Under the pieces are notes generated by a model. That model made no database searches, was not told the origin of the DNA, and saw nothing but the letters and a program-made list of their open reading frames with translations. A DNA stretch of 64,000 nucleotides. Source: a virus (taxonomy: Duplodnaviria > Caudoviricetes). This document shows positions 1 through 64,000 of the stretch, piece by piece (position 1 is the first letter of the stretch; every line of letters begins with the position of its first letter). The DNA is taken from the IMG/VR virus record IMGVR_UViG_3300021133_000001, positions 32,001 to 96,000 of that record. One strand, given 5' to 3'. The position numbers were made by a program, and so were the translations under genes.

Positions 1-1261
1 TTACTAAGTCTAAATAGCCGTTATTATCAACATCAGCAACATCTACTGCTGCTACGTTTCTATATTGGTTGTTAGGGTAGTATGTTTGAGTAACATCATT
101 AAATGTACCGTCAGATTTACCTAAAAACACTCTTATAAATTGACCGCATGTGGTACTATTACCAAAGCAAATTACATCTTGTATACCGTCATTATTAAGA
201 TCTGCTACGATTATTTTAATTAAACCTATTTCATCTGGAGTAAAAACTATACCCGAATTAGATGAAACATCTGTAAAGGTATTATTACCGTTATTTTTAA
301 GAACTTGTACAGCGCATAATGGACCACCATATGTGTCCCACAAATTAGTTGCAACAAGCAAATCATGCCGACCGTTAATTGTTATAGGTGCTATATAATC
401 AGCCATAGAATTATCTCCTAAAATTCTAGGTGGTAAATAGTATCTATCTTTGTAATGACCCGTACCATCATTAATTAAAAGTATATTAGGATAATGAGTT
501 TTCCAGCCGTCATACCCACCCCCTAAAACAATATCAGGATAGCCGTCGTTATTAGCGTCGATAAATGCACCTGAGTTCCATCCCGCTTGTGGGTTATTTT
601 CAATATCACTTGGTAATCTACCCGGCGATTCAACAAGATGTCCTTTTTTATCGTTAATACATAAAACCGTTCCTTGGACAAGTCCGAAATTATTGAATAT
701 CATATTAACTTCTAAAAAATCCATATAACCATCTTTATCGATATCAGCTATAGCCGCGCTATGAGTGTAATTAGGTACAGAGGGTGTTAAGGTTGTATCC
801 CTCGTAACACCACCATACAGTGTTGGTTCAAGAACTTTACATACACTACCCGAAAAATCTCCTGTATCTATTCCTGCATCCTCAATAACTAACTCTTTTA
901 TACCGTTATTGTTAAAATCAGCTATTAAAGAATCGCCTGCTGAAGTAGTACTAATACCTGTAACAGTAGGATCTGTAACAGGGAGAAATGTACCGCCGAT
1001 ATTTTTAAAAGCTAAAACAGGAGCAGGTGTCCAAGTACTACCATTGCACCCCCACACAACCAATCCTGGATAGTTATCATTGCTATAATCAAATAATCTA
1101 CCTTGACAAATATACTTTAACTCTTGATTATGATAAGGTAAATTAATAGTAACAGTGCTTAAAACAATATTACTGGTAGTGGTTGACGGTTTAACAGTTC
1201 GTGCTAGTAATGCTTTAGCGCACAACATAGCTAGTACTATCGCTTTAATATAAGCTTTCAT
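1..1261 (-). CDS. Secreted FG-GAP/VCBS-repeat beta-propeller protein, partial (runs off window start; not in ORF track)
   Basis: Manual translation from ATG at 1261: signal-like MKAYIKAIVLAMLCAKALLA, then repeated Ca-binding motifs ADFNNNGIKEL, ADIDKDGYMDF, IDANNDGYPDIV, ADLNNDGIQDV, ADVDNNGYLDL; no stop before the window edge. Confidence 0.85.
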   Translation of the reverse strand, partial: MKAYIKAIVLAMLCAKALLARTVKPSTTTSNIVLSTVTINLPYHNQELKYICQGRLFDYSNDNYPGLVVWGCNGSTWTPAPVLAFKNIGGTFLPVTDPTVTGISTTSAGDSLIADFNNNGIKELVIEDAGIDTGDFSGSVCKVLEPTLYGGVTRDTTLTPSVPNYTHSAAIADIDKDGYMDFLEVNMIFNNFGLVQGTVLCINDKKGHLVESPGRLPSDIENNPQAGWNSGAFIDANNDGYPDIVLGGGYDGWKTHYPNILLINDGTGHYKDRYYLPPRILGDNSMADYIAPITINGRHDLLVATNLWDTYGGPLCAVQVLKNNGNNTFTDVSSNSGIVFTPDEIGLIKIIVADLNNDGIQDVICFGNSTTCGQFIRVFLGKSDGTFNDVTQTYYPNNQYRNVAAVDVADVDNNGYLDLV

Positions 1262-1294
1262 AATATAATTAACTATTGGATATAACTAAGAGAT

Positions 1295-1486
1295 TTATTC
1301 TTTATTCTTATTATAATCTTCAGGTAACTCTCCTAACATTTGAGAGTGATCAACAGCTTCCATATGCTTATCTTTTTTGGATTTCTTTTCAGTGGATTTC
1401 TTACCCCAGTTAATCTGATCGTAATTATCAGCGTACTTTGAATAAGGTACAGCTAATGGTCTTGGTTTATCGCCTTTTCCGTTCAT
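1295..1486 (-). CDS. Small phage hypothetical protein (GKGDKPRP motif)
   Basis: 63-aa ORF overlapping the upstream gene by 4 nt; N-terminus typical of small myophage proteins. Confidence 0.7.
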   Translation of the reverse strand: MNGKGDKPRPLAVPYSKYADNYDQINWGKKSTEKKSKKDKHMEAVDHSQMLGELPEDYNKNKE

Positions 1487-1683
1487 TTTTTAAGTTTACC
1501 TTTCAGTCTTTTATTCTCTTTAATTAAAAGTTCTATCTTATCTCCTAACAATTCAGCAGGTACTTCTTCATCAGCACCTAAACTTACTCGCACATTTGCA
1601 ATAATATCAGCTTGCTTGTTAGCAATTGTTTGATAGAACGCTAAACGCTCTTTCATTGTAAATTTTTTCTTTTTAATTGGCAT
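1483..1683 (-). CDS. Hypothetical protein
   Basis: 66-aa ORF in a tightly packed minus-strand run. Confidence 0.65.
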   Translation of the reverse strand: MPIKKKKFTMKERLAFYQTIANKQADIIANVRVSLGADEEVPAELLGDKIELLIKENKRLKGKLKK

Positions 1684-1686
1684 ATA

Positions 1687-2163
1687 TTATAATGTAAAAT
1701 ATTTTATGTCTAATTTAGAACAGTTAACCGCCCAGCTATCAGGAAATAAATCTAATGTGGTTTTTTTGTCCCAAAAACTTTGTTTTGAAATTTCACCTAT
1801 TATGTAAATTTTATTTTCCCATATACCTAGAAGTACAAACTTAGTTACCTTAGGGTTGCTGAACGAAAGACTATTTTTTTTAATTAAGAGGTCCAAGTAA
1901 GGAGGCTTACATTTATTATTAAGCTCTCTTGTCTTAACTTGAGCACCATCTAAAAAATCTATACCACCATCTCCTGTACCGCGATCGTAGCATTCGAAGT
2001 TAACTAACTGATTAGTAGCGAAGCCGTATGCGATTTCACCTTTAATACCTGTTATCCAGTTTTCTTTTTTGCCTCTTTTACCCTTTTTTTTCATTTCGAC
2101 AGCAAAATCTTCAGATTGATTACAATCTGCTTCTGTAAGTTGCTTAAGAGGTTTGAGTTTCAT
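1687..2163 (-). CDS. Putative PD-(D/E)XK restriction-endonuclease-fold protein
   Basis: GIKGEIAY...GDGGIDF...QVKT spacing fits an E-D-(Q/E)xK nuclease core. Confidence 0.5.
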   Translation of the reverse strand: MKLKPLKQLTEADCNQSEDFAVEMKKKGKRGKKENWITGIKGEIAYGFATNQLVNFECYDRGTGDGGIDFLDGAQVKTRELNNKCKPPYLDLLIKKNSLSFSNPKVTKFVLLGIWENKIYIIGEISKQSFWDKKTTLDLFPDSWAVNCSKLDIKYFTL

Positions 2164-2165
2164 TA

Positions 2166-2250
2166 TAAAATAAGTGGCCCCGTTTTTATTGCGGTGGTCG
2201 GCCGACCCACAAGTTGTCGTAGTCCTTTGACGTTATCTCCAGTCCAGATA
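2166..2250 (-). ncRNA. Candidate structured RNA or 5' leader, unclassified
   Basis: GC-rich non-coding island directly after a sigma70-type promoter; several hairpins, palindrome GGTCGGCCGACC and a possible GGCC/GGCC pseudoknot. Confidence 0.45.
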
Positions 2251-2255
2251 ATACA

Positions 2256-2287
2256 ATAGTAGGAACTTATCTTATAAAGTCAAGCTT
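2256..2287 (-). promoter_or_regulatory. Sigma70-type early promoter
   Basis: AAGC-TTGACT-16 nt-TACTAT on minus strand. Confidence 0.6.
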
Positions 2288-2402
2288 AATTATAGATAAA
2301 AGGATCTCTTTTACGGATCTCTTCTAACATCTTCTTATGCTTACGCTTCAATTCGCGTTTCTTAAAAAAATCTTTAACGTATTTGTATAATTTAGTAAAC
2401 AT
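2286..2402 (-). CDS. 38-aa basic micropeptide ending RDPFIYN (not in ORF track)
   Basis: Manual translation MFTKLYKYVKDFFKKRELKRKHKKMLEEIRKRDPFIYN; ATG 1 nt after the upstream stop. Confidence 0.65.
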   Translation of the reverse strand: MFTKLYKYVKDFFKKRELKRKHKKMLEEIRKRDPFIYN

Positions 2403-2403
2403 G

Positions 2404-2772
2404 TTATATTTTATGTGATAGGTAATATCCGAGTATATTTACGTTCTTTTCATTGTATGGCAATAGATCTCCGTATACCTTACCATGCTCATCAATCCAA
2501 TCTCTATCAAAACCTTCTTGCTCTAAACGTTTAGCTTCCCCCACTTTAAATACAGCTGCACGTGCAGTATTCTTCTTAAAGTCCGGCCACACAACTACAA
2601 TACCTATATCGGAAGTTATAATAGCAGACGAAGCTTCCTCTGTTTCAGCTATATTAGCTGCTGGAGCAAAGTCTAAATCCACCTCGATATCAAACTTAGA
2701 TTGCTTGACAGCATTGACTATGTCATTAGCATAGTCTTTTACTGCTTTATCTACTTTAAAGTTGTGCTTCAT
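2404..2772 (-). CDS. Hypothetical early protein
   Basis: 122-aa ORF with TTGAAT...TATAAT promoter just before the ATG. Confidence 0.7.
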   Translation of the reverse strand: MKHNFKVDKAVKDYANDIVNAVKQSKFDIEVDLDFAPAANIAETEEASSAIITSDIGIVVVWPDFKKNTARAAVFKVGEAKRLEQEGFDRDWIDEHGKVYGDLLPYNEKNVNILGYYLSHKI

Positions 2773-2807
2773 TACATTATTATAACGTTTAATTATATTT
2801 ATTCAAT

Positions 2808-2835
2808 AAAAAAAGCCTGTATTGCTACAGGCTTT
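2808..2835 (-). terminator. Intrinsic terminator after autotransporter
   Basis: AAAGCCTGTA-GCAA-TACAGGCTTT followed by T-run. Confidence 0.85.
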
Positions 2836-2855
2836 GTTGTAATATGTAAGTTGGA

Positions 2856-5189
2856 TTAGAACTTGAATGTGACGTCAGCTGTTAGGTTAGTATCAGTTAA
2901 CGTTGCTTGCTTTTGTTGACCAGCACCAATAGTACCGGAAATGTACTTTGTTGGAGTAGCTTGCAAGTTAAGCTTGTATGTTGTAATGCCATCAATACCC
3001 TTTGACTTAGTAGGTGTTAAGTAACCACCTTCAGCAATAACTCTGAAAGCATCCCCGAACTGATAGTCAAAGCGTAAGCCACCTTCTGCTGCAGCACGAG
3101 TTACCTTAGCAGCATCAAATGATTGAGCAGTATAAGCATCGCCTGTTTCAGTAATAGCATCAAGTGAGCTTGTTTCGAAACGACCACCAATGAAAGGAGC
3201 GAAACCAAAGTAACTCTTTGAATATAAACGCTCATTTAACCAGATGTCTTTACCATTACCCTTACCGGCATTAGCATAGTTTAGAGCAGCTAATGTATGA
3301 GTATTAGCAAAACGGTCATAAGCAAAACCAAGATCAGACTTTAATACTAATAGATTGTTAAACGTGGTTAAGTTATATAGACCTAAGTGATGCTTTTGTA
3401 ATGTACCAGTAGCTTGATCCCCGTTAATATTAGCATTAACAAAGTCATACTTTATACCGAATAGAACATCGGCTGTAACAAATGATTCAGCACCGATAGT
3501 AAATGTATTGCTTGAAGTTTTATACGTATCAGTCGTATTGCTACTTGTACGTGTATATGTTAAATAAGAGTTCCAACCATCATCTTTATTAGCATTCCAA
3601 GTACCGCCATAGTTGCGATCTAATGGATTAGAATCAACGAGCATATTATAACGACGGCTTGCAGCCTGTAGGTATGAATATTGATCGATACGAGTACCGT
3701 AATTAGCTACAGAACTTGTTACTGCTGTTGTGTTACCAGTAGTAACAATTTTAGCAGTTGATACTGAAGTATTTTCTGTAACTACTGGAGCACTATATGT
3801 TACTAATGTTGGTGTAGTGCCATCAGCATATACTGTAGTAGTAACAGCTGTATTAGTAGTAACATTAGTTACAGGTGTAACTGTTGTAGCAGTAGTTATT
3901 ACTGGTGTAACAGTAGTAACTGTAGTCGTCTTAGCGATGTTTAACACTTTAGTATCAGCTGACTTTGCTTTAGCTTGTGAATAAGCAGTGGTTGAAGCAG
4001 CTGTACCATTTACACTTGCATATGTGGTTGTTGGATTACCAAATACTGTTTGACTAGCAACGTTCTGGGTTGTTGTAGCTGTGCTGTATAAAGCATTAGC
4101 TGTTGTAACAACTGCATTGTTAACTACATTATCTGTAGTTGTTGGTGCACCGTAATATGTACTAATAAGATTACCATTAGCATCTTTAGTAACTGTAACA
4201 GGTGTAACTGTTGTAGCTGTATCTACTGGGGTAGTAGTTGTTGTAGTTGTTAGCTTATAAGTCTTAACTACTGGATTGTTACTTGCATCAACACTATTAG
4301 CAGTTGAATAAGCAATAGTAGCACCAACTACCGCGGTACCGTTTTTAGTAACTGTAGATGTTTGATTGGATGTAGTAGCTACTGTATAAAGAGAAGAGCT
4401 ATTAGCTGTTGAAACTGCAAATGATACATTTGTATTAGATGTTGGTGTACCATATACTGTACTAATAGTATTACCTGTACTATCTGCAATAACAGTCATC
4501 GGCGTCGTCACTGTAGTAGTAGCAACTGGAACTGTTGTAGTTGTTAATACGTTTAAGTTAGTAGTAACAATAGTTGAACCACCACTTGTAGTAGTAACAG
4601 GGGCATATGAATTAGCTAATGTTACGATAGGTGTTCCGTTTGATGTAGTTACAGCTACTGCATTAGTCGTAGTAGCAACTGTAGAAGGTGTTACTGCTGG
4701 TGTGGTAGTTACGACAGCGTTACCTGTTACAGATGTTGTTGCTCCGTTAACAGTTGTCCAGGTTGTCGGTGTAATTGTTGTTACTGTATCAAGATATGTT
4801 GTAGCAATAGTAGCACCATTAGCTGTTGATGTAACAGTGCGAGGTGCTGTTGATGTTGTAGTAACATTACCTGTTGTGACAGTCTGTACTGGTACTGTAC
4901 CATGGTTTACAGTGACAACTGGCGAGCCGTTTGTTGTTACTGAACTATTATCACTATATAAAGTGACTGTAGTAGGGATTGTCGTGGTAGTTGTATTAAC
5001 ATATGTATTATCAATAGAGAAACCGTAAGCGTTAGTTGCAACTACATCTACTGGAGTAGTTGTTACGGTTACTATTGGAGTGCCGTTTGTTGTACTAACA
5101 ACTGTTGGTGAGCCACCGCCCGCCATAAGTGAAGTACTAACTGCAAACGTCAATATAGTTAATGCGATTAGTTTTAGGATTTGTTTCAT
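2856..5189 (-). CDS. Autotransporter (type Va-like) outer-membrane protein with Thr/Val-rich passenger
   Basis: Start re-assigned to MKQILK (ATG 5189): Sec signal peptide, about 480 aa of T/V-rich repeats (SNGTPIVT, TTTTxPV), amphipathic beta-strand C-terminal domain ending VTFKF. Confidence 0.75.
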   Translation of the reverse strand: MKQILKLIALTILTFAVSTSLMAGGGSPTVVSTTNGTPIVTVTTTPVDVVATNAYGFSIDNTYVNTTTTTIPTTVTLYSDNSSVTTNGSPVVTVNHGTVPVQTVTTGNVTTTSTAPRTVTSTANGATIATTYLDTVTTITPTTWTTVNGATTSVTGNAVVTTTPAVTPSTVATTTNAVAVTTSNGTPIVTLANSYAPVTTTSGGSTIVTTNLNVLTTTTVPVATTTVTTPMTVIADSTGNTISTVYGTPTSNTNVSFAVSTANSSSLYTVATTSNQTSTVTKNGTAVVGATIAYSTANSVDASNNPVVKTYKLTTTTTTTPVDTATTVTPVTVTKDANGNLISTYYGAPTTTDNVVNNAVVTTANALYSTATTTQNVASQTVFGNPTTTYASVNGTAASTTAYSQAKAKSADTKVLNIAKTTTVTTVTPVITTATTVTPVTNVTTNTAVTTTVYADGTTPTLVTYSAPVVTENTSVSTAKIVTTGNTTAVTSSVANYGTRIDQYSYLQAASRRYNMLVDSNPLDRNYGGTWNANKDDGWNSYLTYTRTSSNTTDTYKTSSNTFTIGAESFVTADVLFGIKYDFVNANINGDQATGTLQKHHLGLYNLTTFNNLLVLKSDLGFAYDRFANTHTLAALNYANAGKGNGKDIWLNERLYSKSYFGFAPFIGGRFETSSLDAITETGDAYTAQSFDAAKVTRAAAEGGLRFDYQFGDAFRVIAEGGYLTPTKSKGIDGITTYKLNLQATPTKYISGTIGAGQQKQATLTDTNLTADVTFKF

Positions 5190-5196
5190 ACTCGTA

Positions 5197-5204
5197 TATT
5201 TATA
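5197..5204 (-). promoter_or_regulatory. T4-type late promoter TATAAATA
   Basis: Exact TATAAATA 7 nt before the autotransporter ATG. Confidence 0.75.
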
Positions 5205-5259
5205 AGCTCTTCTGAGAATATCTCCACTGTTAAGTTTAACTCTTTGGCAACAACAAGAT

Positions 5260-5288
5260 AAAAAAAGAGCTCCATTTCTGAAGCTCTT
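5260..5288 (-). terminator. Intrinsic terminator
   Basis: GAGCTTCA-GAAA-TGGAGCTC then T-run; sits just after the -1-frame stop at 5294. Confidence 0.85.
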
Positions 5289-5328
5289 GAATATTAAAAC
5301 TTCCAACCTTTAACTGTGAAGTTCGAAA

Positions 5329-5380
5329 CCCAGCGTACCGCGCTTGTTGCTAAACGGGTTACGCTGGTTGTTATTTTCCC
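5329..5380 (-). promoter_or_regulatory. Candidate programmed -1 ribosomal frameshift signal
   Basis: In-frame slippery heptamer G GGA AAA (5380-5374), 6-nt spacer, then a long GC-rich stem CCAGCGTA...TACGCTGG. Confidence 0.65.
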
Positions 5381-6435
5381 AGCGTACCGAGTTGTGTTTC
5401 TACTGCAGTTAAACGATCCGCAATAGCATCAAGTGCTGGATCAGCTTGTACTGCATCAGCAACTTGTGCAACAACAGCAGGAGCAACTGTATCAACACCA
5501 GTAGCAGAAGCAACAACATTAGCAACAGCAGCTGTTACTTGGTCTTGTACTGCTGCAGCAGGAGCAGGTAGTGCAGCAACTGCATCAGTAATAGCAGCTG
5601 TTACAGCAACTGGATCAGTTACAGTAGCAGGGTCTGCATTAACAACAGCAGCAACAGCTGTCGATACAGCAGCAACAACATCAGGATGATCTGCTGCAGG
5701 TGCTTGTGCAACATCAGCAACAACGTTAGTTATAACAGTTGCAGCAGCAGGAACATCTGCGCTTGGGCTATCTGCTACTACGCTTGCAGCAACTGCTTGA
5801 GCTGTAGCTTCTGGTACTGGATCAGCTGCAACGATATCTGCAACTGTATTAGTTATTGGGCAAGCAGCAACTGCGTCAGCAACAGCGGCTGTAGTAGCAT
5901 CGCTTGGAGCTGTGCCTGTAGCAGCTGTAACAATAGCAGCAACAGCATCAGTAGCAGCTTGAGCTTGAACAGGATCTGTAATAGCAGGAGCAGCAGCAAC
6001 TGCATCAGTAATAGCTGCTGTAACTGCTACTGGATCTTGTACTGTAGCAGGATCAGCTGTAACTACAGCAGTAACTGCGGCACCAACAGCTGCAGCAACG
6101 TCTGGGTTAGCAACAGCAGGTGCAGCGGCTTGAGCAGCAACTACATCTGATACAATATCAGCAGCAGCAGGTACTGCAGCAGATGGACTTAAAGCGACGA
6201 CAGCATCAACTGGAGCTGGTGCTTGGGTAGCTGGAGCAACTACAATAGCAGCAACTGCATCAGCAGCTGGTTTTGTGACGAGATCGTTTACTGTTTTTTC
6301 AACAATAGTAAGACGAGTATCTAGTTCTTGGATGCTAGCAGCATCAACGCCAGGAGCCTGTAGGCCTGCCAGCGTGGTTAATTTGGTTTCTACCGCAGTT
6401 AAACGTGCGGCTAAGGATTCAATTGTGTTTGCCAT
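5371..6435 (-). CDS. Ala/Val/Asp/Pro-rich protein with terminal coiled-coil motifs; probable -1 frameshift isoform ending at 5294
   Basis: RLTAVET motif at both termini, two internal repeats of about 100 aa, no aromatic residues; TAAATA late-type promoter upstream. Confidence 0.8.
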   Translation of the reverse strand: MANTIESLAARLTAVETKLTTLAGLQAPGVDAASIQELDTRLTIVEKTVNDLVTKPAADAVAAIVVAPATQAPAPVDAVVALSPSAAVPAAADIVSDVVAAQAAAPAVANPDVAAAVGAAVTAVVTADPATVQDPVAVTAAITDAVAAAPAITDPVQAQAATDAVAAIVTAATGTAPSDATTAAVADAVAACPITNTVADIVAADPVPEATAQAVAASVVADSPSADVPAAATVITNVVADVAQAPAADHPDVVAAVSTAVAAVVNADPATVTDPVAVTAAITDAVAALPAPAAAVQDQVTAAVANVVASATGVDTVAPAVVAQVADAVQADPALDAIADRLTAVETQLGTLGK

Positions 6436-6456
6436 AGGTTCAAATAATATTTACAC

Positions 6457-6485
6457 AAAAAAAAGCTCCGAGGGTGTCGGAACTT
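6457..6485 (-). terminator. Intrinsic terminator ending the glycan cluster
   Basis: AAGTTCCGA-CACCC-TCGGAGCTT followed by T-run. Confidence 0.75.
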
Positions 6486-6540
6486 AAAAAAACTTAAACT
6501 ATTTTGCAAGGTTAATTTTTTTCACCTCCACCATTTACCA

Positions 6541-7299
6541 TTAGCGGTAAAACTTTGGCATTTGACGGTTACCATCCCAGTTTTCGCCCCACACAGGTGC
6601 ACGAGAACAGATATGATAAACGAAAGTAGCAGGTAGTAAGCGTCTCTTACTTTCAGGCCAGAGAGCTGAAAACATTGTATCGTCGTGAGCAGCTGAACCT
6701 AATGAGTAAGGATAGCTTTTCTGACAGCTTGCGTTCCATAATTGGAAATAACCGAGAGGTAGATAACCGTTTAATTGACTTACAAAGCGATGACCTACTT
6801 TACGGTCGATTTTTGGACCAGCTAAAAAAGTATGTTGATGTGAATCACCATCTAGTACTTGTTGTAATTCGTCTTTACCGATTACATCTATACGATCTGC
6901 ACCATATAAACAGGTACGATCGAGGTGCGTATGATTAAATAACATTCTCTTAAAGTTTTCAGGTAGAAGAATATCTGTATCTAAATGTAAGCGCCAACCG
7001 TGATACTGAAAATAATTCATGCCAGCATTAATAGCAGCTCCCTTATTAAAGTTACGGCCATTTTTTTGAAACAAATCTGTTGGTACGCAAATTGCACCGT
7101 GTTTGCGGCAGACGTTTTGGGTATCATAATCATCGTGAGCAGTCACAACAATAAATGTATCAGTCTGTTCAATATTTTCGTCAAGTGTAACATCAAGAAG
7201 GTCAGCAAAGCCAACCGACGTAGTGACCACTTCTAAACGAGTAGAATCTTGGTCGTATAAACTGGAATTACCAGTTGGATTATAATAGTAAGAGCTCAT
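6541..7299 (-). CDS. GT-A fold glycosyltransferase-like protein
   Basis: FNKGAAINAG, HLDTDILL (DxD), GYFQLW, AAHDDTMF motifs. Confidence 0.7.
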   Translation of the reverse strand: MSSYYYNPTGNSSLYDQDSTRLEVVTTSVGFADLLDVTLDENIEQTDTFIVVTAHDDYDTQNVCRKHGAICVPTDLFQKNGRNFNKGAAINAGMNYFQYHGWRLHLDTDILLPENFKRMLFNHTHLDRTCLYGADRIDVIGKDELQQVLDGDSHQHTFLAGPKIDRKVGHRFVSQLNGYLPLGYFQLWNASCQKSYPYSLGSAAHDDTMFSALWPESKRRLLPATFVYHICSRAPVWGENWDGNRQMPKFYR

Positions 7300-7342
7300 A
7301 TATAGGAAATATTTATTAAACTTATAAAAAAAATAAATAATT

Positions 7343-7564
7343 CTACTTTATTTCTTTATTGTTATCTAACAATTTTTCAGTCTTCTCTAATATAGGACGT
7401 AAATAGTTTACTGTGAAGTACTCAGCTTCTTCGTTGCTACCTGCATATGCAACAACTTTAGCAACTTCACTAAGTTGGCGTAAGTTAAAATAAAGTTCGT
7501 CATTAGGGATGTGTTTAATGCGTTTCATAGTACCTATTATCGGTACTTTACACATAAACATCAA
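7343..7564 (-). CDS. Hypothetical protein (start uncertain)
   Basis: ORF overlapping the glf stop by 4 nt. Confidence 0.55.
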   Translation of the reverse strand: MMFMCKVPIIGTMKRIKHIPNDELYFNLRQLSEVAKVVAYAGSNEEAEYFTVNYLRPILEKTEKLLDNNKEIK

Positions 7565-8565
7565 GCTTTATTTTTAAGATAAGCTTCTATTTTTAGCATT
7601 GATTGCTTGACTGCCATCCACATATCAAGATAGGTGTATGTTGCTAATCTACCTGTAAAAATAACGTTATCTTCTACATCTGCAAGCTTTTTATATTTTG
7701 CATACAACTCCCCACCAGGTCCAAACGGCATCGGATAAAAAGGTATATTACTTTCATTGTGCTCAATGGATCGCTCGGAAGTAATAATCGTAGGTCCTTT
7801 ATGATTAACTGTAAAGTAGCTATGATCATACATTCTAGTAAACTGAACGTCCGCAGTATTAAAGTTAGTAACACAATTATTTAACCTTTTATACGAAAAC
7901 TGATGTATAAATTCCAACGATCTATATGGTAATCTACCGAACTTATAACCGTAAAACTCATCTATCTTACCTGTATAAACTGTAAGATCTGCTTTCTTAG
8001 TCATCCAAGTATACTGACTAACACCTAAATGTACTTTGATACCTTTAAGCATCTTTTCAAACATCTTTGTATACCCTTCTGCTGGCATGCATTGATACTT
8101 TTGACCTTCATACCAAGTAGGGTCTTCACAGTCTTTAGTTTTAGGTACCCTATTAGTAATTGATTTAGGTATTTGATCGAATGGAACACCCCATTGCTTT
8201 TCAGAATAGTCTTTAAAGATGTATTTTATTATTTCTTCTTGAGTCAACTCTCTACCAATATCTTTTACTGTCTTTTTGCTGTATGGTAAAGATATGGTAC
8301 CTAGCTCAGTTACACCTTTAGGTTTATTATCAAATGGAAACCATTCTGTGTATCTACTTAAGAACAAATACACTTCTTCATCGTCAGTATGAAAGAAGTG
8401 AGGGCCATAGCTATGTACTAAGGTACCGGCTACGTTAGAATCATAGCAATTACCACCAATGTGGTTACGTGTTTCATATATATCTACCTTATAACCGGCT
8501 TCTTTTAATAAAATAGCAGCAGTTACACCAGATAACCCACATCCAACTATCTTAGCAGTTTTCAT
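7561..8565 (-). CDS. glf: UDP-galactopyranose mutase
   Basis: GCGLSG FAD motif, HIGGNCYD, HSYGPHFFHT, YSEKQWG, LPYRSL, PFYP, GRLATYTYLDM. Confidence 0.93.
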   Translation of the reverse strand: MKTAKIVGCGLSGVTAAILLKEAGYKVDIYETRNHIGGNCYDSNVAGTLVHSYGPHFFHTDDEEVYLFLSRYTEWFPFDNKPKGVTELGTISLPYSKKTVKDIGRELTQEEIIKYIFKDYSEKQWGVPFDQIPKSITNRVPKTKDCEDPTWYEGQKYQCMPAEGYTKMFEKMLKGIKVHLGVSQYTWMTKKADLTVYTGKIDEFYGYKFGRLPYRSLEFIHQFSYKRLNNCVTNFNTADVQFTRMYDHSYFTVNHKGPTIITSERSIEHNESNIPFYPMPFGPGGELYAKYKKLADVEDNVIFTGRLATYTYLDMWMAVKQSMLKIEAYLKNKA

Positions 8566-9695
8566 TTTAACTTAGCTTCAAGAAAGCTCTTATTAGCAAT
8601 AAGTCTTTCTTTCCAATCAGCAAACTCAGGATCATCAATAATTTCGTTAACTAGATCTAAACCTTCTTGGTATCTACCTGTCCAGTAACATGATACAGAT
8701 AACTCATCGTTAACGTATTTTCCGTATACTTTTTCGTTGACAAACAATACATATTTTGTGTTAACTAATGCTAAAGACTTAGACTTACTTTCTTTTAAGT
8801 GTTTATAGCCTTCTTCCCACATTTGCAAATTGTTTAAGTACCTACCTAATATATAATGCGGTTCAGATCTATCCGGAAACATATTAATAGCAAGCTGCAT
8901 TTCGTATTTTATTTGATCAACAGGCGCTTTTAATTCTATTAAACATTGAGCTACTCTCATTTGAGATTCAAAGCATTCTTCTATCCAAGTATTTTTTAAT
9001 TTCAAGTATAGTCTATACCATTGCATAGACTCTTTCCACATACTACTGTCAAAGTAGCTTTGAGCAGTATAAAATGCAGAACGATTATTAAGACCATCTG
9101 GATCATCTATTAATGTCTCAAAAAATTGCTTAGTTAAACGTTCAGCATCATAAAAATATTTCTTAGGATCAAATGCTCTTGAGCCTATAGGGTCGCATCT
9201 AATGTAGAAGTCTTTATCAGATAAATCTCCTGCACTAAAATTTGGGTTTTCGACACATTTAATAATAGTGTGTGCAACCCCACAAAACCTCCAAGTATAT
9301 TTGCCACTATATAATATAGTAGTTTTAAAAGAAGAGGAGCCTCTTCTATTTAACAGGTAGTATGCATCTTTATTATCATCTGGTAATTCAATATCTCCAA
9401 ACAACAAATCATCTGCATCTATATGTAAAATGTAATCAGCTTTGCCTCTAGCACGTGCCATCATTAAGCACTTGTTTTTATCAAAGCCCTGCCAAGCATC
9501 TACAAAGAGCTCTCCTGGTATGTTTTTTTCTTTAAAGAAATCTCTTACAATATCACAAGTTCTATCGGTTGAACCTGTATCGCAAACGATCCAGTAATCA
9601 ATAGATTTATAAACAGACTCAAGAGTCTTTTGAATACAGTGTTCTTCGTTCTTGCACATTGTTGCAAAAACGATTGTGGGTCTTGTTTTAGTCAT
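8562..9695 (-). CDS. GT2 glycosyltransferase with C-terminal TPR repeats
   Basis: MCKNEE, DTGSTDRT, IDADD, then TPR-like helices (FYTAQSY, PDRSEPHY). Confidence 0.85.
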   Translation of the reverse strand: MTKTRPTIVFATMCKNEEHCIQKTLESVYKSIDYWIVCDTGSTDRTCDIVRDFFKEKNIPGELFVDAWQGFDKNKCLMMARARGKADYILHIDADDLLFGDIELPDDNKDAYYLLNRRGSSSFKTTILYSGKYTWRFCGVAHTIIKCVENPNFSAGDLSDKDFYIRCDPIGSRAFDPKKYFYDAERLTKQFFETLIDDPDGLNNRSAFYTAQSYFDSSMWKESMQWYRLYLKLKNTWIEECFESQMRVAQCLIELKAPVDQIKYEMQLAINMFPDRSEPHYILGRYLNNLQMWEEGYKHLKESKSKSLALVNTKYVLFVNEKVYGKYVNDELSVSCYWTGRYQEGLDLVNEIIDDPEFADWKERLIANKSFLEAKLK

Positions 9696-10720
9696 TATTC
9701 TTTTACGTTAAAGAAGTACAGATGAAATAATCTACCGTTTTCTTTTGTGTCTCCATAGTAGCCTGTTGCAGCATGTAACGCACGAGCGTTAAATATGACT
9801 AACCTATTATATACATTTGCTACTGTATCGACTATTTCAAAGTTATTTACATCATAGAAATTATTACCATTAAAGCTTAAAGAGTCTAAATCTTCTTTAG
9901 TACGCTCTAAGCGTTTTGCATCTTCATCTGTTGCAGCTGTCATTAAACCAGTAATTTTACTTTTTAATGTGCGGGTACCGGTTTGTAGTGGTGCATCTGG
10001 TGATAGATAGACCATCGCTGCGTACTGTTGTGTATCGTAGTGATAAACTACATTGTCTTTAGCGACACAATATTGAAATACTCCAGTTGCTCCAACAAAT
10101 TCAGTTACCTCCTTATTAAGCAATCTACTAAACTCTGCTTTTACCCAACTAGGTATATATTGTCTTTCTGTACGAGCACCTTTGTGATATTTTTCGTTAT
10201 GCTTAAATTCTTGTTGTAAAACGTAATCTCTAACAGCGTCTGGGTTTGCATAAAAGTTATCTACAACAATTAAATCTGGCCCTTTATATTTGTTAAGAGT
10301 AATAACACTATCTACAGGATCAGTAGGTTTAGTAATATGTATAACAGGAGATACTACTGTGATTGTAAATACATTATTACCCCTAACAGTAATTGAATAT
10401 GTTCCTGGTAAAGCATCAAATACTAATTCGAATCCACTTTTAAGAAATTTTTCTGAACTATTATATAAATAGTACTCCTTAACGTCTAGACGGTCAACAA
10501 CATTTATCCCGTATGTAACACGTGTGCCTGGTGTTTGACCTGTTATTCTAATATCATCAGCTGTAATTAGCGTGTCAGTACTAGTATCAACTACCCACCC
10601 TGTTACACGGCAACCTATACCTGTAGGATTAGTATTTTTGTTCATATCGTTAACATAACCGTTAACGTTACTTTGTGTATCAATATATCCTATAAAGTTT
10701 TTATTGTTTGTCTCGTGCAT
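9695..10720 (-). CDS. DUF6445-like 2OG-Fe(II) oxygenase with extra N-terminal beta domain
   Basis: VVDNFYANPDAVR, GART, HYD, VYLSPDAP, NVYNRLVIF..H, RLFHLYFF. Confidence 0.7.
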   Translation of the reverse strand: MHETNNKNFIGYIDTQSNVNGYVNDMNKNTNPTGIGCRVTGWVVDTSTDTLITADDIRITGQTPGTRVTYGINVVDRLDVKEYYLYNSSEKFLKSGFELVFDALPGTYSITVRGNNVFTITVVSPVIHITKPTDPVDSVITLNKYKGPDLIVVDNFYANPDAVRDYVLQQEFKHNEKYHKGARTERQYIPSWVKAEFSRLLNKEVTEFVGATGVFQYCVAKDNVVYHYDTQQYAAMVYLSPDAPLQTGTRTLKSKITGLMTAATDEDAKRLERTKEDLDSLSFNGNNFYDVNNFEIVDTVANVYNRLVIFNARALHAATGYYGDTKENGRLFHLYFFNVKE

Positions 10721-10734
10721 ATAAATATTTAAGG

Positions 10735-11946
10735 TTAGATCTCGGTTACTCCAGGTATAATGTATCTAAGTTGGTCGTTTTTAATAGCGGTTAAATGTGC
10801 AGTTACATACTCTATTTTATTCTGTTTATGGTAATCTGACGGACACCAATCTTTTACATAAGTGGATTGAAATTTCACTTTAGTATTGATAAAGTTTGCA
10901 AAAGTTTTTTTAGTATAATACCAAAATGAATTAGCGTTCCAATACGACGCATGTGTAGGGTCCTGAAAAGCTCCTCTACCATCTGTAGAAGGTGTACTTG
11001 AAAGTAACATACCACCGTGAGCAAGTAATCTCCACATTCTTTCCATCGATTTAACAGGATCTTTATATAACTGTAAAGCATCATCTGCTAATATAAGACC
11101 TACTGAATCTTCTTTAATTGTACCAATTGTATCTAAATCAATTTTAACGCAATCAGGTTTAGTATAACGTTTACTAATATCTACTATTAGTAAATTATTA
11201 TCTTTGCACCATCTACGCATCATCTGTTCAATATACTTTTCGTATAGTACCCAAGTATATTCTTGTATCCATTTGTTTAGTTCTTGTGAAGCAAAAGAAT
11301 TAGTAGCATGATAATAATACACATACAGTACTTTTTCTATTTTATACATCTTACCTTCAATATAAGTACGACACATTAAGTCTTGATCATCTAGCGCCTT
11401 TAATGTTTTATCGTGACCACCTAAACGTTTATAAAAATCTCTATTCCATACTCTAATATGATTAGGTGCAAACCAAATACGCGATACAGACTGAGGGGTA
11501 GGTAAGAACGTTCTGTTAATAGTGTATACTATGCCTTTATATGTATACGGATAATAAGCCCAGTTATTGTTAGAATTGAATACATTAGCTGTATTACCGG
11601 GCATTAAATCTATACCATCAGAATATATAAAATCACATACGTTTTCTTTAGCTGCTTTTAATATCTCTTCTACACAGTCTGGTGTAATTTCATCATCATG
11701 ATCAACTTCAGCTAGCCACTCTCCTAAACCTTGATTGAATGCATAGTTCTTAATTGCACCAATTAATTTACTATCTTCTAAGTACGGTACAATACGTATC
11801 CAATCTTCTTTAGGTAAAAAAGAAACATCAGCACTATTGTTGGGTACCACTACCCATTCAAAATCTTTACACGTCTGTATTTTAAGAGACTCGTAAAGTC
11901 TCATTAAATAGTCAGGTTTATGAGTTGGTGTTATTATTGATAACAT
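10735..11946 (-). CDS. GT2 glycosyltransferase fused to SAM-methyltransferase-like domain
   Basis: Likely start MLSIITPTH; VDHDDE; C-terminal WRLLAHGG...TPSTDGRGAFQDPTH. Confidence 0.8.
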   Translation of the reverse strand: MLSIITPTHKPDYLMRLYESLKIQTCKDFEWVVVPNNSADVSFLPKEDWIRIVPYLEDSKLIGAIKNYAFNQGLGEWLAEVDHDDEITPDCVEEILKAAKENVCDFIYSDGIDLMPGNTANVFNSNNNWAYYPYTYKGIVYTINRTFLPTPQSVSRIWFAPNHIRVWNRDFYKRLGGHDKTLKALDDQDLMCRTYIEGKMYKIEKVLYVYYYHATNSFASQELNKWIQEYTWVLYEKYIEQMMRRWCKDNNLLIVDISKRYTKPDCVKIDLDTIGTIKEDSVGLILADDALQLYKDPVKSMERMWRLLAHGGMLLSSTPSTDGRGAFQDPTHASYWNANSFWYYTKKTFANFINTKVKFQSTYVKDWCPSDYHKQNKIEYVTAHLTAIKNDQLRYIIPGVTEI

Positions 11947-12637
11947 GTTTCTTTTTAAATCGTTCAAATATTTCTTCTGTGCGTCTACCCCCGTTACCTA
12001 CCCCTTTTACTGTATATGTAAAACAAGCTTCCGGGTTTTTAATAATACGGTAACCCGCTTTAGAGATACGCACCCAGTAGTCCCAGTCTTCTATACTGTT
12101 GAGTGTAGGGTCAAAATAACCTACTTCCTTAATACATTCTTTTTTATGTATTACCCCTGAAACGAAGATAAAATTACCTCTAATGAGCTCTTCTGTGCCT
12201 GGAAACGTTTCTGGGTTTGATATACCAAAAGGTACTGCTACTGTACCATCTAAAAAACGGTGACGTACAGCAGAGTAAACCATGTCTGGTTTTTCTCTAT
12301 CTATTACTGCCATTTGCTTTTTAAGATAGTCTGAATCCCATACATCATCACTATCACAGTATGCTATGTATTCAAAATCTAAAGAATGATTTATAATATT
12401 AAGTGCTTGGTTACGCGCTGTACTGACCCCGCCATTTTCTTTAATTATAGTACACATTTTCATTTGATCAAAACCAAGCCCGCTTAAAGAACGTACTAAG
12501 CTGTTCTCAGATTTAGATCCGTCATCAACTATAAATAATGTCCAGTCTTTATACGTCTGTGCAAACACAGCTTGTACAGATTTAACGAGAAGGTCTTTCT
12601 CGTTATAATATGGCATTACTATAGCTACTCTACTCAC
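11918..12637 (-). CDS. GT2 glycosyltransferase
   Basis: IVMPYYN, IVDDGS, NGGVSTARN, YCDSDD, EDWDYW. Confidence 0.92.
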   Translation of the reverse strand: MSRVAIVMPYYNEKDLLVKSVQAVFAQTYKDWTLFIVDDGSKSENSLVRSLSGLGFDQMKMCTIIKENGGVSTARNQALNIINHSLDFEYIAYCDSDDVWDSDYLKKQMAVIDREKPDMVYSAVRHRFLDGTVAVPFGISNPETFPGTEELIRGNFIFVSGVIHKKECIKEVGYFDPTLNSIEDWDYWVRISKAGYRIIKNPEACFTYTVKGVGNGGRRTEEIFERFKKKHVINNNTNS

Positions 12638-13398
12638 TTAAGAATTTCGTTACGTATTTTAGTTGCTGATATTTCTTGTAGTTTCTTATCAAGATCAATC
12701 TGCTCAATCTTATAACCTACATCTCTACCATAAAATATGTTAGTGATATTAGGGACACGTATTATAGTGTATTTACCTTCATAATCAAGCATACCTTTAC
12801 GTATATTAGCTTCTACTTCTTCAAATGAGAAAGGATTCTTTTCATCTGTACCTTGTGTATCTCTAATAGCGATACAAACTTGCCCGACCCGATTAATACC
12901 CTCTACAATTAAAGCTTTGTGGCCATCGTGGAATGGTTGATATCGACCGAGCATAAATGCTGTAGGTGCTTTCGAATTAAACGTAGGAATAAGTTGCTTT
13001 TTAATTTTAGTAGCCCAATACAAAGGCGAACCCTCATCAGTCACCACTACATCTGGATCATCTGGTGGTACAAATAGCTTAGTTGTATCGGCAAAGTCTC
13101 TAACCGGTGTTCTATTTACCCAAACTATAAATGCGTCCCCAAAAGCAGCTCTCGTTTCAGGAATAGGGCAAACAAAATCAGCCACAGCAAATTGCCCAGA
13201 ACGAGTAACGATATCACAAAGCAATCCCATTCTTCGGGCTTGCTCCAATCGATCCTCCACGGAAAACTTAAGATCCTTATTAATTTCTTTGCGTATTTCA
13301 TCAGCGTTAAAATGTACAGCGTTTAGTAACTTTGCTAATTCTAAAGCAAGAGTTGTTTTACCAGCGCCGGGTAATCCCATTATTAAGATCTTCTTCAT
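12634..13398 (-). CDS. Adenylylsulfate-kinase-like domain fused to HIGH-type nucleotidyltransferase
   Basis: GLPGAGKTT P-loop, NADEIR, RLEQARR, DFVCP; C-terminal GRYQPFHDGH and ISATKIR. Confidence 0.8.
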   Translation of the reverse strand: MKKILIMGLPGAGKTTLALELAKLLNAVHFNADEIRKEINKDLKFSVEDRLEQARRMGLLCDIVTRSGQFAVADFVCPIPETRAAFGDAFIVWVNRTPVRDFADTTKLFVPPDDPDVVVTDEGSPLYWATKIKKQLIPTFNSKAPTAFMLGRYQPFHDGHKALIVEGINRVGQVCIAIRDTQGTDEKNPFSFEEVEANIRKGMLDYEGKYTIIRVPNITNIFYGRDVGYKIEQIDLDKKLQEISATKIRNEILK

Positions 13399-13432
13399 AC
13401 ATATACATAAGAAGAAACCTTAAGAAATCAAG

Positions 13433-14074
13433 TTACATTTTATCGAACTTACTTGCTAATCCTGCTATATCAGATTGTTGAAACTTGAATGCTAATGTTG
13501 CACCTGCAGGTCCTAATAATGCTATTAAACCTGATGGTAAATGAGTAGACAACGCACCTAAATGGGGTATAACATATGATTGTATCATTGGTATTGCTGC
13601 TACTGCTGCTGATATAAGAAATGCTTTAGACTTGGCAATGTTAACTTTTTTAATTTGATCTTTACAACGTTCTTTATGAACCTTCATTAATGTTGCGCTA
13701 ATAGCAGCATCTGCCATAATCATTTTGTTATATGCTTCTCGGTCAAAGTAAGCAATCTTAACTGGCGTTTTAGCCTTAACAGTAGCGTTGCGTGGTGCAC
13801 CAGATACTAAAGCTCCTTCTCCAACGAACACTCCCGGTGGCAAGGTTGCAAGAAACACTTCCTTATCTCCTGCTTGTTTAACGACATCAACTTGCCCGGA
13901 TAGAACCACAAACATGAACTCTCCGATGTCGCCCTCTTTAATGATAACCTCACCAGCTGGGTGCTCTTTTGCGGTTGGAAAGGTAGCAATCTTTTTTACA
14001 ATCTTTGGTGGAACACCAGCAAATAAAGCAGATGCTTGAATCTCTTCAAATTTAACTTTTAGTTTCTTAGCCAT
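13433..14074 (-). CDS. Cyclic-nucleotide-binding domain protein with C-terminal hydrophobic helices
   Basis: IIKEGDIGEFMFVVLSGQV and phosphate-binding cassette FVGEGALVSGAPRNATVKA; hydrophobic tail, no CRP helix-turn-helix. Confidence 0.88.
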   Translation of the reverse strand: MAKKLKVKFEEIQASALFAGVPPKIVKKIATFPTAKEHPAGEVIIKEGDIGEFMFVVLSGQVDVVKQAGDKEVFLATLPPGVFVGEGALVSGAPRNATVKAKTPVKIAYFDREAYNKMIMADAAISATLMKVHKERCKDQIKKVNIAKSKAFLISAAVAAIPMIQSYVIPHLGALSTHLPSGLIALLGPAGATLAFKFQQSDIAGLASKFDKM

Positions 14075-14258
14075 TATCTACTGGTACAAGCACTGAGCCC
14101 TCAGAAGTATCAGCTAACACGTACATTTGGTTCTGTTTAGAGCGTAATTTGCTTGCTGGTATATCAGTCAATAAGATTTTATTGTCTGGTTGAAGGACTG
14201 TCATAAAGTCTTTGGAAGGGAAGTATACGGGTAAGGTTTTGACAAATGCTTCGTTCAT
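14067..14258 (-). CDS. Small hypothetical protein co-transcribed with the cNMP protein
   Basis: 63-aa ORF overlapping the cNMP gene start; TAAGTA 7 nt upstream. Confidence 0.65.
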   Translation of the reverse strand: MNEAFVKTLPVYFPSKDFMTVLQPDNKILLTDIPASKLRSKQNQMYVLADTSEGSVLVPVDNG

Positions 14259-14265
14259 ATAGTAT

Positions 14266-14279
14266 TACTTAGCTAAATA
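14266..14279. promoter_or_regulatory. Back-to-back late promoter pair
   Basis: TACTTA-GC-TAAATA gives TAAGTA (minus) and TAAATA (plus) inside a 26-nt divergent gap. Confidence 0.6.
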
Positions 14280-14284
14280 TAGAT

Positions 14285-14743
14285 ATGAAATACCTGCTAT
14301 TATTAGCATTTATGGCAAGTCTTGCCAACGCAACACAACAGACTTTCGCATTTAAGTCATCAGCTTTCCAAACTAACGGGTCATTTTCTGGCTACGAGTT
14401 AACTTTAGAAAACACCGGTTACAATAGACAGCAAACTATTATAGCTACTCAGGAAGCTGCTGCTTCTACAGCTGCTGCTGCTGCACAAAACACCCCTATC
14501 AATCAGTTTATTAGTGGTTTACAGGCACGTATCTATTCACAAATTGCTGCTAATTTAACTTCTCAATTGTTTTCTACTACTGCTACACAAGGTACATTTA
14601 ATTTGCCTTCAGGTGCTACAGTTAACTGGGTAGAGAATAAAGGCATTGCTACTTTACAGATTTACGATCCAACTACTAACACAACAACATCTATACAAAT
14701 ACCTGTAGGTACGTTATTAGCAGCTGGTGCTACTGGAGGTTAA
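14285..14743 (+). CDS. csgF: Curli assembly protein CsgF-like
   Basis: Signal peptide, FAFKSSAF, QFISGLQARIYSQIA, C-terminal IYDPTTNTTTSIQIP; directly upstream of csgG. Confidence 0.78.
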   Translation: MKYLLLLAFMASLANATQQTFAFKSSAFQTNGSFSGYELTLENTGYNRQQTIIATQEAAASTAAAAAQNTPINQFISGLQARIYSQIAANLTSQLFSTTATQGTFNLPSGATVNWVENKGIATLQIYDPTTNTTTSIQIPVGTLLAAGATGG

Positions 14744-14744
14744 T

Positions 14745-15545
14745 ATGAAATACGTTTTACTACTTTGCTTACTTTTAACAGGGTGCCAGACTTACAAAAT
14801 GGCTGTACATCCTTATGAAGCTCAAGATAAACCTGTATTACAGGAGAGTCCTTTAGTTAAGCAGTTAAGAGCACTGCCACCTTTAGATGCACCACAAATG
14901 ACTATTGCTGTGTATAAGTTTAGCGACTTAACCGGACAGCGTAAAACGTCAAACAATTTAGCTCTATTCAGTTCTGCTGTTACCCAGGGTGCTGAGTCAT
15001 ATTTGGTAGAAAGTTTACAGGCAGCAAACAACGGCGGCTATTTTAAGGTATTAGAGCGTACAGGGCTTGATGATATTGTTAAAGAGCGTCAAATGTTAAG
15101 GCAGGCGAAAGAAGACTTTGAAAATACTAAATCACCTGGTACGTTACCTCTATTGTTTGCGGGGGTATTGGTTGAGGGCGGTATCATTGGGTACGATTCA
15201 GACATTATTACAGGGGGTATTGGTGCAAATGTACTCAACATTGGTGCACAAGAACAATACAGCAAAGATGTAGTAACTGTTACGTTACGATTGGTAAGTG
15301 TAAATACTTCGGAAGTTTTATTGAGCGTTACCACCACCAAGACTGTATTTTCCGTTAATATAAATGGCAATTTAATGAGTTGGTACTCAAATGGAACAAA
15401 ATATTCTGAAGGAGAGCTTGGATTCGCAAATAATGAATCCGGTAACGTTGCTGTTAGAGCTGCTATTGATCAAGCAGTTATAGAGCTAATCCATAAGGGT
15501 GAGAAGCAAGGATTGTGGAAGTTTAAGGGTAATAGTAAAAACTAA
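14745..15545 (+). CDS. csgG: Curli secretion channel CsgG (outer-membrane lipoprotein)
   Basis: Start re-assigned to MKYVLL; lipobox LTGC; AVYKFSDLTGQRK, FSSAVTQGA, VLERTGLDDIVKERQ, EGGIIGYD, DVVTVTLRLVSV. Confidence 0.92.
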   Translation: MKYVLLLCLLLTGCQTYKMAVHPYEAQDKPVLQESPLVKQLRALPPLDAPQMTIAVYKFSDLTGQRKTSNNLALFSSAVTQGAESYLVESLQAANNGGYFKVLERTGLDDIVKERQMLRQAKEDFENTKSPGTLPLLFAGVLVEGGIIGYDSDIITGGIGANVLNIGAQEQYSKDVVTVTLRLVSVNTSEVLLSVTTTKTVFSVNINGNLMSWYSNGTKYSEGELGFANNESGNVAVRAAIDQAVIELIHKGEKQGLWKFKGNSKN

Positions 15546-15589
15546 TAATCTTATATAAAAATAGTAAGTATAGACAACACCCAAAGTCT

Positions 15590-16333
15590 ATGAAACACCT
15601 TACTAAAACTATAGCTATATTCCTACTAATCGGATTAGCACGCGCGTTTGGGCAAAACGCTTTATATGTACAACAGATTTCAACTTCAGCCATTGTCAAT
15701 GTCTTACAAGCCGGTGGCGCTAACCGTATTGGTAGCTCTGGTTTGAACTCTATTTTTAACGGTGATACAGCTTTTATAGACATTAAGCAGGTAGGTAATG
15801 GTAATGCTCTTGATTTTAATTTTACAAGTGCATCAAATACTAACTTAAAAATATATAATACCGGAGACAGCAACACTCAAGGTCTATATATTAATGGTGG
15901 TAGTAACACGTTTGATTTAGAGTTTACCGGTTCAAGCAATACTATGGTATTTAATAGTGATGCAAGTAACTCTGGTACAACACAGGCTAATGTCTCCCAC
16001 GGTACCTATACATTTACAGTTGGTGGTAATAGTAATGCGTTTAATATCGGTACTGATACTGGAACATATAACTCTTTAAACTACACAGTTGCTGGTAATA
16101 GTAACGTATTTAACATTTTACAAGACGGAGCAGTAAGTGGTACTTCAGGTCACAATCAAACAGTGATAGTTGATGGTAGTAGCAATAATGTGTATATTAA
16201 TCAGAACGGTACAAGTGCTAATAGCTTATACTACAAGTTAACAGGCTCAAGTACCAATACTTCTATTACACAAGGACCTACAGGTACAACACCACTTAAT
16301 ATCGCTACTACTGCTGGTATCACGCATCCTTAA
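15590..16333 (+). CDS. Curlin-repeat protein (CsgA/CsgB-like)
   Basis: Signal peptide; repeats QVGNGN, TGDSN, GGSN, TGSSN, GGNSN, AGNSN, DGSSNNVYINQNG; N/G/S/T-rich; follows csgFG. Confidence 0.78.
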   Translation: MKHLTKTIAIFLLIGLARAFGQNALYVQQISTSAIVNVLQAGGANRIGSSGLNSIFNGDTAFIDIKQVGNGNALDFNFTSASNTNLKIYNTGDSNTQGLYINGGSNTFDLEFTGSSNTMVFNSDASNSGTTQANVSHGTYTFTVGGNSNAFNIGTDTGTYNSLNYTVAGNSNVFNILQDGAVSGTSGHNQTVIVDGSSNNVYINQNGTSANSLYYKLTGSSTNTSITQGPTGTTPLNIATTAGITHP

Positions 16334-16338
16334 TATGT

Positions 16339-17313
16339 ATGAAAAAGAGTGAAAAGCTTTTATTCACTCTTCTTGTCATTTTAATTTTTTTGCTATGGTG
16401 TAGCCTCGTATATGGTTCAGCTGGACAGGTAACAGAGATAACCGGCCCCACTCAAATTACGAGAGGGTCGGATAAAATTATAGCTGCTCTTAAAACCGGT
16501 ATTGAAAGTAATGATCGGGTAGAGACACTCAACAGTAAGACCGGTATTACCTTTGCGGATGAAACTCACGTTACAATAAGTGAACATAGTAAATTACTGG
16601 TGGACGATTTTGTGTATGATCCTAAAAGTAGTTCAGGTAAAATAGGATTAAAAGCACCTCTCGGTACAGTTAGATACTTTTCTGGTAAAATAGCGCACAA
16701 TAATCATAACAACGTAAATGTGCAAACGCCTACAGCGAGTATAGCTGTTCGTGGTACTGACTTCTCTATGACTGTAGATGAAATGGGTAAGAGTTTAGTT
16801 ATTTTATTACCAACTAAGATAGGCAATCGTTATGTGGTTGGTAAGATTGATGTTACTACAATGGCTGGTACTGTTACTTTAGATAAAGCATTTGAAGGTA
16901 CATTTGTTAGTACTAACTTTACAATGCCCACACCCCCCACTATATTCAGATTAGATGAAGGTGGTGTTAATAATAACCTGTTACTGGACTCTCCTAAATC
17001 AGCTGCTTCAGAAGCTGCTGAAAAAGCTGATAAAGCTGCAGCAGAACAACAGCTACAACAGGCTGCAGCGGTGGCACAGTTATATGCTACTGCTCAGGCT
17101 ATACAAAAAATTGATAGCGCTACATTTGTATTTAAACAAGACGATGCAGACGCTTCTAAAAATAAGCTTAAGAGTAACTTTAAAGGCAATGTAATAAACA
17201 TTATTATACCGAATGGAGAAAACGTTACTGTTAACTATGTTTATCAGGGCGGCAAAGTATCAGCTAAGAATGGTACTGGCACCGGGGTAATAATGAATAT
17301 CGAGCAAAGGTAG
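16339..17313 (+). CDS. FecR-domain periplasmic protein
   Basis: N-terminal hydrophobic segment; GIESNDRVET, ITFADET, LVDDFVYDP, GTVRYFSG, QTPTASIAVRGTDF. Confidence 0.85.
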   Translation: MKKSEKLLFTLLVILIFLLWCSLVYGSAGQVTEITGPTQITRGSDKIIAALKTGIESNDRVETLNSKTGITFADETHVTISEHSKLLVDDFVYDPKSSSGKIGLKAPLGTVRYFSGKIAHNNHNNVNVQTPTASIAVRGTDFSMTVDEMGKSLVILLPTKIGNRYVVGKIDVTTMAGTVTLDKAFEGTFVSTNFTMPTPPTIFRLDEGGVNNNLLLDSPKSAASEAAEKADKAAAEQQLQQAAAVAQLYATAQAIQKIDSATFVFKQDDADASKNKLKSNFKGNVINIIIPNGENVTVNYVYQGGKVSAKNGTGTGVIMNIEQR

Positions 17314-17359
17314 TTATCTTAAACGTTTACTCTTAACGAACAAGTTCTGTAGATAATAG

Positions 17360-17440
17360 TTAATCTCTTGGTAGGTATTTTATTAAAGCTGCTATAATTA
17401 AAGCAACTACTACTAATGCTACTATATAAGAAACAACCAT
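17360..17440 (-). CDS. 26-aa single-pass membrane peptide (not in ORF track)
   Basis: MVVSYIVALVVVALIIAALIKYLPRD; ATG 1 nt after the stop of 17442..17675. Confidence 0.5.
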   Translation of the reverse strand: MVVSYIVALVVVALIIAALIKYLPRD

Positions 17441-17441
17441 A

Positions 17442-17675
17442 TTAGTTTTCTAACGTTTGTTTAAGTTCTTTGGAAAGTTTATCGTACTTTAATGATTGTA
17501 GTTGTACTGTAACACACCAAGTATTCATTGCTATACATAGTACATCAAAAAACAGATCAAAGTAGCTATGTTGTATTATATGATATATACCAAATGCAAT
17601 ATAACTAACTACTATAACCGAACTAACAGCTATAAGCGCATATACAAAATTACGAAACGTAAAGATCATATTCAT
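17442..17675 (-). CDS. Small two-TM membrane protein, antisense insert
   Basis: Two hydrophobic segments; TTGATT...GATAAT promoter-like sequence upstream. Confidence 0.6.
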   Translation of the reverse strand: MNMIFTFRNFVYALIAVSSVIVVSYIAFGIYHIIQHSYFDLFFDVLCIAMNTWCVTVQLQSLKYDKLSKELKQTLEN

Positions 17676-17721
17676 ACAAGTATTATCAGGTATTCTATAT
17701 AAAAATCAACTAAATAAGTTA

Positions 17722-19776
17722 ATGAAGCACACGTATAAAATACTGCTTACTGGGTTAGCTATCCTTGCCAGTCTTGTAGTATTAAGAATAAAGGACCCAT
17801 TCTTTATTGAAACAGCCCGCTTAAAAGGATTAGATTACTATCAAAGGCAACAAAGTAAAGTAAAAAGTAATAATATTGTTGTAGTAACCATAGACGAGGC
17901 GTCGTTAGACAGGTTTGGCCAGTTCCCCTGGTCCAGAGCAGTATTAAGCGAAGGTTTGGAAAAAGCATTTAATAGTGGTGCGCAAGTTGTAGTTATGCCT
18001 ATTCTATTTTCTGAAAAAGATAGATTAGGTGGTGATACTATATTTAATATGACTTTGCAGAAATATCCAGTAATAACTGCACAATCAGCTGCACAAAAAG
18101 GCAAAGGACAGCCTGTACCAAGAGGCTTGGCTACTATAGGTGACGGGTTAGGAGATTGGTTGTTTACGTACCCTGCTGCTATTGGTCCTACTAAAGAAAT
18201 AGGGCAATCATCTGCCGGGGTCGGTATGTTACTAACTACCCCTGAACTTGATGCTGTTACAAGACGTTTACCTTTAGTGGTTAAAGTAAAGGGAGAGGTA
18301 TACCCCACTATACCTTTAGAAGCATTGCGTTTATTTGGTGGTGAAGAGTCTTATCAAGCTAAAGTAGATGAAGCAGGAGTACAAGCTATTAGAGTTAAAG
18401 GTACCCCGCCTATTACTACTGATGCTAATGGTAGAGTGTGGATAAACTTTAAATATACATTTGATTCGGTTTCATTTGCAGATGCTAACTGGTCTATTGT
18501 TAAAGATAAGATAGTATTCATTGCCTTAACCGCAGAAGGCCTAAATAATACTGTAGCTACTCCTGTTGGTATTTCACAAGGATACGAGATATCTGCTCAA
18601 ACCTTGCAAATGTTAATAGATAATAGCAGATTACAAAGACCTTCAACATTCGATCTATATGAACTTACAGGTGGTGTTATACTTGCTATTATTCTTATTG
18701 TTGCTGCTTGTTATTTGGGGTATATCCTAAATGGTATACTAATCACTACATTTTTATGTGTACCTTATTTTATTGGATCTCGTTTATTTGTTAATCACGG
18801 ATATCTTACGGATTATACCTGGCCTACCTTAGCGGTATTATTACCCTGGGTAGGTGCTATATTCTTTAGATTTGTAATGGAGTTTAAGTTAAAGCAGCAG
18901 ATCAAGAAGCAATTTGGTACTTATTTAAGTGCAGCATTAGTAGAGAAACTACAAAAAAATCCAGGTTTGTTAAAGCTTGGTGGAGATGAAAGAGAGTTAT
19001 CTATTATGTTTACTGATGTAAGAGGCTTCACAACTATATCAGAGCATTATGGTAAAGACGTACAAGGTCTGACAATGATAATGAATCGTTATATGACTGC
19101 TATGACTCAAGCCATATTAGATAACGACGGTACCCTCGACAAATATATTGGTGACGCACAAATGGCTTTCTGGAACGCTCCTTTAGATGATCCAGATCAT
19201 GCTCGTAATGCTGTTAAGACTGCTATGCAAATGCTAAAGAGACTTGACACGTTTAATGAAGAAATAACTAAAGAAGGTATACCAGCATTTGGTATGGGTT
19301 TAGGTATTAATACAGCTTCTGTAGTAGTAGGTAATATGGGTAGTACTCAGCGATTTGACTATACTTGCTTAGGTGATGGTGTTAATTTGGCTTCTCGTCT
19401 AGAAGGACAATCAAAACCATACGGGGTACGTATTATTGTTGGACCAGTAACACACGAGTACGTAAAGAATGACTACCAATGTTTTGAGCTTGATTGTATA
19501 GCAGTTAAGGGTAAAAAAGAAGGTGTTAGAATTTACACTATATTAGAAAATAGCTTAATCGAGATGGTTACAGAAGTAAACAGAATGCATGAAGCATTCT
19601 TAATAGATTATAGAACTCAAAAATGGGATGAAGCTGTACAACTAGCTACAGCATTAAAGAAGTATAATCCTGAACTTAAAAAATACTACGAGGCTATGCT
19701 AGAGAGAATAAAAGAGCTCCAAGGAGCTAACCTTGGAGCTGATTGGGACGGAGTTTATAGAGCTACGTCGAAATAA
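17722..19776 (+). CDS. CHASE2-domain membrane receptor adenylate cyclase (class III)
   Basis: CHASE2 motifs IDEASL..GQFPWSR, PELDAVTRRLPL, TDANGRVWINF; 3 TM helices; cyclase FTDVRGFT, DKYIGDA, GINTASVVVGNMGS, DYTCLGDGVNLASRLEG. Confidence 0.93.
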   Translation: MKHTYKILLTGLAILASLVVLRIKDPFFIETARLKGLDYYQRQQSKVKSNNIVVVTIDEASLDRFGQFPWSRAVLSEGLEKAFNSGAQVVVMPILFSEKDRLGGDTIFNMTLQKYPVITAQSAAQKGKGQPVPRGLATIGDGLGDWLFTYPAAIGPTKEIGQSSAGVGMLLTTPELDAVTRRLPLVVKVKGEVYPTIPLEALRLFGGEESYQAKVDEAGVQAIRVKGTPPITTDANGRVWINFKYTFDSVSFADANWSIVKDKIVFIALTAEGLNNTVATPVGISQGYEISAQTLQMLIDNSRLQRPSTFDLYELTGGVILAIILIVAACYLGYILNGILITTFLCVPYFIGSRLFVNHGYLTDYTWPTLAVLLPWVGAIFFRFVMEFKLKQQIKKQFGTYLSAALVEKLQKNPGLLKLGGDERELSIMFTDVRGFTTISEHYGKDVQGLTMIMNRYMTAMTQAILDNDGTLDKYIGDAQMAFWNAPLDDPDHARNAVKTAMQMLKRLDTFNEEITKEGIPAFGMGLGINTASVVVGNMGSTQRFDYTCLGDGVNLASRLEGQSKPYGVRIIVGPVTHEYVKNDYQCFELDCIAVKGKKEGVRIYTILENSLIEMVTEVNRMHEAFLIDYRTQKWDEAVQLATALKKYNPELKKYYEAMLERIKELQGANLGADWDGVYRATSK

Positions 19777-19777
19777 C

Positions 19778-20476
19778 TTAGTAACCTAAGAGATACTTGC
19801 GGCGCTTTGTTGGGCCTTCTACTTTATAACCTACTGGGGTTAATGTGACAGCTTGTGCGCCGCCACCGTTACTACCTGTAGCAGGTACTGTAAATTCAAA
19901 GCAAGAATAATCATGCTTTTGTAAATACATTTTGTGAGCTACTGGAGACGAAAATGTTACTGTAGCAGAACCTGGGTTAGCATAACCTGAACCTGTGTTA
20001 GTGATTTGTACGCCAATAATGTTACCGTTACCAACAATAGGCACACCAGTTGCGCGATTTGAACCGGATTGTGGAGCTGAGAAAGTACAAGTTACTGCAC
20101 CATCATTACCTGGACCCCAATAACCTAATCCACCATTCGTGATTACAACACCGCTAATGCTTTGTGTATATGTACCACCCGCTTGATAGGATACTGTACC
20201 GGTTGCTGTAGTGCATTGATAAGCACCGTCAACAAATATGGAACCTGTACCAGATGAAAGACCTTCTACGCCGGTATTATTAGCCGTATTCACGTAATTT
20301 AAAGTAAAGTTTGCTTGTGCACTACCTGTACCAGATAAACTGTTAGAGACACTAGGAATTACGTTAAAAAGTATAGCAGCTCTGTTATCGCTGATATTGC
20401 AATCAATACCTTGATATGTAGTAGGATCGTTGCCAACTTGATTTTGTGTTACTTGAGAATTGAAGTAGGTAGCCAT
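19778..20476 (-). CDS. Putative virion structural protein
   Basis: ITNGGLGY / ITNTGSGY repeats typical of T4-like tail/baseplate proteins; TAAATA upstream. Confidence 0.6.
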   Translation of the reverse strand: MATYFNSQVTQNQVGNDPTTYQGIDCNISDNRAAILFNVIPSVSNSLSGTGSAQANFTLNYVNTANNTGVEGLSSGTGSIFVDGAYQCTTATGTVSYQAGGTYTQSISGVVITNGGLGYWGPGNDGAVTCTFSAPQSGSNRATGVPIVGNGNIIGVQITNTGSGYANPGSATVTFSSPVAHKMYLQKHDYSCFEFTVPATGSNGGGAQAVTLTPVGYKVEGPTKRRKYLLGY

Positions 20477-20503
20477 ATATGTTATTATTTAGTAATTTTT
20501 GAC

Positions 20504-20803
20504 TCAAAAACCTGTATCGTTATATTTACCAAGCATATTACCCATAGGTTCGTCTTCTTCTTTAGCTACTTGTGTCTGTTGGTTTAATAAATTAGCTGCA
20601 GCTTGTTTAATATTGCTATCTGTAGAATTAACTAATGAAAGTAGTAAAGCGTTAAAAGCAGTAGATAAATCCTTACTCTCCAAGGGGTTATTGCCTTGTG
20701 CGACTATCAGTTCTTTTACTTTTGCAAGTAAACTAGCAGTGTCATTACTTTCTTTAACAAGAATAGAGTGATATTTTTCAATAAGGAGTTTATCTGAACG
20801 CAT
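20504..20803 (-). CDS. Hypothetical late protein, possibly head-packaged
   Basis: TAAGTA just upstream; N-terminus MRSDKLLIEKY..LVKE resembles cleaved head-protein leaders (inference). Confidence 0.6.
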   Translation of the reverse strand: MRSDKLLIEKYHSILVKESNDTASLLAKVKELIVAQGNNPLESKDLSTAFNALLLSLVNSTDSNIKQAAANLLNQQTQVAKEEDEPMGNMLGKYNDTGF

Positions 20804-20811
20804 TATTATAC

Positions 20812-21441
20812 TTATTCTTCTGAAGTCAAAGCTTCTGCTAACGTAAACATTCCTTTAACATGCGTTCTTTCATTAACTAATTCTAACTTAATATATGTAG
20901 GTTGGTTCTTTATTATTGATTCCATTAATTCCCCTGTAATCTCTACTTCATCTAATGTGTAAAAGAGCTTAAATGCGTTTATTGTTTGCTCAATATTGTA
21001 ACGGATACTATCTTCTTCTTGTTTTTGTGCTTCTATCTGCTCTCTAGTTTTATAAGGTACTACTCTCCACTCACTGTAAAAATAAAATTTTATCTCTATA
21101 GGTGCACCTGGTTCAGCGGCACTATCACTAAAACTAAAGGCCTGGCCAGGTTTTATAAACTTCGGTATCATATTTTTTTTTAAACATTTATCAATAAGTT
21201 CTCTAGCTGTTACACCTGGCACAAGGTTAAAACTAGTACCTGAACTACGTTCAATAGCTATAGCACAACAATTTAAATGTTCAACGTTAAGTATGCCTTT
21301 TATACGACTGGCACCGGCATATCTAAAAGATGCTACTGGAGATGTCCTATACTTATTATATGATAGGAACCCTTCGTAGCTAAAGCCTTCTGGGTCATTA
21401 AACTGGTCTTGTAATTCTTTTACGTTAATCGGTTCTTTCAT
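20812..21441 (-). CDS. Hypothetical protein
   Basis: 209-aa ORF coupled to the radical SAM gene. Confidence 0.75.
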   Translation of the reverse strand: MKEPINVKELQDQFNDPEGFSYEGFLSYNKYRTSPVASFRYAGASRIKGILNVEHLNCCAIAIERSSGTSFNLVPGVTARELIDKCLKKNMIPKFIKPGQAFSFSDSAAEPGAPIEIKFYFYSEWRVVPYKTREQIEAQKQEEDSIRYNIEQTINAFKLFYTLDEVEITGELMESIIKNQPTYIKLELVNERTHVKGMFTLAEALTSEE

Positions 21442-21442
21442 A

Positions 21443-22954
21443 TTATGGATACTGGTCTTTACAATCTAAATAAAATCTTGTCATTTCTGGGAACACACTT
21501 AAAAAGCTTGTACCACGACGAGAATCACACTCATCAATAAACTGGTGAAACGCTCTACGTATTACTGCAATGTCTGAACGACCAATACCTTCTACAATAG
21601 CTTTTTTCATTACTTCTAATACACGTTCCATTTCTTGTGCACAAAGTTCTGGAAAACCAGGCTTAGTAACTCTATAACCACCAGGTATGTGTACATCTAC
21701 TTCAACTTTGCGTATACGCTCGTTCATATACTGTACACACTCTTCCATATAGCGTAAATAATCTTCAGTTAATATCCAAGCACTCATATACTCAGGTTGT
21801 CTAAGATATGGTATACTAATAACTAAAGGTTGCACTCTATCAAGCGATCTAGTATGTTTCTCAATTAAATAGTAACTGTCTGTTAAAAAGTCTTTAAACG
21901 AAGTAACAGACATTGCATTATATGTGCACATGAATACCATTTCTACTTTAGGGCATTCAGTGAATATACGATCAACGTTTTCATACCAAGTTTTATAATT
22001 CAAGCCTGCACGTATATATTCACCTCTCTTACCATAAGCTTCACCACTTGTATAAACTGTAATACGTTTAGCAGCGTTTGCTTCTGCAATTCTGTTTAGA
22101 TATGTTATAAGCTTATCTATATAGAGTTTAGGTGCACCTAAGTTAGTATTAACACTGAACATCATCTCAGGTTGAGGATGTTCAATAAAGTAATCCATCA
22201 ACTTAAATGTGTTTTTACTGAGTAGTGGTTCTCCACCGGTTAATCTTAATTCTCGTAATTCTCCACTAGCTATAATACCAGGAAACCATTCCCAAAAAGC
22301 CTTAATGTAAGGGTTACTATCTTCATCTTCAATTGGTAACCTAGACTCCATTTCTAACTGCTTTAGAGAGTTAGTTATAAATGCACCAGCGTGTATGGAA
22401 CCGTGTTCTCTAATTTCTTTCGTCCAGGTAGACGAATAAGCTGGTGTACAATACAAACACTTAAAGTTACACGCATTTGAAAAGTCTAATTCTAAAGACT
22501 TCGGTATAATATCTACATCCCAAGGCATCTGAGGTACTGTATTAATACGATCATCATTCCAAGATGTAGCACTCTTTCTTACCCTATCACTAAACAAATT
22601 CGGGTTATTTAAATCTTCAATACGCCAACAAAAATTACACTCTTCCGGACGCTTACCCTCAAGCATCATTTTACGTTTTTCTTTTTTATCGTTAGTATTG
22701 TGTAAAGCAGAAACGTTCTTCTTAAGCTCGTCTAACGGTATCTTGTGTGGTGGACAATGATGACAGCTATGAGTGGTACCGTTAGTAAGGTGTATAGTTA
22801 CTTGATTCCATTTAGCTAAACAAAAGCTTGTACTAGTGGCATCTAGTTTGTCTTTTACAGCTTGGAGTCTCTGTACAGCATTAGCTGCTTCAGCATTCAA
22901 TGGCTTACCATCAGCTGATTTGGGTGAAATCTTGTTCTCGGTGTCTGTAGACAT
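21443..22954 (-). CDS. Radical SAM protein with N-terminal twitch-like Cys cluster
   Basis: CNFKCLYC (CxxxCxxC), TGGEPLL; N-terminal CLAKW, SCHHC, CNFCW. Confidence 0.88.
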   Translation of the reverse strand: MSTDTENKISPKSADGKPLNAEAANAVQRLQAVKDKLDATSTSFCLAKWNQVTIHLTNGTTHSCHHCPPHKIPLDELKKNVSALHNTNDKKEKRKMMLEGKRPEECNFCWRIEDLNNPNLFSDRVRKSATSWNDDRINTVPQMPWDVDIIPKSLELDFSNACNFKCLYCTPAYSSTWTKEIREHGSIHAGAFITNSLKQLEMESRLPIEDEDSNPYIKAFWEWFPGIIASGELRELRLTGGEPLLSKNTFKLMDYFIEHPQPEMMFSVNTNLGAPKLYIDKLITYLNRIAEANAAKRITVYTSGEAYGKRGEYIRAGLNYKTWYENVDRIFTECPKVEMVFMCTYNAMSVTSFKDFLTDSYYLIEKHTRSLDRVQPLVISIPYLRQPEYMSAWILTEDYLRYMEECVQYMNERIRKVEVDVHIPGGYRVTKPGFPELCAQEMERVLEVMKKAIVEGIGRSDIAVIRRAFHQFIDECDSRRGTSFLSVFPEMTRFYLDCKDQYP

Positions 22955-22965
22955 ATATTAATTTA

Positions 22966-23085
22966 CTAGTCGTATATGTGTTTATCCAGCTTGTTACTCT
23001 CTATAGCAAGCTTAATCATACGCTTTCTTTGCCATTTTTTATACCAGGATTTTACTGTTTTAAATAAGTTTTTTATTAAAGTCAT
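22966..23085 (-). CDS. 39-aa basic micropeptide ending DKHIYD (not in ORF track)
   Basis: MTLIKNLFKTVKSWYKKWQRKRMIKLAIESNKLDKHIYD fills the intergenic gap and resembles the 2286..2402 peptide. Confidence 0.55.
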   Translation of the reverse strand: MTLIKNLFKTVKSWYKKWQRKRMIKLAIESNKLDKHIYD

Positions 23086-24070
23086 ATGTTTTGTATAGGT
23101 TGTAATAAGCTTCAGCTAGTTCATTCATATAGCTAAGTCCAGCATGTGTACCGTCCCTAGCTCTATCGTCTTTTCTTACTTTTATTATCTTTAGTCCTTC
23201 ATCTTCTAACATTGTATTAGATGTAAAGAATTTTTCAATAGTTTCTTTCTTTAATTTAAAGAATGTTTCATCCCAAATATACCACATCCATTTTATGTTT
23301 CTGGATTCAAGTGTTTCTTTAATAAGAGTAAAGGCTGTAACCATTTCGTAAAAACTATGCATACATGAAGTATAGTCATAATACTGTATATCCTTAGCTT
23401 TCGGATCGTTATGATAATCATCACACTTATATCTTCCGTTTCTAGTAGCTTCTATATCAGGTTCTGTGTTTATGTTATACGAGGTATTTCTAGTTATTAA
23501 ACCATCATCAATATTACCTATATATTCTTTTCTAAAAATCATCGGAAAGTCAAACACCACTAAATCAGGATAATCTTCTTTTTTAAGAGTGCTTATAATT
23601 TGATAACACACTCGCGCAATAGTATCTATACCAACCCCGCCTATTCCGTAGTTTTTTAAGTTCCACTTACCTAATTTATTAGCTAATAAATACGGCCACG
23701 TGTGTTCGTCAGGTAAAGAAACACCAAACGTAAAACTACAACCGAATGTAAAGAGTTTACGAGGATCTTCAGGTTTATAGTTAGGATACTCTCTAAAGCA
23801 ATTCTCGCCAAATGTGTAAAGTATTTTTGTATCTAGATATGTAGGAGTTACAGCTGGACCTTCATGAGTCAGTCGTTCTATTTGTTTGTTTCTATTTTTC
23901 AACCCGTCTGTTGGTGCAAGCGGAAATGTTCTAGGATCCCAAATAGTAGAAATAATCCTATCCCAATCACTACTAGGTTTAATATGTAGTAGATCAGATT
24001 CCGGTAAAGACATTCTCGCACATTTATTAATAAGCGGTGCTCTATTTAATTCTGCTCTGAAATCTTTCAT
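23060..24070 (-). CDS. SGNH/GDSL-like esterase-fold protein
   Basis: FGCSFTFG, TWPYLLA, NYGIGG, ARDGTHAG (DxxH). Confidence 0.7.
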   Translation of the reverse strand: MKDFRAELNRAPLINKCARMSLPESDLLHIKPSSDWDRIISTIWDPRTFPLAPTDGLKNRNKQIERLTHEGPAVTPTYLDTKILYTFGENCFREYPNYKPEDPRKLFTFGCSFTFGVSLPDEHTWPYLLANKLGKWNLKNYGIGGVGIDTIARVCYQIISTLKKEDYPDLVVFDFPMIFRKEYIGNIDDGLITRNTSYNINTEPDIEATRNGRYKCDDYHNDPKAKDIQYYDYTSCMHSFYEMVTAFTLIKETLESRNIKWMWYIWDETFFKLKKETIEKFFTSNTMLEDEGLKIIKVRKDDRARDGTHAGLSYMNELAEAYYNLYKTYDFNKKLI

Positions 24071-25035
24071 TGTTTTAAATAAAGTTTGGCAAAACCGTTT
24101 GCAATTTGCTCCATAGGCTCAAAACCAAAATGACTACTATCACGAGATTTTCTATCTGTATGTTTCAATACCATTAAGCCATCTCCATCCATTAGTGTAT
24201 TGTTCGTGGTTAAATACTTTTCCAGAGCAGGTTTTTCAAGTTGACAGTAGTTGAAAGACCATGAATACCAGTACCATGGTAAATTACGAGCATTACAACT
24301 TTCTCTTATAATATTAAAAAAACGTAAACCATGCATAAATGCCTCTACCATAGAGGTATACGCATAATGTTTTAATCTAACATGAGCAGAATTGTAAGAA
24401 CGGTATACTGGTCCTATTTTTATATTTTCTCCTACCGGATGTTTATAAAAATTATCTCTCTCCTCATCGTATGTAGTTAAGAAGTTATAGTTATATATTA
24501 TACTCGTTTCTATAGGCTTACTTTCAATATTACCTAGATAATAATCTCTCATTATTTCGGGCAATAAAAAGAAAACTGCATCAGGATAATCTTCTTTAGG
24601 TGTAGTAGTAATGACTTGATAAAAAATTTCAGTCATCGCTTGTATAGAAACACCCTGTTTACCAAAGTTATACACTTCCCATTCAGGTCCTAATTTTTTA
24701 GCTAATAGATATGGCCAGGTATGCTCATCTGGTAAACCGTGTCCTAAGGTAAAACTACAGCCAAAACAATATAGCTTTTTAGTTTTTTTATCAGTAGTAT
24801 TTTTTATTCCAGGGTAGTATCTGTAACCATCTTTATTTATATGGTATTTTATTTCTACATCTTTATATACGGGATTAACATTTTGCTTGTTTTCATTAGG
24901 CATCCAGTCTAATACTACGTCATTACCTAAATAGGTTTGCACTGGAAAACAATTAGTCCAGTGCAAACCATAAAACGAAATATTATCTTCTAAGATTTTA
25001 TTAAAGTCTTTTCGTTCTCTAACTAGACTTTCCAT
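24067..25035 (-). CDS. SGNH/GDSL-like esterase-fold protein (paralog)
   Basis: FGCSFTLG, TWPYLLA, NFGKQG, SRDSSHFG. Confidence 0.7.
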   Translation of the reverse strand: MESLVRERKDFNKILEDNISFYGLHWTNCFPVQTYLGNDVVLDWMPNENKQNVNPVYKDVEIKYHINKDGYRYYPGIKNTTDKKTKKLYCFGCSFTLGHGLPDEHTWPYLLAKKLGPEWEVYNFGKQGVSIQAMTEIFYQVITTTPKEDYPDAVFFLLPEIMRDYYLGNIESKPIETSIIYNYNFLTTYDEERDNFYKHPVGENIKIGPVYRSYNSAHVRLKHYAYTSMVEAFMHGLRFFNIIRESCNARNLPWYWYSWSFNYCQLEKPALEKYLTTNNTLMDGDGLMVLKHTDRKSRDSSHFGFEPMEQIANGFAKLYLKQ

Positions 25036-26500
25036 ATATTTTTAATTTAGTATGGCTAAACTCTTCAATATGGTTAGCATTATTTAAGAGCGGCTTACCT
25101 TTAATGTTTAAGCTAGTATTAAGTAAAATAGGACATCCAGTTTTATCGTACCATTTCTTTAGTACTTGATGTATAAAAGGTGTATTAACATCTACAGTTT
25201 GCACTCTAGAACTACAATCTACATGCACTACACCTGGATACAAATCAGGACGTTTGCAAATATGTGTGTATTGCATGTATGGGTAAGAATCGTGTTTACC
25301 CTTATTAACGAACAAATCGTTAAAGTGTTCTTTTAACACGATAGGGGCAAAAGGTCTAAATTTTTCTCTACCTTTTACTTCATTAACAATATCTTTAATA
25401 TTTGATACTCTAGGATCAGCTAATATAGAACGATGACCGAGAGCTCTTGGGCCAAATTCTGCTTTACCGAATATTACCCCAGCCATCTTTTCTTTGTCTA
25501 AATAATCTACTAAATCATCAATATCGACATTAGTACCTGCATCGTGACCGAGATATAAATTATTCATCTCGACTGGTTGACCATAATAAGCTAGTGCTGC
25601 TCCTACTGAGGAACCTGAATCTCCTGGGTTAGGAAATATCCACATATCATCTACTAACTCTAAAAGGTAGCTATTAGCAGTGCAGTTAAGTGTACAACCA
25701 CCTGAAAGTACGAGTTTTGTATAGCCTGTCTTTTTTAAATACTCTTTAGCAATATCTACTACTATATCTTCGTATATTTTTTGAGCTGCTAAAGCTATAT
25801 CAAATTTATTAGCTTCAATTTCTTCTTTAGTAAATAAACCCCTACAACCCCTACGTAAGTCTAATGCTAAGTTACAATCATCATCAAATAGATTTTCTAG
25901 TATGTAGTTATAGTACTTTAAATAATTGGAAGTACCATAAGAAGCCATACCCATCATAATATACTCTTCTTCTTGTGGTTTTAAACCGAGCATATCAGTC
26001 ATAGAAGAATAGAATAAACCTAATGAGTTAGGATAACCGCGAGAGTGAATACATTTATATGTACCATTACTAATGTCCCATACAGATAAGGTTTTAAATT
26101 CGCCTACTGAATCTACTACTAATCCTAATGTTTTATCCGTGTTGAACGGTGCTGTATATAGAGATGCACATAGATGTGATACGTGATGATCTACATACTG
26201 GATTGGTGCATTAACACCATACATATTAAATACGTTCTTAACACTGTAAGGTTGCCATTGCTTATCTACTACTAAGCGTCTTAAAAACTTTTTAAAAGGC
26301 TTTTCGTACCACACAATTACATCTGGTTCTCCATACTCTAATGCATCTGCAATTAACTCTATATTAAAATTAGGATCGTTTTTAACTCGAGAGTAACGTT
26401 CAGCAGAAGATGCAAATACTATTTTACCATCGACAATAACTGCAATTGCTGCATCATGAGATAAACCAGATGCACCCCATATTATTTGGTTTTTTGCCAT
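25019..26500 (-). CDS. Carbamoyltransferase (NodU/CmcH family)
   Basis: SHDAA, ERYSRVK, DHHVSH, SLGLFYS, GDSGSSVGAA, EFGPRALGHRSILADP, FRPFAP, LNTSLN. Confidence 0.92.
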   Translation of the reverse strand: MAKNQIIWGASGLSHDAAIAVIVDGKIVFASSAERYSRVKNDPNFNIELIADALEYGEPDVIVWYEKPFKKFLRRLVVDKQWQPYSVKNVFNMYGVNAPIQYVDHHVSHLCASLYTAPFNTDKTLGLVVDSVGEFKTLSVWDISNGTYKCIHSRGYPNSLGLFYSSMTDMLGLKPQEEEYIMMGMASYGTSNYLKYYNYILENLFDDDCNLALDLRRGCRGLFTKEEIEANKFDIALAAQKIYEDIVVDIAKEYLKKTGYTKLVLSGGCTLNCTANSYLLELVDDMWIFPNPGDSGSSVGAALAYYGQPVEMNNLYLGHDAGTNVDIDDLVDYLDKEKMAGVIFGKAEFGPRALGHRSILADPRVSNIKDIVNEVKGREKFRPFAPIVLKEHFNDLFVNKGKHDSYPYMQYTHICKRPDLYPGVVHVDCSSRVQTVDVNTPFIHQVLKKWYDKTGCPILLNTSLNIKGKPLLNNANHIEEFSHTKLKIYGKSS

Positions 26501-26501
26501 T

Positions 26502-27107
26502 TTATAAAATTTGATCAGGTGTTAGCTTTTTAAGAATTAATAACTTATCTGAACTTAGTACTTCAAATTTACCTGCATATAGTCTTTGTAAGAACAGTAG
26601 TGCTTCTTTATAGTGTACTGCAACCCCGCCTAACAAATTAATTTTATGCTCAGAATCATAGTTATTAACAACTAATATACCATCGTCTTTTAAGAGTAAA
26701 CTAAAAGCCATAGAAATGATATTTAATGCATCAATACTATTAGTCGTGTAATTGTAATGTATTACTTTAAATTTGTTCCAGCCAGTTTCTTTAATAGCTA
26801 GTTCACATAGTATATGAGGTATACTACCTTTCATTTTAACTACTCTATGAGACCAACCACTATCTGCAACGTTATAATCGAACTTGCGTTCAATCTCTCG
26901 TTGCCACCAACTGTCAATACTGTATACTTTTGATTTAGGGTGATCTACTAGTGTTTCAGCGAGCCATATAGTTGCAGGACCTTCTCCAGCACCAATATCT
27001 AGTATATTAGTGCGGCTATGAACAAAAGACTCTCTATAAGGTTCATCTAATACTTTTTCCCAAATAGGTAAGTTTTTAGTAAATGTATCTAATGTAAATG
27101 TAGGCAT
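26502..27107 (-). CDS. Class I SAM-dependent methyltransferase-like protein
   Basis: ILDIGAGEG, YSIDSW, LLKDDGILVVNNY. Confidence 0.7.
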   Translation of the reverse strand: MPTFTLDTFTKNLPIWEKVLDEPYRESFVHSRTNILDIGAGEGPATIWLAETLVDHPKSKVYSIDSWWQREIERKFDYNVADSGWSHRVVKMKGSIPHILCELAIKETGWNKFKVIHYNYTTNSIDALNIISMAFSLLLKDDGILVVNNYDSEHKINLLGGVAVHYKEALLFLQRLYAGKFEVLSSDKLLILKKLTPDQIL

Positions 27108-27108
27108 A

Positions 27109-28947
27109 TTATTGTGGAATTCCTTTCAGTATTGTACCATCTTCACGTCTATCGAAGAAATACTTTTGTATCATCTTTAACCAAGTATCTGGCACGTTCT
27201 TTAATTCAAGTATACCTTTACCGTTAATAAAGATTTGCTTAGAAGGATTATACCAGGTCATTAAGAAAGCTCTATCAACATAGCTACGGTTAAATATATC
27301 GCCGTGCCATTCATGGAAGCAATTGCCTTGTGCATATGTTACTAGCTTTTTAGCACCCTTACCTTCACCAGAACCTACAGGTTTGCCCGCAGCCCAATCG
27401 ATAATGTTATTAACCCACTTGTGGTAAGGGGCAAAGTCTGGACAGTTATTTAAACCTAAACCAATTTCAGAGTGTACAGAAAGAGGTGTTTCAAATATAC
27501 CATACATAAACGCTGTATCTCCATGCCCTAATGGACAATAAGGATATAAGCCACCTATTTCTGGTTGCCACATATCTCTTTGTGCAGCTATACCGAAACC
27601 AGGATGCCCAGTCCAGCGTTCATTATTTGGCGGGAACTTACACATAGCCGGTAACTCTTTACCAATTGTACCTACTTCTGTAGTCCAATAACAATGTTCA
27701 AATACTTGACAAACTTTATGATTATCTAAAGCAAATGATGTTTCATCATACCAAGAATTGTTATCTAAGAATACATCGTGGTCAAACCAAGCTATTTTAG
27801 TGTATTTTTCAGGTACTAACTTTTCTGCTAAATTTAATAAACACTCTTTTTGGAATAAGATATTATACTGATTGCCTTTAATGCGAAGCCAATTGTCATT
27901 ACCTTCTGTACTGAAATGATCAGATAAAGATACTTCAACCCCGTACACCGGAATCTGCAATGATTCCATATAACGTAAAAACCTATTTAAGTTAGCTACC
28001 GGTCTCTTGTAACCAGACCAGTTAAAATGACTTGTAATAACAGCCATATCATTACGGTGACGTAGAGTAGGTTTTTTCTTACGCCATTCTTTAAGAAACT
28101 TAACTTCTAGAGTTTCTAAAGATTTAGCTTGATCACTAAATTTAGCTTCTAATTTTACAAAATGTAAAGCCTCTATCATGTTGTGGTGATCTATATCGAT
28201 TTCGTACCACATTTTTGCTATTTGACCACGTACTTTTTGTATAGGTATATTTTTAAGAATTAACATTCTATACAAATCTAAACCTTCATAACGATTGCCT
28301 ATAAAGTTTTCATCCATACCACCTTCATCTAAAAAGCGTTGCTTTCTATAAACAAAAGAATGATCTCCAAACACTGTTTCAAATTGACCTAACGGGTCAT
28401 TATAATCTATAGTAACTTTTTCTCTATTTAGAATCTTAACTGTAGTCTCTTCATCTAATACTTTACATTGGCTGTAGGGTAATATAAAATCATAAACCGG
28501 GTCAAACCAGGAAAATAAACTGTCCCATTTTGTTAAAGCGCATGGATCGTTAACCCATACCCATTCAGTATTAATATGAAACTGAGTAATATAATTAATT
28601 AAAGCTGTACGATGAAATTCTTTATTAACTCCGTCATCAAACTTTTTAGGCCACATTACATACTCAACATTAGGTAGACCTTTAATTAACTCTGAAACAG
28701 TAGAAGGAGTGGGTGTATCAGTTTGTTCTGCTATTACTACTTTACACCCTGTTGCCGCAATAGACGGCAAAATAAACATGAAATTTTTAAGCGCAGATCC
28801 TTTAAGTTTATAAAACGGTATAACAAAAGTAAAGTCTTTCTTGTCAACTCTGTCAACTTGCTCAGGTTCAGCTGGTTGTAGCAGCTCGAGCTCTATATTA
28901 CTTTTGCTAGAATCTAATAACGCAGGTGTTTCGGTTTTTTCTCTCAT
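27109..28947 (-). CDS. Two-domain glycosyltransferase-like protein
   Basis: N-half GGMDENFIG (GT7-like, degenerate); C-half FQKECLLN, AWFDHDV, GHPGFG, GHGDT. Confidence 0.6.
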   Translation of the reverse strand: MREKTETPALLDSSKSNIELELLQPAEPEQVDRVDKKDFTFVIPFYKLKGSALKNFMFILPSIAATGCKVVIAEQTDTPTPSTVSELIKGLPNVEYVMWPKKFDDGVNKEFHRTALINYITQFHINTEWVWVNDPCALTKWDSLFSWFDPVYDFILPYSQCKVLDEETTVKILNREKVTIDYNDPLGQFETVFGDHSFVYRKQRFLDEGGMDENFIGNRYEGLDLYRMLILKNIPIQKVRGQIAKMWYEIDIDHHNMIEALHFVKLEAKFSDQAKSLETLEVKFLKEWRKKKPTLRHRNDMAVITSHFNWSGYKRPVANLNRFLRYMESLQIPVYGVEVSLSDHFSTEGNDNWLRIKGNQYNILFQKECLLNLAEKLVPEKYTKIAWFDHDVFLDNNSWYDETSFALDNHKVCQVFEHCYWTTEVGTIGKELPAMCKFPPNNERWTGHPGFGIAAQRDMWQPEIGGLYPYCPLGHGDTAFMYGIFETPLSVHSEIGLGLNNCPDFAPYHKWVNNIIDWAAGKPVGSGEGKGAKKLVTYAQGNCFHEWHGDIFNRSYVDRAFLMTWYNPSKQIFINGKGILELKNVPDTWLKMIQKYFFDRREDGTILKGIPQ

Positions 28948-28999
28948 ACAGGTTATAATATAATTTAACCTATATTAGAGAATTATCAATATGTAAATC

Positions 29000-29266
29000 T
29001 CAATTATAACCAGCAGACTGGAATATCCACCTTAAATCACCACTAGAATCTTTAGATTTATCTTTCGAATTGAAACTTGTATTGTACGTAATAAGATCTA
29101 ACCCGGTACCGTTAACACCATTATAACGCGCATTTAAGTCTTGCGCACCTGAATTAGTATACAAGCCAGTAGCAGCAGCATTTGGACCTGGACGTACGCC
29201 CGTGCCTATTGCTCTAAATATTGTGTCTAGATCTCCGTGACCGCTTACTCCGTAATTTGATGCCAT
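29000..29266 (-). CDS. 88-aa late protein; stand-alone copy of the N-terminal domain of 48366..49799
   Basis: MASNY...DLDTIF...QDLNARY...DLRWIF; TATAAATA upstream. Confidence 0.7.
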   Translation of the reverse strand: MASNYGVSGHGDLDTIFRAIGTGVRPGPNAAATGLYTNSGAQDLNARYNGVNGTGLDLITYNTSFNSKDKSKDSSGDLRWIFQSAGYN

Positions 29267-29275
29267 GGTTGTATA

Positions 29276-29283
29276 TATTTATA
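29276..29283 (-). promoter_or_regulatory. T4-type late promoter TATAAATA
   Basis: Exact motif 9 nt before ATG 29266. Confidence 0.7.
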
Positions 29284-29286
29284 AGA

Positions 29287-29598
29287 TTAAGATGCAGTAT
29301 ATGTACTATATTTTACGTAATTTGGCCAACCTGGTTTAGCAGGATTGTAATACGCTGAAACACCAACTACATTACCAGCTGATAATGTACCAGCAGCGAG
29401 GTTAACAGATGCACTTACACCTGCAACTACCGTATAAACCGCACCAGGTGTACCCCCTGTTGCATTAATAACAATAGGGGTATAGTCTCCAGCATTTAAG
29501 AAAGCAGCACTAACATTACCGCTACCATCATACAAAAATGCTAGTTGGTTGCATGTTAAATTGCCAACTTTATTTACTGGTACTGCTGATAAGCTCAT
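29287..29598 (-). CDS. Small putative virion protein
   Basis: TAAGTA upstream; beta-rich, five [LV]SA motifs. Confidence 0.65.
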   Translation of the reverse strand: MSLSAVPVNKVGNLTCNQLAFLYDGSGNVSAAFLNAGDYTPIVINATGGTPGAVYTVVAGVSASVNLAAGTLSAGNVVGVSAYYNPAKPGWPNYVKYSTYTAS

Positions 29599-29638
29599 TA
29601 TGTATACTTATCCTAAAGACCTTAAATCTGCATTAACT

Positions 29639-29908
29639 TTACTTACTATTTTGCAGTTTTTTACCCTCTGCAGAAACATAGTTTTTCTTAACATTCTCTA
29701 TAGAACCATGCTTAGCAATAAGCTTACGTATATATGCTAAAGATGTGTATTTGTTGGTTTTATTAGTTACAGGGCAAACAAGGTATAAAGGTAGAGGAAA
29801 TCCGCGAGATTCTTCTTTTTGAGCTTTAGTTGCTGCGCGTTTTGCCGATGGAGCACGACGTTTCTTTTCTACTTGTTGTACAGTGGATTGGTTAATTGTA
29901 TCGTCCAT
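29639..29908 (-). CDS. Small basic hypothetical protein
   Basis: 89 aa; KHGSIENVKKNYVSAEGKK motif shared with 31401..31946. Confidence 0.7.
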   Translation of the reverse strand: MDDTINQSTVQQVEKKRRAPSAKRAATKAQKEESRGFPLPLYLVCPVTNKTNKYTSLAYIRKLIAKHGSIENVKKNYVSAEGKKLQNSK

Positions 29909-29931
29909 AATATTAAATTTATTAAGTTACT

Positions 29932-30252
29932 TCAAGAATTCAATTTAAAAATAATATTTGCATTCATATTTTGAGATGTCACCTCAGCTTTAGGATAGAA
30001 AGTGAGTACAGTTCTAGTAATATGTTCCACTATTTGTTGTGATCTACCCCATACCTCTAATCCTTGATTTGGCTTATTTTTATTAAGTTTAGAGTAATTG
30101 CACCAGAGTAGTAAATCCGATTCATCTTTCTTAAAGTGCACATCGACATTATTAGTCTTTAACACATGAATCATGTCCGGGTTCGGAAAGTTTTTAGAAA
30201 CTTGTTCGTTTTTTGGTTCGGGTGTAGTTGGTTTTTCGTTTTTGGACTTCAT
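29932..30252 (-). CDS. Hypothetical protein
   Basis: 106-aa ORF in minus-strand run. Confidence 0.7.
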   Translation of the reverse strand: MKSKNEKPTTPEPKNEQVSKNFPNPDMIHVLKTNNVDVHFKKDESDLLLWCNYSKLNKNKPNQGLEVWGRSQQIVEHITRTVLTFYPKAEVTSQNMNANIIFKLNS

Positions 30253-30272
30253 ACCAACACTTATATTAAGTG

Positions 30273-30896
30273 TTAATTAAATCCAGCAGCATGTAATGCT
30301 TTTAACCCTTTATTCTTATCAATTATATCCATTCTAACGGATTCAGAGTTATTAGGTCTATAATCATACCAATATAACCAACCATCTGCAATCCCCTCAG
30401 TTTTAAGTAAAGGTTTTAAAGCTTGTGAATAGAATTTATCCTCTCCATAATACAAATCAGGAAAAGGGCATTGTAATGCTAACTTTCTTTTAACCGGATT
30501 AATATGGTTGGTAGGTTTAACAACTAAATTGTTATGTGTTTCGTTCCATTGCTTTTCCCCGTACTGCATTGAACATTCAAAATATTTCAAGTCAGTTAAA
30601 TCAGTAGTTTGAAAACCTCTTATACCAACAGTATCTGGGTTGCTCTTTAAAGCTTCAAGCACATTTCGTACATAATAACGACTGATACGATCATCATCAT
30701 CAATATAAACGATGTAGTCACCAGTAGCCGTTTGTTTTAAGATTTCTCTTTTAGCTCCAATAGTAAGTTGGCCGCTATCACAATAAGGTATAAACTGTAC
30801 CTCTGGGGTAAGCTGTCTGTTAATTTTCTTATAAAGAGAATCGAAGAAATGCTTACGAGAAGTAAGCGTACAAACTAATATAGAAAGTTTAGGCAT
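30273..30896 (-). CDS. GT2 glycosyltransferase
   Basis: LSILVCT, IGAKRE, GDYIVYIDDDD, YGED. Confidence 0.85.
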   Translation of the reverse strand: MPKLSILVCTLTSRKHFFDSLYKKINRQLTPEVQFIPYCDSGQLTIGAKREILKQTATGDYIVYIDDDDRISRYYVRNVLEALKSNPDTVGIRGFQTTDLTDLKYFECSMQYGEKQWNETHNNLVVKPTNHINPVKRKLALQCPFPDLYYGEDKFYSQALKPLLKTEGIADGWLYWYDYRPNNSESVRMDIIDKNKGLKALHAAGFN

Positions 30897-31425
30897 GTGA
30901 TTTAATTTCGTCTATAATACTATCTATTAACGCATGTGTAAAGCCTTCTTCTTTGTTACCATAAAAAGCAGGCACTTGAACATAACCGCTTCTACCAAAT
31001 CTTTTAATAAAAGTTATCTTTTCAAAGTTATCTTTAACATCTAGATCGTCAATAAGAAAGTTTCTACCATGACCTACACCGGTTGGTATGTTATATTTTG
31101 GTTTCTCAATAAACTTCCTATCAAATATTCTATCTTCATTAAAACCAAAGTTAAAAGCTTTGTTCATTGCTATAGCATAGTCTTTAGTAGCTCTTGTAAG
31201 CATATAAAGTTTACCAAAGTCTCTTAAAGCAAATAACAGGTAATTAGCACCAGGGCGTAATACTGTTACGTATTGTTCTTTCTTGCTTAAAGCAATAGTT
31301 ACAGGTTTATCGCAAAGATTAGATTCATCACCAAGATCTCCTGCAATAGTTTTCATACCAAGGGTATGAATTAAGGTTTCGTCTAAATCGACGAATATGT
31401 TTATTGTTTCAGAGGGCATTGGCAA
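30889..31425 (-). CDS. HAD-superfamily (NIF/FCP1-like) phosphatase
   Basis: VDLDETLIHT, LRPG, TRATKDYA, LIDD. Confidence 0.82.
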   Translation of the reverse strand: MPMPSETINIFVDLDETLIHTLGMKTIAGDLGDESNLCDKPVTIALSKKEQYVTVLRPGANYLLFALRDFGKLYMLTRATKDYAIAMNKAFNFGFNEDRIFDRKFIEKPKYNIPTGVGHGRNFLIDDLDVKDNFEKITFIKRFGRSGYVQVPAFYGNKEEGFTHALIDSIIDEIKSHA

Positions 31426-31946
31426 ATATCGTAATACTTACAACCGTGACAATCATCATCAAGATAGATATGAGGCATTAAACAAGCTTCAGCAGTAGTA
31501 GCTGCTAAATCTGTATACGCTGGTTCGCTTCTAAAATAATCTGGGTTACCAGTCCAAGGATACGTGCGTACTCTCTCTTCTTTACCTTCTTCGTTGATTA
31601 CAACTACTGAAGTTTCTGCATGAGAAGCCAGCCTCTTTTTACGCTCTTTTTTAGGCATATTAGGGTGCTTCTTAAGCTTAACATTAATCTTTGGCAGCTT
31701 ATTATTTTTACATTTAGAAGCTAGATCTCTAATCTGTTCTTTTGAGTAACCAGCTTCAAGATACTTCTTAGTTTCTCTTGTAATGTACTCATTAACAAAC
31801 CTTTCAACACTGCCACCGTATTTCTCGGTGACAGTCTTTTTGAAGTAGTCAATAGGAGCAAACGTTTTATGTCCAGAGATATGATCTACTGGATAAACGT
31901 ATTTGCCGTCTTTAGATACGGCTATAAGATTAGTATCAATGTTCAT
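31401..31946 (-). CDS. Hypothetical early protein with C-terminal Cys cluster
   Basis: CLMP...CHGCKYYDICQC; sigma70 promoter directly upstream. Confidence 0.75.
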   Translation of the reverse strand: MNIDTNLIAVSKDGKYVYPVDHISGHKTFAPIDYFKKTVTEKYGGSVERFVNEYITRETKKYLEAGYSKEQIRDLASKCKNNKLPKINVKLKKHPNMPKKERKKRLASHAETSVVVINEEGKEERVRTYPWTGNPDYFRSEPAYTDLAATTAEACLMPHIYLDDDCHGCKYYDICQCPLKQ

Positions 31947-31985
31947 AGGTACAGTATGGTACCTTAACTGTTAATATGCAAGCTT
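31947..31985 (-). promoter_or_regulatory. Sigma70-type promoter with -10 inside an inverted repeat
   Basis: AAGC-TTGCAT-17-CATACT-6-ATG; AGGTAC/GTACCT arms flank the -10. Confidence 0.6.
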
Positions 31986-32286
31986 ATTGTATAGGTGTTT
32001 GTGGTCTTGCCAGTCTACGCTCTTGACTCGGATCATTAGGTTGAGCAAAGTAATGCAAACATTCCTTATCTAACTTTATTGCATTTTTCTTATTAAAGTC
32101 TTGCAGTTCTTTATCAGTTGGATTACTCTTGTTGAGCTTAACACGATTAGGTACCTTTTTACCTATCATATTATGGAAAGTCTTTGCAGTTTCAACAATA
32201 CGTTTAATCTTCCTGCGGTATATAGGTGAGCCATATAACTTCAGAACTTCAGGGTGTAGTTTAGATGGATTGTTTTTAGTTGCCAT
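31984..32286 (-). CDS. Basic hypothetical protein
   Basis: 100 aa; TTGATA-16-TATAAT upstream. Confidence 0.7.
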   Translation of the reverse strand: MATKNNPSKLHPEVLKLYGSPIYRRKIKRIVETAKTFHNMIGKKVPNRVKLNKSNPTDKELQDFNKKNAIKLDKECLHYFAQPNDPSQERRLARPQTPIQ

Positions 32287-32304
32287 ATGTAGTATTATAA
32301 CGTA

Positions 32305-32538
32305 TTATTTTTCTTTATCAATATCTTTTTTACTGTATGTGGGTATGTTCATTAACATTTGCCAATCTTTATCAGAGAAATCGTTTTCGATACCATCGTA
32401 AAACTTATCCTGCTTAAAAATTTCTAATATACATCTATGCTCGTAATCAGTAGTTAAGATCCATTTAGGTTCTTCTCCTCTAAGCATAACAACGGTATAA
32501 TCCTTACCATGCTTAGAAGCTCTTCTTATTACTATCAT
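32305..32538 (-). CDS. Hypothetical protein
   Basis: 77-aa ORF coupled (TAATG) to the dehydrogenase gene. Confidence 0.7.
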   Translation of the reverse strand: MIVIRRASKHGKDYTVVMLRGEEPKWILTTDYEHRCILEIFKQDKFYDGIENDFSDKDWQMLMNIPTYSKKDIDKEK

Positions 32539-33764
32539 TACCTTGTTTTGCCGTAATGTATTACTTTAACTCTTGGATCGTATTTCTTGTCTTTACGCCA
32601 AGGATCAATCACTATACTACCATATGGGAAGTCTATTTCATTTACCCACCAGCTCCAATAACCAATTAAATAAACATCTGCTTTAGAATCAAAAGTAGAG
32701 TCCCCGGTATTAGGATCGTAATAAGTTACTTTACCACCATGCTTTTCAATGTAATGAGCTACTAACAAACTATAAGAACCGTTAGTATAAGGTACATCTG
32801 GTTTATAAGCTTTACCCACAACACAAACCTTTTCACCTTCTTTAACACATCGTAGAGCTAAGTTTTCAGCTTGTATTTCTCTACTAGTCATAATACTGTC
32901 AAACAAGTCGTAACCTAACTCTAAACGCTGTGCTAACCAGCGTAAAGCAATATTATCTCTAGGGTGACACGCACCACCATCACCCATACCAGCAGTCATA
33001 TAAGCTGGACCCATAATACGGTAATCACTGTCTTTTAAAGCATTTGTAACTATATCTACATTAATATTACCATTCTTTTCAGCAACATCTTGTATCATGT
33101 TAACTAAAGCTAGCTTAGTAGATATAAATGTGTTGTAAAATATTTTAATACATTCTGCTTCATCCCAAGTACCGTGTACATAACGAGTATCGCAATCGAT
33201 TATTGTTTCATAAAACTCTGATAACTCTTGTACATCTGCATTGTCTTGTGAACCATCTTTACTGCCCATAATTACCATTTCTGGTCTAACCATATCTTCT
33301 TTTATAGTACCCATCGCTATTAAGTACGGGTTATAAACAAAACGTTTATTAGGTATTAAATTGATAAGCTGATTTCTAACAGTACCAGGCAATACAGTAC
33401 TAATAAGCACGATTAACTGTTTATTAGTAGTCCATAAATTAACTTGACGTAATACGGTTTTAACAATAGAATAATCAAAGTCTTTAGGTTCTAAACGACT
33501 TGTGGGAGTTTCACCACCATATGCAGGATCGTGTGGGGTGGGTACTGCTACAAAGATAATATCTTTACCCTCTATAGCTTCTTTAATGGTATCAACAATC
33601 TTTATGTGTTGAGACTGTATGTTTTTATTGGTGTCGTAACCGTACACTTTATGACCCGCTAAAGCCATAACATCAGCGCAGTCTTTACCAAGCTTACCAA
33701 TGCCAATCATTGCGACTTTTTTACCCATAAATCTATTTATCTCAACAGGTACTATGTGCAACAA
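32538..33764 (-). CDS. ugd: UDP-glucose/GDP-mannose dehydrogenase family protein
   Basis: GIGKLG Rossmann motif, FVAVPTP, ISTVLPGT, AECIKIFYNTF, catalytic GDGGACHPRD, GKAYKP; substrate and start codon uncertain. Confidence 0.85.
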   Translation of the reverse strand: MLHIVPVEINRFMGKKVAMIGIGKLGKDCADVMALAGHKVYGYDTNKNIQSQHIKIVDTIKEAIEGKDIIFVAVPTPHDPAYGGETPTSRLEPKDFDYSIVKTVLRQVNLWTTNKQLIVLISTVLPGTVRNQLINLIPNKRFVYNPYLIAMGTIKEDMVRPEMVIMGSKDGSQDNADVQELSEFYETIIDCDTRYVHGTWDEAECIKIFYNTFISTKLALVNMIQDVAEKNGNINVDIVTNALKDSDYRIMGPAYMTAGMGDGGACHPRDNIALRWLAQRLELGYDLFDSIMTSREIQAENLALRCVKEGEKVCVVGKAYKPDVPYTNGSYSLLVAHYIEKHGGKVTYYDPNTGDSTFDSKADVYLIGYWSWWVNEIDFPYGSIVIDPWRKDKKYDPRVKVIHYGKTR

Positions 33765-33767
33765 CTA

Positions 33768-34424
33768 CTAGTGTTTATGCTTAGCTTTACCGGCTTTCAT
33801 ATTAGCTAACCAGTGAGCCATACGTGCTTTTTCACCTGAAGAGTGTTTCGCAACATTACGTAACGTACTCACACTTGCTTTAGTATTAACACCTGAGCGT
33901 TTAGCTAAACCCTTACGTTCAGGATGTTTACCATCCATGAAATTTTCTCCTTCAATGCCCTGAGTTACAGCTGCATTTACAGTCGGATTATCCCCAGGAG
34001 AGCTCTCATCTTCGTACTTTAGAGGATCATCTGGGGCTTCTTGGTCCTGGGTTGTATCGTAGTATTTGTCGCTACTACCATAACCTAGAGTACTGGTTGT
34101 GCTCTCTGCAGTAGCTGTAGTATCATCAGTCACTTTTTGACTACCATCTAAACCATTTGCATTTTCATCCCAATAATCTTTAAAAGATTTAAATTTCTTT
34201 CTGTTGTATTTTGTTTTGCTTACAAAAGCTTTAGAAGGAGGTGGCATATCTTTACGCACACCAGCCATCACGTCTTTTTGTGTAATTTTACTAGGTGTTT
34301 TCGATTCATCGTGTACATTAGCATGTAAAGCAGCTAGATACTTTTTAACAGGGCCAGTTGTACAACCAACTTTCTTACCTGTATCTTTACGGTATACACA
34401 TTTTCCTCGAGCGACGTACGGCAT
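33768..34424 (-). CDS. Late protein with alternating basic and acidic modules, possibly internal head protein
   Basis: TAAATA upstream; basic modules separated by an acidic linker. Confidence 0.65.
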   Translation of the reverse strand: MPYVARGKCVYRKDTGKKVGCTTGPVKKYLAALHANVHDESKTPSKITQKDVMAGVRKDMPPPSKAFVSKTKYNRKKFKSFKDYWDENANGLDGSQKVTDDTTATAESTTSTLGYGSSDKYYDTTQDQEAPDDPLKYEDESSPGDNPTVNAAVTQGIEGENFMDGKHPERKGLAKRSGVNTKASVSTLRNVAKHSSGEKARMAHWLANMKAGKAKHKH

Positions 34425-34447
34425 ATTAGATATTTATTATAAACATT

Positions 34448-34505
34448 AAAAAAGCCGGTAGCTATAAACACCTATTTCACACCCACTAAAAATAGCTACC
34501 GGCCA
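34448..34505 (-). ncRNA. Candidate small hairpin RNA or orphan terminator
   Basis: Perfect 12-bp stem GCCGGTAGCTAT/ATAGCTACCGGC, 26-nt G/U-rich loop, T6 tail; lies between divergent genes. Confidence 0.45.
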
Positions 34506-34557
34506 ATACATAATTAAGAAGTTATCTATAATATTCCACTATATAGTAAATATTAGT

Positions 34558-35943
34558 ATGTTACTATTGGCAATTATACTGCTTTTAGCTTCTCTTGCTA
34601 TAGCAGCAGTCGGGGCATATTTTAGTATTATAGGTTTGAGTCTGTTATTCGTAGGAGCAGGAGCTTCTATCATGATTATGGGTACCACTTTAGAAGTAGG
34701 TAAACTCGTGGCAGTTACGTTTTTACATCAATATTGGGAAAAAATGAACGTAATGCTAAAAACCTATCTTATAATAGCTTGTTTGGCATTAATGACTATT
34801 ACTTCTTTGGGTATATATGGTTATCTTGCTTCGGGATATAATACTACTTCTATTAAAGTAAAAGATTTGCAGGAACAAATTGAAAATAATAATAAACAAA
34901 TAGAAGTTTATAAGAGCGACATAACCACTCTTTCTATTATACCTAATAATGATAAAGATGTAGTTTTAATTAACATTAATAAAGATAAGCAAGTAGAACA
35001 GGTTACTCAGTTTATAAAACAGAAAGAACTACATATTACTGAAATTAAAGCTACTATTGAGAGTGATAAAAAGAAAGCTATGGAGAGTGTTGCACTTAAT
35101 AGAGCTCAGCTTGACACGAGTGTTAATAGAGTATCTGAACAAATAAAACTTTATAATGATAGGTTATCTATATTAGATAAAGAAATACAAACTTGGTTAG
35201 ATAAAAATGATGATGGTGGTTTCTTTAAAAAGAGCAGTCTTGACAAAGCTCGTATAGTAAAGGAGCAACAAGCTGCTGAAAGAGCTCAAATAGATGCTCA
35301 AATTAAAAATGTACAGGACAAAATAGACAAGCTACATGCAGATAGTGATAAACAGATTAGTTTAATTAATGAGGAGTTAATTGCTTCTGTAAAAGCTAAT
35401 GAAGCTCAAGTAATACAATTGCAATCAGAAATAATCAAAGATAAACAAGACTTTGAACAAATACAAAGTGTTGCTGATACTCGTATTGCTGGGTTAATGT
35501 CTTTAAAAGAAAATAAAATAAAAACTAATCAAGTTAAGGCTAAAGAAGACGAAGCTAAAATAATTAAGTTACAATCAGCGAATAACGTACTTCAATCAAA
35601 GATACTCACTACAGACGTAGGTACATTTAAGTATGTTGCTAAGAACTTAAATTTACAGCTCGATCAAACTGTTACTTGGTTTATTTGGTTAATTATGTGT
35701 GTATTTGATCCGTTAGCGGTATCTTTATTGCTATGCTTCAATGTAATTATTAAAAATTACAGAATGAACAAAGTAGTTAAAAAGATTGAACCTAAGCCAG
35801 AACCTAAACCTTTAGAGCCTGAGAAAACAGACACTACCCCTGTTACAGCTATAAACCCAGAAGAGTTTAAGCTGTTAAAGCAAGTAATAGAAGAGCGTAA
35901 AAAGCAAGAAGCGGTTATCAGCAAGCCAATGGGCAAGCTTTAA
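34558..35943 (+). CDS. Membrane protein with long coiled coil (DUF4407-like architecture)
   Basis: 3 N-terminal TM helices (AYFSIIGL, LEVGKLV, ITSLGIYGYL), coiled coil, C-terminal TM with VFDPLAV. Confidence 0.8.
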   Translation: MLLLAIILLLASLAIAAVGAYFSIIGLSLLFVGAGASIMIMGTTLEVGKLVAVTFLHQYWEKMNVMLKTYLIIACLALMTITSLGIYGYLASGYNTTSIKVKDLQEQIENNNKQIEVYKSDITTLSIIPNNDKDVVLININKDKQVEQVTQFIKQKELHITEIKATIESDKKKAMESVALNRAQLDTSVNRVSEQIKLYNDRLSILDKEIQTWLDKNDDGGFFKKSSLDKARIVKEQQAAERAQIDAQIKNVQDKIDKLHADSDKQISLINEELIASVKANEAQVIQLQSEIIKDKQDFEQIQSVADTRIAGLMSLKENKIKTNQVKAKEDEAKIIKLQSANNVLQSKILTTDVGTFKYVAKNLNLQLDQTVTWFIWLIMCVFDPLAVSLLLCFNVIIKNYRMNKVVKKIEPKPEPKPLEPEKTDTTPVTAINPEEFKLLKQVIEERKKQEAVISKPMGKL

Positions 35944-36167
35944 CCTCTATAGCCAAGCTTTTGTATACCTGAACGGTGACCTGGTCTAGCCATATACTGC
36001 TTAGCTTGTTTAAAGCTATCACCAGTCATTACTTGACAAGTACCTGCAGTCTTATGATCCCACACCATCACACCAAACCTATTTGCTACCTTTTCCCTTG
36101 GAACGTAGTTTGGATCGGGAAGTATTCCCATTTCGATTAGTTTTTTCACCTTTTGGTCTGTATTCAT
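35940..36167 (-). CDS. Hypothetical protein
   Basis: 75-aa ORF overlapping the 3' end of 36079..36597. Confidence 0.6.
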   Translation of the reverse strand: MNTDQKVKKLIEMGILPDPNYVPREKVANRFGVMVWDHKTAGTCQVMTGDSFKQAKQYMARPGHRSGIQKLGYRG

Positions 36168-36597
36168 TTAATATTGCGAATGTTTTTTTCTGTTTCTCAA
36201 TACGATTATATAACCTTCTAGCGAAGTGCAAACCTTTATTTTCAAAATATCTAGCATCTATTTCTAATGGATGACGGTAGTATAGCTTTTCATAATCCGC
36301 TGTCATTGGTACGTGCAATATCTTATCTTGTACGAAATGCCTAAATTCATGTATTATGACTCTGTGAAACTGGCCTATTCTTAAATCAGGTACAATAACA
36401 AAATATGCTCCATCAGAATCATAGTTGTACCAGTTCCATCTACCGTGTTTTACACCTCTTATCTTGATAACAAAGTTTCTTTTCTTTTTAGCTTTGTATA
36501 CAGGATCAAGTATTGCTGAATATACAAGGGAAAGCGTATCCCAGTTAATCATAGGATACGCTTTTCTAATGAGTTTATTTGGTTTGAATATAACCAT
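36079..36597 (-). CDS. Putative zinc metallopeptidase-like protein
   Basis: IIHEFRHFVQ (HExxH) and YYRHPLEIDAR third-ligand motif. Confidence 0.7.
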   Translation of the reverse strand: MVIFKPNKLIRKAYPMINWDTLSLVYSAILDPVYKAKKKRNFVIKIRGVKHGRWNWYNYDSDGAYFVIVPDLRIGQFHRVIIHEFRHFVQDKILHVPMTADYEKLYYRHPLEIDARYFENKGLHFARRLYNRIEKQKKTFAILNEYRPKGEKTNRNGNTSRSKLRSKGKGSK

Positions 36598-36609
36598 AAA
36601 AATGAAGGC

Positions 36610-36768
36610 CTTTATGAAATTCTACAGCCCCGTATTTTTGCTATAGTTGCATCGCGAAGGTATACGTTATTGCGCGGGGATCAGGCTCTGACAAAGCCTC
36701 GTGCTCTGTTGAGAAGAATCTCTGTTAATGTAAGCGATTAAACTTACAAAGTGTTTAAAGAACAAAAA
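36610..36768 (-). ncRNA. Candidate structured RNA or leader with boxA-like element
   Basis: About 170-nt non-coding stretch after a TTGATC-16-TATAAT promoter; TGTTCTTTAAAC (36764-36753), three hairpins and a CCCCG/CGGGG stem. Confidence 0.5.
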
Positions 36769-36770
36769 TG

Positions 36771-36800
36771 ATTATAGTGCCTAATTAATTAAGATCAAGC
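36771..36800 (-). promoter_or_regulatory. Sigma70-type early promoter
   Basis: GC-TTGATC-16-TATAAT. Confidence 0.65.
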
Positions 36801-36804
36801 ACTA

Positions 36805-37257
36805 TTATTTACTTGTTAAAACTTGAAAGGTATCGGGATTGCTCGAAGGCCAGATATACTCTAATCCCTCTGGTGCATCTGGAAACTCTTGTTTATAATG
36901 ATCCGGATATTTCTTTATTAGCATTGATTGATGTGATAAATGTATATCTAACATACCTAACCACCAAGGATACGTTGTAGGTTTGGATTCATTGTAGTAA
37001 GCACGTATTTTCTCATAACAGGTATCTTTATAACCACGCTCTTTCCATACCTCGCATATAACCATACCGTATAACGCTAATGCATTTTCGTGGCCACGCC
37101 ACATTTCCCGGCAAGGATGGTTTTTCCAACCTTTATAATCAGGTTTATGAAACGAATTGAGAAGCTGTAATACTTCAACACGCTGCTTACCGAGTCTTTT
37201 CATATCAAGACTTTTAGCAGATTCTCGAAAATTAGCGAATGGTAAAAATGTTTGCAT
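36805..37257 (-). CDS. Pyrimidine-dimer DNA glycosylase (DenV-like / MSMEG_6728) family protein
   Basis: MQTFLP, LDMKRLGKQRVE, GWKNHP..MWRG, PWWLG...HLSHQS.L..KYP.HY, YIWP. Confidence 0.82.
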   Translation of the reverse strand: MQTFLPFANFRESAKSLDMKRLGKQRVEVLQLLNSFHKPDYKGWKNHPCREMWRGHENALALYGMVICEVWKERGYKDTCYEKIRAYYNESKPTTYPWWLGMLDIHLSHQSMLIKKYPDHYKQEFPDAPEGLEYIWPSSNPDTFQVLTSK

Positions 37258-37260
37258 AGT

Positions 37261-37554
37261 TTATTTGCGTCCTTCTATTACTTGTTTATCCCATACTTCA
37301 CGAATATAGGCAACATATTTGTGTAAAAAGTTTTTAGCTTCATCTAATGTATTAAGTTGATGATAGCCTTCTGGTGGTAGATCTGCACCGGGCATACTTA
37401 AATCAGCCATAGCACCGATCATTGGTTTGAATTTACCATTATCAAGTTGACGTATGACAAGATAGCAGCAACGATAGTCCCACCGTTCCCAGATACCGCA
37501 TTGTAAGTCTTTCCACTTAGATGCGGCTTGTCTACGTAAGAATGCTTTATTCAT
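37261..37554 (-). CDS. Hypothetical early protein
   Basis: 97 aa with promoter abutting the ATG. Confidence 0.7.
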   Translation of the reverse strand: MNKAFLRRQAASKWKDLQCGIWERWDYRCCYLVIRQLDNGKFKPMIGAMADLSMPGADLPPEGYHQLNTLDEAKNFLHKYVAYIREVWDKQVIEGRK

Positions 37555-37594
37555 AGTACCTAGTATGGTACTTTATTAGACTAGTGCAAGCTTT
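37555..37594 (-). promoter_or_regulatory. Sigma70-type promoter with -10 inside an inverted repeat
   Basis: AAGC-TTGCAC-16-CATACT-7-ATG; AGTACC/GGTACT arms. Confidence 0.6.
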
Positions 37595-37844
37595 AAGCTG
37601 AAGCTGATCCGAATGCTACTTTATTACCGCGGAAATTCGTGATAATCCAATCAATATTAGCTGCAGCAGATAGACTACGTAAAGCAGGAAGGTTAGGTAG
37701 TACTTCCTTGCCTTGAGTTACGAAGTCTTTTGCATCAGCAACAAGGTAATATATACCTGTTGTAATATCAGCACCGTCATTGTAAAGAGCTTTCTGCTCT
37801 GCAGCAGTTAGCTCGTTAACATTACCAATTATTGTTATTGTCAT
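37593..37844 (-). CDS. Hypothetical protein
   Basis: 83-aa ORF. Confidence 0.65.
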   Translation of the reverse strand: MTITIIGNVNELTAAEQKALYNDGADITTGIYYLVADAKDFVTQGKEVLPNLPALRSLSAAANIDWIITNFRGNKVAFGSASA

Positions 37845-37853
37845 TGTTCTGTA

Positions 37854-38099
37854 TTAAATAAAATCTCTATAATCACTATTATCTATGCTTTTCTTAGGAG
37901 GTCCACTAAAAAGTATCGCATCAGGATTATTTATGTGTAACCACTCTCTAAAACTACGAGGAAAATCAGCAGCAAACAATTTTACTGTTTTAATATCTAT
38001 TGTTGTATCTTTTTCGATACATAACAAAGCTCTAACTGCATCTTGCTGAAAAGATGCCAACTTACATTCAAACGCAATATCAATAAATTTTACTGTCAT
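37854..38099 (-). CDS. Hypothetical protein
   Basis: 81-aa ORF. Confidence 0.6.
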   Translation of the reverse strand: MTVKFIDIAFECKLASFQQDAVRALLCIEKDTTIDIKTVKLFAADFPRSFREWLHINNPDAILFSGPPKKSIDNSDYRDFI

Positions 38100-38102
38100 A
38101 GT

Positions 38103-38138
38103 AAAAAAGGGGCCTACTATGTTTAGTAATAGGCCCCT
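38103..38138 (-). terminator. Intrinsic terminator
   Basis: AGGGGCCTA...TAGGCCCCT followed by T-run. Confidence 0.85.
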
Positions 38139-38155
38139 CTGTGTTGTATTAGTTA

Positions 38156-38380
38156 TTACTTAGTCTCCCGAATCTTTGCCCAACGACCTTTTGAGTCGCG
38201 TACGTTGTAGAAACGTGGTTGAAGCACTACTTGACTTGTACGATTAATAAAACCAAGCACATTGTACTTAGTTGGATTAAAACGACGAGTTACTGCATTC
38301 ATACGTTGTTCAACGCTCTCGTCACCGAGAGTACGAGTGTTGATATCTTTAATAATAACATTTTCAGTTAGCGTTTGCAT
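38156..38380 (-). CDS. Small hypothetical protein with C-terminal RDSKGRW motif
   Basis: Likely start MQTLTE (GGAGG upstream); own promoter and terminator. Confidence 0.7.
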   Translation of the reverse strand: MQTLTENVIIKDINTRTLGDESVEQRMNAVTRRFNPTKYNVLGFINRTSQVVLQPRFYNVRDSKGRWAKIRETK

Positions 38381-38495
38381 GGGTGTATTAATTCCTCCAT
38401 AGTATAACATAGTTTTTCTAAAGTTCTACTAGATATATTAAGATTTGTTATAAATAATTGTATAATTCGATATAACACTTTTTAATGACTAAAAT

Positions 38496-38711
38496 ATGAA
38501 CAAATATATTGCCGCTTTAGGCATCGTCGATGATTTCCTCGGTGAGGAGATTCCACTAAAAGAGATAAGTGTTATAGCAAAAGATCAGTACGAAGCACAT
38601 AAGACTGCTTTGTTTAAATGCAATTTAGGTAATAAGGAAACTGTCTTTAAAATTAAAGAAGCTTCTACCGGTATTGTAAGGTTTGATCACAAAACCGGTT
38701 TTAGTTCTTAA
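38496..38711 (+). CDS. Hypothetical protein
   Basis: 71-aa ORF converging on the large virion gene. Confidence 0.6.
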   Translation: MNKYIAALGIVDDFLGEEIPLKEISVIAKDQYEAHKTALFKCNLGNKETVFKIKEASTGIVRFDHKTGFSS

Positions 38712-41700
38712 TCATTCTTTTCGAAGTAGGCTGTTATTGTCTTGTTACCGTCTACATAGACTGTAGCTATAGAAGTAGAAGCTGCACTCTCATTACCAAA
38801 CGAGGCAGGGTCTTCCTTAACAGTTAAATTACCACCTGTGTAATGTACAGAACCGTCGCCACCTAGTGGGTAAATACCAACATCCCAGCATCCTGGCCCG
38901 TCAACTATTAAAGGAGAACCCTTAGAAGCACCGCTATGGGTTGTACAACCTGGTATACTACCATATGCAGTTAAATATGTACCCACATTACGTATAGTAG
39001 CAATACTACCTGCTATATACGTGCCACCACCAGTTACAAAGCCGTTACCCTTACCTATGACTGCTGCTTGAGTTGTAATAGTGTATCTAGGGGCTGCTAC
39101 AGTGACTGGTATTGTTCTACTATAACCTAAAGTTACTTCAGTTTCGCCTGGACAAGTTGTACGGTTTACTGTTAAGGTTGAACTTGTTAAGCTTGCTGGG
39201 GTTAATTGTAGTACAGGGTTATTTGGGTATGTGCTGCTTGGTACTCCATCAATACTCCAAGTATGAGAAATGTATGGGTTGTTATTAATATAACCACCTA
39301 AACTATTGTTAGATATACCTGCATATGCAGCTGTACCGCTTAACTTATAGACTGTCAATGTACCTGTTGACATACCAAGTGGGCCTGCACTTAAGCCGTT
39401 AGTAAAGTTAGTATCATACAGATAACCTTCAGATACCGAAGCTACTACTCTTGGTACTATAGAATGACCCGCTGTAATACTACCTAGTGATAGATCTACA
39501 CTGAACTTACCTGAATATGTACCAGGATAACCGTCAGGTTGTACGGTATTACTATCTGTAGTGAGATATGTGCTTAATGGTAATACAAATATTGAAGAGT
39601 TACTTGTAGATGTAGTTAAAATAGGTGTAGTATCTTGATTGATAGTAACGTATACACTATTTGCGAAATACCAAGGTGAAGCACCGTATGTTTCACACAA
39701 GTTAATAATTAAGCTTGCAGATAACGGGGCATTTAATACGTTAAACTTAAAGTTATAGTCATTACCGTAACGTGAAGGTAAGCTATTAGGTAAAGCACTA
39801 TATAAGTTACCGATAGCAGCTGCTGAAGCAAATGCAAACAACGTTTCAAGTGTTACATCTAGATAACCCTGACCGTTACTATATACTACACCAGCTGCAT
39901 CTGCAGCAGAACATGAATAATAACCGATATCTGTTAACTGCGCGCTTAATACTGTATATGTAGAGCTAGAAGCGGCTAACGTCTCAATAGGCATACCATT
40001 ATAGAACCACTGATAACCGTAAATAGAGTCTGGGCCACCTGCTGAAGAAACACCAAACGTAAATGTAGCGTCCTGACCAGCGGTTACAGCAACTAAACCA
40101 GGCTGTTCTGTTACTATTGGTTGTGGTTGAATGTATTGGTAGTATGTATATGCACTAGCCGCTGTTGTCCTACCTAATAAATTGTTTATGTAAGAGGGTG
40201 GTTGTACTACATATTCTGGAGTAACTGCAGAGAGTATTGCTGTTTGTATGTTGTAAATTCTGTCAATAACACGATTAATAACTGCAGAACTTAATATTTC
40301 ATTAACATGTACAAAGTTACTTTCATCTGCACTTAAAGAGTTAATTACGTCTGATGCAGAAAGCTGTCTTGTATCAAAAGAAACTAAATTATTACTTTGA
40401 TCTACTGTAATAACATATTTACCTGCAATACTTTTAGCTAAAATTTCGTGATTTTTAAGTACTGCATTTAAAGACTTGTTGTATACCCAGTCCTGTATAA
40501 GTTCATCAGAACCAATAGTATAAGCAGATAGTAATGTATACTGATTACCTATCTTGTCTATATCAAATAGTGTTGATGTACTAGGTAAGTCAATAAACTT
40601 AAATAAGCGCGTACCGGTAGCTACATAGAAGTAACTTCTGTCATCAATAAATGCAGTTACAATAGGTTCATTTAAAGCGTTATTATTATAACTTGGACTG
40701 TTAATACGGTTTACAAATAGACCGGTTGTAGTGTACTTGTAAATGTACTCACTTGTAACAATATAATAGAATACCCCTGTAGGTTCTATTAACAGTTTAA
40801 GTATTTTTGCATTAGCAGGTACTTCAGGTACTTCTAAAGTGTTTAATAAGTTGTTATTTGTGTCGAATACAAACACCTTATAAGGAGAAGGGAATACATC
40901 TTGGTTAGGTGTAACTAAAGGCGAGCTTGGTGCAGAATCATAACCTGCACCATACATACTCATTGCCTGTACTACAAAGCTAACGTAATTTTGAGTAGAG
41001 TCAAATATATACTTGGTTAACCTTGGAGGATTGTCAAGATTGACTGCTGGTGAATAGAAGTTATCTATTTCTAAGTAGTTACCACCGTTACCCTCTACTT
41101 CCCCGTATATAGTGAAGTTTGCACTTACACCAAACACACTAGCTAAACGTAAACCGTCGTGATCCCAGGTGACAGCGTATTGTGTGGTAGCTGCATCTAC
41201 TGCAGATGTCTGTACTGACACGATAACAGGAGCGTTAGGTGCTTTGAGTGTACCTAACATGAGAATATTACCTGTATTTTGATCTATATCAAATGGTGTA
41301 ATTTCGTAACCAGTTAAAGCGCTGGTATAGATTGTATTAACATATGTTAAAGCAGAATTATAAACTTTAATACAGTTATTACTCTTATCAGCTACGTAAA
41401 CTTGATTATTATAGAGTTTAATATCTGTAGGTACATCGGTATAATTTTGACCAGCACCAAAATAGTATTGATCTGTTAATACACCACCAGTACCATCGGG
41501 TTTAGCACCACCAATCTGATTAATAATTGTAGCTGTAGCGCTACCTGCATTATAGTTTAGACCAAACCGATACAAACTAGTAATACCGTAAGGATATGTA
41601 TCAGAAGCTAATACATACAAGTTATTACCACTTACATCTGCTGTATAAATGTTGATATTGTCATTACCAGGTACAACCGCACTTAACAGCGCTACCCTAT

Positions 41701-43678
41701 CATTAGTAAAGTTATTTCTTCTAACTTCTAAGAAACTGTATGAACTATCTGAAGTATAAACAATAAAATTATAATAATCTGGTGCACTATACGGAGACTT
41801 ATATGACTTAAAGTCTCTAATAACACCCGGTACATTACCGTAGTTATATGTAGAAGATAAATCTGTATAAGTGTTTGAACCAGATAAGAACGTATTACAA
41901 TATGGGAATTGTAGAAAATCTCCTACCCATTCGATTAATTCAAATTGAGGTGTCTTTCTTATGGTTTTAGTAATACCGTTTAAATAACTAAAGTTATTAT
42001 CAAGCTTAGTTAAAGCAGCATTAATGTTATCTGCAGTAACCCATTCATTTGAACCAATCTCAACATCGCTTTGAGTGTAAGGCAGTACTGGAACTGTTCC
42101 TTCTAATGTTTTAGCGTAGTCAGCTAAACTAATCTCTGGGAAAGTGTCTTGTACGTAGAACTGCGCGCTTAAAGTAGCAGTCATTAATGGTATTACACCA
42201 GGAACTGCAGGTTTACCGAAATCGGAAGATTGAGAGTAAGCAGAAAGAGTAACTGTATAAGGGTTATTTCTAGCTTTCGTATAAGAATGTGTAAAATATA
42301 TAACCCCGTTAGAAGTTGTAGATGTATCTACTCTATCTGGACCTGTATCATCCCCCCAAGTTACAACATAATAAGGATAACCAGATGGGTGATTAGCATA
42401 AGGAGGTACTGTTTGTATCCAAAATGGTTGATTGGTTTTTAAGAAAGTGTATGGGGTATACAGTTTAAGAGGCGTTGCAGCGGCTGTTAAAGGGTTAGTA
42501 ATAACAGAGAAATCTATAATAGTATCTATTATATTAGAGCCATATGGGGTACCAGCCGTAGATGGGTCTATTTGACCGAAACCAATCTCTGGCCCATAAG
42601 TTGGTATACCAGTTGAAGCCAGTAACGTGCCGTAGTTAGGGTTTTGAAAGCCCTGGCCGTTTAGTCTGTATGTAAAGTGTTTGCTTATAGTAAGCGGGTT
42701 ACCATTTAGGTCTAAAAAGTCTGAATATCTTAAATATGTATTGTTTGCATTACCACCGGCAAATAAACCCGTACCGTAATTACCTACATCTGGACCAAAT
42801 ATGTTAGCATGGTTAGAACCCTCAACAATACGTGCAGTACCTGCAGCACTTAGGGTTGTAACTGGAATCCAGCCTGTTCCTTGGTTATCCATAGAAACAC
42901 TTGCTGTAAAAATTGGGGTAGCATTAGTAGGGGTATAATAAAGATTTATGCTATAAACTGTACCGGAAGTGCTCTTATCTCCTGTATAAAATGAGTGTAA
43001 AACATTACCATCAACATCATACAACTTAACTGTAGTGCCTTTAGGTATAGCGTTACCGTTAATGTCAATAACGTTTAATATAATAGGTTGATTTACACAG
43101 TTAATAAACTGCGCTCCAATAGTTTGCTCATATGTAACAGTAGAAGTAGGTAAAGACATATAGCATATGCCTTGAATGTACTTAAAGCTATTAGAATCTG
43201 GGGTAGGAGAGGGAAAAGTTGGAGCTGTTTGCGGTGTAGATGGTTGTACTACAGCGGCTGTAATGGTTATGTTATATGTTTGGCTGCCTTTATTACCTGC
43301 ATTATCTGTTACATTAATAGTTACAGGGTAAACTTTTGCAACAGCATCACTTGCTACATTACCTTCTAATATATTTGAAACTAGTGAAAGACCTTTAGGT
43401 AATGTAGTAGAATCTACTGAAAATGTGTACGGACTAACACCACCTGTAGCTGTGAATGTTACAGAGCTATAAGCTGCACCCTTAACCCCGTTATTTAAAA
43501 CAGAAGGGAAAATAGTAATAACAACACCAGTAGGTTTTGTAGAAGGTGCATTTTCATCTATACTTAACGCAATATAAGAAGCATTACCAGGTATGTATGA
43601 GTATGTAACTGTACTAGTATACCCGTTTGTACCGGTATAGTTAAAAGTAACTGGATTGTTGGTTATACTAGTTGCCAT
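38708..43678 (-). CDS. Large multidomain virion/tail protein (Ig/He_PIG, PKD-like, NHL propeller, Ig)
   Basis: ATGGVSPYTFS..LPKGLSL; VTWGDD..THSY; QVYVADKSNNCIKVY; YQWFYNG...DIGYYSC. Confidence 0.75.
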   Translation of the reverse strand: MATSITNNPVTFNYTGTNGYTSTVTYSYIPGNASYIALSIDENAPSTKPTGVVITIFPSVLNNGVKGAAYSSVTFTATGGVSPYTFSVDSTTLPKGLSLVSNILEGNVASDAVAKVYPVTINVTDNAGNKGSQTYNITITAAVVQPSTPQTAPTFPSPTPDSNSFKYIQGICYMSLPTSTVTYEQTIGAQFINCVNQPIILNVIDINGNAIPKGTTVKLYDVDGNVLHSFYTGDKSTSGTVYSINLYYTPTNATPIFTASVSMDNQGTGWIPVTTLSAAGTARIVEGSNHANIFGPDVGNYGTGLFAGGNANNTYLRYSDFLDLNGNPLTISKHFTYRLNGQGFQNPNYGTLLASTGIPTYGPEIGFGQIDPSTAGTPYGSNIIDTIIDFSVITNPLTAAATPLKLYTPYTFLKTNQPFWIQTVPPYANHPSGYPYYVVTWGDDTGPDRVDTSTTSNGVIYFTHSYTKARNNPYTVTLSAYSQSSDFGKPAVPGVIPLMTATLSAQFYVQDTFPEISLADYAKTLEGTVPVLPYTQSDVEIGSNEWVTADNINAALTKLDNNFSYLNGITKTIRKTPQFELIEWVGDFLQFPYCNTFLSGSNTYTDLSSTYNYGNVPGVIRDFKSYKSPYSAPDYYNFIVYTSDSSYSFLEVRRNNFTNDRVALLSAVVPGNDNINIYTADVSGNNLYVLASDTYPYGITSLYRFGLNYNAGSATATIINQIGGAKPDGTGGVLTDQYYFGAGQNYTDVPTDIKLYNNQVYVADKSNNCIKVYNSALTYVNTIYTSALTGYEITPFDIDQNTGNILMLGTLKAPNAPVIVSVQTSAVDAATTQYAVTWDHDGLRLASVFGVSANFTIYGEVEGNGGNYLEIDNFYSPAVNLDNPPRLTKYIFDSTQNYVSFVVQAMSMYGAGYDSAPSSPLVTPNQDVFPSPYKVFVFDTNNNLLNTLEVPEVPANAKILKLLIEPTGVFYYIVTSEYIYKYTTTGLFVNRINSPSYNNNALNEPIVTAFIDDRSYFYVATGTRLFKFIDLPSTSTLFDIDKIGNQYTLLSAYTIGSDELIQDWVYNKSLNAVLKNHEILAKSIAGKYVITVDQSNNLVSFDTRQLSASDVINSLSADESNFVHVNEILSSAVINRVIDRIYNIQTAILSAVTPEYVVQPPSYINNLLGRTTAASAYTYYQYIQPQPIVTEQPGLVAVTAGQDATFTFGVSSAGGPDSIYGYQWFYNGMPIETLAASSSTYTVLSAQLTDIGYYSCSAADAAGVVYSNGQGYLDVTLETLFAFASAAAIGNLYSALPNSLPSRYGNDYNFKFNVLNAPLSASLIINLCETYGASPWYFANSVYVTINQDTTPILTTSTSNSSIFVLPLSTYLTTDSNTVQPDGYPGTYSGKFSVDLSLGSITAGHSIVPRVVASVSEGYLYDTNFTNGLSAGPLGMSTGTLTVYKLSGTAAYAGISNNSLGGYINNNPYISHTWSIDGVPSSTYPNNPVLQLTPASLTSSTLTVNRTTCPGETEVTLGYSRTIPVTVAAPRYTITTQAAVIGKGNGFVTGGGTYIAGSIATIRNVGTYLTAYGSIPGCTTHSGASKGSPLIVDGPGCWDVGIYPLGGDGSVHYTGGNLTVKEDPASFGNESAASTSIATVYVDGNKTITAYFEKND

Positions 43679-43917
43679 TATGGTAGAGCTGAAAAATTAG
43701 AAGGTGTTTGCGGGTTATACACTGGTGGTGGTATAACACCTGGGGTATTATTGACTGAACCTGTTGAAGAAACTAAACCTGGTGCTATAGTTGCAAGCGC
43801 TTGTAAACAATCTGCTTTTTGCTGTGGGTTTAAAGCAGTACTACCGGTAACTTGCGCGACAATATCATTATACGCATCGTTATAGTTGTAATATGTTGTT
43901 GTTTGAAAGGTTGTCAT
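43678..43917 (-). CDS. Small hypothetical protein in tail operon
   Basis: 79 aa, tightly coupled on both sides. Confidence 0.7.
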   Translation of the reverse strand: MTTFQTTTYYNYNDAYNDIVAQVTGSTALNPQQKADCLQALATIAPGLVSSTGSVNNTPGVIPPPVYNPQTPSNFSALP

Positions 43918-43918
43918 G

Positions 43919-46900
43919 TTATTGCCAGATTATTTGATTTAACTGCGTGTAAGCAGGGGTCGTTTTACTTAATGAAGATAATATGTTTTTCTCTATAATA
44001 CTTCTAATACCTGGATCGGTAATATTAGAGTTTTTAATTTTAATATTATATAAATGAGATTTAGCACCAGGTAAACGATGAGGGAAGAATCTATCTATTT
44101 GTTCTATATAATAACGAGTGCCTGCAGGAGCAGCCCAAGTTAAATCTGAATAACTGTTTAAAGTAAAGCGTCTTTGTAGTGCAACAATATCAGCTCTTTC
44201 TAGAGCTTGAAAATAGAACCGTACATCTGCGATGGCTCCGTTAAAACTGTAAGGATCTATTGTTTGCTTAGTAAACTCAGATAATGTTTGAGTTTTAAAG
44301 CTAGATGTACCTACTACTAAGTCTACATTGTTACGCTGATTGTATATCCTGTATACACCTGCAGAAAGATCTCCAACAGAGGTACTTGTTGCTAAATTAC
44401 CGTCAACGTACAGATTTAACATGTTGTACGGATCAATACTAATAGCAAAATGGTGCCAACCAGGCATTAAAATAGATGAGTTGTAGTTTAACTGATAAAC
44501 TTTATTATCTCTCTTTAAAGTAGCTGTATTATTAACGTTTGCTTTTACTGTTAATAATGTCTTACTGTTATTCTGTATGTAATTGTATTTGCGCTGATAA
44601 TCATAACCGGTAGCATCACCAATTTGAGTAATATAAAGTGGCGCTGAACTTAAAGTACCATACATGGCTGTAGTAGCGTTATAAGTTGCTAGTATCTTAC
44701 CACTTAATGGTTCTACCTTAAACACGTTTTGTGTTTTACCATCTATAACAACTGCATTGTATACAATAGAATTAGAGTTAGGGTCAAGCTCTGCAGAGAA
44801 ATTAATAATACGAGACGAATTTCTAGGTTTACCGTTAACTGCAAATACTTGATCGCTTGTCAAGCTGATATCCCATATTAATCTACCGTAATTGTCTAAT
44901 TTGCATAGATTGCTACCAGATAAGCCACCGTATAACAACCAAAGATTGTTTTGGTGATCACATGCTACATATTCTGCATGGTAAGCAGATAATATAAACT
45001 GTGGGCTGTTAGTATTAAGATTTCTTACTAATATATCACCAGATAGGGCAAATACTACATTATTACTATCTACTGTACCGCTAGTGGTACCGTTAAAGTA
45101 AGAAATATTACCACTTAAGTCTAAAGCATAACTAGTAAACCCTGCATTTGAGTTACCTGTTAAGAAAGTACCGTTTGGGTCGAACTTATACCAATAAACT
45201 GTGTTATTGTAGTATGTAAACACATACAATTTACGTATATTGTTTTCATATATTAAATGTGCATTCATTAATGCACCTAATAACTCTTGACCACTGCTGT
45301 TATATAAATGAAACTTCTTAAGTAGGGTGCCGTCTTGATCGTATTCAAATACGTCTTTTTGTACGTCTATAATAAAGTAACTTTCATTGTAGTTACCTTT
45401 TAATACGATACTATTACCGCTAGCTGGCGCATTAGTAGTAGTGTGTAATGAAGATAACTGAGTGTTTAAAGTCTGTATCTTAGTTTTATCACCAACCAAT
45501 GTAATGAACGGTGTAATGAGAGGGTTATATTTAAACAAACCGAAACCACCATTATAGAAATTGCCTATAATCTGATCTCCACGAAAATTACTCCAATCAT
45601 TGTTATATGCTTGGAATGCTAGTGTAAAACCTGGTACATATAGGTCATTATCCGTTAAGTTTAACTTAGCATAACTAACTGAAGTATTTAAAGCCTGATC
45701 TCTTGTACCTGTATAAGTTTGAGTTGAGTTACTAACTAAATTATATACATATCCTGCACTTAAACCTGTAACATTGTTAACTAATGGGTTAGTCCATGTT
45801 GTTATTTGATGTGTTAGTGTGCCTGAAAGATTATCAACAACCATTAAGTTATCGTTATCCCCTATTTTATGATAAACGTATAAGCTTTCAGGGCATAATA
45901 CTTGTGTAGTAGGGGTATCCCAAATAACATTAGGGTAATTATTATTACTAGGACTGACCCCAGGAGAATTTAACACTAATGCAGGACCAACTTTGTTAGG
46001 ATCAAAGTACCTATCCATCCATACCGGTTCTGCACCTATATCTGATGCAGATAACCAAGAACAGAATAATGTACCTGGTTGAGAGCTTAAAGCATTGATA
46101 TAATTGCCCCAAGGTGTGTATTTTCTATAATTTGCTTGTTTAACAAATATACGATCTGAACGCCAAGGCGATGAACCTGGAGTCGCACCAGACTTAGCTA
46201 ATGTACTACCAGACAATGCTATATTAACAGCACTTACAGGATAATGAAAATATGTATCCTTATTTTTATAGAAGGTCTGAGCTGCTTGATTGCCTAGATA
46301 ACTTAAATAAATTTTGTCATAACCTTCTTCAGTGTTTAAACCAGTGAAAATCTTATTATACAATCTTGACTGTGCACTTAAAGTAGGGGTTTGAATATAT
46401 TCCGGAGAATAATAATTCTTTAAAGGTGTAATGTTATAATCTAGCTCGTCAGATATAGAAGCAATATCTTCATAAGGAGCTGTAATTAAATAATTGTAAG
46501 GTAGTTTTGAAGTTGCTACGCTTATATCAATACTATTGGGTGTATTGACGTATTTTACGTTACTACTATCACCTACAGATTTATATGCTGTTTCAGTAAA
46601 TCTATTTAAAGTAAAAACGTTAGTATTAGTGTTAAAGCCTAAGAATGTACTTGTTTTTAAATATGTGTTATCAATATCACTAACTACATACCCGTTTTCT
46701 GAGCCACCATTAACAAATAAACTAATATTGTTTTTATAAAGATTATAATGCAGTACATAAGCTGTACTAGACATTCTCAAACCGCCATCTATATTTGTAA
46801 AACCGTTTACATAAGCAACATAGTTATTGTTGTATGTTACAGCAACTGTATTAGCGCTTGTTACGAACGTTAATGTGAATAAAGTAGCTTTAGTAGGATC

Positions 46901-47212
46901 GGTAATGAACTGTATTTTGCTACCACTGTATGTACTTGCAGAAAGATAATAACTGCCTATACTTAAAGTAGATGTAGTTATATAGTTTGTACCGTCAAGA
47001 AAAGAAACAGAACTCAAACAATCCGATAGAACGAGATTGTTAGATAATATGTTTAACGAGTTTTGATTAAACGTTACGTCTTTTGCACCTGAAAGTAACG
47101 GGGATAAACTATAAAAAATCCCATCTGAAGTCGAAAACCCATTGAGAAGGGTACTTACGTTTGAACCGTAATTGTAGGTCAAATTAACAGGGTAAGTACT
47201 AACAATCGACAT
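43919..47212 (-). CDS. Large virion protein with split LamG/concanavalin-like domain
   Basis: GWHHFAIS...LYVDG...FNGAIADVRFY; TAAGTA upstream. Confidence 0.75.
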   Translation of the reverse strand: MSIVSTYPVNLTYNYGSNVSTLLNGFSTSDGIFYSLSPLLSGAKDVTFNQNSLNILSNNLVLSDCLSSVSFLDGTNYITTSTLSIGSYYLSASTYSGSKIQFITDPTKATLFTLTFVTSANTVAVTYNNNYVAYVNGFTNIDGGLRMSSTAYVLHYNLYKNNISLFVNGGSENGYVVSDIDNTYLKTSTFLGFNTNTNVFTLNRFTETAYKSVGDSSNVKYVNTPNSIDISVATSKLPYNYLITAPYEDIASISDELDYNITPLKNYYSPEYIQTPTLSAQSRLYNKIFTGLNTEEGYDKIYLSYLGNQAAQTFYKNKDTYFHYPVSAVNIALSGSTLAKSGATPGSSPWRSDRIFVKQANYRKYTPWGNYINALSSQPGTLFCSWLSASDIGAEPVWMDRYFDPNKVGPALVLNSPGVSPSNNNYPNVIWDTPTTQVLCPESLYVYHKIGDNDNLMVVDNLSGTLTHQITTWTNPLVNNVTGLSAGYVYNLVSNSTQTYTGTRDQALNTSVSYAKLNLTDNDLYVPGFTLAFQAYNNDWSNFRGDQIIGNFYNGGFGLFKYNPLITPFITLVGDKTKIQTLNTQLSSLHTTTNAPASGNSIVLKGNYNESYFIIDVQKDVFEYDQDGTLLKKFHLYNSSGQELLGALMNAHLIYENNIRKLYVFTYYNNTVYWYKFDPNGTFLTGNSNAGFTSYALDLSGNISYFNGTTSGTVDSNNVVFALSGDILVRNLNTNSPQFILSAYHAEYVACDHQNNLWLLYGGLSGSNLCKLDNYGRLIWDISLTSDQVFAVNGKPRNSSRIINFSAELDPNSNSIVYNAVVIDGKTQNVFKVEPLSGKILATYNATTAMYGTLSSAPLYITQIGDATGYDYQRKYNYIQNNSKTLLTVKANVNNTATLKRDNKVYQLNYNSSILMPGWHHFAISIDPYNMLNLYVDGNLATSTSVGDLSAGVYRIYNQRNNVDLVVGTSSFKTQTLSEFTKQTIDPYSFNGAIADVRFYFQALERADIVALQRRFTLNSYSDLTWAAPAGTRYYIEQIDRFFPHRLPGAKSHLYNIKIKNSNITDPGIRSIIEKNILSSLSKTTPAYTQLNQIIWQ

Positions 47213-47238
47213 ATAAAATACTTAGTATTAGGGTTTGT

Positions 47239-48084
47239 TTATACTACCTTATCTGGAAAGCATTTTTTAGCATCATCATGCAATAATTGTATATTTTGCA
47301 TGGTGGTAAACTCTTTAAAATGCTCAATAATTGGAGTAACATCTAAACCAAGCTCTATATGCCCTATAAAATAGTTTCTAATTTTATTCTCTAAAGTAAG
47401 CGGATATTTTACACCATTAGGTCTGCCAAATCTATGCATCCATCTCAAAAAAGGTAAACATAAAGTTTTTTTACCAGCTCGGCGATATTTCTCATGTATG
47501 TAACCTTCTTCCCCACCAAAACCTCTAAAATTTGGATTGAAGCCTAGCCAACTATCTTTTCTACAAGCAAATAGCCCTAAACCCTGCGCGGGTATCTCAA
47601 ATGGTTCATTGTTAAGGTTTTTAGCACGTTCATTTGTTGCCCATATACCCCACATTTGGCTTCTCCACACTAAATCAAACTGAGTGGCTATATTTTTTAA
47701 ATCATCATATAACATTGGGCCCTGTAACAAATTACCGCTATCTTTACTTTGATCAAAAAAATCAATTAATTTTTTTATTGCGCCTGACTCTAATAATATA
47801 TGGCAATCAATACACATTACGTAAGGAGTAGTTGCAAGCTCGAATATTTTTGTTCTTATAGCAGTACTGTTATATTCAGTAAATGGTACATATGTAACTA
47901 ATTGCGGAAAAGAATATGTTAGGTTTTTAACCGCGGTACCATGAGAACTATTCGGGTTGTTATCTATTATTATAAATTCAATATCATTTAAAACTTCTGA
48001 ATGATACATACGTATAGCTTGTATAGTAAAGTATACTCCATCATAATCATCATATGTAGTAAAACCTATAGTGAGTTTTTTCAT
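47239..48084 (-). CDS. Glycosyltransferase resembling polypeptide GalNAc-transferases (GT2/GT27-like)
   Basis: IIIDNN, MCIDCH (DxH), GLGLFACRK...FRGFGGEE. Confidence 0.75.
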   Translation of the reverse strand: MKKLTIGFTTYDDYDGVYFTIQAIRMYHSEVLNDIEFIIIDNNPNSSHGTAVKNLTYSFPQLVTYVPFTEYNSTAIRTKIFELATTPYVMCIDCHILLESGAIKKLIDFFDQSKDSGNLLQGPMLYDDLKNIATQFDLVWRSQMWGIWATNERAKNLNNEPFEIPAQGLGLFACRKDSWLGFNPNFRGFGGEEGYIHEKYRRAGKKTLCLPFLRWMHRFGRPNGVKYPLTLENKIRNYFIGHIELGLDVTPIIEHFKEFTTMQNIQLLHDDAKKCFPDKVV

Positions 48085-48129
48085 TCTTAATTATAACTTA
48101 TTATTAGTAATGAATTAAGCCAATATAGC

Positions 48130-48354
48130 TTAGCTGCGTAACTCTATCGTATCAGTGTCTTTTACGGTTAAATAAGTTTTATCCGGAGATAAAATAACGT
48201 TTAGTATGTTATCTTTCTCTGTATAGGTAATTCCTGAAATTACAGTACTTGTACTATCTCTAACTATATAAAGTTTACTAGTAGAACCTTTAACCAAACT
48301 GCTTTTAAGAGCAGTTATAATAGCGTCTTTAGTTTTATCAATCGTAGTTGTCAT
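48130..48354 (-). CDS. Small hypothetical protein
   Basis: 74-aa ORF between adhesin and glycosyltransferase. Confidence 0.6.
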   Translation of the reverse strand: MTTTIDKTKDAIITALKSSLVKGSTSKLYIVRDSTSTVISGITYTEKDNILNVILSPDKTYLTVKDTDTIELRS

Positions 48355-48365
48355 TTTTTTATATA

Positions 48366-49799
48366 TTAACAGGAGCCGGTAGAACCATATGAAACTGAAC
48401 CTTGTAATATGCTAGCGCTATTATCAGCTGCACAACCATTAAATGTAAATGGACCGCCTTGAGAATCAAAGTAGTATTGTGCACTACCGCCACATGGGGT
48501 CCAGTAGAACTCTACTTCATAATCGTCGCTATCATAGTTGTAAGTAGAATCCACACTTATCGTTAAACATGTCGAAGGCGGTGGTGTTGATGTAGTGGTG
48601 GTTGTCGTAGTGGTGGCGGCATTTACGGTTACATATATACTACCACTGCTTGTAATAGATGTATTTTCAGCAAGTCTGACATAACAAGTCCAAGTACCTG
48701 CATTATTTGTTTCAACAGGGTTCCAAACAAATTGATGTTGATTTGCATTTATGTTGCCTGTTTGCCAACCAGTTATATTACCGCCGTTTTGATACCAATC
48801 AAATTGTGGGGTATAACCATCTGTGTGAGAAACTGTGCAACGTATTGCATATGGACCGACACCAGCTGTATAGGTAGGGTTACCAGACTGCCAGTTACTA
48901 CCATCAAAGTATTCCATAGCTGTAACTGAAATAACAGGTGGTGGGGGTGTAGTTGTGGTCGTAGTAGTAGTTGTGGTAGTAGTTGTTGTAGTAGTAGTTG
49001 TTGTGGTTGTTACTGCAACGAAATTAGCTGTAATTGTACCGTTACCAGTAAGTGTTACTCCGGAAGTTGCATTATTTGGACTTGCTATAGAAACTCCACC
49101 AGTGCTCGTCCAATTACTAAATACATAACCTGTACCTGCAGTAGCATGAATAATATTTGGCCCAGTTTCTGACTGATTAGATGTGTTATTACATTGAGTA
49201 CCGTTTATACAAGCTGTTGAAGAACCGCCACCGTTTGCAGCTACCATAGTAATACTATATGTAGCAGGCGTGGTTGTAGTAGTGGTAGTGCTACCAGCAT
49301 AATTAGCTGTCAAAGTAACTGGCCCGCCATTAATGGTTACGTTTGTTGAGGTACTGGAAGCATTAGCAAAAGTAGCATCTCCAGAAGGAGTAGCTGTCCA
49401 ACCTGTAAATGTACCTGTACCGGTTGCAACTAATGAACCTACGTGACCGACTTGTACACCAAGTATAAATGTACTACCGTCCATAGTACCGTTAACGACA
49501 GTTACAGAATACAAAGGCGGGTTAGTAGTGGTAGTTGAAGTAGTGGTAGTTGTAGAAGTAGTGGTAGTTGTAGAAGTAGTGGTAGTTGCATTAATATCTT
49601 TAAAAACATACCTCATATCAGTACCACCCACTTTATAACCTGTGTTATAGCCTAAATCTCCACCACCAGCTGTTTCATATCTTTGAGCAAAATCCTGACC
49701 GTTTACTTTATAACCAGTATTAGACCCAGCAGTCCCTACTCTTGCCATAAAAACACTGTCAAGATCAGTACCGTTGGAAAGTTTGTAGTTCGAGGCCAT
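48366..49799 (-). CDS. Putative fibre-tip adhesin: triple-repeat N-domain, poly-Thr linkers, InlB-B/Ig-like domains, Cys-rich tip
   Basis: Coupled (TAATG) to S74 fibre; four Thr tracts; FTGW/FSNW...TANY/F repeats. Confidence 0.65.
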   Translation of the reverse strand: MASNYKLSNGTDLDSVFMARVGTAGSNTGYKVNGQDFAQRYETAGGGDLGYNTGYKVGGTDMRYVFKDINATTTTSTTTTTSTTTTTSTTTTNPPLYSVTVVNGTMDGSTFILGVQVGHVGSLVATGTGTFTGWTATPSGDATFANASSTSTNVTINGGPVTLTANYAGSTTTTTTTPATYSITMVAANGGGSSTACINGTQCNNTSNQSETGPNIIHATAGTGYVFSNWTSTGGVSIASPNNATSGVTLTGNGTITANFVAVTTTTTTTTTTTTTTTTTTTTTPPPPVISVTAMEYFDGSNWQSGNPTYTAGVGPYAIRCTVSHTDGYTPQFDWYQNGGNITGWQTGNINANQHQFVWNPVETNNAGTWTCYVRLAENTSITSSGSIYVTVNAATTTTTTTTSTPPPSTCLTISVDSTYNYDSDDYEVEFYWTPCGGSAQYYFDSQGGPFTFNGCAADNSASILQGSVSYGSTGSC

Positions 49800-52700
49800 T
49801 ATCTAGCTTCAAGTACTTTAACTCTTTCATTTAATGTCTTAACCGCTTCAATTAATAGCGCTGTAAGACGGCCGTAATCAACACCTGTAGCTTCTCCTGT
49901 ATAAACATCTTTACTTACTACTGTAGGTAATACTTCGTTTACGTCTTCAGCAATTAAACCAATATCATTTACCACATCTTTATTATTCCAATCAAAAGTG
50001 ACGCCTTGTAATTTTGTTACAGTTTCAATTGCACTTACAATAGGTGATATATTAGTTTTCCATTTACGAGAAGAGCTTGTATTATATGTACCTGCTGTAA
50101 CTGTTCCTGCTACGTTTAAATTACCTGCATTACTACCATTTCCATTGTTTTGTATATCAACTAGACCGTCATAGTTGATTTTCATTCTGATTGTGTTTGC
50201 ACCACCACCTAAATCCGGACCAGTAGCAAATCTTATGTAACCGCCAGAGGCAGCACCTGCATTAAGACTTAATACGCCCGGTACAACACTACTATTACCT
50301 GCAAAGTCAATTTGCGCGCCATTACTAATACCGTTGCTTTGACCACCTGTGACTGTTAATACCCCGCTATTATTTATATAACGTAAACCTACATAAGAAC
50401 TTACTATAACGCCGTCATCTGTTTGTATACCGTGTATAGATAGGTTACTACCATCCCATCGCATATAACTACTAGAGTTACCGATATCAAACTTAGCTGT
50501 ACCGCTAACATCTCCTAACCAGAAACCAGTACCAGAACCGTAACTTGATTTACCTTGATATACTGCATTTCCACTATTATTAGCTATAGCAACACTACCA
50601 TTAATAGTTAATGTAGATGTGTCCCAAGTTAAGTTGCTACCTAATGAGAATTTACCAGTATTTTCAGCATAGAAACCAGCAACTCCATAGCCACCGGAAC
50701 CAGCCATTAAATATGTACTTGCTATTGTAATGCCACCTACTGAACCGCCAGTTAGACCTAAGCTCTTACCTGTTTGTCCGCTTTGTAAAGCAGAGTTAGC
50801 ATTGTTAATAGACGTTGAAGTTACTTGCGTACTACCACCAACATAAATCGTGCCTTTTACTGTTAAAGTTGAACCATCCCAGTATATTGAATTTGCACCA
50901 GTACCGTTAAATGCAAAAGTACCATCATTCTTTATATATGTGTTAAATGCACCGCTAGTATAATAACCCATATAGGTTTGACCTAAAAATAAACCGCTAC
51001 CAGAAGGAGCTGCATCAATTACTAGCTTACCGTTACTATCGGTCTTTACTTTACCGGATAATGTGGATACGTTACTATTAGCTGTATTAGCAGTACCTAA
51101 AGCTGTACTTGCATTACTATTAGCTGTACTTGCGTTACTATTAGCTGTAGCAATGTCTGTAGCAGCTTGACCTCCAGTTATATTAATAGCACCATTAATA
51201 GTTAAGTAACCGTTTGCCCAGGTTAAGGAATCTCCGTTAGGACCAGATAGGTAAAAGTTACCATTATTGGCCATATACGTTTTCCATGCACTACCATTAT
51301 AATAACCTAAATTATTAGAGCCTAAATATAAACCTGCAGTGCTTGGACTTGGAGTTTTTACGATAGCACCTGTACTATCAGTGAATACTGCAGAAGCCGT
51401 TGGTGAAACCGCGTTATTAGCAATAGTTGTAGCGGTTGATGTACTTACTGCAGCAGAACCGTCTGTTAAATATAAGCTACCTTTAAGTGTCAAGCTAGAA
51501 CCATCCCACCATAAATAGTTTCCTGTAGCACTAAGTGTATAACTACTTGTTAAGCCTGTACTACCTAATAACATATTAAATGTAGGGGTAGAAGTACCAG
51601 CTTTTTTGTACCATTTAAATGAATCGCCTAGATAAAGTACTGCTTGACTTACATTTGAACGATCTGAAGCAGCTGTAGTACCATTTAAAAAGAATGGAGT
51701 ATCTGCTGTACCAGCTGCACTTGGAACACCGGTATATAATGTATTTTGATACATACCCACACCAGCAATAGAGCCGTATGTAGCAGTAATACCACCAGAT
51801 ACGTTCATGTAGTTTGTTCCGCCTGCTCTAAAATACTTTAAGGTATTACCTAATGTAAAATAAGTACGATCTGAAGTGCCGTTGTCGTAGGAACCGTTTA
51901 AATAGAATGGTGTGTCAGCAGAACCAGCAGCTGAAGCAACACCTGTATATACTGCACCTGTAGCAATACCAACACCACCGATGGAACCGTATGTAGCTGT
52001 TATACCACCAGATACGTTCATATAATTTGTACCACCCACTCTAAAATATTTTAGAGTGTTACCTAAAGTCATGTATGTACGATCTGAATAACCATCATCA
52101 TATGAACCGTTAACGTAAAACGGAGTGTCTGCTGTACCAGCTGCACTTGCAACACCTGTATATATTGCACCAGCTGCAATACCAACACCACCGATGGAAC
52201 CGTATGTAGCTGTTATACCACCAGATACGTTCATATAATTTGTACCACCGGCACGGAAATACTTTAACGTATTACCTAAAGTCATATAGGTACGATCTGA
52301 ATGACCGTCATCAACTGTACCGTTTACATAAAATGGAGTATCTGCTGTACCAGCTGCACTAGCAACACCAGTATAAATAGAACCTTGTGTTAAACCAACA
52401 CCACCAATAGAACCAGCATTTGCAAATATAGTACCAGATAGTTGTAACTGACCAGTATCTCCTCTATATAAGAAACCGTTGTTTGGATAGTTACCTACAA
52501 AGAAATAAGCATTACCATCAGTGTAGTTACCCATCCACACTCCATGTGAACCGGATGTGCCTGGCCAATCTGCATTAGCTGTACGAATAAAACCAGCAGA
52601 AAGGTCCCCTACTGTACCTAATACAATACCTTGAGTAACTGATACGTCTTGTGCTAATAATAAGTCTGTAGCTACACTTGCGAAGTTTTCACCAAATGAA

Positions 52701-53395
52701 GCCCAATCAGCTGTATCTACTCCTGGTATACCCCAGCCTGTATAGCCTGAGAACGAATCGCTACTTAAAGTGGTACTTCTAGCTATATAATAATTAATTT
52801 TACCACCACCAGAATAACCTGCAACGTCAACCCGAGAAGGTGTATCGTAGTAAATGTAATTTGGACCTCTATAATAACCTGTATAAACTAAGCCAGGTCC
52901 TGGGTTACCATTATTTGCACCAGGCGGTCCTGAAAAACCTGATTTACCGCTTACACCACTAAAGCCTGAACTACCAGTAAAGCCTGAAAAACCTGAATTA
53001 CCGTTAAAACCAGAATAGCCTGTTGAACCTTGAAAACCAGAAAAGCCTGAATTGCCTTGAAAACCAGAATAGCCCGTTGAACCTTGAAAACCAGAAAAGC
53101 CTGAATTACCGTTAAAGCCAGAAAACCCTGAACTACCAGGAATACCTTGAGGTCCAGCTGCTGTACTTGCTGCACCTTGTGCACCTGTTGATCCTTGAGC
53201 GCCTGGTGCTCCAGAAAAACCAGAAATACCTGTACCACCTGGGCCTATACCTTGAGTGCTTAACCAAGCTAACGTCTGTGCCAAAGACATTCTGTATGTT
53301 TTTGGATCTGTTTCGCTCTTAGAAACTGGTATTGAAATATCCTGAGAAACTGTTCCAGTTGGAACTGGTGGTAAATCTGTAATTTTAAGAGGCAT
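49799..53395 (-). CDS. Long tail fibre with C-terminal S74 intramolecular chaperone
   Basis: N-terminal KITDLP, G-x-y repeats, 71-aa repeats, ANSNAST heptads, SSRKWKTNI...IGLIAEDV...[15 protein letters not shown]. Confidence 0.85.
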   Translation of the reverse strand: MPLKITDLPPVPTGTVSQDISIPVSKSETDPKTYRMSLAQTLAWLSTQGIGPGGTGISGFSGAPGAQGSTGAQGAASTAAGPQGIPGSSGFSGFNGNSGFSGFQGSTGYSGFQGNSGFSGFQGSTGYSGFNGNSGFSGFTGSSGFSGVSGKSGFSGPPGANNGNPGPGLVYTGYYRGPNYIYYDTPSRVDVAGYSGGGKINYYIARSTTLSSDSFSGYTGWGIPGVDTADWASFGENFASVATDLLLAQDVSVTQGIVLGTVGDLSAGFIRTANADWPGTSGSHGVWMGNYTDGNAYFFVGNYPNNGFLYRGDTGQLQLSGTIFANAGSIGGVGLTQGSIYTGVASAAGTADTPFYVNGTVDDGHSDRTYMTLGNTLKYFRAGGTNYMNVSGGITATYGSIGGVGIAAGAIYTGVASAAGTADTPFYVNGSYDDGYSDRTYMTLGNTLKYFRVGGTNYMNVSGGITATYGSIGGVGIATGAVYTGVASAAGSADTPFYLNGSYDNGTSDRTYFTLGNTLKYFRAGGTNYMNVSGGITATYGSIAGVGMYQNTLYTGVPSAAGTADTPFFLNGTTAASDRSNVSQAVLYLGDSFKWYKKAGTSTPTFNMLLGSTGLTSSYTLSATGNYLWWDGSSLTLKGSLYLTDGSAAVSTSTATTIANNAVSPTASAVFTDSTGAIVKTPSPSTAGLYLGSNNLGYYNGSAWKTYMANNGNFYLSGPNGDSLTWANGYLTINGAINITGGQAATDIATANSNASTANSNASTALGTANTANSNVSTLSGKVKTDSNGKLVIDAAPSGSGLFLGQTYMGYYTSGAFNTYIKNDGTFAFNGTGANSIYWDGSTLTVKGTIYVGGSTQVTSTSINNANSALQSGQTGKSLGLTGGSVGGITIASTYLMAGSGGYGVAGFYAENTGKFSLGSNLTWDTSTLTINGSVAIANNSGNAVYQGKSSYGSGTGFWLGDVSGTAKFDIGNSSSYMRWDGSNLSIHGIQTDDGVIVSSYVGLRYINNSGVLTVTGGQSNGISNGAQIDFAGNSSVVPGVLSLNAGAASGGYIRFATGPDLGGGANTIRMKINYDGLVDIQNNGNGSNAGNLNVAGTVTAGTYNTSSSRKWKTNISPIVSAIETVTKLQGVTFDWNNKDVVNDIGLIAEDVNEVLPTVVSKDVYTGEATGVDYGRLTALLIEAVKTLNERVKVLEAR
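51690..52415 (-). repeat. Tandem 213-nt (71-aa) repeats in the tail fibre (boundaries approximate)
   Basis: Three full units plus a partial one, GSIGGVG...TADTPFY...YFRAGGTNYMNVSGGITATY; 74-nt exact match 51963-52036 vs 52176-52249. Confidence 0.9.
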
Positions 53396-53426
53396 TGTTA
53401 ATATTATTTAGTTGTTATGTATAGTA

Positions 53427-53897
53427 CTATCCATTATAATTTAACAGTAAATAGTTCGGGTTTTTCGTTTCTAAAGCTATTATTTGACTGTTATCTGGAC
53501 CCCAAGCTTTCATTTTAACTAAGTGTACTTCCTCAAAAGCATAAGGTTCAGCATTTGCAATAGGATTTTTAGTAAACTTAGGTAAAACATTAGTTACTGT
53601 GAAGGAATATATATAAGGATCGTAATGATCTGGACCTACATAAGCAGATATGCTAATAGTTAATGGAGAGTTACTATTAGGCACAGTATATACAAAATCT
53701 GATCTACAATCATCACCACTGTAATTAGAAGAAACAAATGTATTAACTTTTGTTACTACTTTATCAGGAAAATGATATATAACTTTACTTAAAAACTGAG
53801 AACCTGTTAGCGGTACAAATATAGGTTGAAACGTTATAGTTAAAGGTGTATAACCTGAAACCGATGAAGTACTGTCAAATTGGTAATTAATATTCAT
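53427..53897 (-). CDS. Hypothetical virion protein (PKD-like start)
   Basis: SGYTPLTITF; in tail operon. Confidence 0.65.
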   Translation of the reverse strand: MNINYQFDSTSSVSGYTPLTITFQPIFVPLTGSQFLSKVIYHFPDKVVTKVNTFVSSNYSGDDCRSDFVYTVPNSNSPLTISISAYVGPDHYDPYIYSFTVTNVLPKFTKNPIANAEPYAFEEVHLVKMKAWGPDNSQIIALETKNPNYLLLNYNG

Positions 53898-53954
53898 ATT
53901 ATACGGCTACAATGTTGTGGTAATTAATATTCATATTATACGGCTACAATGTTG
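53881..53954. repeat. Perfect 37-bp tandem duplication across a gene junction
   Basis: TGGTAATTAATATTCATATTATACGGCTACAATGTTG at 53881-53917 and 53918-53954. Confidence 0.95.
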
Positions 53955-55495
53955 TTTCCTGTATCTGTTACAATTGGTACTACTGCTTCATTTACTAAAA
54001 CTTTACCTAGAGTTGCTTCTTTAGTATTGTAGCTTATAATCTTGAAATTTTGATTGGTGTAAGCTACAAAATCTATAATATATGAAGTAGTGTCTTGATT
54101 ATACGAAATGAGAGGTGGTTCAATATAAGTTAATAACTCTTGATCTAGGTTAACCGAACTAATACCTCTATTATAAAAAAAATAGCTATAATCTGTATTG
54201 TTAGTAGGGAATATTCTTACTCGTTTACCAGGATGATTAATATCGTACTGATATAACACAGGAACTACTAAAGCAGAAGCAGAATTGGTAGTAGCAACGG
54301 CAGCTGATAACAATAAACAAGAAGTTATCTTTTTATTTGTTTCATCATACCAATTACCACCATAATACACAGCAGCTGTATCGTTAATTTTAATACCAGT
54401 TAAAGAAGCACTTGAAAGTATACGAGTAGAAACGTTTTGATGATAATCTAACGTTAAAAAGTCTTGATTGGTTGTAATGATTTGACCGGTTGTGTAGTCA
54501 AAGTTAATCTTCTCAAATATGGTGTAACCGCTTAACTCAAATACTAATGTATCAAAAAATACCTCAAAGTTTTTAATGTTATTGGCAGATAACTGAGCAT
54601 ATATAGCATGTTCATTGATATGCTTGTTATATATTGCAGAAAGTATATCGGTAGCAGTATAAACTATACCATCAACTGTTTTTACCCATAACTCTCCATA
54701 TGCATTTTGCATATTATAAATAGTGCGGTCTCCAGTAGGTAATTTATATAATGCATATTGATTACCATACACATCTGTTTGCCAGCTGTATAGCTCTTTA
54801 TTAGAATTAATTAAAAGCTTACTAACACGAGTATCAATATCAAAATACCGTAACCAATCTTCTTCAGTAAATTTGTTTGTAGTTAACCAGATGTTTTTCT
54901 GATCTCCAGTCCAAAATTCGTAATCATTATGTACATCGGTAACACCATTACTGTCTAGTTTGGTTGTTTCAAAGTTAGATTGGTAAGGAATGAATTTTTG
55001 ATAAGTATCTGAACCGACTACTTGACCGTCAAAAGCAGTACCAGTATTAGAGGCTTTTAACCAACTTAAATTCTGCAAATGAGTTATAATATTATCTTGA
55101 TCATTTTCAGTTAAGCCTCTACCTTTGTTAAATTTGTTTGGATCTACATACCTATATGTATTACCAGGTGTAATTTCGTTAATGTTAATTAACGGTGTTA
55201 AATTTTTAGCTAAATAAGTAGAAACACCTAAATTATTAGGAGTAAAATAACCACCTAGCTCGGCTTTTGTCTTAATGTTGTTACCGCTTTGTGGTAATGT
55301 AGCAACTGTAGGATAGTATCTATTAGCTAAGTTGCTCCAAGGTGCAAGAGGTGTTATCTCAGCACCAATATATCCAGTAGTCGTACCAGATAGTACATAT
55401 TCTTTATTACCTAAATACTTTTGAGATAATGTTACTAACTGAGCATCAATTTGCCCAGAAGTTGTGTTTACATCGACTTGTGTTGCAGATAGCAT
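53936..55495 (-). CDS. Hypothetical virion/tail protein
   Basis: 519 aa, in fibre operon, LS[AG]-rich. Confidence 0.75.
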   Translation of the reverse strand: MLSATQVDVNTTSGQIDAQLVTLSQKYLGNKEYVLSGTTTGYIGAEITPLAPWSNLANRYYPTVATLPQSGNNIKTKAELGGYFTPNNLGVSTYLAKNLTPLININEITPGNTYRYVDPNKFNKGRGLTENDQDNIITHLQNLSWLKASNTGTAFDGQVVGSDTYQKFIPYQSNFETTKLDSNGVTDVHNDYEFWTGDQKNIWLTTNKFTEEDWLRYFDIDTRVSKLLINSNKELYSWQTDVYGNQYALYKLPTGDRTIYNMQNAYGELWVKTVDGIVYTATDILSAIYNKHINEHAIYAQLSANNIKNFEVFFDTLVFELSGYTIFEKINFDYTTGQIITTNQDFLTLDYHQNVSTRILSSASLTGIKINDTAAVYYGGNWYDETNKKITSCLLLSAAVATTNSASALVVPVLYQYDINHPGKRVRIFPTNNTDYSYFFYNRGISSVNLDQELLTYIEPPLISYNQDTTSYIIDFVAYTNQNFKIISYNTKEATLGKVLVNEAVVPIVTDTGNNIVAV

Positions 55496-55498
55496 TTA

Positions 55499-58400
55499 TT
55501 AACTTGCTGATAAGGATTGTTTTAGTGTATTTACTTCAGCTTTAAGCTCTTTCACGGCTTCAATTAATAATGCTGTTAAACGAGTATAATCAATACCTAC
55601 GCAAACTTCTCCTGCACTTGTAGCACTTGTTGATACTACTTGTGGTAGTACTAATTTTACATCTTCTGCAATAAGACCTATATTATTAGTATCAGATACA
55701 TCATATGAACTATCATACATTACACCTGATAGCTGTTCAGTAACTGTTAAAGCATTGCCTATTGTGGTTGTTAAAGGTCTAATATTGGTTTTGTATCTCT
55801 TAGATGAAGTAGTAGTATATGATACAGCAGTAACATCTCCGCTTGAAGCTAAAGTAATGTGTACACCCGCTCCTGACCCTGTACCAAAGTAAGCAGTGTT
55901 TGTGAATAGAGATATGTTGTTTTGAGTTAAACCACCAGCATTAGTAATACCAGCTGCACCTATATAAGCACCGTAACCGCTAACATTACCACTACCATCT
56001 ATACCATAACCGGTAGAAGCAATACCTAAACCACCCGGGCTAGTATTAACACCAGCAAAGTTTACATATGAATTTGTGTTTAAGGTTTGGTTTGCAGTAA
56101 TTCCTTGAGCACCGGTAGCGCCTTGTGCACCAGTAGAACCCTTACTACCTTGAGCACCAGAAGCTCCTTGAGCTCCAGTTGCACCTTGAGCTCCGGTAGC
56201 GCCTTGTGGTCCGGCACCCTGAGCACCCTGAGCACCTTGAGCACCCTGAGCACCTTGTGCGCCTGTAGCTCCTGTAGAGCCTTTTAATCCAGAATAGCCT
56301 GAATAACCTGAAGCACCTTGTGTGCCTGTAGCGCCTTGTACTCCGTTGACACCAGAATAGCCAGAATAACCAGAAGCACCTTGTGCTCCTGTAGCTCCTT
56401 GAGGCCCGGTACCTTGAGCTCCGGTCGCGCCTTGTGCACCCTGTGCACCTTGTAGACCTGTAAAACCTTGAGGTCCTACTGGACCGGAGTAACCAGAATA
56501 ACCACTTGTACCTGTAGTACCTTGTGCACCTATAGCGCCTTGTGCTCCGTTAATACCTGAAAAACCCGATATACCACTAAAACCGCTTATACCAGTAAAG
56601 CCTGAAATACCAGTAAAACCAGAATAACCTGAAATACCGCTAAAGCCGCTAGTACCGCTGAAACCAGAATAACCAGAAATACCACTGAAACCAGAAAAAC
56701 TTGAATAACCACTATATCCTGATATACCAGATGTTCCAGATATACCGCTAAAACCACTTATACCGGTATAACCTGAATAACCAGAATTACCTTGTGCGCC
56801 TGTAGCTCCTTGTACTCCGTTAATACCTGAATAACCAGAAACACCTGAAGCTCCTTGCGCGCCTTGCGGTCCAGTACCTTGAGCGCCAGTAGCGCCTTGT
56901 GCACCTACAGGCCCACTGTAACCACTATAACCAGAAGTACTATTACCACTAAAACCAGAATAACCAGAACTGCCTTGAGCGCCTTGTGGGCTACCTGCAG
57001 CACCTTGTGGTCCTTGATTACCTACAAAACCTTGAGGTCCTTGAGGGCCGGAAAAACCAGAATAACCAGAAATACCTGAAGTTCCTTGTGCGCCAGTAGC
57101 GCCTTGAGCACCTTGTACGCCCATAATACCTACACTACCTTGAGTACCCTGTACACCTTGAGCGCCTACTGCACCGGAAAAACCAGAATAACCAGAAGTA
57201 CCAGCATTACCTTGCGCACCTACAGAACCGACCGAACCTTGTGCACCTGTTGCTCCTTGAGTTCCCTGTGGACCAGTAGCTCCTGTTGAACCTTGTCCGC
57301 CAGTAGCACCTTGAGCTCCTTGAGCACCTTGTGCGCCAATAAAACCTTGTACACCAGACAATCCTGAGTAACCCGAGTAACCAGATGTACCGGAAGCACC
57401 TTGAGCACCCTGTGAACCTTGATTACCTTGAGCTCCTGTAGAGCCGTTTATACCTGAATAACCAGAAGGACCGACAACACCTTGTGCACCTTGAGCTCCT
57501 GTAGAGCCTTTAGCACCAGAGTAGCCAGAAACCCCTGAACCACTAAAACCAGAAATACCGGTATAACCAGAAATACCTGAAAAACCACTATAGCCTGAAA
57601 TACCACTAAGACCTTGTGCGCCGATTTGGCCACTAATACCGCTAAACCCGGAAATACCGGAAGTACCACTATAGCCAGATATACCACTAAACCCACTTAT
57701 ACCGCTAAAGCCTGATTGACCGCTAGCTCCAACAGCACCACTAAAACCCGATGTACCGCTAAAGCCTGATTGACCGGAATAACCTGAAAAACCAGATAAA
57801 CCTAAACCACTAAAGCCTGATACACCGCTAAAACCCGATGTACCGCTAAAGCCTGAAAAACTTGAATAACCTGAATAGCCAGAACCACCTATACCACTAA
57901 AGCCTGAAAAGCCAGAAGCACCGGAAACACCTTGACCGATAGGTGTACGTATTACTGTATATACTGAGCTACCATTATATTGATAGGAAGCTGAAACAGG
58001 CGTGGAACTTGATGTATATGCTGCAATCTGTAACAAGATACGATCAGTAGCAGATAAAATAGTTACATTATTTGATACAGCCCCTACTTTTTGAAATGTT
58101 GATACTGTATCTGTTACTACACCAGAATCTGCACTTAAGATAAATGCACTTGTGGCACTAGTTGCCATTGAATATGTATAGACACTGAATACAAAATTAA
58201 CTGGGCCACCTAGAGCGTAACGGTAAAATTCAATATCCCATAATCCAGCTGGTATTTCTACTACACCAGGCTCTCCAGGAGGTGTTAAATACCAACCAAA
58301 TGCACTAATACCGTTTGTATTAGTAATTACAACTTGGTCATCATTTACAGTTGTACCGCCGCCACCTGGCTGTAAAGCCATTACTTCAAACACTGCAGGG

Positions 58401-59119
58401 TTTTGGTCACTCGTTACTTCTTCTAAAAAGTATGTTCTACCATATAAAGAACCACCTGCAGGACCAGAAACACCAGACCAACCACTAATACCTGAAAAAC
58501 CAGAAGCACCTGAAAAACCAGAAGTACCATTTATACCAGAAAAACCAGAAGTACCGGTGTAACCAGACACCCCACTAAAACCAGACCAACCACTTGTACC
58601 ACTATAACCTGATTGCCCGGTGTAACCGCTTATACCAGAAAAGCCTGATATACCAGAAAAGCCTGATTGACCGCTATAACCTGTAAAACCACTTGCACCA
58701 CTAAAGCCAGAAGTACCGCTAAAACCGGAAACACCTGTATAACCACTTATACCACTGTAACCGCTAAAACCAGAGCTACCTTGAGCTCCTTGTGTGCCTT
58801 GAGCACCTTGTGGACCGGTAGCACCCTGCGGACCAGTACCTTGAGCACCAGTTGCACCTTGAGCTCCCTGTGCACCATTAATACCATTTGTGCCATTAGT
58901 ACCGTTTTGACCGGAGTAACCTGATAACCCAATACCTTGTGCACCTTGTGAGCCAGTTAAACCACTGTAACCTGATTGACCACTATAACCTGAAGTACCG
59001 CCAGGAGCGCCTTGCACGCCTGGAAAACCAGAAGCACCAGAAGCACCAGAATAACCGGAAAAACCTGAAGCTGCTGCAACAGGTACCATCTCAAGATTTG
59101 TTATTGTTGTTAGTGCCAT
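55499..59119 (-). CDS. Collagen-like tail fibre (GAQ and G[FYI]S repeats) with S74 chaperone
   Basis: Over 200 Gly-X-Y triplets around one globular insert; SSKRYKTNI...IGLIAEDV...[15 protein letters not shown]. Confidence 0.85.
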
Positions 59120-59120
59120 A

Positions 59121-60149
59121 TTATGTGAGAGGTGCTACAATAACTATTTCTGAATTAGTAGGAGGAACTCCTGTAAAGGTTACGTTATGATTTGGTACAC
59201 TAATAGTATACGCCATACCAGGTGTTTGCAATAACCCGTCAATGGTAACTCTATATTGAGAGGCATCAGTATTAGTAATACTGTTCAAAGGGAACGAGGT
59301 ACTTTGACCATCACCGGAATAGACGTAAACATTGCTCATTGTTGATGTAGTATTATTACTTACAGTTGTACCTACAAAGCCGGATACGCCATAGCAAGGA
59401 TTTAAAGTATTAGCAGCTTGTAGTGCTTGGATAATTAAATTTAAAATATACTCTGAAGGAATATCATATATCGAGGTTTCATAATCACTTGCACTTAAAC
59501 CAGCCCCAAACGTAGTATACTGAGATATATCCACTCTAGGATCTCTATCAAAGTAATTTGCTGTATCGTAAAGTTCTTCAATTTCTACACTAAAAGAATC
59601 CGTTATATCATTTAAATTTGGCAAATACTGTAATAGATCACCATTTGTAATAATGATTTTGTCTGGATCCGGTTTAATGGTAAAAACATTTAATATATAA
59701 GTGTAAAACAAACTAGTGAGATATTCACTAGTACCAATTAAGTTATATTTTAACTTGGAATAAACAATACTATTACGTTGTTCTGCTAGGTAGCGTGATA
59801 CATCTTTTAACTTACGTGCATAATAAACAATAGCTGTTTGTAAGTCTAAATCGTTTGTATAGTTAACAGTACTAAAAAAACGCTGCTCTTCTGGATTACG
59901 TGTTGATAAACCTAGTTGCTGTAAAAAGTTTATATAAAGATTTTTTACATATAACAACTGACCAGCTGGTGTGTTTGCACGGTTTTTATACCAGTTCTGC
60001 AAGTATGTATTATATTGAGCAACCTGAGTCTTACTATCAATATTACTATTATTTTGTAACCATTGTTGATACGAATACGGATTTCCTGTATCGGTTTCGG
60101 TAGTTAATCCGGTGGGTTTTGCAAGGGACTGTATGTTAATAACAGGCAT
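59121..60149 (-). CDS. Hypothetical virion protein
   Basis: C-terminal GDGQSTSF...[10 protein letters not shown]...VTFTGVPP domain common in myophage structural proteins; TAAGTA upstream. Confidence 0.7.
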
Positions 60150-60177
60150 TATTAATACTTACAGTCAGAGTGGTGTT

Positions 60178-60411
60178 TTACCATTTTGAGGCGGGGCATT
60201 TTGACCCCTCTAACCTCACCTTTAAATTCATGTAGCAACCACAAAGACTACATCTACTATTTTCTCCTAAATTAGGACAAGCTGAACATACTTCTATACG
60301 GGCGGTTTGCTTGGCTTCATTCGCAAGTATAGCGCCTTGCTGTTTATACACTTTTACAGTGTTTATTAACGTCTCGGTTAAGTTGAATACGCTTGTTTTA
60401 AGTGTAGCCAC
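60178..60411 (-). CDS. Small Cys-rich metal-binding protein (DUF6171-like)
   Basis: RIEVCSACP...CSLCGCYM..K......CPASKW. Confidence 0.75.
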   Translation of the reverse strand: MATLKTSVFNLTETLINTVKVYKQQGAILANEAKQTARIEVCSACPNLGENSRCSLCGCYMNLKVRLEGSKCPASKW

Positions 60412-60427
60412 ACTTTAATTTACCTTA

Positions 60428-61348
60428 TTATGGTAATTTTGCACTAAGCTGATCAACCTTGGTTGAAAGAGTCTTAACTGCTTCAATTAAGAGAGCTGTT
60501 AAACGACCGTAATCAATACCAACACAAGAACCGTCATCATTAGTTAAAACTACTGCAGGTACTAATGGGAGTACGTCTTCAGCAATAAGACCAATTTCGT
60601 TAGTTGCTGTTAAGTCGATAAGACTATCATAAGCAACTGCACTTAATGCTTTGGTTGTTGCAAGAGGATCGCTAACAACAGCTGTAATTGGTCTAATGTT
60701 TGTTTTACCTGTACGAGAAGATGTTGAAGTAAACGAAAGAGCTGTAATACCAAGCGAGGTAGAAATTGCACTACCGTTATCAGTAATAGAACTGTTTGTT
60801 AATGTAGTTGCACCAGAAAATTTAGCAACTAAATTTGATGTACCACCAGGGCTTACACCAGTAGCACCTTGCGCGCCTTGAGCACCAGTTGCACCCTGCG
60901 CACCTGTTGAACCAGTAGCACCTTGAGCGCCTGTTGCACCTTGAGCGCCAGTTGAACCAGTAGCACCTTGAGCACCGTTAGAACCATTTGTACCTGAGGC
61001 TCCTTGTGCGCCTTGAGCACCGGTTGCACCTGTAGAACCTTTTAAGCCAGAATAACCAGAAGCGCCTTGTGCGCCGGTAGAACCTGTAGCACCTTGTGAA
61101 CCAGTAGCTCCTTGATTGCCTTGAAAACCTTGTGCACCTTGAGCGCCGTTAGCTCCAGAAAAACCAGAAATACCTTGTGCGCCTTGCGCGCCTGTAGCGC
61201 CTGTAGCGCCTTGAGCACCAGTAGAACCCTTACTACCTTGAGCACCGTTTGTGCCGTTTAAGCCTGTAGCGCCTTGAGCACCTTGTGCTCCTTGTGCGCC
61301 TGCGCCTGAATATCCTGAGTATGCGTTTGCTGGATTAAAGTATGCCAT
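60428..61348 (-). CDS. Short collagen-like fibre with S74 chaperone
   Basis: About 50 GAQ/GAT/GST triplets; SSRTGKTNI...IGLIAEDV...[15 protein letters not shown]. Confidence 0.85.
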
Positions 61349-61406
61349 AATAGTATTGGTTACATATTATTTAGTAAACCTAATACTATTTTAACTTATT
61401 ATTTTA

Positions 61407-62060
61407 CTATATAGTTTGCCTTAAACGCTGCATTGGATATACAGGTACATCTAGTCTGCTTATAAAGAATACTAAAGTTAATCTTTCAGTTGTATCTTCC
61501 CCTACATATTCATTAGCTGTATGATATAAATGGGAGTCAAATGAAAGCAGTCTATTAAATTTATTTTTAATAATAATAGAATCAGTAAATTGATTGTTAT
61601 TTTGCTGTCTAAGAGTATTGATATCCCCTTTATAATTCTTAGGGTCTGCAATAAATTTACGCTTTTCTTCTCCGTTAATTAATTGTGTACCAGGTACTTT
61701 AGGTTCACATATAGAAGTACCTGAATTTTCATCTCCATCCGGGTTAAGATACACAATACCTGTTATAATATCATTATCTTTATGTACCCAACCAGATTTA
61801 AAATCCTTGTTTACTTTTTGAAAATATGCTTTAGCAAAGTAATTTTTTATATCCGCAATAGGGTAATATATAGAAAGAAACTTAAAAATAGTATAATAAT
61901 GTAAATTTGCGTTAATATTTATTAATAAATCCGATCTGGTTCCAGGCCACATTTTGTTGGGGTCTGGCGAAAAGTTTTGTACTAATGCAAACTCTCTTAC
62001 TTTGTAAGGATCTTCAAAGAATCCGTCTATAACTGAAGTAGGAATAATATAATTTTGCAT
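61407..62060 (-). CDS. DUF6445-like 2OG-Fe(II) oxygenase
   Basis: IDGFFEDPYKVR, WPGTRS, GWVHKD, IVYLNP, NKFNRLLSFDSHLYH, RLTLVFF. Confidence 0.75.
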   Translation of the reverse strand: MQNYIIPTSVIDGFFEDPYKVREFALVQNFSPDPNKMWPGTRSDLLININANLHYYTIFKFLSIYYPIADIKNYFAKAYFQKVNKDFKSGWVHKDNDIITGIVYLNPDGDENSGTSICEPKVPGTQLINGEEKRKFIADPKNYKGDINTLRQQNNNQFTDSIIIKNKFNRLLSFDSHLYHTANEYVGEDTTERLTLVFFISRLDVPVYPMQRLRQTI

Positions 62061-62077
62061 AGTTCTATGATAAGTTA

Positions 62078-63454
62078 TTATTTTGAATAGTCAATACCGT
62101 ATAGGTCTAATTCTTGTCGAGCTAATTCTGGTGTAATTTTATCTATACCTGCAAGTATCCAATTATAGAGAGATGCCCCTACACTGCCATAATAGTAATC
62201 ATATTGCAATCCACCAGGTACTGTATGTTTACATCTTTCTAATAGATCAGCCACAAAAGGTGTTATAGTTTTGCCTGATTTTATATAACGCCAAAACTCG
62301 GAATCATCTCTACCGCCTTGATAGTGTAGTACTAAGAAATCTAGTACATCATCATATAATTTACACATTTTTTTATTATAATATTTTCTGTTAACGTCAA
62401 TTAATGTACTCGTCGCGTCCGGTCTTAAATATTCCATAAACGTTAATAATTGTACTATTGTGGTGTGAATAGAAGTAGCCTCTAAAGGCTCAGCAAATGC
62501 TGCAGCTAGACCTAACACTAAGCAGTTACTTTCCCACAAAGTTTCGCACCTACCGCTATCAAAGCTTATATGTCTTATAGGCTCTATTTTTCTACCCAAT
62601 GCAGTTTCGACCTCTTGCTGTGCTTGATCAGGTGTAATGCAGTTTGATTGATAAACATACCCGCAGCCTATTCTTTCTGTGGTAGGTATTTGCCACATCC
62701 ACCCCGAACTTAATGCATGTGCTATGGTTACCGGTCTTGGGCGGTTATCTTCATCTATAGGTAATAAAAATGGCATTGCTCGGTCAACAGGCAAATGAGA
62801 AGCATATGTTTTCCATTTAACTTCTAGAGCATTCATTAGTACTCTCTTAAAACCGGTACAGTCCACGAAAAGATCTCCTTCAAGTTCTTGGCCGTTGTTT
62901 AAACGTATTTTTGTTATTACGTTCTTTTCGTTAATCCCCACATCATTAACAACAGCATCAATTACTGTAATATCGTCTTTAAGTACTTTTTTAAAATGTG
63001 CACCTATTTTAAATGCATTAAAATGATACGCAGAAATAAGAGATATATTACCTTCAGAGTAAATTTTACCAAATTCTGAGGCTTTATGCATACCTTCTTT
63101 GCCTTCTTTAATAAAAGATTTTAAGAAATGTATATCAGGGCTTGATGTGCCGGTTCTCGTGCCGTCAAGCGGTGCAAAGTAACTATCTCCAGCTGGTGTC
63201 CAGTTTTTATGTAATATACCTAGTTTAACTGTCCCGTCAACGTCGTTTAAAAAGTTAGATATAGTAGTACCAGTTTTAAACCAGTGATTTGATAGTACGT
63301 TTACCAGCATTCCAGTTGAGCCTTCTCCAGCACCAATAATACTAATTTGACTAGACTCAACAACAGTGACTTTGTGCTTACCTAATTGTGCTTTAGTAAA
63401 AAATAAAGCAGCAAGCCACCCAGCTGTACCACCACCCACTATTACTATGTTCAT
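62078..63454 (-). CDS. Flavin-dependent tryptophan-halogenase (PrnA-like) family protein
   Basis: IVGGGTAGW, IGAGEGS, TVKLGI (catalytic Lys), FVDCTGF, GWMWQIP (WxWxIP), FAEPLEATSI. Confidence 0.88.
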   Translation of the reverse strand: MNIVIVGGGTAGWLAALFFTKAQLGKHKVTVVESSQISIIGAGEGSTGMLVNVLSNHWFKTGTTISNFLNDVDGTVKLGILHKNWTPAGDSYFAPLDGTRTGTSSPDIHFLKSFIKEGKEGMHKASEFGKIYSEGNISLISAYHFNAFKIGAHFKKVLKDDITVIDAVVNDVGINEKNVITKIRLNNGQELEGDLFVDCTGFKRVLMNALEVKWKTYASHLPVDRAMPFLLPIDEDNRPRPVTIAHALSSGWMWQIPTTERIGCGYVYQSNCITPDQAQQEVETALGRKIEPIRHISFDSGRCETLWESNCLVLGLAAAFAEPLEATSIHTTIVQLLTFMEYLRPDATSTLIDVNRKYYNKKMCKLYDDVLDFLVLHYQGGRDDSEFWRYIKSGKTITPFVADLLERCKHTVPGGLQYDYYYGSVGASLYNWILAGIDKITPELARQELDLYGIDYSK

Positions 63455-63491
63455 AACTATATTTTAATATAGTTTTTTATTTTTTCCAGCT

Positions 63492-63758
63492 TTAAGCTTT
63501 AGCTGACAAATTATACGACCAAATAATTCGATTTTTAATATAATTTATTTGGCCTATGTAATCTATAACTTCTGTGGGTAGATCGACTACGTTATCTGGC
63601 ATAGCTACTAAACCAGTAGCCTCGTAAGCTGAAAGTGGCATGTTACCTGATGATAAGCTTATTGAATCGGTGTACAGTTGCATCGCAAACGCAGATAACA
63701 ACGGTACATTGTAATAATCTTGTATATGATTTACGTATGAGTTTGGTATATTGGCCAT
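63492..63758 (-). CDS. Small hypothetical protein, probably fibre-associated
   Basis: 88 aa, three LSA motifs. Confidence 0.65.
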   Translation of the reverse strand: MANIPNSYVNHIQDYYNVPLLSAFAMQLYTDSISLSSGNMPLSAYEATGLVAMPDNVVDLPTEVIDYIGQINYIKNRIIWSYNLSAKA

Positions 63759-63762
63759 ATTA

Positions 63763-64000
63763 TTACCTTACATAAAGTTCTACTCTTGCTGATCTGTTTA
63801 TACCGGTTTGATTTTGACAGCAAGCAACATAGTCTCCAGCTGAATAATTACCGAAATTACCTGCCATTCCTAAACCACCAGAAACGTCGTCAGAACCAGC
63901 AGCTCCACTATTAAACAATGTAGAAGGGTCACTATATTGCCCTTCACCGTTTTCATTCCAACCAAACCCCCAACGCACCGCTGCCCCACCACCGTAACCC
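63763..64000 (-). CDS. C-terminal end of a fibrinogen-like/lectin-type tail-associated protein (partial)
   Basis: Frame open to the window end: GYGGGAAVRWGFGWNENG...SAGDYVACC...ARVELYVR. Confidence 0.55.
   Translation of the reverse strand, partial: GYGGGAAVRWGFGWNENGEGQYSDPSTLFNSGAAGSDDVSGGLGMAGNFGNYSAGDYVACCQNQTGINRSARVELYVR

Follow-up and report, generated by a model that had tools for sequence, protein, structure and literature searches.

The cdd gene of Bacillus subtilis undergoes a -1 frameshift on CGA_AAG at its end, which appends a 13-aa extension to its product. In phage A2, the slippery site is followed by a stem-loop. MinD and FtsA, in turn, carry C-terminal amphipathic helices that serve in membrane targeting. 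The T7 and T3 gene 10A/10B pairs and the Lactobacillus phage A2 gp5A/5B pair arise by a -1 frameshift near the 3′ end of the capsid gene (PMC5009743), and the heptamer G_GGA_AAG is known to be highly shift-prone in E. coli (PMC5009743). A phage gene located at positions 5371-6435 (minus strand) of the window, i.e., the whole stretch of 64,000 nucleotides analyzed here, likely has a cassette for programmed -1 ribosomal frameshifting at its 3′ end, a reading in which confidence is good. Comparative data across its relatives strongly support a programmed -1 frameshift. A search of the literature returned no description of the protein family or of the frameshift site.

The window was taken from an IMG/VR virus record of 140 kb whose completeness is estimated at 44%. 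It is phage-like in content, encoding collagen-type tail fibers with Peptidase_S74 chaperone domains and many glycosyltransferases, and harboring T4-type late-promoter boxes. The source is an uncultured, large lake phage. The 0-frame gene encodes a 354-aa acidic protein with a pI of about 4 that is predicted to be all-helical and harbors heptad-like segments of the R-L-x-A-V-E-x-K-L type at both termini. Five residues (Ala, Val, Thr, Pro, and Asp) account for 77% of its composition, and F, W, and Y are altogether absent. For a 215-aa relative, AF2 gives an all-helical model with a pLDDT of 73. The 354-aa protein has no match in Pfam, NCBIfam, or PHROG, and for the family a PDB profile search, the ESM atlas, and fold searches of BFVD and the PDB gave nothing usable. 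The reovirus sigma-1 coiled coil was considered as a relative and set aside, its match being not significant (E = 0.87).

At its 3′ end, the gene reads CTC GGT ACG CTG GGA AAA TAA on the minus strand, on which all features of the locus lie. Its last two sense codons form the slippery heptamer G_GGA_AAA (5374-5380), and the 0-frame stop TAA (5371-5373) is directly 3′ of the heptamer, within the spacer. A 38-nt hairpin (5330-5367) begins six nucleotides past the heptamer and is composed of an 8-bp outer stem and an inner stem, with a folding energy of -20.9 kcal/mol (RNAfold). The outer-stem arms are CCAGCGTA (5360-5367) and TACGCTGG (5330-5337), and the 22-nt interior forms the inner stem. The -1 extension comprises 26 codons (5297-5374) and a TAA stop (5294-5296) and encodes a basic, W- and F-rich segment predicted to fold as an amphipathic helix; its net charge is +4, and its hydrophobic moment of 0.52 was equalled by none of 300 shuffles. 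An intrinsic terminator (5260-5288), consisting of a G+C-rich hairpin and a run of seven T residues, follows the -1 stop and not the 0-frame stop.

This anatomy bears out an earlier, sequence-only reading of the window. That reading had described the CTG GGA AAA TAA end with its in-frame G_GGA_AAA, a hairpin six nucleotides further on, a -1 frame of 26 residues with its stop at 5294, a terminator placed after the -1 stop rather than the 0-frame stop, and an extension carrying four aromatic residues on a product free of F, W, and Y, and each of these points holds, the four aromatic residues being two W and two F. Stop read-through was also considered as a source of the tail and is ruled out by several further stops in the 0 frame. 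When in-frame X_XXY_YYZ heptamers (Y = A or T) were surveyed as a measure of chance in the window ORFs of at least 100 aa, 92 were found, two of them with a strong hairpin downstream and two on the final two codons. The site at 5374-5380 is the only one that combines both features. The evidence from the single sequence is thus unusual yet not decisive alone, and it is the comparative data that decide.

The protein belongs to an unannotated family that occurs in T4-like and huge freshwater phages. A protein search yielded 68 homologs, mostly of 214-215 aa and all of them unannotated, and nearly all 68 terminate in L-L-G-K or L-L-G-N. The DNA examined comprised 54 viral-contig loci, 80 metagenome loci, and the contigs of three closer relatives, which together sampled about 100 distinct 3′ ends, 90 of them scored for the heptamer. 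Many of the loci are found on contigs of 200-525 kb, and a tblastn search of 50,697 deposited phage genomes returned no cultured relative. Two close IMG/VR relatives, L002 (97% identity) and L003 (85% identity), keep G_GGA_AAA and an open -1 frame, and their 0-frame stop is shifted such that the gene ends AAA TCG TAA in L002 and AAA TAG in L003. A GGTACGCTGGG direct repeat in the window was considered as the target-site duplication of an inserted element; this was rejected, as the repeat is not kept in L002.

The sequence-only reading had named heptamer conservation, stem covariation, and an open -1 frame in homologs as the points on which the frameshift could be checked, and all three are borne out across the family. 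G_GGR_AAN occupies the final two codons in 85 of the 90 distinct 3′ regions scored, a raw count that, like the others given for these sequences, overstates independence due to their shared ancestry. The diversity of the stems and peptides, together with several independent losses, nevertheless argues that the signal is real despite this relatedness. The heptamer codons are GGA AAG at 41 of the 90 scored 3′ ends, GGG AAG at 20, GGA AAC at 13, GGA AAA at 10, and GGG AAA at a single locus. The commonest of these heptamers, G_GGA_AAG, is also the site of lambda G-T. The stop follows immediately after the heptamer at nearly all family loci and is TAA at 79 of 90.

The codons used at the heptamer differ from those used elsewhere in the same genes. 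The Leu codon that supplies the X position ends in G at 41 of 44 loci, as opposed to 19% of Leu codons in the gene bodies, and the Gly codon is GGA or GGG at 44 of 45 loci, while the respective shares in the gene bodies are 18% and 1%. Amino-acid conservation therefore cannot account for the heptamer pattern, and the synonymous sites of the heptamer appear to be under selection. All heptamer variants have G_GGR in common, i.e., the re-pairing of the P-site tRNA-Gly, and it is the A-site codon that varies. For A-site AAG, AAA, and AAC, re-pairing on AAA is possible, except in the GGG AAG context. G_GGG_AAG, found at 20 loci, is a non-canonical tandem-slip site in which the slipped A-site triplet for tRNA-Lys is GAA. 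The heptamer is accordingly a canonical in-frame X_XXY_YYZ site, with the G_GGG_AAG variant being only partly canonical.

The hairpin is conserved in position and in pairing rather than in sequence. The 146-nt 3′ region of the window folds with a z of -5.4 relative to shuffles. The outer stem is retained in L002 and L003 with a compensatory change from TA to TG/CA, and the 22-nt interior of their hairpins is unrelated in sequence and equal in length and folds into an inner stem here too. At almost every locus of the family, the hairpin starts 4-9 nt past the heptamer, and different subfamilies harbor unrelated stems at this matching distance. A folding z below -2 was obtained for the hairpin at 35 of 45 loci, whereas control segments of matching size taken immediately upstream reached it at 1 of 45. 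Pairing holds in 89.5% of cells for the most frequent register (CCAGCG / CGCUGG type), as opposed to 19-47% with slid partners, and the stem displays double changes from G-C to A-U as well as many G-U intermediates. These double changes and intermediates argue for conservation at the level of RNA rather than DNA, and the stable element downstream of the heptamer is conserved as a structure.

The hairpin and the tail share their nucleotides. In the window, the hairpin arms double as codons for the T-S-V and R-W of the tail, and loops differ among lineages by insertions relative to T-S-V-K-R-W that add four residues in L059, seven in the window, L002, and L003, and 11 in L062. All loop insertions are multiples of three, free of stops, and stem-lengthening, and correspond to whole numbers of helical turns. 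Such in-frame, whole-turn insertions are expected if one stretch of nucleotides serves as both stimulatory hairpin and amphipathic helix. The hairpin is also much stronger in the window clade, at -19 to -22 kcal/mol vs about -9 kcal/mol otherwise, and this may mean a higher frameshift rate. In two lineages (L030 and L055), it is still present despite the loss of the -1 ORF, which leaves room for a possible second role, e.g., in mRNA stability. Neither the hairpin nor the second conserved element has a family in Rfam.

A further copy of TACGCTGG lies upstream at 5379-5386 (minus strand), where it forms the codons for T-L-G, and is able to pair with the 5′ arm of the hairpin. This alternative pairing is computed at -16.3, -11.9, and -15.7 kcal/mol in the window, L002, and L003, respectively. 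It is specific to the window clade, the mean z in the wider family being 0.09. A bistable switch was not included in the core mechanism, given its restriction to the window clade and the location of the TACGCTGG segment inside the ribosome during the slip.

The -1 frame downstream of the heptamer is open wherever G_GGR_AAN is intact. At all 85 loci with G_GGR_AAN, the -1 ORF spans at least 11 codons and encodes a conserved, predicted amphipathic peptide. In a subset of 38 loci, a stop within 11 codons was found in the -1 frame at three, all with broken heptamers, and in the +1 frame at 33. Between the heptamer and the nearest upstream stop in the -1 frame, no ATG, GTG, or TTG occurs at any of 45 loci, and this upstream stop is located only 2-7 codons before the heptamer at most of them. 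The lack of a start codon and the proximity of the upstream stop leave only the last four codons for entry. The tails open with GTA, ATA, or CTA, then ATN, with no conserved start. The family thus possesses a conserved -1 ORF that, as judged from these sequences, would be enterable solely from the 0 frame.

The tails are diverse in sequence and uniform in pattern. There are 78 distinct peptides of 11-28 aa, with VISGVKRWFSKLF as a representative. Among the 68 distinct tails that are free of inserts, positions 1, 2, 5, 8, 9, 12, and 13 are hydrophobic in 97-100%, with Trp most common at position 8 and Phe at positions 9 and 13. Lys, Arg, or Gln predominates at positions 6 and 7, and hardly any residue is acidic. 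A hydrophobic spacing of i, i+1, i+4, i+7, i+8, i+11, and i+12 is that of an amphipathic α-helix, the form predicted for the tail, and the hydrophobic moments of the family tails are about twice those of shuffled peptides. Part of this conservation is RNA-driven, T-S-V and R-W being prescribed by the arms of the most frequent hairpin, and the frames show only a modest synonymous/non-synonymous contrast (0.177, 0.139, and 0.086). However, tail positions 9, 12, and 13 fall 3′ of the hairpin in the most frequent subfamily (CCAGCG type), and their hydrophobicity is therefore not explicable by RNA structure.

Lineages in which re-pairing of the P-site tRNA is abolished have mostly lost the tail. 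L026 and its copies have A_GGG_AAG and a CGA to TGA nonsense change at tail codon 6, while a stop at tail codon 6 accompanies A_GGA_AAG in L030/L031 and A_GGA_AAA in L055. L051 has G_GGC_AAG and a deleted helix; L142, which ends in L-L-V-K and has no Gly codon, has lost both hairpin and helix; and L058 has no tail, with a frame change just upstream. The exceptions are L138 and L139, which have A_GGG_AAR and retain an intact tail. Overall, the tail is lost in six of eight lineages with a broken heptamer, compared with none of the 85 loci with an intact one. The co-loss of heptamer and tail is thus a strong, albeit imperfect, association.

The signals for expression of the gene are consistent with a late transcript. 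A TGTAAATA box at 6448-6455 (minus strand), about 13 nt before the ATG, is one mismatch away from the T4-type late promoter TATAAATA, and L002 has an exact TATAAATA at the matching position; the TGTAAATA box is a putative late promoter, an assignment that is weak. A Shine-Dalgarno sequence is absent in the window clade, which has the TATAAATA-like box, while the 215-aa genes have a strong AAGGAG. These differing start signals indicate that the cassette would operate in phages whose hosts initiate translation in different ways. In three lake metatranscriptome libraries, contigs extend from 5300, 5339, or 5384 to 6423-6428 and end there, while a contig from a DNA library continues across both intergenic regions. 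The contig from RNA library X6 takes in the heptamer, the hairpin, and all but the end of the -1 ORF, reaching 5300. The RNA-library contigs, in which DNA carry-over is possible, fit a monocistronic late transcript running from the TGTAAATA box to the terminator, which they suggest weakly. None of them contains an indel at the A/G run of the heptamer, although contigs may hide rare variants.

The sequences show this signal anatomy and its conservation in RNA, codons, and peptide over about 100 relatives; the slipping itself, its rate, which could lie near background, and the helix target are inferences, and the following course of events is hypothesized. The majority of ribosomes would read ...CTG GGA AAA, terminate at TAA, and release the acidic, aromatic-free, helical protein of 354 aa. 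A minority would slip by -1 with GGA in the P site and AAA in the A site, at which point the hairpin, 6 nt downstream, would be located at the mRNA entry channel. The tRNA-Gly would re-pair from GGA to GGG and the tRNA-Lys from AAA to AAA, possibly assisted by the neighboring stop codon. The slipped ribosomes would then translate 26 more codons in the -1 frame and terminate at 5294-5296, just ahead of the terminator, such that the C-terminus of the long isoform would be a basic, Trp- and Phe-rich amphipathic α-helix. At GGG AAG loci, either a tandem slip that tolerates a first-position G-U or mainly a P-site slip aided by the stop and the hairpin may operate; both routes give an identical tail. 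It is very likely, judging from the comparative sequence evidence, that frameshifting really produces the long isoform, which would be a minor form made at a fixed ratio with the helix as a presumed anchor; the whole statement, including the anchoring role, is held with lower confidence.

An alternative is that the hairpin is merely an element for stabilization, processing, or termination at the mRNA 3′ end, with the -1 frame as an untranslated by-product and the 354-aa form as the only product. Hairpins after genes are common, and in keeping with such a role L030 and L055 retain theirs with the -1 ORF closed, the commonest stem arms alone fix T-S-V and R-W, and the contrast between frames is modest. 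In contrast, positions 9, 12, and 13 of the CCAGCG-type tails lie outside the stem and are still 97-100% hydrophobic (68 peptides), every one of the 85 loci with an intact heptamer has an open -1 frame and the +1 frame is closed in most cases, the heptamer codons are atypical, and the insertions are all multiples of three that add 4, 7, or 11 residues. The hairpin also has no T run, and the true terminator is found farther downstream. Taken together, these observations render the alternative improbable. Slightly less probable still is a frameshift that amounts to incidental leakage with no selected function, its tail tolerated and not used. Shift-prone heptamers do occur by chance, as the 92 in-frame examples in the window illustrate, and the tail has been lost in several lineages; however, the strict amphipathy, in-phase insertions, atypical heptamer codons, and a hairpin kept across phages with different translation-start signals all speak for purifying selection that acts on the signal as well as the product.

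The tail could also be made by polymerase slippage on the GGG/AAA run, or by ribosomes that start anew, through independent initiation or through re-initiation beyond the TAA. The site does contain short homopolymer runs (GGG, AAA, or AAAA), and termination-reinitiation is known in compact phage operons. Productive polymerase slippage usually needs runs of roughly 7 or more bases, however, and those at the site, of only 3-4 bases, are far shorter; moreover, the RNA-library contigs are indel-free there, though rare variants can hide in them. Independent initiation is opposed by the lack of an upstream ATG, GTG, or TTG in the -1 frame at 45 of 45 loci and by a tail start that is not conserved. 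A hairpin 4-9 nt downstream is, furthermore, the signature of ribosomal -1 slippage, and production of the tail by any of these other routes is considered highly improbable.

In T4-like contigs of ordinary size, the gene has the g22 scaffold gene and the g23 major capsid gene to one side and a g3-like gene, uvsY, and uvsW to the other, such that it follows g23 and precedes the g3-like gene. In huge-phage contigs, it is preceded by a metallophosphoesterase and a GT4 or GT2 glycosyltransferase, and in the window by a glycosyltransferase block and a UDP-galactopyranose mutase. The 252-aa upstream neighbor was considered as the metallophosphoesterase or the GT2 of the huge phages and is neither. 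A search for gp23 in the 140-kb record, itself no more than about 44% complete, returned nothing. The protein is probably late and assembly- or virion-associated, and possibly oligomeric.

The helix would most likely tether some subunits of this late, probably oligomeric coiled-coil protein to a surface, a role suggested by composition alone. The favored surface, at slightly less than an even chance, is the cytoplasmic membrane, to which the tail would attach a subset of subunits by analogy with MinD and FtsA. Next in favor, and distinctly less probable, is a protein surface such as the capsid or prohead, and the remaining share falls to something else. A broader proposal, which is tentative and more doubtful than not, regards the cassette as a stoichiometry device that provides a set fraction of acidic coiled-coil subunits with a membrane- or capsid-binding helix. 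Hairpin and helix would share nucleotides in this device, and its loop could therefore grow only by whole turns (4, 7, or 11 residues), each of which lengthens the stem and possibly retunes the rate. The module would be kept in phages of hosts with and without Shine-Dalgarno pairing, and G_GGG_AAG would represent a natural P-site-driven slip site.

Only the short form of this widespread freshwater-phage protein is called by annotation pipelines, so that the long isoform is missing from the database entries examined. The approximately 100 natural variants of the cassette encompass four heptamer types, unrelated hairpins, loop expansions, and independent losses, and include the non-canonical G_GGG_AAG as well as hosts without Shine-Dalgarno pairing. 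They constitute a ready data set for the co-evolution of slippery sites, stimulators, and trans-frame peptides. The cassette also offers a first functional handle on a featureless protein that adjoins the capsid gene or glycosyltransferases. Should the tail serve as an anchor to the membrane or the capsid, it would be a compact case of recoding that sets the fraction of anchored subunits in assembly.

Among the known systems, lambda gpG/gpGT shares with the present family a -1 slip on G_GGA_AAG, the commonest heptamer of that family, and a late phage gene with nested products that have a common N-terminus and presumably a set ratio. However, the present gene is not located between tail tube and tape measure genes, its tails of 11-28 aa are much smaller than the lambda domain of about 100 aa or more, and the slip takes place on the very last two codons with a strong hairpin downstream. 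The protein has no sequence or fold match to a tail chaperone in Pfam, PHROG, the PDB, or BFVD. The sequence-only reading, which had likened the logic to that of gpG/gpGT and had not regarded the protein as a tail chaperone, was right in this respect, as gene position, tail size, and the absence of family matches are all unfit for a chaperone.

T7/T3 10A/10B and A2 gp5A/5B are similar to the present family in that the shift occurs at the gene end and does no more than extend the C-terminus of some copies of a late protein that is probably structural. In contrast, their proteins are major capsid proteins with extensions of 53-85 aa, whereas here gp23 is encoded by a separate neighboring gene (in T4-like contigs) and the extension is one short amphipathic helix. 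The cdd frameshift resembles the present one in its short C-terminal extension of similar length and in a -1 slip just before the stop. However, its stimulator is an upstream Shine-Dalgarno-like sequence and not a downstream hairpin, and its extension has no known role, whereas the present tail appears to be under clear selection at the peptide level. The helices of MinD and FtsA are also of about 10-15 residues, placed at the extreme C-terminus, acid-free, and divided into a hydrophobic/aromatic face and a Lys/Arg face. The 68 tail peptides and their hydrophobic moments describe a helix of this type, short, C-terminal, and amphipathic with a basic and aromatic face. In MinD and FtsA, however, the helix is encoded in frame on every molecule, while here it would be present solely on the frameshifted ones, and membrane binding is putative.

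The closest counterpart thus appears to be lambda G/GT with regard to the signal, and T7 10A/10B and A2 gp5A/5B with regard to the logic. The comparative evidence makes for a well-supported new, unannotated case of a known trick, namely a 3′-terminal programmed -1 frameshift in a late phage gene. What distinguishes it from the known cases is that the product is just one short amphipathic helix, encoded together with the stimulatory hairpin.

The frameshift gene of the window (5371-6435, minus strand) contains a second possible pairing partner for part of its stimulatory hairpin. The upstream segment TACGCTGG (5379-5386, minus strand), which encodes T-L-G, can form base pairs with the hairpin's 5′ arm (5360-5367), and its pairing with this arm would place the heptamer in a loop. 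The energy of this type of pairing, −12 to −16 kcal/mol, is strong in the window and in its close relatives L002 and L003, all three of which use rare ACG or TCG codons for the upstream segment. Pairing of upstream sequence with the hairpin 5′ arm is absent from the wider family. The alternative pairing may tune the rate of frameshifting in the window clade, or it may be a by-product.

About half of the loci L005-L142 harbor a second conserved element of ~45 nt immediately 3′ of the frameshift hairpin and helix (~3185-3230 in L022), which has no match in Rfam and is not present in the window. It contains two small hairpins and encodes the final codons of the 18-aa tails (K-S-G/D-T-K/R, stop). 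L142 and L051 retain it despite deletion of the hairpin and helix. In L058 (1-2400), the variant P0004 gene has a frame change just 5′ of the heptamer and lacks the tail; at least six tRNA genes surround it, five upstream and one just downstream. Within the Ala/Val-rich repeat region of the window gene, RNA- and DNA-library contigs harbor an alternative 118-nt version of 5593-5710 with nine differences, reflecting either strain variation or cross-mapping between internal repeats.

Besides the site of the frameshift gene, G_GGT_TTT (57743-57749, minus strand) is the window's only in-frame heptamer that is followed by a strong hairpin (−16.3 kcal/mol). It is located in a collagen-like tail-fibre gene (55499-59119). 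This combination is probably due to chance within a G+C-rich repeat.

The gene 3′ of the frameshift gene (2856-5189, minus strand), which is kept in L002, encodes a 777-aa protein with a signal-peptide-like N-terminal segment and no match in Pfam, NCBIfam, or PHROG. An exact TATAAATA box (5197-5204) lies ahead of this gene. The 45 nt upstream of family genes (L004-L018 and others) were compared with window 6436-6480. Family genes for 215-aa proteins are preceded by AAGGAG ribosome-binding sites and a palindrome, whereas the window clade has no Shine-Dalgarno sequence in this region and instead harbors a TATAAATA-like box ~13-20 nt 5′ of the ATG. This difference suggests that the same frameshift cassette is common to hosts from different phyla.

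Follow-up and report, generated by a model that had tools for sequence, protein, structure and literature searches.

A curli, FecR and CHASE2 adenylate cyclase module with a head-to-head cNMP-binding protein gene in a large T4-like phage

The locus lies in a 64,000-nt stretch of DNA (the window), which corresponds to positions 32,001 to 96,000 of the IMG/VR virus record IMGVR_UViG_3300021133_000001. Pfam searches and inspection of the open reading frames of the window found six genes intact (Table 1), and all six identities put forward in an initial annotation of this DNA were supported by Pfam, that of the curlin gene at the level of a family profile only. The csgF-to-cyclase block had been described there as a plus-strand block in a minus-strand region, which was confirmed by the strands of the genes and by the GC skew, which flips at this plus-strand island. 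That the genes are phage-borne and the contig not bacterial was likewise upheld by the source record, by matches to tail-fibre, baseplate and Hoc-like proteins, and by the occurrence of the same gene order in cultured phages. The phage behind the window is large, uncultured and T4-like. The surroundings of the module form a variable island with glycosyltransferases and a carbamoyltransferase, and the module sits within a cell-surface-modification island of this phage.

Table 1. Genes and sequence features of the locus, with positions in the window.
Feature	Coordinates	Strand	Supporting evidence or description
cNMP-binding protein, 213 aa	13433..14074	-	Pfam cNMP_binding 4.6e-21
63-aa ORF (orf63)	14067..14258	-	overlaps cNMP gene start by 8 nt; first in divergent unit
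Divergent spacer, 26 nt	14259..14284		back-to-back CTAAGTA (minus) and CTAAATA (plus), late-promoter-like
CsgF homologue	14285..14743	+	Pfam CsgF 5.3e-9; Sec signal peptide
CsgG outer-membrane lipoprotein	14745..15545	+	Pfam 3.5e-48; lipobox LLTGC
Secreted curlin-repeat protein	15590..16333	+	about 8 Q/N-x-G-x-x-N units; signal peptide
FecR-domain periplasmic protein	16339..17313	+	Pfam FecR 1.9e-9
FecR-cyclase insertion	17363..17675	-	77-aa two-TM ORF (17442-17675) and 26-aa TM mini-ORF (17363-17440)
CTAAATA before cyclase	17710..17716	+	12 nt ahead of cyclase ATG
Receptor adenylate cyclase	17722..19776	+	Pfam CHASE2 4.4e-41, Guanylate_cyc 8.4e-20

The predicted mature N-terminus of the CsgF homologue, TFAFKSSAF, resembles that of E. 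coli CsgF, TFQFRNPNF, on inspection of the sequences. No CsgF match was returned from the PDB by phmmer, the Pfam profile being the sole support for this assignment. The csgG ORF may begin at a GTG at 14727, and its product matched the E. coli CsgG structures at 7e-39 (phmmer). The window curlin ORF alone had no Pfam match; Curlin_rpt was, however, matched by seven of 14 phage orthologues (best E-value 6e-7), and a profile of all 14 gave an E-value of 1.1e-15 against 8c50, a curlin-repeat protein of solved structure. The roughly eight repeats of the window protein are degenerate, and the profile fits 8c50 better than CsgA (8enq). With E. coli curli (CsgG/CsgF/CsgA/CsgB; 6l7a, 3x2r) the window shares the CsgG lipoprotein, the CsgF family and a secreted curlin-repeat protein, but the cassette is without CsgE, CsgC and CsgD, none of which had a Pfam match in any ORF between 13433 and 20476, and two of the three constriction residues of CsgG differ (Y51 is replaced by Ser and N55 by Leu, while F56 is kept).

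The altered constriction is consistent with the CsgG/CsgF pore having become a gated channel of the outer membrane, similar to a pinholin or secretin, which would help to time lysis with cAMP as one gating input. A lysis role was put forward for the phage Melnitz from models and synteny (PMC9004378), and the late-promoter-like character of the motifs at the locus also fits it. An outer-membrane pore would not, however, depolarise the inner membrane, no lysis genes adjoin the module in the window, and the Melnitz proposal left out the conserved curlin-repeat substrate, the FecR protein and the cyclase, with zero mentions of either cyclase or FecR in that paper. We regard a lysis channel as quite unlikely.

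An N-terminal signal/anchor helix opens the FecR-domain protein and is followed by a FecR/PupR-type beta domain (residues 29-200); a further helix then leads to a small beta domain at the C-terminus. In Foldseek searches its structural model matched the anti-sigma periplasmic domains 4m0h and PupR 6ovk (probability 1.0, TM about 0.5, about 148 residues), and on this model the fold would equal the PupR/anti-sigma periplasmic signalling domain. While the periplasmic fold is shared with FecR/PupR anti-sigma factors, the protein begins with its signal/anchor helix at residue 7 and has no cytoplasmic anti-sigma domain, and Pfam found neither an ECF sigma gene nor a TonB-dependent transducer gene in the cassette. 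In bacteria, FecR-domain genes are paired with CHASE2 kinases, as in the Burkholderia BiofilmReg operon (PMC5192318), where a FecR-domain protein is encoded beside a CHASE2 membrane sensor as it is in the window; there, in contrast to the Burkholderia pair, the output is a cyclase and not a histidine kinase, and the FecR protein is without a LysM domain.

The cyclase is laid out as a first TM segment, a CHASE2 domain (about residues 24-317; Pfam 16-324), three TM segments, a class IIIb domain and a 75-aa helical C-terminal tail. Hydropathy peaks at residues 5-23, 318-336 and 370-388, with a further segment at 338-357 read from the sequence, and the position of CHASE2 between the N-terminal segment and the three-TM cluster gives it a periplasmic topology. 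The nearest solved domains were those of the adenylate cyclases CyaB (3r5g) and CyaC (1wc0). Alignment to CyaB 3r5g identified a catalytic hexad of two metal-binding Asp residues, a substrate-binding Lys and Thr, and a transition-state Asn and Arg (D432, D478, K474, T548, N555 and R559), all invariant in 12 cyclase orthologues. The active site is predicted to be that of a complete class IIIb adenylate cyclase, with a K/T pair typical of ATP-specific enzymes. CHASE2 class III cyclases are also found in S. meliloti (CyaD1, CyaD2 and CyaK), where the cAMP is read by the CNB-domain protein Clr, and CyaD1 becomes constitutive once CHASE2 is deleted (PMC5498481); the candidate reader in the window, described below, is unlike Clr in having no HTH.

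Relatives of the cyclase are encoded on at least 585 viral contigs. Among the 44 related viral loci with at least 4 kb of upstream DNA, the order csgF-csgG-curlin-FecR-cyclase was kept in 41, and the other three differ only in having no detectable CsgF. A search for an origin of the entire cassette in bacteria found 68 bacterial loci with cyclase relatives. Of the bacterial full-length CHASE2 cyclases among them, the closest (29-40% identity) are not flanked by csg or FecR genes, their FecR matches lying elsewhere. Three loci with csg/FecR genes adjacent or with 49-88% identity (L084-L086) were rejected as such a source, as they have the look of phage contigs that ended up in Bacteroidetes MAGs through binning.

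The initial annotation had suggested that the full circuit might be undescribed in phages, which does not hold for its five-gene core. Wittmers et al. 2022 (PMC9599517) described csgF-csgG-curlin-FecR-adenylate cyclase as a conserved T8SS module of pelagiphages, and the module is annotated in the same order in the GenBank records of the cultured phages HTVC008M (KC465899) and Melnitz (MZ577097), so that the core is not new. The papers searched on the viral curli module mention neither a cNMP-binding protein nor CHASE2. Compared with Melnitz and HTVC008M, the window has the same genes in the same order; the CsgG, FecR and cyclase proteins are 40-46% identical and CsgF is about 30% identical, and the pelagiphage module likewise lies in a variable island, beside genes for carbamoyltransferase and glycosyltransferases. 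The window phage is much larger than the pelagiphages, with relatives of up to 297 kb, and its module differs from theirs in several respects. It has one curlin-repeat gene only. Upstream, podovirus versions of the module carry small 'histidine kinase' genes directly adjacent on the same strand (PMC9599517), and many relatives carry a 94-aa TM protein at the position upstream of csgF, whereas in the window small membrane or 'HK' genes on the same strand are absent and the position is taken by the divergent unit of orf63 and the cNMP gene. Finally, FecR and the cyclase, whose genes overlap by 4 nt at the cyclase start in 48 of 61 loci and are translationally coupled in most relatives, are split in the window by a 408-nt insertion with small TM ORFs on the opposite strand, of which 85 nt are 90.6% identical to the related lineage L004. 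The cyclase here has a CTAAATA of its own, which is probably its own late promoter after the operon split. A separate suggestion from the comparison with L004, that the csg block is hypervariable, was rejected; the DNA baseline is 72-77%, and it is the cyclase and the next gene that are unusually similar, at 92%.

Late-type motifs had been noted before csgF, curlin and the cyclase, and of these the CTAAATA copies 12 nt before the ATG of csgF and of the cyclase stood, while the TAAGTA ahead of the curlin gene is only a weak match. Across the 140 kb contig, nine of the 33 copies of CTAAATA are in the sense orientation and precede a gene start by no more than 40 nt, against about 2% expected on position alone; a sigma-70 promoter scan of the region gave matches at chance level. 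As the motif is only 5-6 nt away from the ATG, mRNAs made from a T4-type late promoter would have almost no leader. The spacer between csgF and the divergent unit carries such motifs back to back, and the equivalent spacers of L167, L170, L156, L171, L027 and L004 carry palindromes, for example TACTTATAAGTA or TATTTATAAATA. A palindromic T4-late-promoter-like element, of the conserved type TATAA(A/G)TA, was found in seven of eight head-to-head spacers, and the cNMP unit and the module are predicted from these motifs to share a two-way late promoter in this lineage.

The product of the divergent unit had been called a cNMP-binding membrane protein, and the first half of this description is well founded. 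Its CNB domain (about residues 11-135) contains an invariant phosphate-binding cassette, GEGALVS..PRNA, is modelled by AlphaFold with a pLDDT of about 90 throughout, and resembles the CNB domains of PKG, CRP and MloK1 in Foldseek searches; the Arg-Asn-Ala of the cassette is an uncommon feature, which leaves the ligand in some doubt. The membrane part did not gain the same support: the hydrophobic segments of the C-terminus are a short pair, each some 14 residues long (KD peak 1.7), and both have a pLDDT below 50. No CRP/FNR-type HTH is present in the protein, the CNB part alone giving matches and the C-terminus being a hydrophobic helical region. The family comprises 79 clusters, every one of 213-220 aa, and is almost wholly viral (97% in its Atlas cluster); a homologue beside actinobacterial housekeeping genes (L173) was set aside as a probable low-coverage chimera. 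The orf63 product, which had no family match in Pfam or PADLOC, is 94% identical to its L004 counterpart, and an ORF of 68-70 aa occupies its position in L004 and L171.

The cNMP gene is head-to-head with csgF, across spacers of 23-70 nt, in eight diverged lineages (the window, L004, L156, L027, L167, L169, L170 and L171), whose cNMP proteins are 42-75% identical. The lineages in which the two are adjacent may share one ancestral arrangement and are thus not eight independent events. In two further genomes, a complete one of 297 kb and one other contig, gene and module are some 15 kb apart, and in several contigs (L153/L172 and L168) the 7-10 kb around the gene contain no module. The gene is missing from Melnitz and HTVC008M, whose genomes are complete, and from two relatives that are 78-84% complete, so the module works without the cNMP protein. 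In a check of co-occurrence and synteny, as suggested for all six genes, the five core genes stayed together, whereas the cNMP gene is lineage-specific. It is genetically tied to the csg block in this clade, and its protein is a lineage-specific add-on, not a constant part of the module.

This patchy distribution, with marine phages carrying the module but no cNMP gene, agrees with a reading in which the locus is mainly a fibre-secretion device. Export of the curlin-like protein would then coat or aggregate infected cells, for 'sibling capture' or to shield them from superinfection; FecR and the cyclase would do no more than tune its expression through host cAMP-CRP, and the cNMP gene, though next to the module in a hypervariable island, would be unrelated to it. 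All the parts for curli export are there (CsgG, CsgF and a curlin-repeat subunit), the island with its glycosyltransferases and carbamoyltransferase suits such a function, and this is the reading given in PMC7029224 and PMC9599517. Against it, no clumping was seen in Melnitz infections by Buchholz et al. (PMC9004378), CsgE and CsgD are missing from the cassette, and a late-expressed module has little time to control its own transcription through host CRP. Moreover, the head-to-head layout and its shared palindrome are retained in lineages with as little as 42% protein identity, even though the genes on the far side change. Fibre secretion as the main function appears somewhat unlikely.

The combination of a CNB domain with a hydrophobic C-terminus recalls the PycTM effectors of Tal et al. 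2021, and the cyclase and cNMP protein could be a borrowed Pycsar-like pair in which a cNMP-activated, membrane-disrupting effector would bring about competitor exclusion or triggered cell death. The PADLOC models PycC and PycTIR did match the cyclase and CNB domains, but at the domain level only (28-86 bits), and no PycTM model matched. The Pycsar cyclase (PycC, paired with PycTM or PycTIR) is a soluble pyrimidine cyclase, whereas the cyclase of the window is a CHASE2 receptor whose K/T pair is of the purine type; its genetic ties are in all cases to csg and FecR genes and not to the cNMP gene. We consider a Pycsar-like pair very unlikely.

The reading that we favour, with a confidence slightly better than even, is that the locus is a member of the viral curli, FecR and adenylate cyclase module family described in pelagiphages, equipped with a lineage-specific, virus-encoded cAMP receptor. 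Late in infection, the cell would gain a CsgG/CsgF outer-membrane pore and export the curlin-repeat protein, while the periplasmic protein of FecR/PupR fold, normally made in a fixed ratio with the cyclase, would modulate CHASE2. The cytoplasmic class IIIb domain would then produce cAMP. In this lineage the cNMP protein, expressed from the other face of the palindromic promoter, would be the phage's own cAMP receptor and would act through a hydrophobic C-terminal hairpin, possibly at the membrane. Points against this reading are the phages with the module but no cNMP gene, the contigs where the gene has no module close by, the short and poorly modelled hydrophobic segments, the uncommon binding cassette, the closeness of the motif to the ATG, and the lack of FecR or csg neighbours in the closest bacterial CHASE2 cyclases found. 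A stronger version, in which very large T4-like phages of this clade would possess a closed circuit, with a phage-built surface structure of CsgG, CsgF and curlin feeding a FecR/CHASE2 cyclase whose cAMP is read by the CNB-hairpin protein, which would act at the inner membrane, holin- or antiholin-like, and late in infection determine when lysis occurs or whether superinfecting phages are excluded, seems unlikely to us.

The phage curli/FecR/cyclase module is widespread and has been treated in three papers. It is a known module, and what is new here is a lineage-specific variant with a head-to-head cNMP gene, by which the module is extended to large T4-like phages beyond the marine SAR11 and OM43 phages. 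From its sequence, the virus-only cNMP protein may read the cAMP signal of the module, and it provides a small, testable output candidate for choosing among the signalling, fibre and lysis models. Should a shared promoter indeed link the module to a phage-encoded cAMP receptor, the reader of the cAMP may be the phage itself and not host CRP.

The ORF listing and Pfam searches bore out every domain that the initial annotation had assigned between 13433 and 19776 (table below). The csgF, csgG, curlin, FecR and CHASE2 cyclase genes, here called the module, form the plus-strand island amid minus-strand genes that had been described, with the sign of the GC skew reversing there, and their five products are of typical length compared with orthologues, none being broken. 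The 140 kb IMG/VR virus record containing the window is 44% complete (CheckV), and nothing seen points to a bacterial or chimeric contig. The window encodes long collagen-like tail fibres, a baseplate-wedge/long-tail-fibre C-terminus and a Hoc-like domain, and the module is flanked by glycosyltransferases, a Nol-like carbamoyltransferase, a radical-SAM enzyme and a kinase family known from phages, a neighbourhood that matches the variable island described in pelagimyophages (PMC7029224).

Features of the csg-FecR-cyclase locus and its neighbours (window positions)
Feature	Position	Strand	Remark
254-aa kinase fusion	12634-13398	-	phrog_10255 'kinase'
cNMP_binding protein, 213 aa	13433-14074	-	Pfam
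63-aa ORF	14067-14258	-	8-nt overlap with start of cNMP gene
CsgF	14285-14743	+	Pfam
CsgG, lipobox LLTGC	14727/14745-15545	+	Pfam; alternative starts
Secreted Asn/Gly/Thr-rich repeat protein (curlin), 247 aa	15590-16333	+	ORF listing
FecR-domain protein	16339-17313	+	Pfam
77-aa two-TM ORF, then 26-aa single-TM mini-ORF	17363-17675	-	within FecR-cyclase insertion
CHASE2 + class III cyclase, 684 aa	17722-19776	+	Pfam
Gene after cyclase, 232 aa	19778-20476		

The kinase fusion joins an APS-kinase-like P-loop domain to a cytidylyltransferase/NMNAT-like domain, and several related phages have a homologue of it next to their cNMP gene. On one related contig, L168, this homologue lies beside a sulfotransferase, which hints at a putative PAPS/sulfation role. 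Some kilobases upstream of the cNMP gene, at positions 2081-5087, that contig also has genes for a 660-aa TPS-domain protein and for a 229-aa protein with an ADP-ribosyltransferase exotoxin-family domain.

The module as such is not new. It had tentatively been suggested that the full circuit was undescribed in phages; its five-gene core, however, is already published and annotated. By tblastn against cultured phages, Methylophilales phage Melnitz and Pelagibacter phage HTVC008M (GenBank MZ577097 and KC465899) encode relatives of the cyclase (40-42% identity) and of CsgG (43-46%), and their annotation runs in the order csgF, csgG, curlin-associated repeat protein, FecR domain protein, second curlin-repeat protein and adenylate/guanylate cyclase. 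Two papers (Zaragoza-Solas 2020, PMC7029224; Buchholz 2022, PMC9004378) report the curli genes only, with no mention of the cyclase or FecR. Wittmers et al. (2022, PMC9599517) described CsgF, CsgG, CsgA/B, FecR and AC as forming a region that is conserved and co-selected in both myo- and podo-pelagiphages and noted that bacterial curli operons do not include FecR or AC; neither CHASE2 nor any cyclic-nucleotide-binding protein is mentioned there.

An IMG/VR scan found relatives of the cyclase encoded on at least 585 contigs. Synteny was counted in the best 80 of these, 44 of which extend 4 kb or more upstream of the cyclase, and csgF, csgG, curlin and FecR were found in the same order and strand upstream of the cyclase in 41 of the 44; in the other three only CsgF was not detectable. 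The FecR stop and cyclase start overlap by 4 nt in 48/61 loci, as would be expected if the two products are needed at a constant ratio. Among bacterial full-length CHASE2 cyclases, the closest found (29-40% identity; MAGs of Alphaproteobacteria and Desulfovibrionaceae) lack both csg genes in the vicinity and an adjoining FecR, which agrees with the published view of the combination as a viral assembly. Three contigs binned in Bacteroidetes/Chitinophagales MAGs (L084, L085 and L086) carry the phage module or its cyclase (49-88% cyclase identity), reflecting either mis-binning or a hint at host phylum.

Unlike the loci in which FecR and the cyclase overlap, the window has a 408-nt insertion between FecR and the cyclase, and its cyclase is preceded by its own CTAAATA motif. 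Within the insertion, 85 nt around the 26-aa mini-ORF are 90.6% identical to the related contig L004, where the flanks fail to align. The cyclase and the next gene (17723-20627, against 10002-12915 of L004) share 92% DNA identity, compared with 72-77% in other regions common to the two, an indication that this segment was exchanged recently.

The cyclase looks active and ATP-specific. Its catalytic domain is nearly invariant across 12 orthologues (48-85% identity), with D432, D478, K474, T548, N555 and R559 retained, and its catalytic residues align with those of the adenylate cyclases CyaB (3r5g) and CyaC (1wc0). Hydropathy gives TM1 (5-23), a periplasmic CHASE2, three TMs (318-388) and a cytoplasmic catalytic domain. 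The FecR protein begins with a signal or anchor helix. Its AlphaFold model, confident over 29-200, matches the periplasmic domains of PupR (6ovk) and of a Bacteroides-type anti-sigma factor (4m0h). In known systems, this fold touches an outer-membrane transducer and relays a signal to an inner-membrane partner. Burkholderia and its relatives are known to have FecR-domain genes beside those of CHASE2 histidine kinases (PMC5192318), and removal of CHASE2 renders S. meliloti CyaD1 constitutive (PMC5498481). Thus, by analogy and gene coupling, a FecR-CHASE2 relay would be a reasonable reading.

By itself the curlin protein of the window gave no Pfam match. An alignment of 14 phage orthologues revealed recurring Q/N-x-G-x-x-N units, seven of the 14 matched Curlin_rpt (best E-value 6e-7), and a profile searched against solved structures gave 1.1e-15 for the curlin-repeat protein 8c50 and a weak match for E. 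coli CsgA, so that the curlin assignment is supported at family level. In CsgG, the Phe of the E. coli constriction loop (F56) is kept, whereas Y51 is replaced by Ser and N55 by Leu, and pore properties may therefore differ from those of the E. coli protein.

The module-linked part that we could not find in the published papers searched is the cNMP-binding protein. Its CNB domain is canonical (model pLDDT ~90, with matches to PKG, CRP and MloK1), the cassette GEGALVS..PRNA is invariant, and the protein lacks an HTH. Two hydrophobic stretches of conserved character lie within the C-terminal 65 residues; since these are short and modelled at low confidence, the proposed membrane effector is at most plausible. 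The family comprises 79 clusters at 90% identity, every one of 213-220 aa, and its ESM Atlas cluster is 97% viral. In eight lineages (the window and the related loci L004, L156, L027, L167, L169, L170 and L171) the cNMP gene and csgF are head-to-head; Melnitz, HTVC008M and two relatives of 78-84% completeness have the module and lack the cNMP gene. A complete 297 kb genome and one other contig carry it ~15 kb from the module, and at least three contigs with the gene have no module within 7-10 kb. Among the eight lineages the protein is 42-75% identical and the far-side genes differ; these lineages may have one common ancestral arrangement, which would mean retention, not repeated invention, of the pairing. 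On a further contig, L173 (ENA ERZ1744925 NODE_40; 4x coverage), actinobacterial housekeeping genes (rplS, rimM, trmD, DUF3071 and DUF4193) adjoin a cNMP homologue and a kinase fragment, probably as an assembly chimera.

CTAAATA is depleted in the window (16 copies against ~30 expected) and over the contig as a whole, but clusters strongly just ahead of genes: in the whole contig 9/33 copies lie in sense, at most 40 nt upstream of gene starts, where ~2% would be expected by position. The genes so preceded include csgF, the cyclase, the gene after it and tail-fibre genes, among them that of a 1198-aa tail fibre, and CTAAATA is a candidate late-promoter core of this phage group. By analogy with T4-like phages we infer a T4-type late promoter; with the motif 5-6 nt ahead of the ATG, its transcripts would be almost leaderless. 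The spacer that separates csgF from the cNMP unit (23-70 nt) contains, in seven of the eight lineages, a palindrome of two outward-facing TATAA(A/G)TA or CTAA(A/G)TA motifs, which argues for co-expression of both from one bidirectional element.

A trans-envelope cAMP system would be a reasonable reading of an already published module, and the cNMP-binding protein with its putative shared palindromic promoter is a new, lineage-specific variant of that module, one that makes the signalling model testable.

Follow-up and report, generated by a model that had tools for sequence, protein, structure and literature searches.

A roughly 300-kb phage encodes, within the 64,000-nt stretch analysed here (the window; positions 32,001 to 96,000 of IMG/VR record IMGVR_UViG_3300021133_000001), a 213-aa protein that combines a canonical cyclic-nucleotide-binding (CNB) domain with a C-terminal hydrophobic helical module unique to its family. 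The gene (13433..14074, minus strand) stands head-to-head with a CsgF-CsgG-curlin-like-FecR-CHASE2 adenylate cyclase block. We propose that the protein, hereafter the sensor, is a dedicated cAMP receptor of a lineage of roughly 300-kb phages, which acts downstream of the phage CHASE2 cyclase and at the membrane. This is our best explanation, and we consider its chances of being right or wrong to be about equal. The phage CsgF-CsgG-curlin-FecR-cyclase block has already been published for pelagiphages, there without a receptor. The sensor family now offers a concrete, small and testable candidate receiver of phage-made cAMP in one phage lineage.

The CNB domain is readily recognised. Pfam PF00027 (cNMP_binding) matches residues 36-121 (13712..13969, minus strand) with an E-value of 4.6e-21 and a score of 75 bits (cut-off 27.5). 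AlphaFold models this domain with a pLDDT of about 90, and Foldseek aligns it with the CNB domains of CRP/GlxR, PKG and MlotiK1 (E about 1e-11), with a probability of 1.0 to many CNB structures. The PF00027 superfamily is defined by an eight-stranded beta-roll fold with flanking helices and a cassette with a ribose-binding Glu and a phosphate-binding Arg, both of which are found in the sensor. The phosphate-binding cassette itself, GEGALVSGAPRNATV (residues 85-99; 13778..13822, minus strand), reads G85-E86-G-A-L-V-S-G-A-P94-R95-N-A-T98-V, and column statistics over 82 family members reveal G85, E86, G87, R95 and A97 to be invariant. It is followed by a C-helix (residues 123-143; 13646..13708, minus strand), which is helical in both AlphaFold models and may act as a lid. 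In its H133-x-E-R136-C137-K138-D motif, R136 is invariant, and H133, C137 and K138 are each conserved in at least 90% of the 82 sequences.

The source databases automatically annotate family members as CRP-like. Pfam finds the CNB domain alone in the sensor, with no HTH or second domain, and HTH_Crp_2 and Crp profiles gave no match at E-values up to 0.01; the C-terminus consists of long helices throughout. The initial annotation, which had described a cNMP sensor with an intact phosphate-binding cassette, no HTH and a hydrophobic output that does not bind DNA, is borne out in all these points.

The likely ligand is suggested by the neighbourhood of the gene. On the plus strand, the block comprises genes for a CsgF-like protein (14285..14743; PF10614, E 5.3e-9), a CsgG-like outer-membrane pore lipoprotein (14727..15545; PF03783, E 3.5e-48), a secreted Asn/Gly/Ser/Thr-rich repeat protein of 247 aa in the curlin-like position (15590..16333), a FecR-domain protein (16339..17313; PF04773, and phrog_37870 with E 4.6e-66) and a 684-aa CHASE2 class III adenylate cyclase (17722..19776; CHASE2 E 4.4e-41, Guanylate_cyc E 8.4e-20), which is the presumed source of the ligand. 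Pfam gives nothing for the repeat protein, which matches, at 28-29%, proteins annotated as curlin-associated in HTVC008M and Melnitz. The best solved relatives of the cyclase are the adenylate cyclases CyaB and CyaC. Together with the DKYIGD (Lys) and DYT (Thr) motifs, these nearest PDB relatives indicate, at the level of sequence, that the enzyme is an adenylate cyclase. The ligand is probably cAMP, since the gene for this class III cyclase, with its adenylate-cyclase signatures, is found 3.6 kb from the sensor gene and co-occurs with it wherever enough sequence is available.

Sensor and cyclase are found together on 13 of the 13 sensor contigs with enough sequence, where they are either adjacent or 13-16 kb apart. 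The head-to-head block is present in the window and in loci L002, L003, L009-L012 and L027, with sensor identities down to 42%. In a second clade, sensor and cyclase are encoded on the same strand at a distance of 13-16 kb. This clade includes the complete 297-kb genome G001, in which PF00211 and PF00027 are each represented by a single gene. A second, weak 'CNB' match next to the G003 cyclase turned out to be a cupin. Between related phages, conserved synteny carries less weight as evidence than it would between unrelated genomes. Moreover, the cyclase does not need the sensor, because a CNB protein is absent from many phages that share the cyclase module. Among them are nine IMG/VR records, of which three are 76-84% complete, as well as HTVC008M and Melnitz. 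Phage curli-type secretion genes together with FecR and adenylate cyclase occur on at least 585 IMG/VR contigs, and a previous study reported such genes from every one of the 65 ocean stations that it analysed (PMC9599517). The sensor family itself amounts to about 80 homologous clusters of 213-220 aa and 25 IMG/VR loci, and was seen in viral and metagenomic sequence only. No member was found in GenBank phages or in 185,579 bacterial species genomes, the latter yielding generic CNB proteins alone, such as CNB-SpoIIE and MscS-CNB.

Behind the putative lid, the layout of the C-terminus is conserved, with two hydrophobic helices rich in Ala, Gly and Pro and a basic, amphipathic tail. Helix 1 (residues 151-169; 13568..13624, minus strand) is preceded by the basic residues K143, K148 and K150. 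Helix 2 (residues 179-196; 13487..13540, minus strand) contains the invariant P180 and G188-P189 and closes with the invariant K197. The charged C-terminal helix (residues 198-213; 13436..13483, minus strand) follows the conserved pattern FQQxDMxxLVxKLDKL and is predicted by AlphaFold at low confidence. Throughout the family, the C-terminal 85 residues retain R136, P180, P189 and K197 as invariant positions and hydrophobic character at 152-164 and 183-196. The two hydrophobic stretches pointed out in the initial annotation are therefore real and conserved in character, whereas the hairpin and its insertion into the membrane are features that we infer, because the hydropathy is moderate to marginal and the AlphaFold confidence low. 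Kyte-Doolittle 19-residue means range from 1.4 to 2.25 for helix 1 and from 1.0 to 1.76 for helix 2, compared with a maximum of 1.47 in the soluble CNB core. On an approximate Hessa-type scale the insertion energy is positive for both helices, and in divergent members the unbroken hydrophobic runs are 13-14 residues long. Over residues 140-213 the AlphaFold pLDDT is 40-50, and an 82-sequence alignment brought no gain (43-49), with no fold assignable to the output module.

The distribution of charges fits a putative in-in hairpin, with K143, K148 and K150 ahead of helix 1, K197, K209 and K212 behind helix 2, and an uncharged or acidic loop (170-178) between the two. In addition, position 165 (Q or K) covaries with positions 181-182 (P/T-G/A or D/N-E/Q). 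This would be expected for two antiparallel helices in contact, but may also reflect a single evolutionary event.

The marginal hydropathy and the lack of a confident membrane prediction would also suit a soluble protein, in which the C-terminal helices form an oligomerisation bundle and the CNB domain buffers or soaks up cAMP or another cNMP. Such a sponge, also put forward in the initial annotation, could shape the phage's own cAMP pulse, starve host CRP or weaken cNMP immunity of the Pycsar/Pucsar type in the host. Phages are known to use sponges against immune nucleotides (PMC13712596). In PADLOC, the best match of the sensor is the PycTIR model (E 5.3e-11), yet this match (residues 8-158) corresponds to the CNB part of the TIR effectors and is a domain-level match, as for any CNB. 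The positive-flank/neutral-loop pattern, the conserved Pro/Gly hydrophobic module and the genomic link to the presumed producer of the ligand would all be left unexplained, and we consider a sponge quite improbable.

A second alternative accepts the evidence for both cAMP sensing and membrane association, which it has in common with our best explanation, but dispenses with a pore. Here, the sensor would be a membrane-tethered, cAMP-dependent adaptor, whose hairpin serves as an anchor or binds a membrane protein, and whose interaction is switched by cAMP. Candidate partners are the CHASE2 cyclase (as feedback), the Sec or T8SS export route and the glycan-synthesis enzymes encoded downstream. 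The short and weakly hydrophobic hairpin suits an anchor more than a channel wall. In line with this alternative, the sensor heads a terminator-less run of genes, which consists of a P-loop kinase and nucleotidyltransferase fusion (12634..13398, minus strand; Pfam and phrog_10255), three GT2 glycosyltransferases, DUF6445 and UDP-galactopyranose mutase. The fusion gene starts 34 nt downstream of the sensor, with no terminator between them in a terminator scan, and a P-loop kinase recurs beside the sensor in two different gene orders. However, this adjacency may be inherited synteny, and no partner was identified. Nor would a mere anchor call for a conserved amphipathic tail and invariant P180, G188-P189 and K197. 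We regard the adaptor as doubtful, though worth serious consideration.

Searches with the C-terminal module returned little beyond the family. An 85-position profile run against 1.84 billion representative proteins recovered the family itself and its fragments and nothing else credible, which means that the module is not fused to other sensors. A 685-aa match with seven short hydrophobic stretches was judged spurious. At permissive E-values, Pfam gave noise below threshold for the sensor C-termini, including unrelated families, and DUF7940 (E 0.03-0.07; 14 bits against a cut-off of 27) was rejected. PHROGs hold no family for the sensor, and no paralogue of the module was found in four related phage records.

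Under our preferred reading of a membrane-acting cAMP receptor, the CHASE2 cyclase, as part of the CsgF-CsgG-curlin-FecR envelope module, would convert a periplasmic or envelope cue into cAMP, which would then bind to the intact site in the CNB domain of the sensor. The C-helix would shut over the nucleotide as a lid, and appears to continue straight into the C-terminal module. This module, with its two hydrophobic helices, short loop and basic tail, is most likely embedded in, or attached to, the inner membrane, its two ends facing the cytoplasm, and cAMP would change its insertion or oligomeric state. As the output, either the permeability of the inner membrane would be altered, or the activity of a membrane partner, for example a holin. 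In the most speculative step, this output would set the moment at which lysis or a related late event at the envelope takes place.

The role of a holin regulator, which the initial annotation had suggested, gains circumstantial support from holin-family genes in or beside the cyclase block. In at least 20 related loci, a phrog_6384 holin-family gene (E 3.6e-8) is located 0.8-1.7 kb past the cyclase. In the window, a 77-aa two-helix ORF (17442-17675) between fecR and the cyclase weakly matches the holin family phrog_6854 (E 5.9e-4). A lysis-timing role has also been proposed for phage CsgG/F (PMC9004378). For the sensor C-terminus, a protein-language-model search placed phage holin clusters nearest, at a non-significant score of 0.82. 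The sensor matches no holin or other membrane-protein family in Pfam or PHROG, and its C-terminus was rejected as a phrog_6384-like holin of the related phages (hhalign probability 0.4%). In Kyte-Doolittle 19-residue means, a phrog_6384-type holin-family protein (1.63, 1.58 and 1.08) is not more hydrophobic than the sensor helices (1.89 and 1.28). Exact T4 late promoters (TATAAATA) are not enriched in the window, with 10 found against 15.7 expected.

The 63-aa ORF upstream of the sensor (orf63; 14067..14258, minus strand), which the initial annotation had described as overlapping the sensor start and possibly regulating the protein, is a real gene. The two ORFs share 8 nt, in ATGGCTAA, and orf63 is conserved in 7 clusters at 74-96% identity with 30 invariant residues. 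Where present, it always lies between csgF and the sensor. It is restricted to one subclade, and relatives outside this subclade have 23-35 nt at that spot; orf63 can therefore not encode an essential partner of the sensor. It has no match in Pfam, PHROG or PADLOC, and the small ORFs ahead of csgF in HTVC008M and Melnitz include no detectable relative. The divergent intergenic region between orf63 and csgF spans 26 nt (14259..14284) and contains a TA-rich, nearly palindromic motif, to which TACTTATAAGTA in relatives is related.

If these elements are put together, the phage might encode a whole, self-contained trans-envelope second-messenger pathway. A surface fibre and the CsgG/F pore would be followed by FecR, the CHASE2 cyclase, cAMP and the sensor as an effector of a new kind, a cAMP-gated holin- or antiholin-like membrane hairpin, with the 63-aa protein as a subclade modulator. 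In this way, the envelope state of the infected cell or its surroundings would decide when lysis occurs, or superinfection would be blocked. As a complete scheme, we think this is unlikely and offer it tentatively. If the membrane is its site of action, the sensor would be the first membrane effector under the control of a cyclic mononucleotide that serves a phage's own programme and not bacterial defence, and the lysis-timing hypothesis for phage CsgG/F would become directly testable. If it is a soluble buffer, it would still be, within the searchable literature, the first phage cAMP-binding protein that is paired with a phage cyclase.

The sensor was compared with several classes of known proteins. 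CRP/FNR-type receptors (CRP, GlxR and M. tuberculosis Crp) are the top Foldseek matches and resemble the sensor in length, N-terminal CNB beta-roll, intact cassette and long C-helix. However, their winged HTH is missing in the sensor, where residues 144-213 provide the two hydrophobic helices and the amphipathic tail instead, and by sequence its CNB is nearer to the PKA/PKG and SthK/MlotiK1 domains. In cyclic-nucleotide-gated channels (MlotiK1, SthK, HCN/CNG), a six-TM pore is located N-terminal to the CNB. The sensor has no such pore; it begins 8 residues ahead of the CNB helices, and two short hydrophobic helices alone come after the domain. Bacterial CNB-DUF1003 proteins, which are shape neighbours of the sensor in the ESM Atlas, have a comparable architecture, with a CNB followed by a two-helix membrane domain, but the DUF1003 helices are far more hydrophobic (19-residue means of 2.4-2.6). 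DUF1003 (PF06210) was rejected for the sensor module, with no Pfam match and an hhalign probability of 0.09%. Class II holins and pinholins share the Ala/Gly-rich, weakly hydrophobic helices and the charged C-terminal tail, and the putative small two-helix N-in/C-in layout of the sensor module resembles theirs. In the sensor, by contrast, a sensor domain of 145 residues precedes the hydrophobic module, and we know of no holin with such a fusion.

Pycsar and Pucsar (PycTIR, PycTM, PucTM) also combine a CNB-type sensor, a killing or membrane output and a class III-fold cyclase, and membrane effectors exist in both (PMC11224242; bioRxiv 10.64898/2026.08.12.744502). By analogy, the phage could carry the sensor as an effector for suicide or superinfection exclusion. 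A competing phage would trigger nucleotide synthesis, and the sensor, as a membrane disruptor activated by the cNMP, would kill the cell or block entry. We give this idea a very small chance. In Pycsar and Pucsar, a stand-alone PycC or PucC lies beside the effector in a bacterial defence operon and makes cCMP, cUMP or cGMP. In contrast, the phage enzyme is a 684-aa CHASE2 receptor cyclase inside a T8SS/FecR block, and its Lys/Thr signature points to cAMP as the probable product. The effectors belong to the CNBD-TIR or pJV1-spdB3 3TM classes, with PycTM and PucTM being pJV1-spdB3 3TM proteins that form hexamers (bioRxiv 10.64898/2026.08.12.744502). The sensor falls into neither class, and no PADLOC TM-effector model of the PycTM/PucTM type matched it at E-values up to 1. 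With a PADLOC match confined to the CNB, a CHASE2 cyclase in place of PycC and a phage-only family that is absent from the 185,579 bacterial species genomes, the sensor is not a Pycsar member, and the kinship with CBASS and Pycsar drawn in the initial annotation is not supported.

The closest counterpart of the block is the T8SS-FecR-cyclase module of pelagiphages and Melnitz (PMC9599517, PMC9004378, PMC7029224), which is homologous to that of the window and has the same gene order, with identities to HTVC008M and Melnitz of 43-45% for CsgG, 44-46% for FecR and 40-42% for the cyclase. Neither these phages nor the papers on them include a cNMP-binding protein, and the sensor represents an addition to this module in the lineage of roughly 300-kb phages.

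The 213-aa ORF at window positions 13433–14074 (minus strand), here called the sensor, contains a single Pfam domain, cNMP_binding, at residues 36–121 (E 4.6e-21; 75 bits against a cut-off of 27.5), and Pfam detects no HTH in it. Its phosphate-binding cassette (residues 85–99) reads GEGALVSGAPRNATV; across 82 aligned family members, the ribose-binding Glu86 and the phosphate-binding Arg95 never vary. AlphaFold predicts the N-terminal 140 residues with a pLDDT of about 90. Foldseek matches this model to the CNB domains of CRP/GlxR, PKG, PKA and MlotiK1/SthK (E about 1e-11), and the PDB sequences closest to the family profile are the PKG and PKA regulatory domains and the SthK and MlotiK1 CNB domains. 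At the sequence level, this shows a canonical and conserved cNMP site. The initial annotation had described a cNMP sensor with an intact cassette, followed by a basic linker and two hydrophobic stretches instead of a DNA-binding domain, with a 63-aa gene overlapping its start. The ORFs, domain search, cassette and structural matches bear this out in every detail.

Behind the CNB ß-roll, residues 123–143 form a long helix in the position of the CNB 'lid', bearing a conserved H133-x-E-R136-C137-K138-D motif. A basic stretch (K143, K148, K150) leads to hydrophobic helix 1 (151–169), one face of which carries a narrow polar or helix-kinking stripe (S/T155, P162, Q/K165-S/N166). The nine-residue loop that follows is bounded by P170 and the invariant P180. 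The second hydrophobic stretch (179–196) has an invariant G188-P189 in its middle and closes with an invariant K197, and the protein ends in an amphipathic tail, FQQxDMxxLVxKLDKL. Position 165 covaries with 181–182, such that Q165 occurs with P/T/S-G/A, and K165 with D/N-E/Q only (15 of 15 sequences). This is what one would expect of two antiparallel helices in contact, though one clade might account for it. The basic flanks and neutral-to-acidic loop would fit an N-in/C-in hairpin. The output module directly behind the lid helix is unique, conserved, hydrophobic and helical.

Whether this module enters the membrane bears on a rival reading, in which the sensor is a soluble buffer or sponge for cAMP. 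Kyte-Doolittle 19-residue means are moderate, at 1.4–2.25 for helix 1 and 1.0–1.76 for helix 2. The soluble CNB core itself peaks at 1.47, and comparison transmembrane helices score 1.8–2.7 in the neighbouring cyclase and 2.4–2.6 in a bacterial DUF1003 protein. An approximate Hessa-type sum is positive for both helices. AlphaFold gives residues 140–213 a pLDDT of 40–50, with 26 or 82 sequences alike. However, a phrog_6384-type holin-family protein (E 3.6e-8) of close relatives, at 1.63, 1.58 and 1.08, does not exceed the sensor helices, so that weak hydropathy is compatible with insertion here. On balance we lean towards a membrane-embedded or membrane-associated module, a location shared by the rival in which the sensor is purely a membrane-tethered adaptor.

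The source record is a 140-kb IMG/VR virus entry that CheckV estimates to be 44% complete. The sensor family comprises about 80 clusters at 90% identity, all of 213–220 aa and all metagenomic. In IMG/VR it occupies 25 loci; among the sequences that carry it are a complete 297-kb genome as well as contigs measuring 220 kb and 185 kb. The ESM-Atlas cluster containing the sensor is 97% viral. The family was not found in 50,697 GenBank phage records or in PHROGs, and 185,579 prokaryotic species (one genome each) yielded just generic CNB domains of at most 37% identity. Its distribution is phage-only. A profile of the C-terminal 85 positions, searched against 1.84 billion representative proteins, matched the family and its fragments alone, and the output module is peculiar to this family, never joined to another sensor. 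We regard the protein as a real, conserved and phage-specific cNMP sensor with a novel output module.

Divergently from the sensor, starting 26 nt beyond the 63-aa ORF, runs a block (window ~14285–19776, plus strand) of csgF, csgG, a secreted Asn/Gly/Ser/Thr-rich repeat protein, a FecR-domain gene and a 684-aa CHASE2 class III cyclase. This block has already been described, as the T8SS-FecR-adenylate cyclase module carried by pelagiphages and by the OM43 phage Melnitz (PMC9599517, PMC9004378), and is homologous to it, with 43–45% identity to the HTVC008M and Melnitz blocks for CsgG, 44–46% for FecR and 40–42% for the cyclase. Neither paper mentions a cyclic-nucleotide-binding protein, and the HTVC008M and Melnitz genomes hold no gene for one. 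The closest solved relatives of the cyclase are adenylate cyclases (P. aeruginosa CyaB, 2.9e-29; cyanobacterial CyaC), and it retains the metal-binding Asp residues, the Lys of DKYIGD, the Thr of DYT and the Asn/Arg pair; cAMP is therefore its expected product. In the complete related genome G001, the cyclase gene (locus L033 3430–6297; G001:C1 about 81.4–84.3 kb) is split into residues 1–586 and 586–684 by an 804-nt insertion carrying a 267-aa ORF with a DUF723 domain (E 4.9e-7), which looks like a mobile intron or homing-endonuclease-type element.

The divergent arrangement recurs in seven related IMG/VR loci (L002, L003, L009, L010, L011, L012, L027), with sensor identity down to 42%, and in part in L006 and L206. 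In a second clade (including G001, the related genome G003 and the contigs common to L018/L142, L019/L177 and L020/L143), the block lies 13–16 kb upstream of the sensor on one strand. The cyclase is present in all 13 sensor-bearing contigs with enough sequence to judge; outside these stand contigs of insufficient length or with an end on the side in question, as well as L007 and L014. G001 contains exactly one PF00211 and one PF00027 gene. The sensor is thus genomically paired with the phage adenylate cyclase, and is likely the receiver of cAMP from this module. The cyclase, in turn, is not tied to the sensor. It is present in at least 585 IMG/VR contigs, and among 34 top cyclase loci with at least 6 kb upstream, csgF is found in 31 and an adjoining sensor in only two. 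Nine larger cyclase-bearing records, three of them 76–84% complete (128–140 kb), contain no CNB domain. This argues that the sensor was added in a roughly 300-kb phage lineage, and that the module can do without it.

The 63-aa ORF (14067–14258, minus strand), whose stop overlaps the sensor start within ATGGCTAA, has relatives in seven clusters (74–96% identity, 30 invariant residues), always between csgF and the sensor and always overlapping the sensor start. Codon differences from the L009 copy are nine synonymous and four non-synonymous. Pfam, PADLOC, PHROGs and HTVC008M/Melnitz revealed no homologues or domains. The remaining sensor branches have merely 23–35 nt at this position, so it is a real but subclade-specific gene, translationally coupled to the sensor, and cannot be an essential partner for the whole family. 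The csgF-sensor gap (window 14259–14284; also L002, L010, L011, L012 and L027) keeps a TA-rich near-palindrome, TATTTAGCTAAGTA in the window, TACTTATAAGTA in L002/L011/L012 and TACTTATAAATA in L027; the gap may serve as a bidirectional promoter. Exact copies of the T4 late motif TATAAATA show no enrichment across the window (10 observed, 15.7 expected).

At least 20 related loci, some of them on sensor-bearing contigs, have a conserved 105-aa holin-family gene (phrog_6384, E 3.6e-8; Pfam LydA holin, E 3.4e-4, under the Pfam cut-off) 0.8–1.7 kb downstream of the cyclase and in the same orientation. Examples are L038 2585–2902 and L033 7499–7816 (both plus), and further loci are L132–L146, L150, L177 and L178. 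The gene is preceded by glycine-zipper lipoprotein and small cupin genes, and links the block to a lysis gene. Profile-profile comparison found no homology between this family and the sensor C-terminus (probability 0.4%). A language-model search with residues 140–213 placed small phage 'holin family' clusters nearest, at a score (0.82) that one third of shuffled sequences reach, and is only a lead. In the window, a 77-aa ORF (17442–17675, minus) lies within the 408 nt that separate fecR from the cyclase, in antisense orientation; it has two strongly hydrophobic helices (KD19 2.33, 1.58), a charged tail and a weak best PHROG match to a holin (phrog_6854, E 5.9e-4). Part of this ORF is also visible at the edge of L127. 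Buchholz et al. arrived independently at the proposal that phage CsgG/F regulate lysis timing (PMC9004378). Together with the holin-family neighbours and the language-model lead, this points to lysis as a plausible output, though one that is far from demonstrated.

A P-loop kinase (APS-kinase/AAA_28-like) is the second recurrent direct neighbour, immediately downstream of the sensor in the window (12634–13398, minus) and in L009, and directly upstream of it in the second clade. It is also present at L004 6641–7426, L033 18606–19043 and L007 9619–10395. Some members are fused to an HxGH nucleotidyltransferase (phrog_10255), with weak NMN-adenylyltransferase PHROG similarity. The adjacency reflects either functional coupling or inherited gene order. 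In L004 the kinase adjoins a sulfotransferase-like gene, and this locus also encodes a 229-aa ORF with an ADP-ribosyltransferase exotoxin-type domain (precomputed Pfam PF03496). A few kb upstream from the sensor, related phages (L004 2081–5087; L033 15679–17652) encode a 657–660-aa TPS-domain (two-partner-secretion) protein with DUF5649 repeats. The window further encodes collagen-like tail fibres (49799–53395, 55499–59119, 60428–61348; all minus), namely two collagen-repeat proteins of about 1200 aa with C-terminal Peptidase_S74 (endosialidase-chaperone) domains and a third collagen-like fibre; local GC rises to 0.48 at 56–58 kb, coinciding with the repeats. Its many densely packed auxiliary genes for envelope and glycan synthesis (7561–12637, 21443–28947, 32538–33764, 62078–63454; all minus) include three GT2 glycosyltransferases, DUF6445, UDP-galactopyranose mutase, carbamoyltransferase, UDP-glucose dehydrogenase and a radical-SAM protein, accompanied by a tryptophan-halogenase-like flavoenzyme (E 6.6e-86).

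Taken together, we propose that the cyclase of the phage block would make cAMP and that this cAMP is probably the sensor ligand. More tentatively, and with the odds rather against this particular scheme, cAMP-driven movement of the lid might alter insertion or oligomerisation of the C-terminal module; this in turn would change how permeable the membrane is, or how active a membrane partner such as a holin is. The sensor makes two questions experimentally simple: what the signal of a widespread phage adenylate cyclase targets, and what purpose the phage curli module serves.

Among known systems, the sensor can be likened to CRP with its DNA-binding domain swapped out; lacking an HTH, it is not a member of CRP/FNR. 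Its logic of a class III-fold cyclase and a CNB effector recalls Pycsar and Pucsar, and a Pycsar-like exclusion effector is accordingly a rival reading. The sensor departs from these systems on each of the following points: PADLOC models match only the CNB part, the PycTM and PucTM effectors are pJV1-spdB3 3TM hexamers (bioRxiv 10.64898/2026.08.12.744502), and, unlike in those systems, a CHASE2 receptor of adenylate-cyclase type serves as the cyclase, and a phage carries the genes. Bacterial CNB-DUF1003 proteins share the architecture of the sensor, yet are non-homologous to it.
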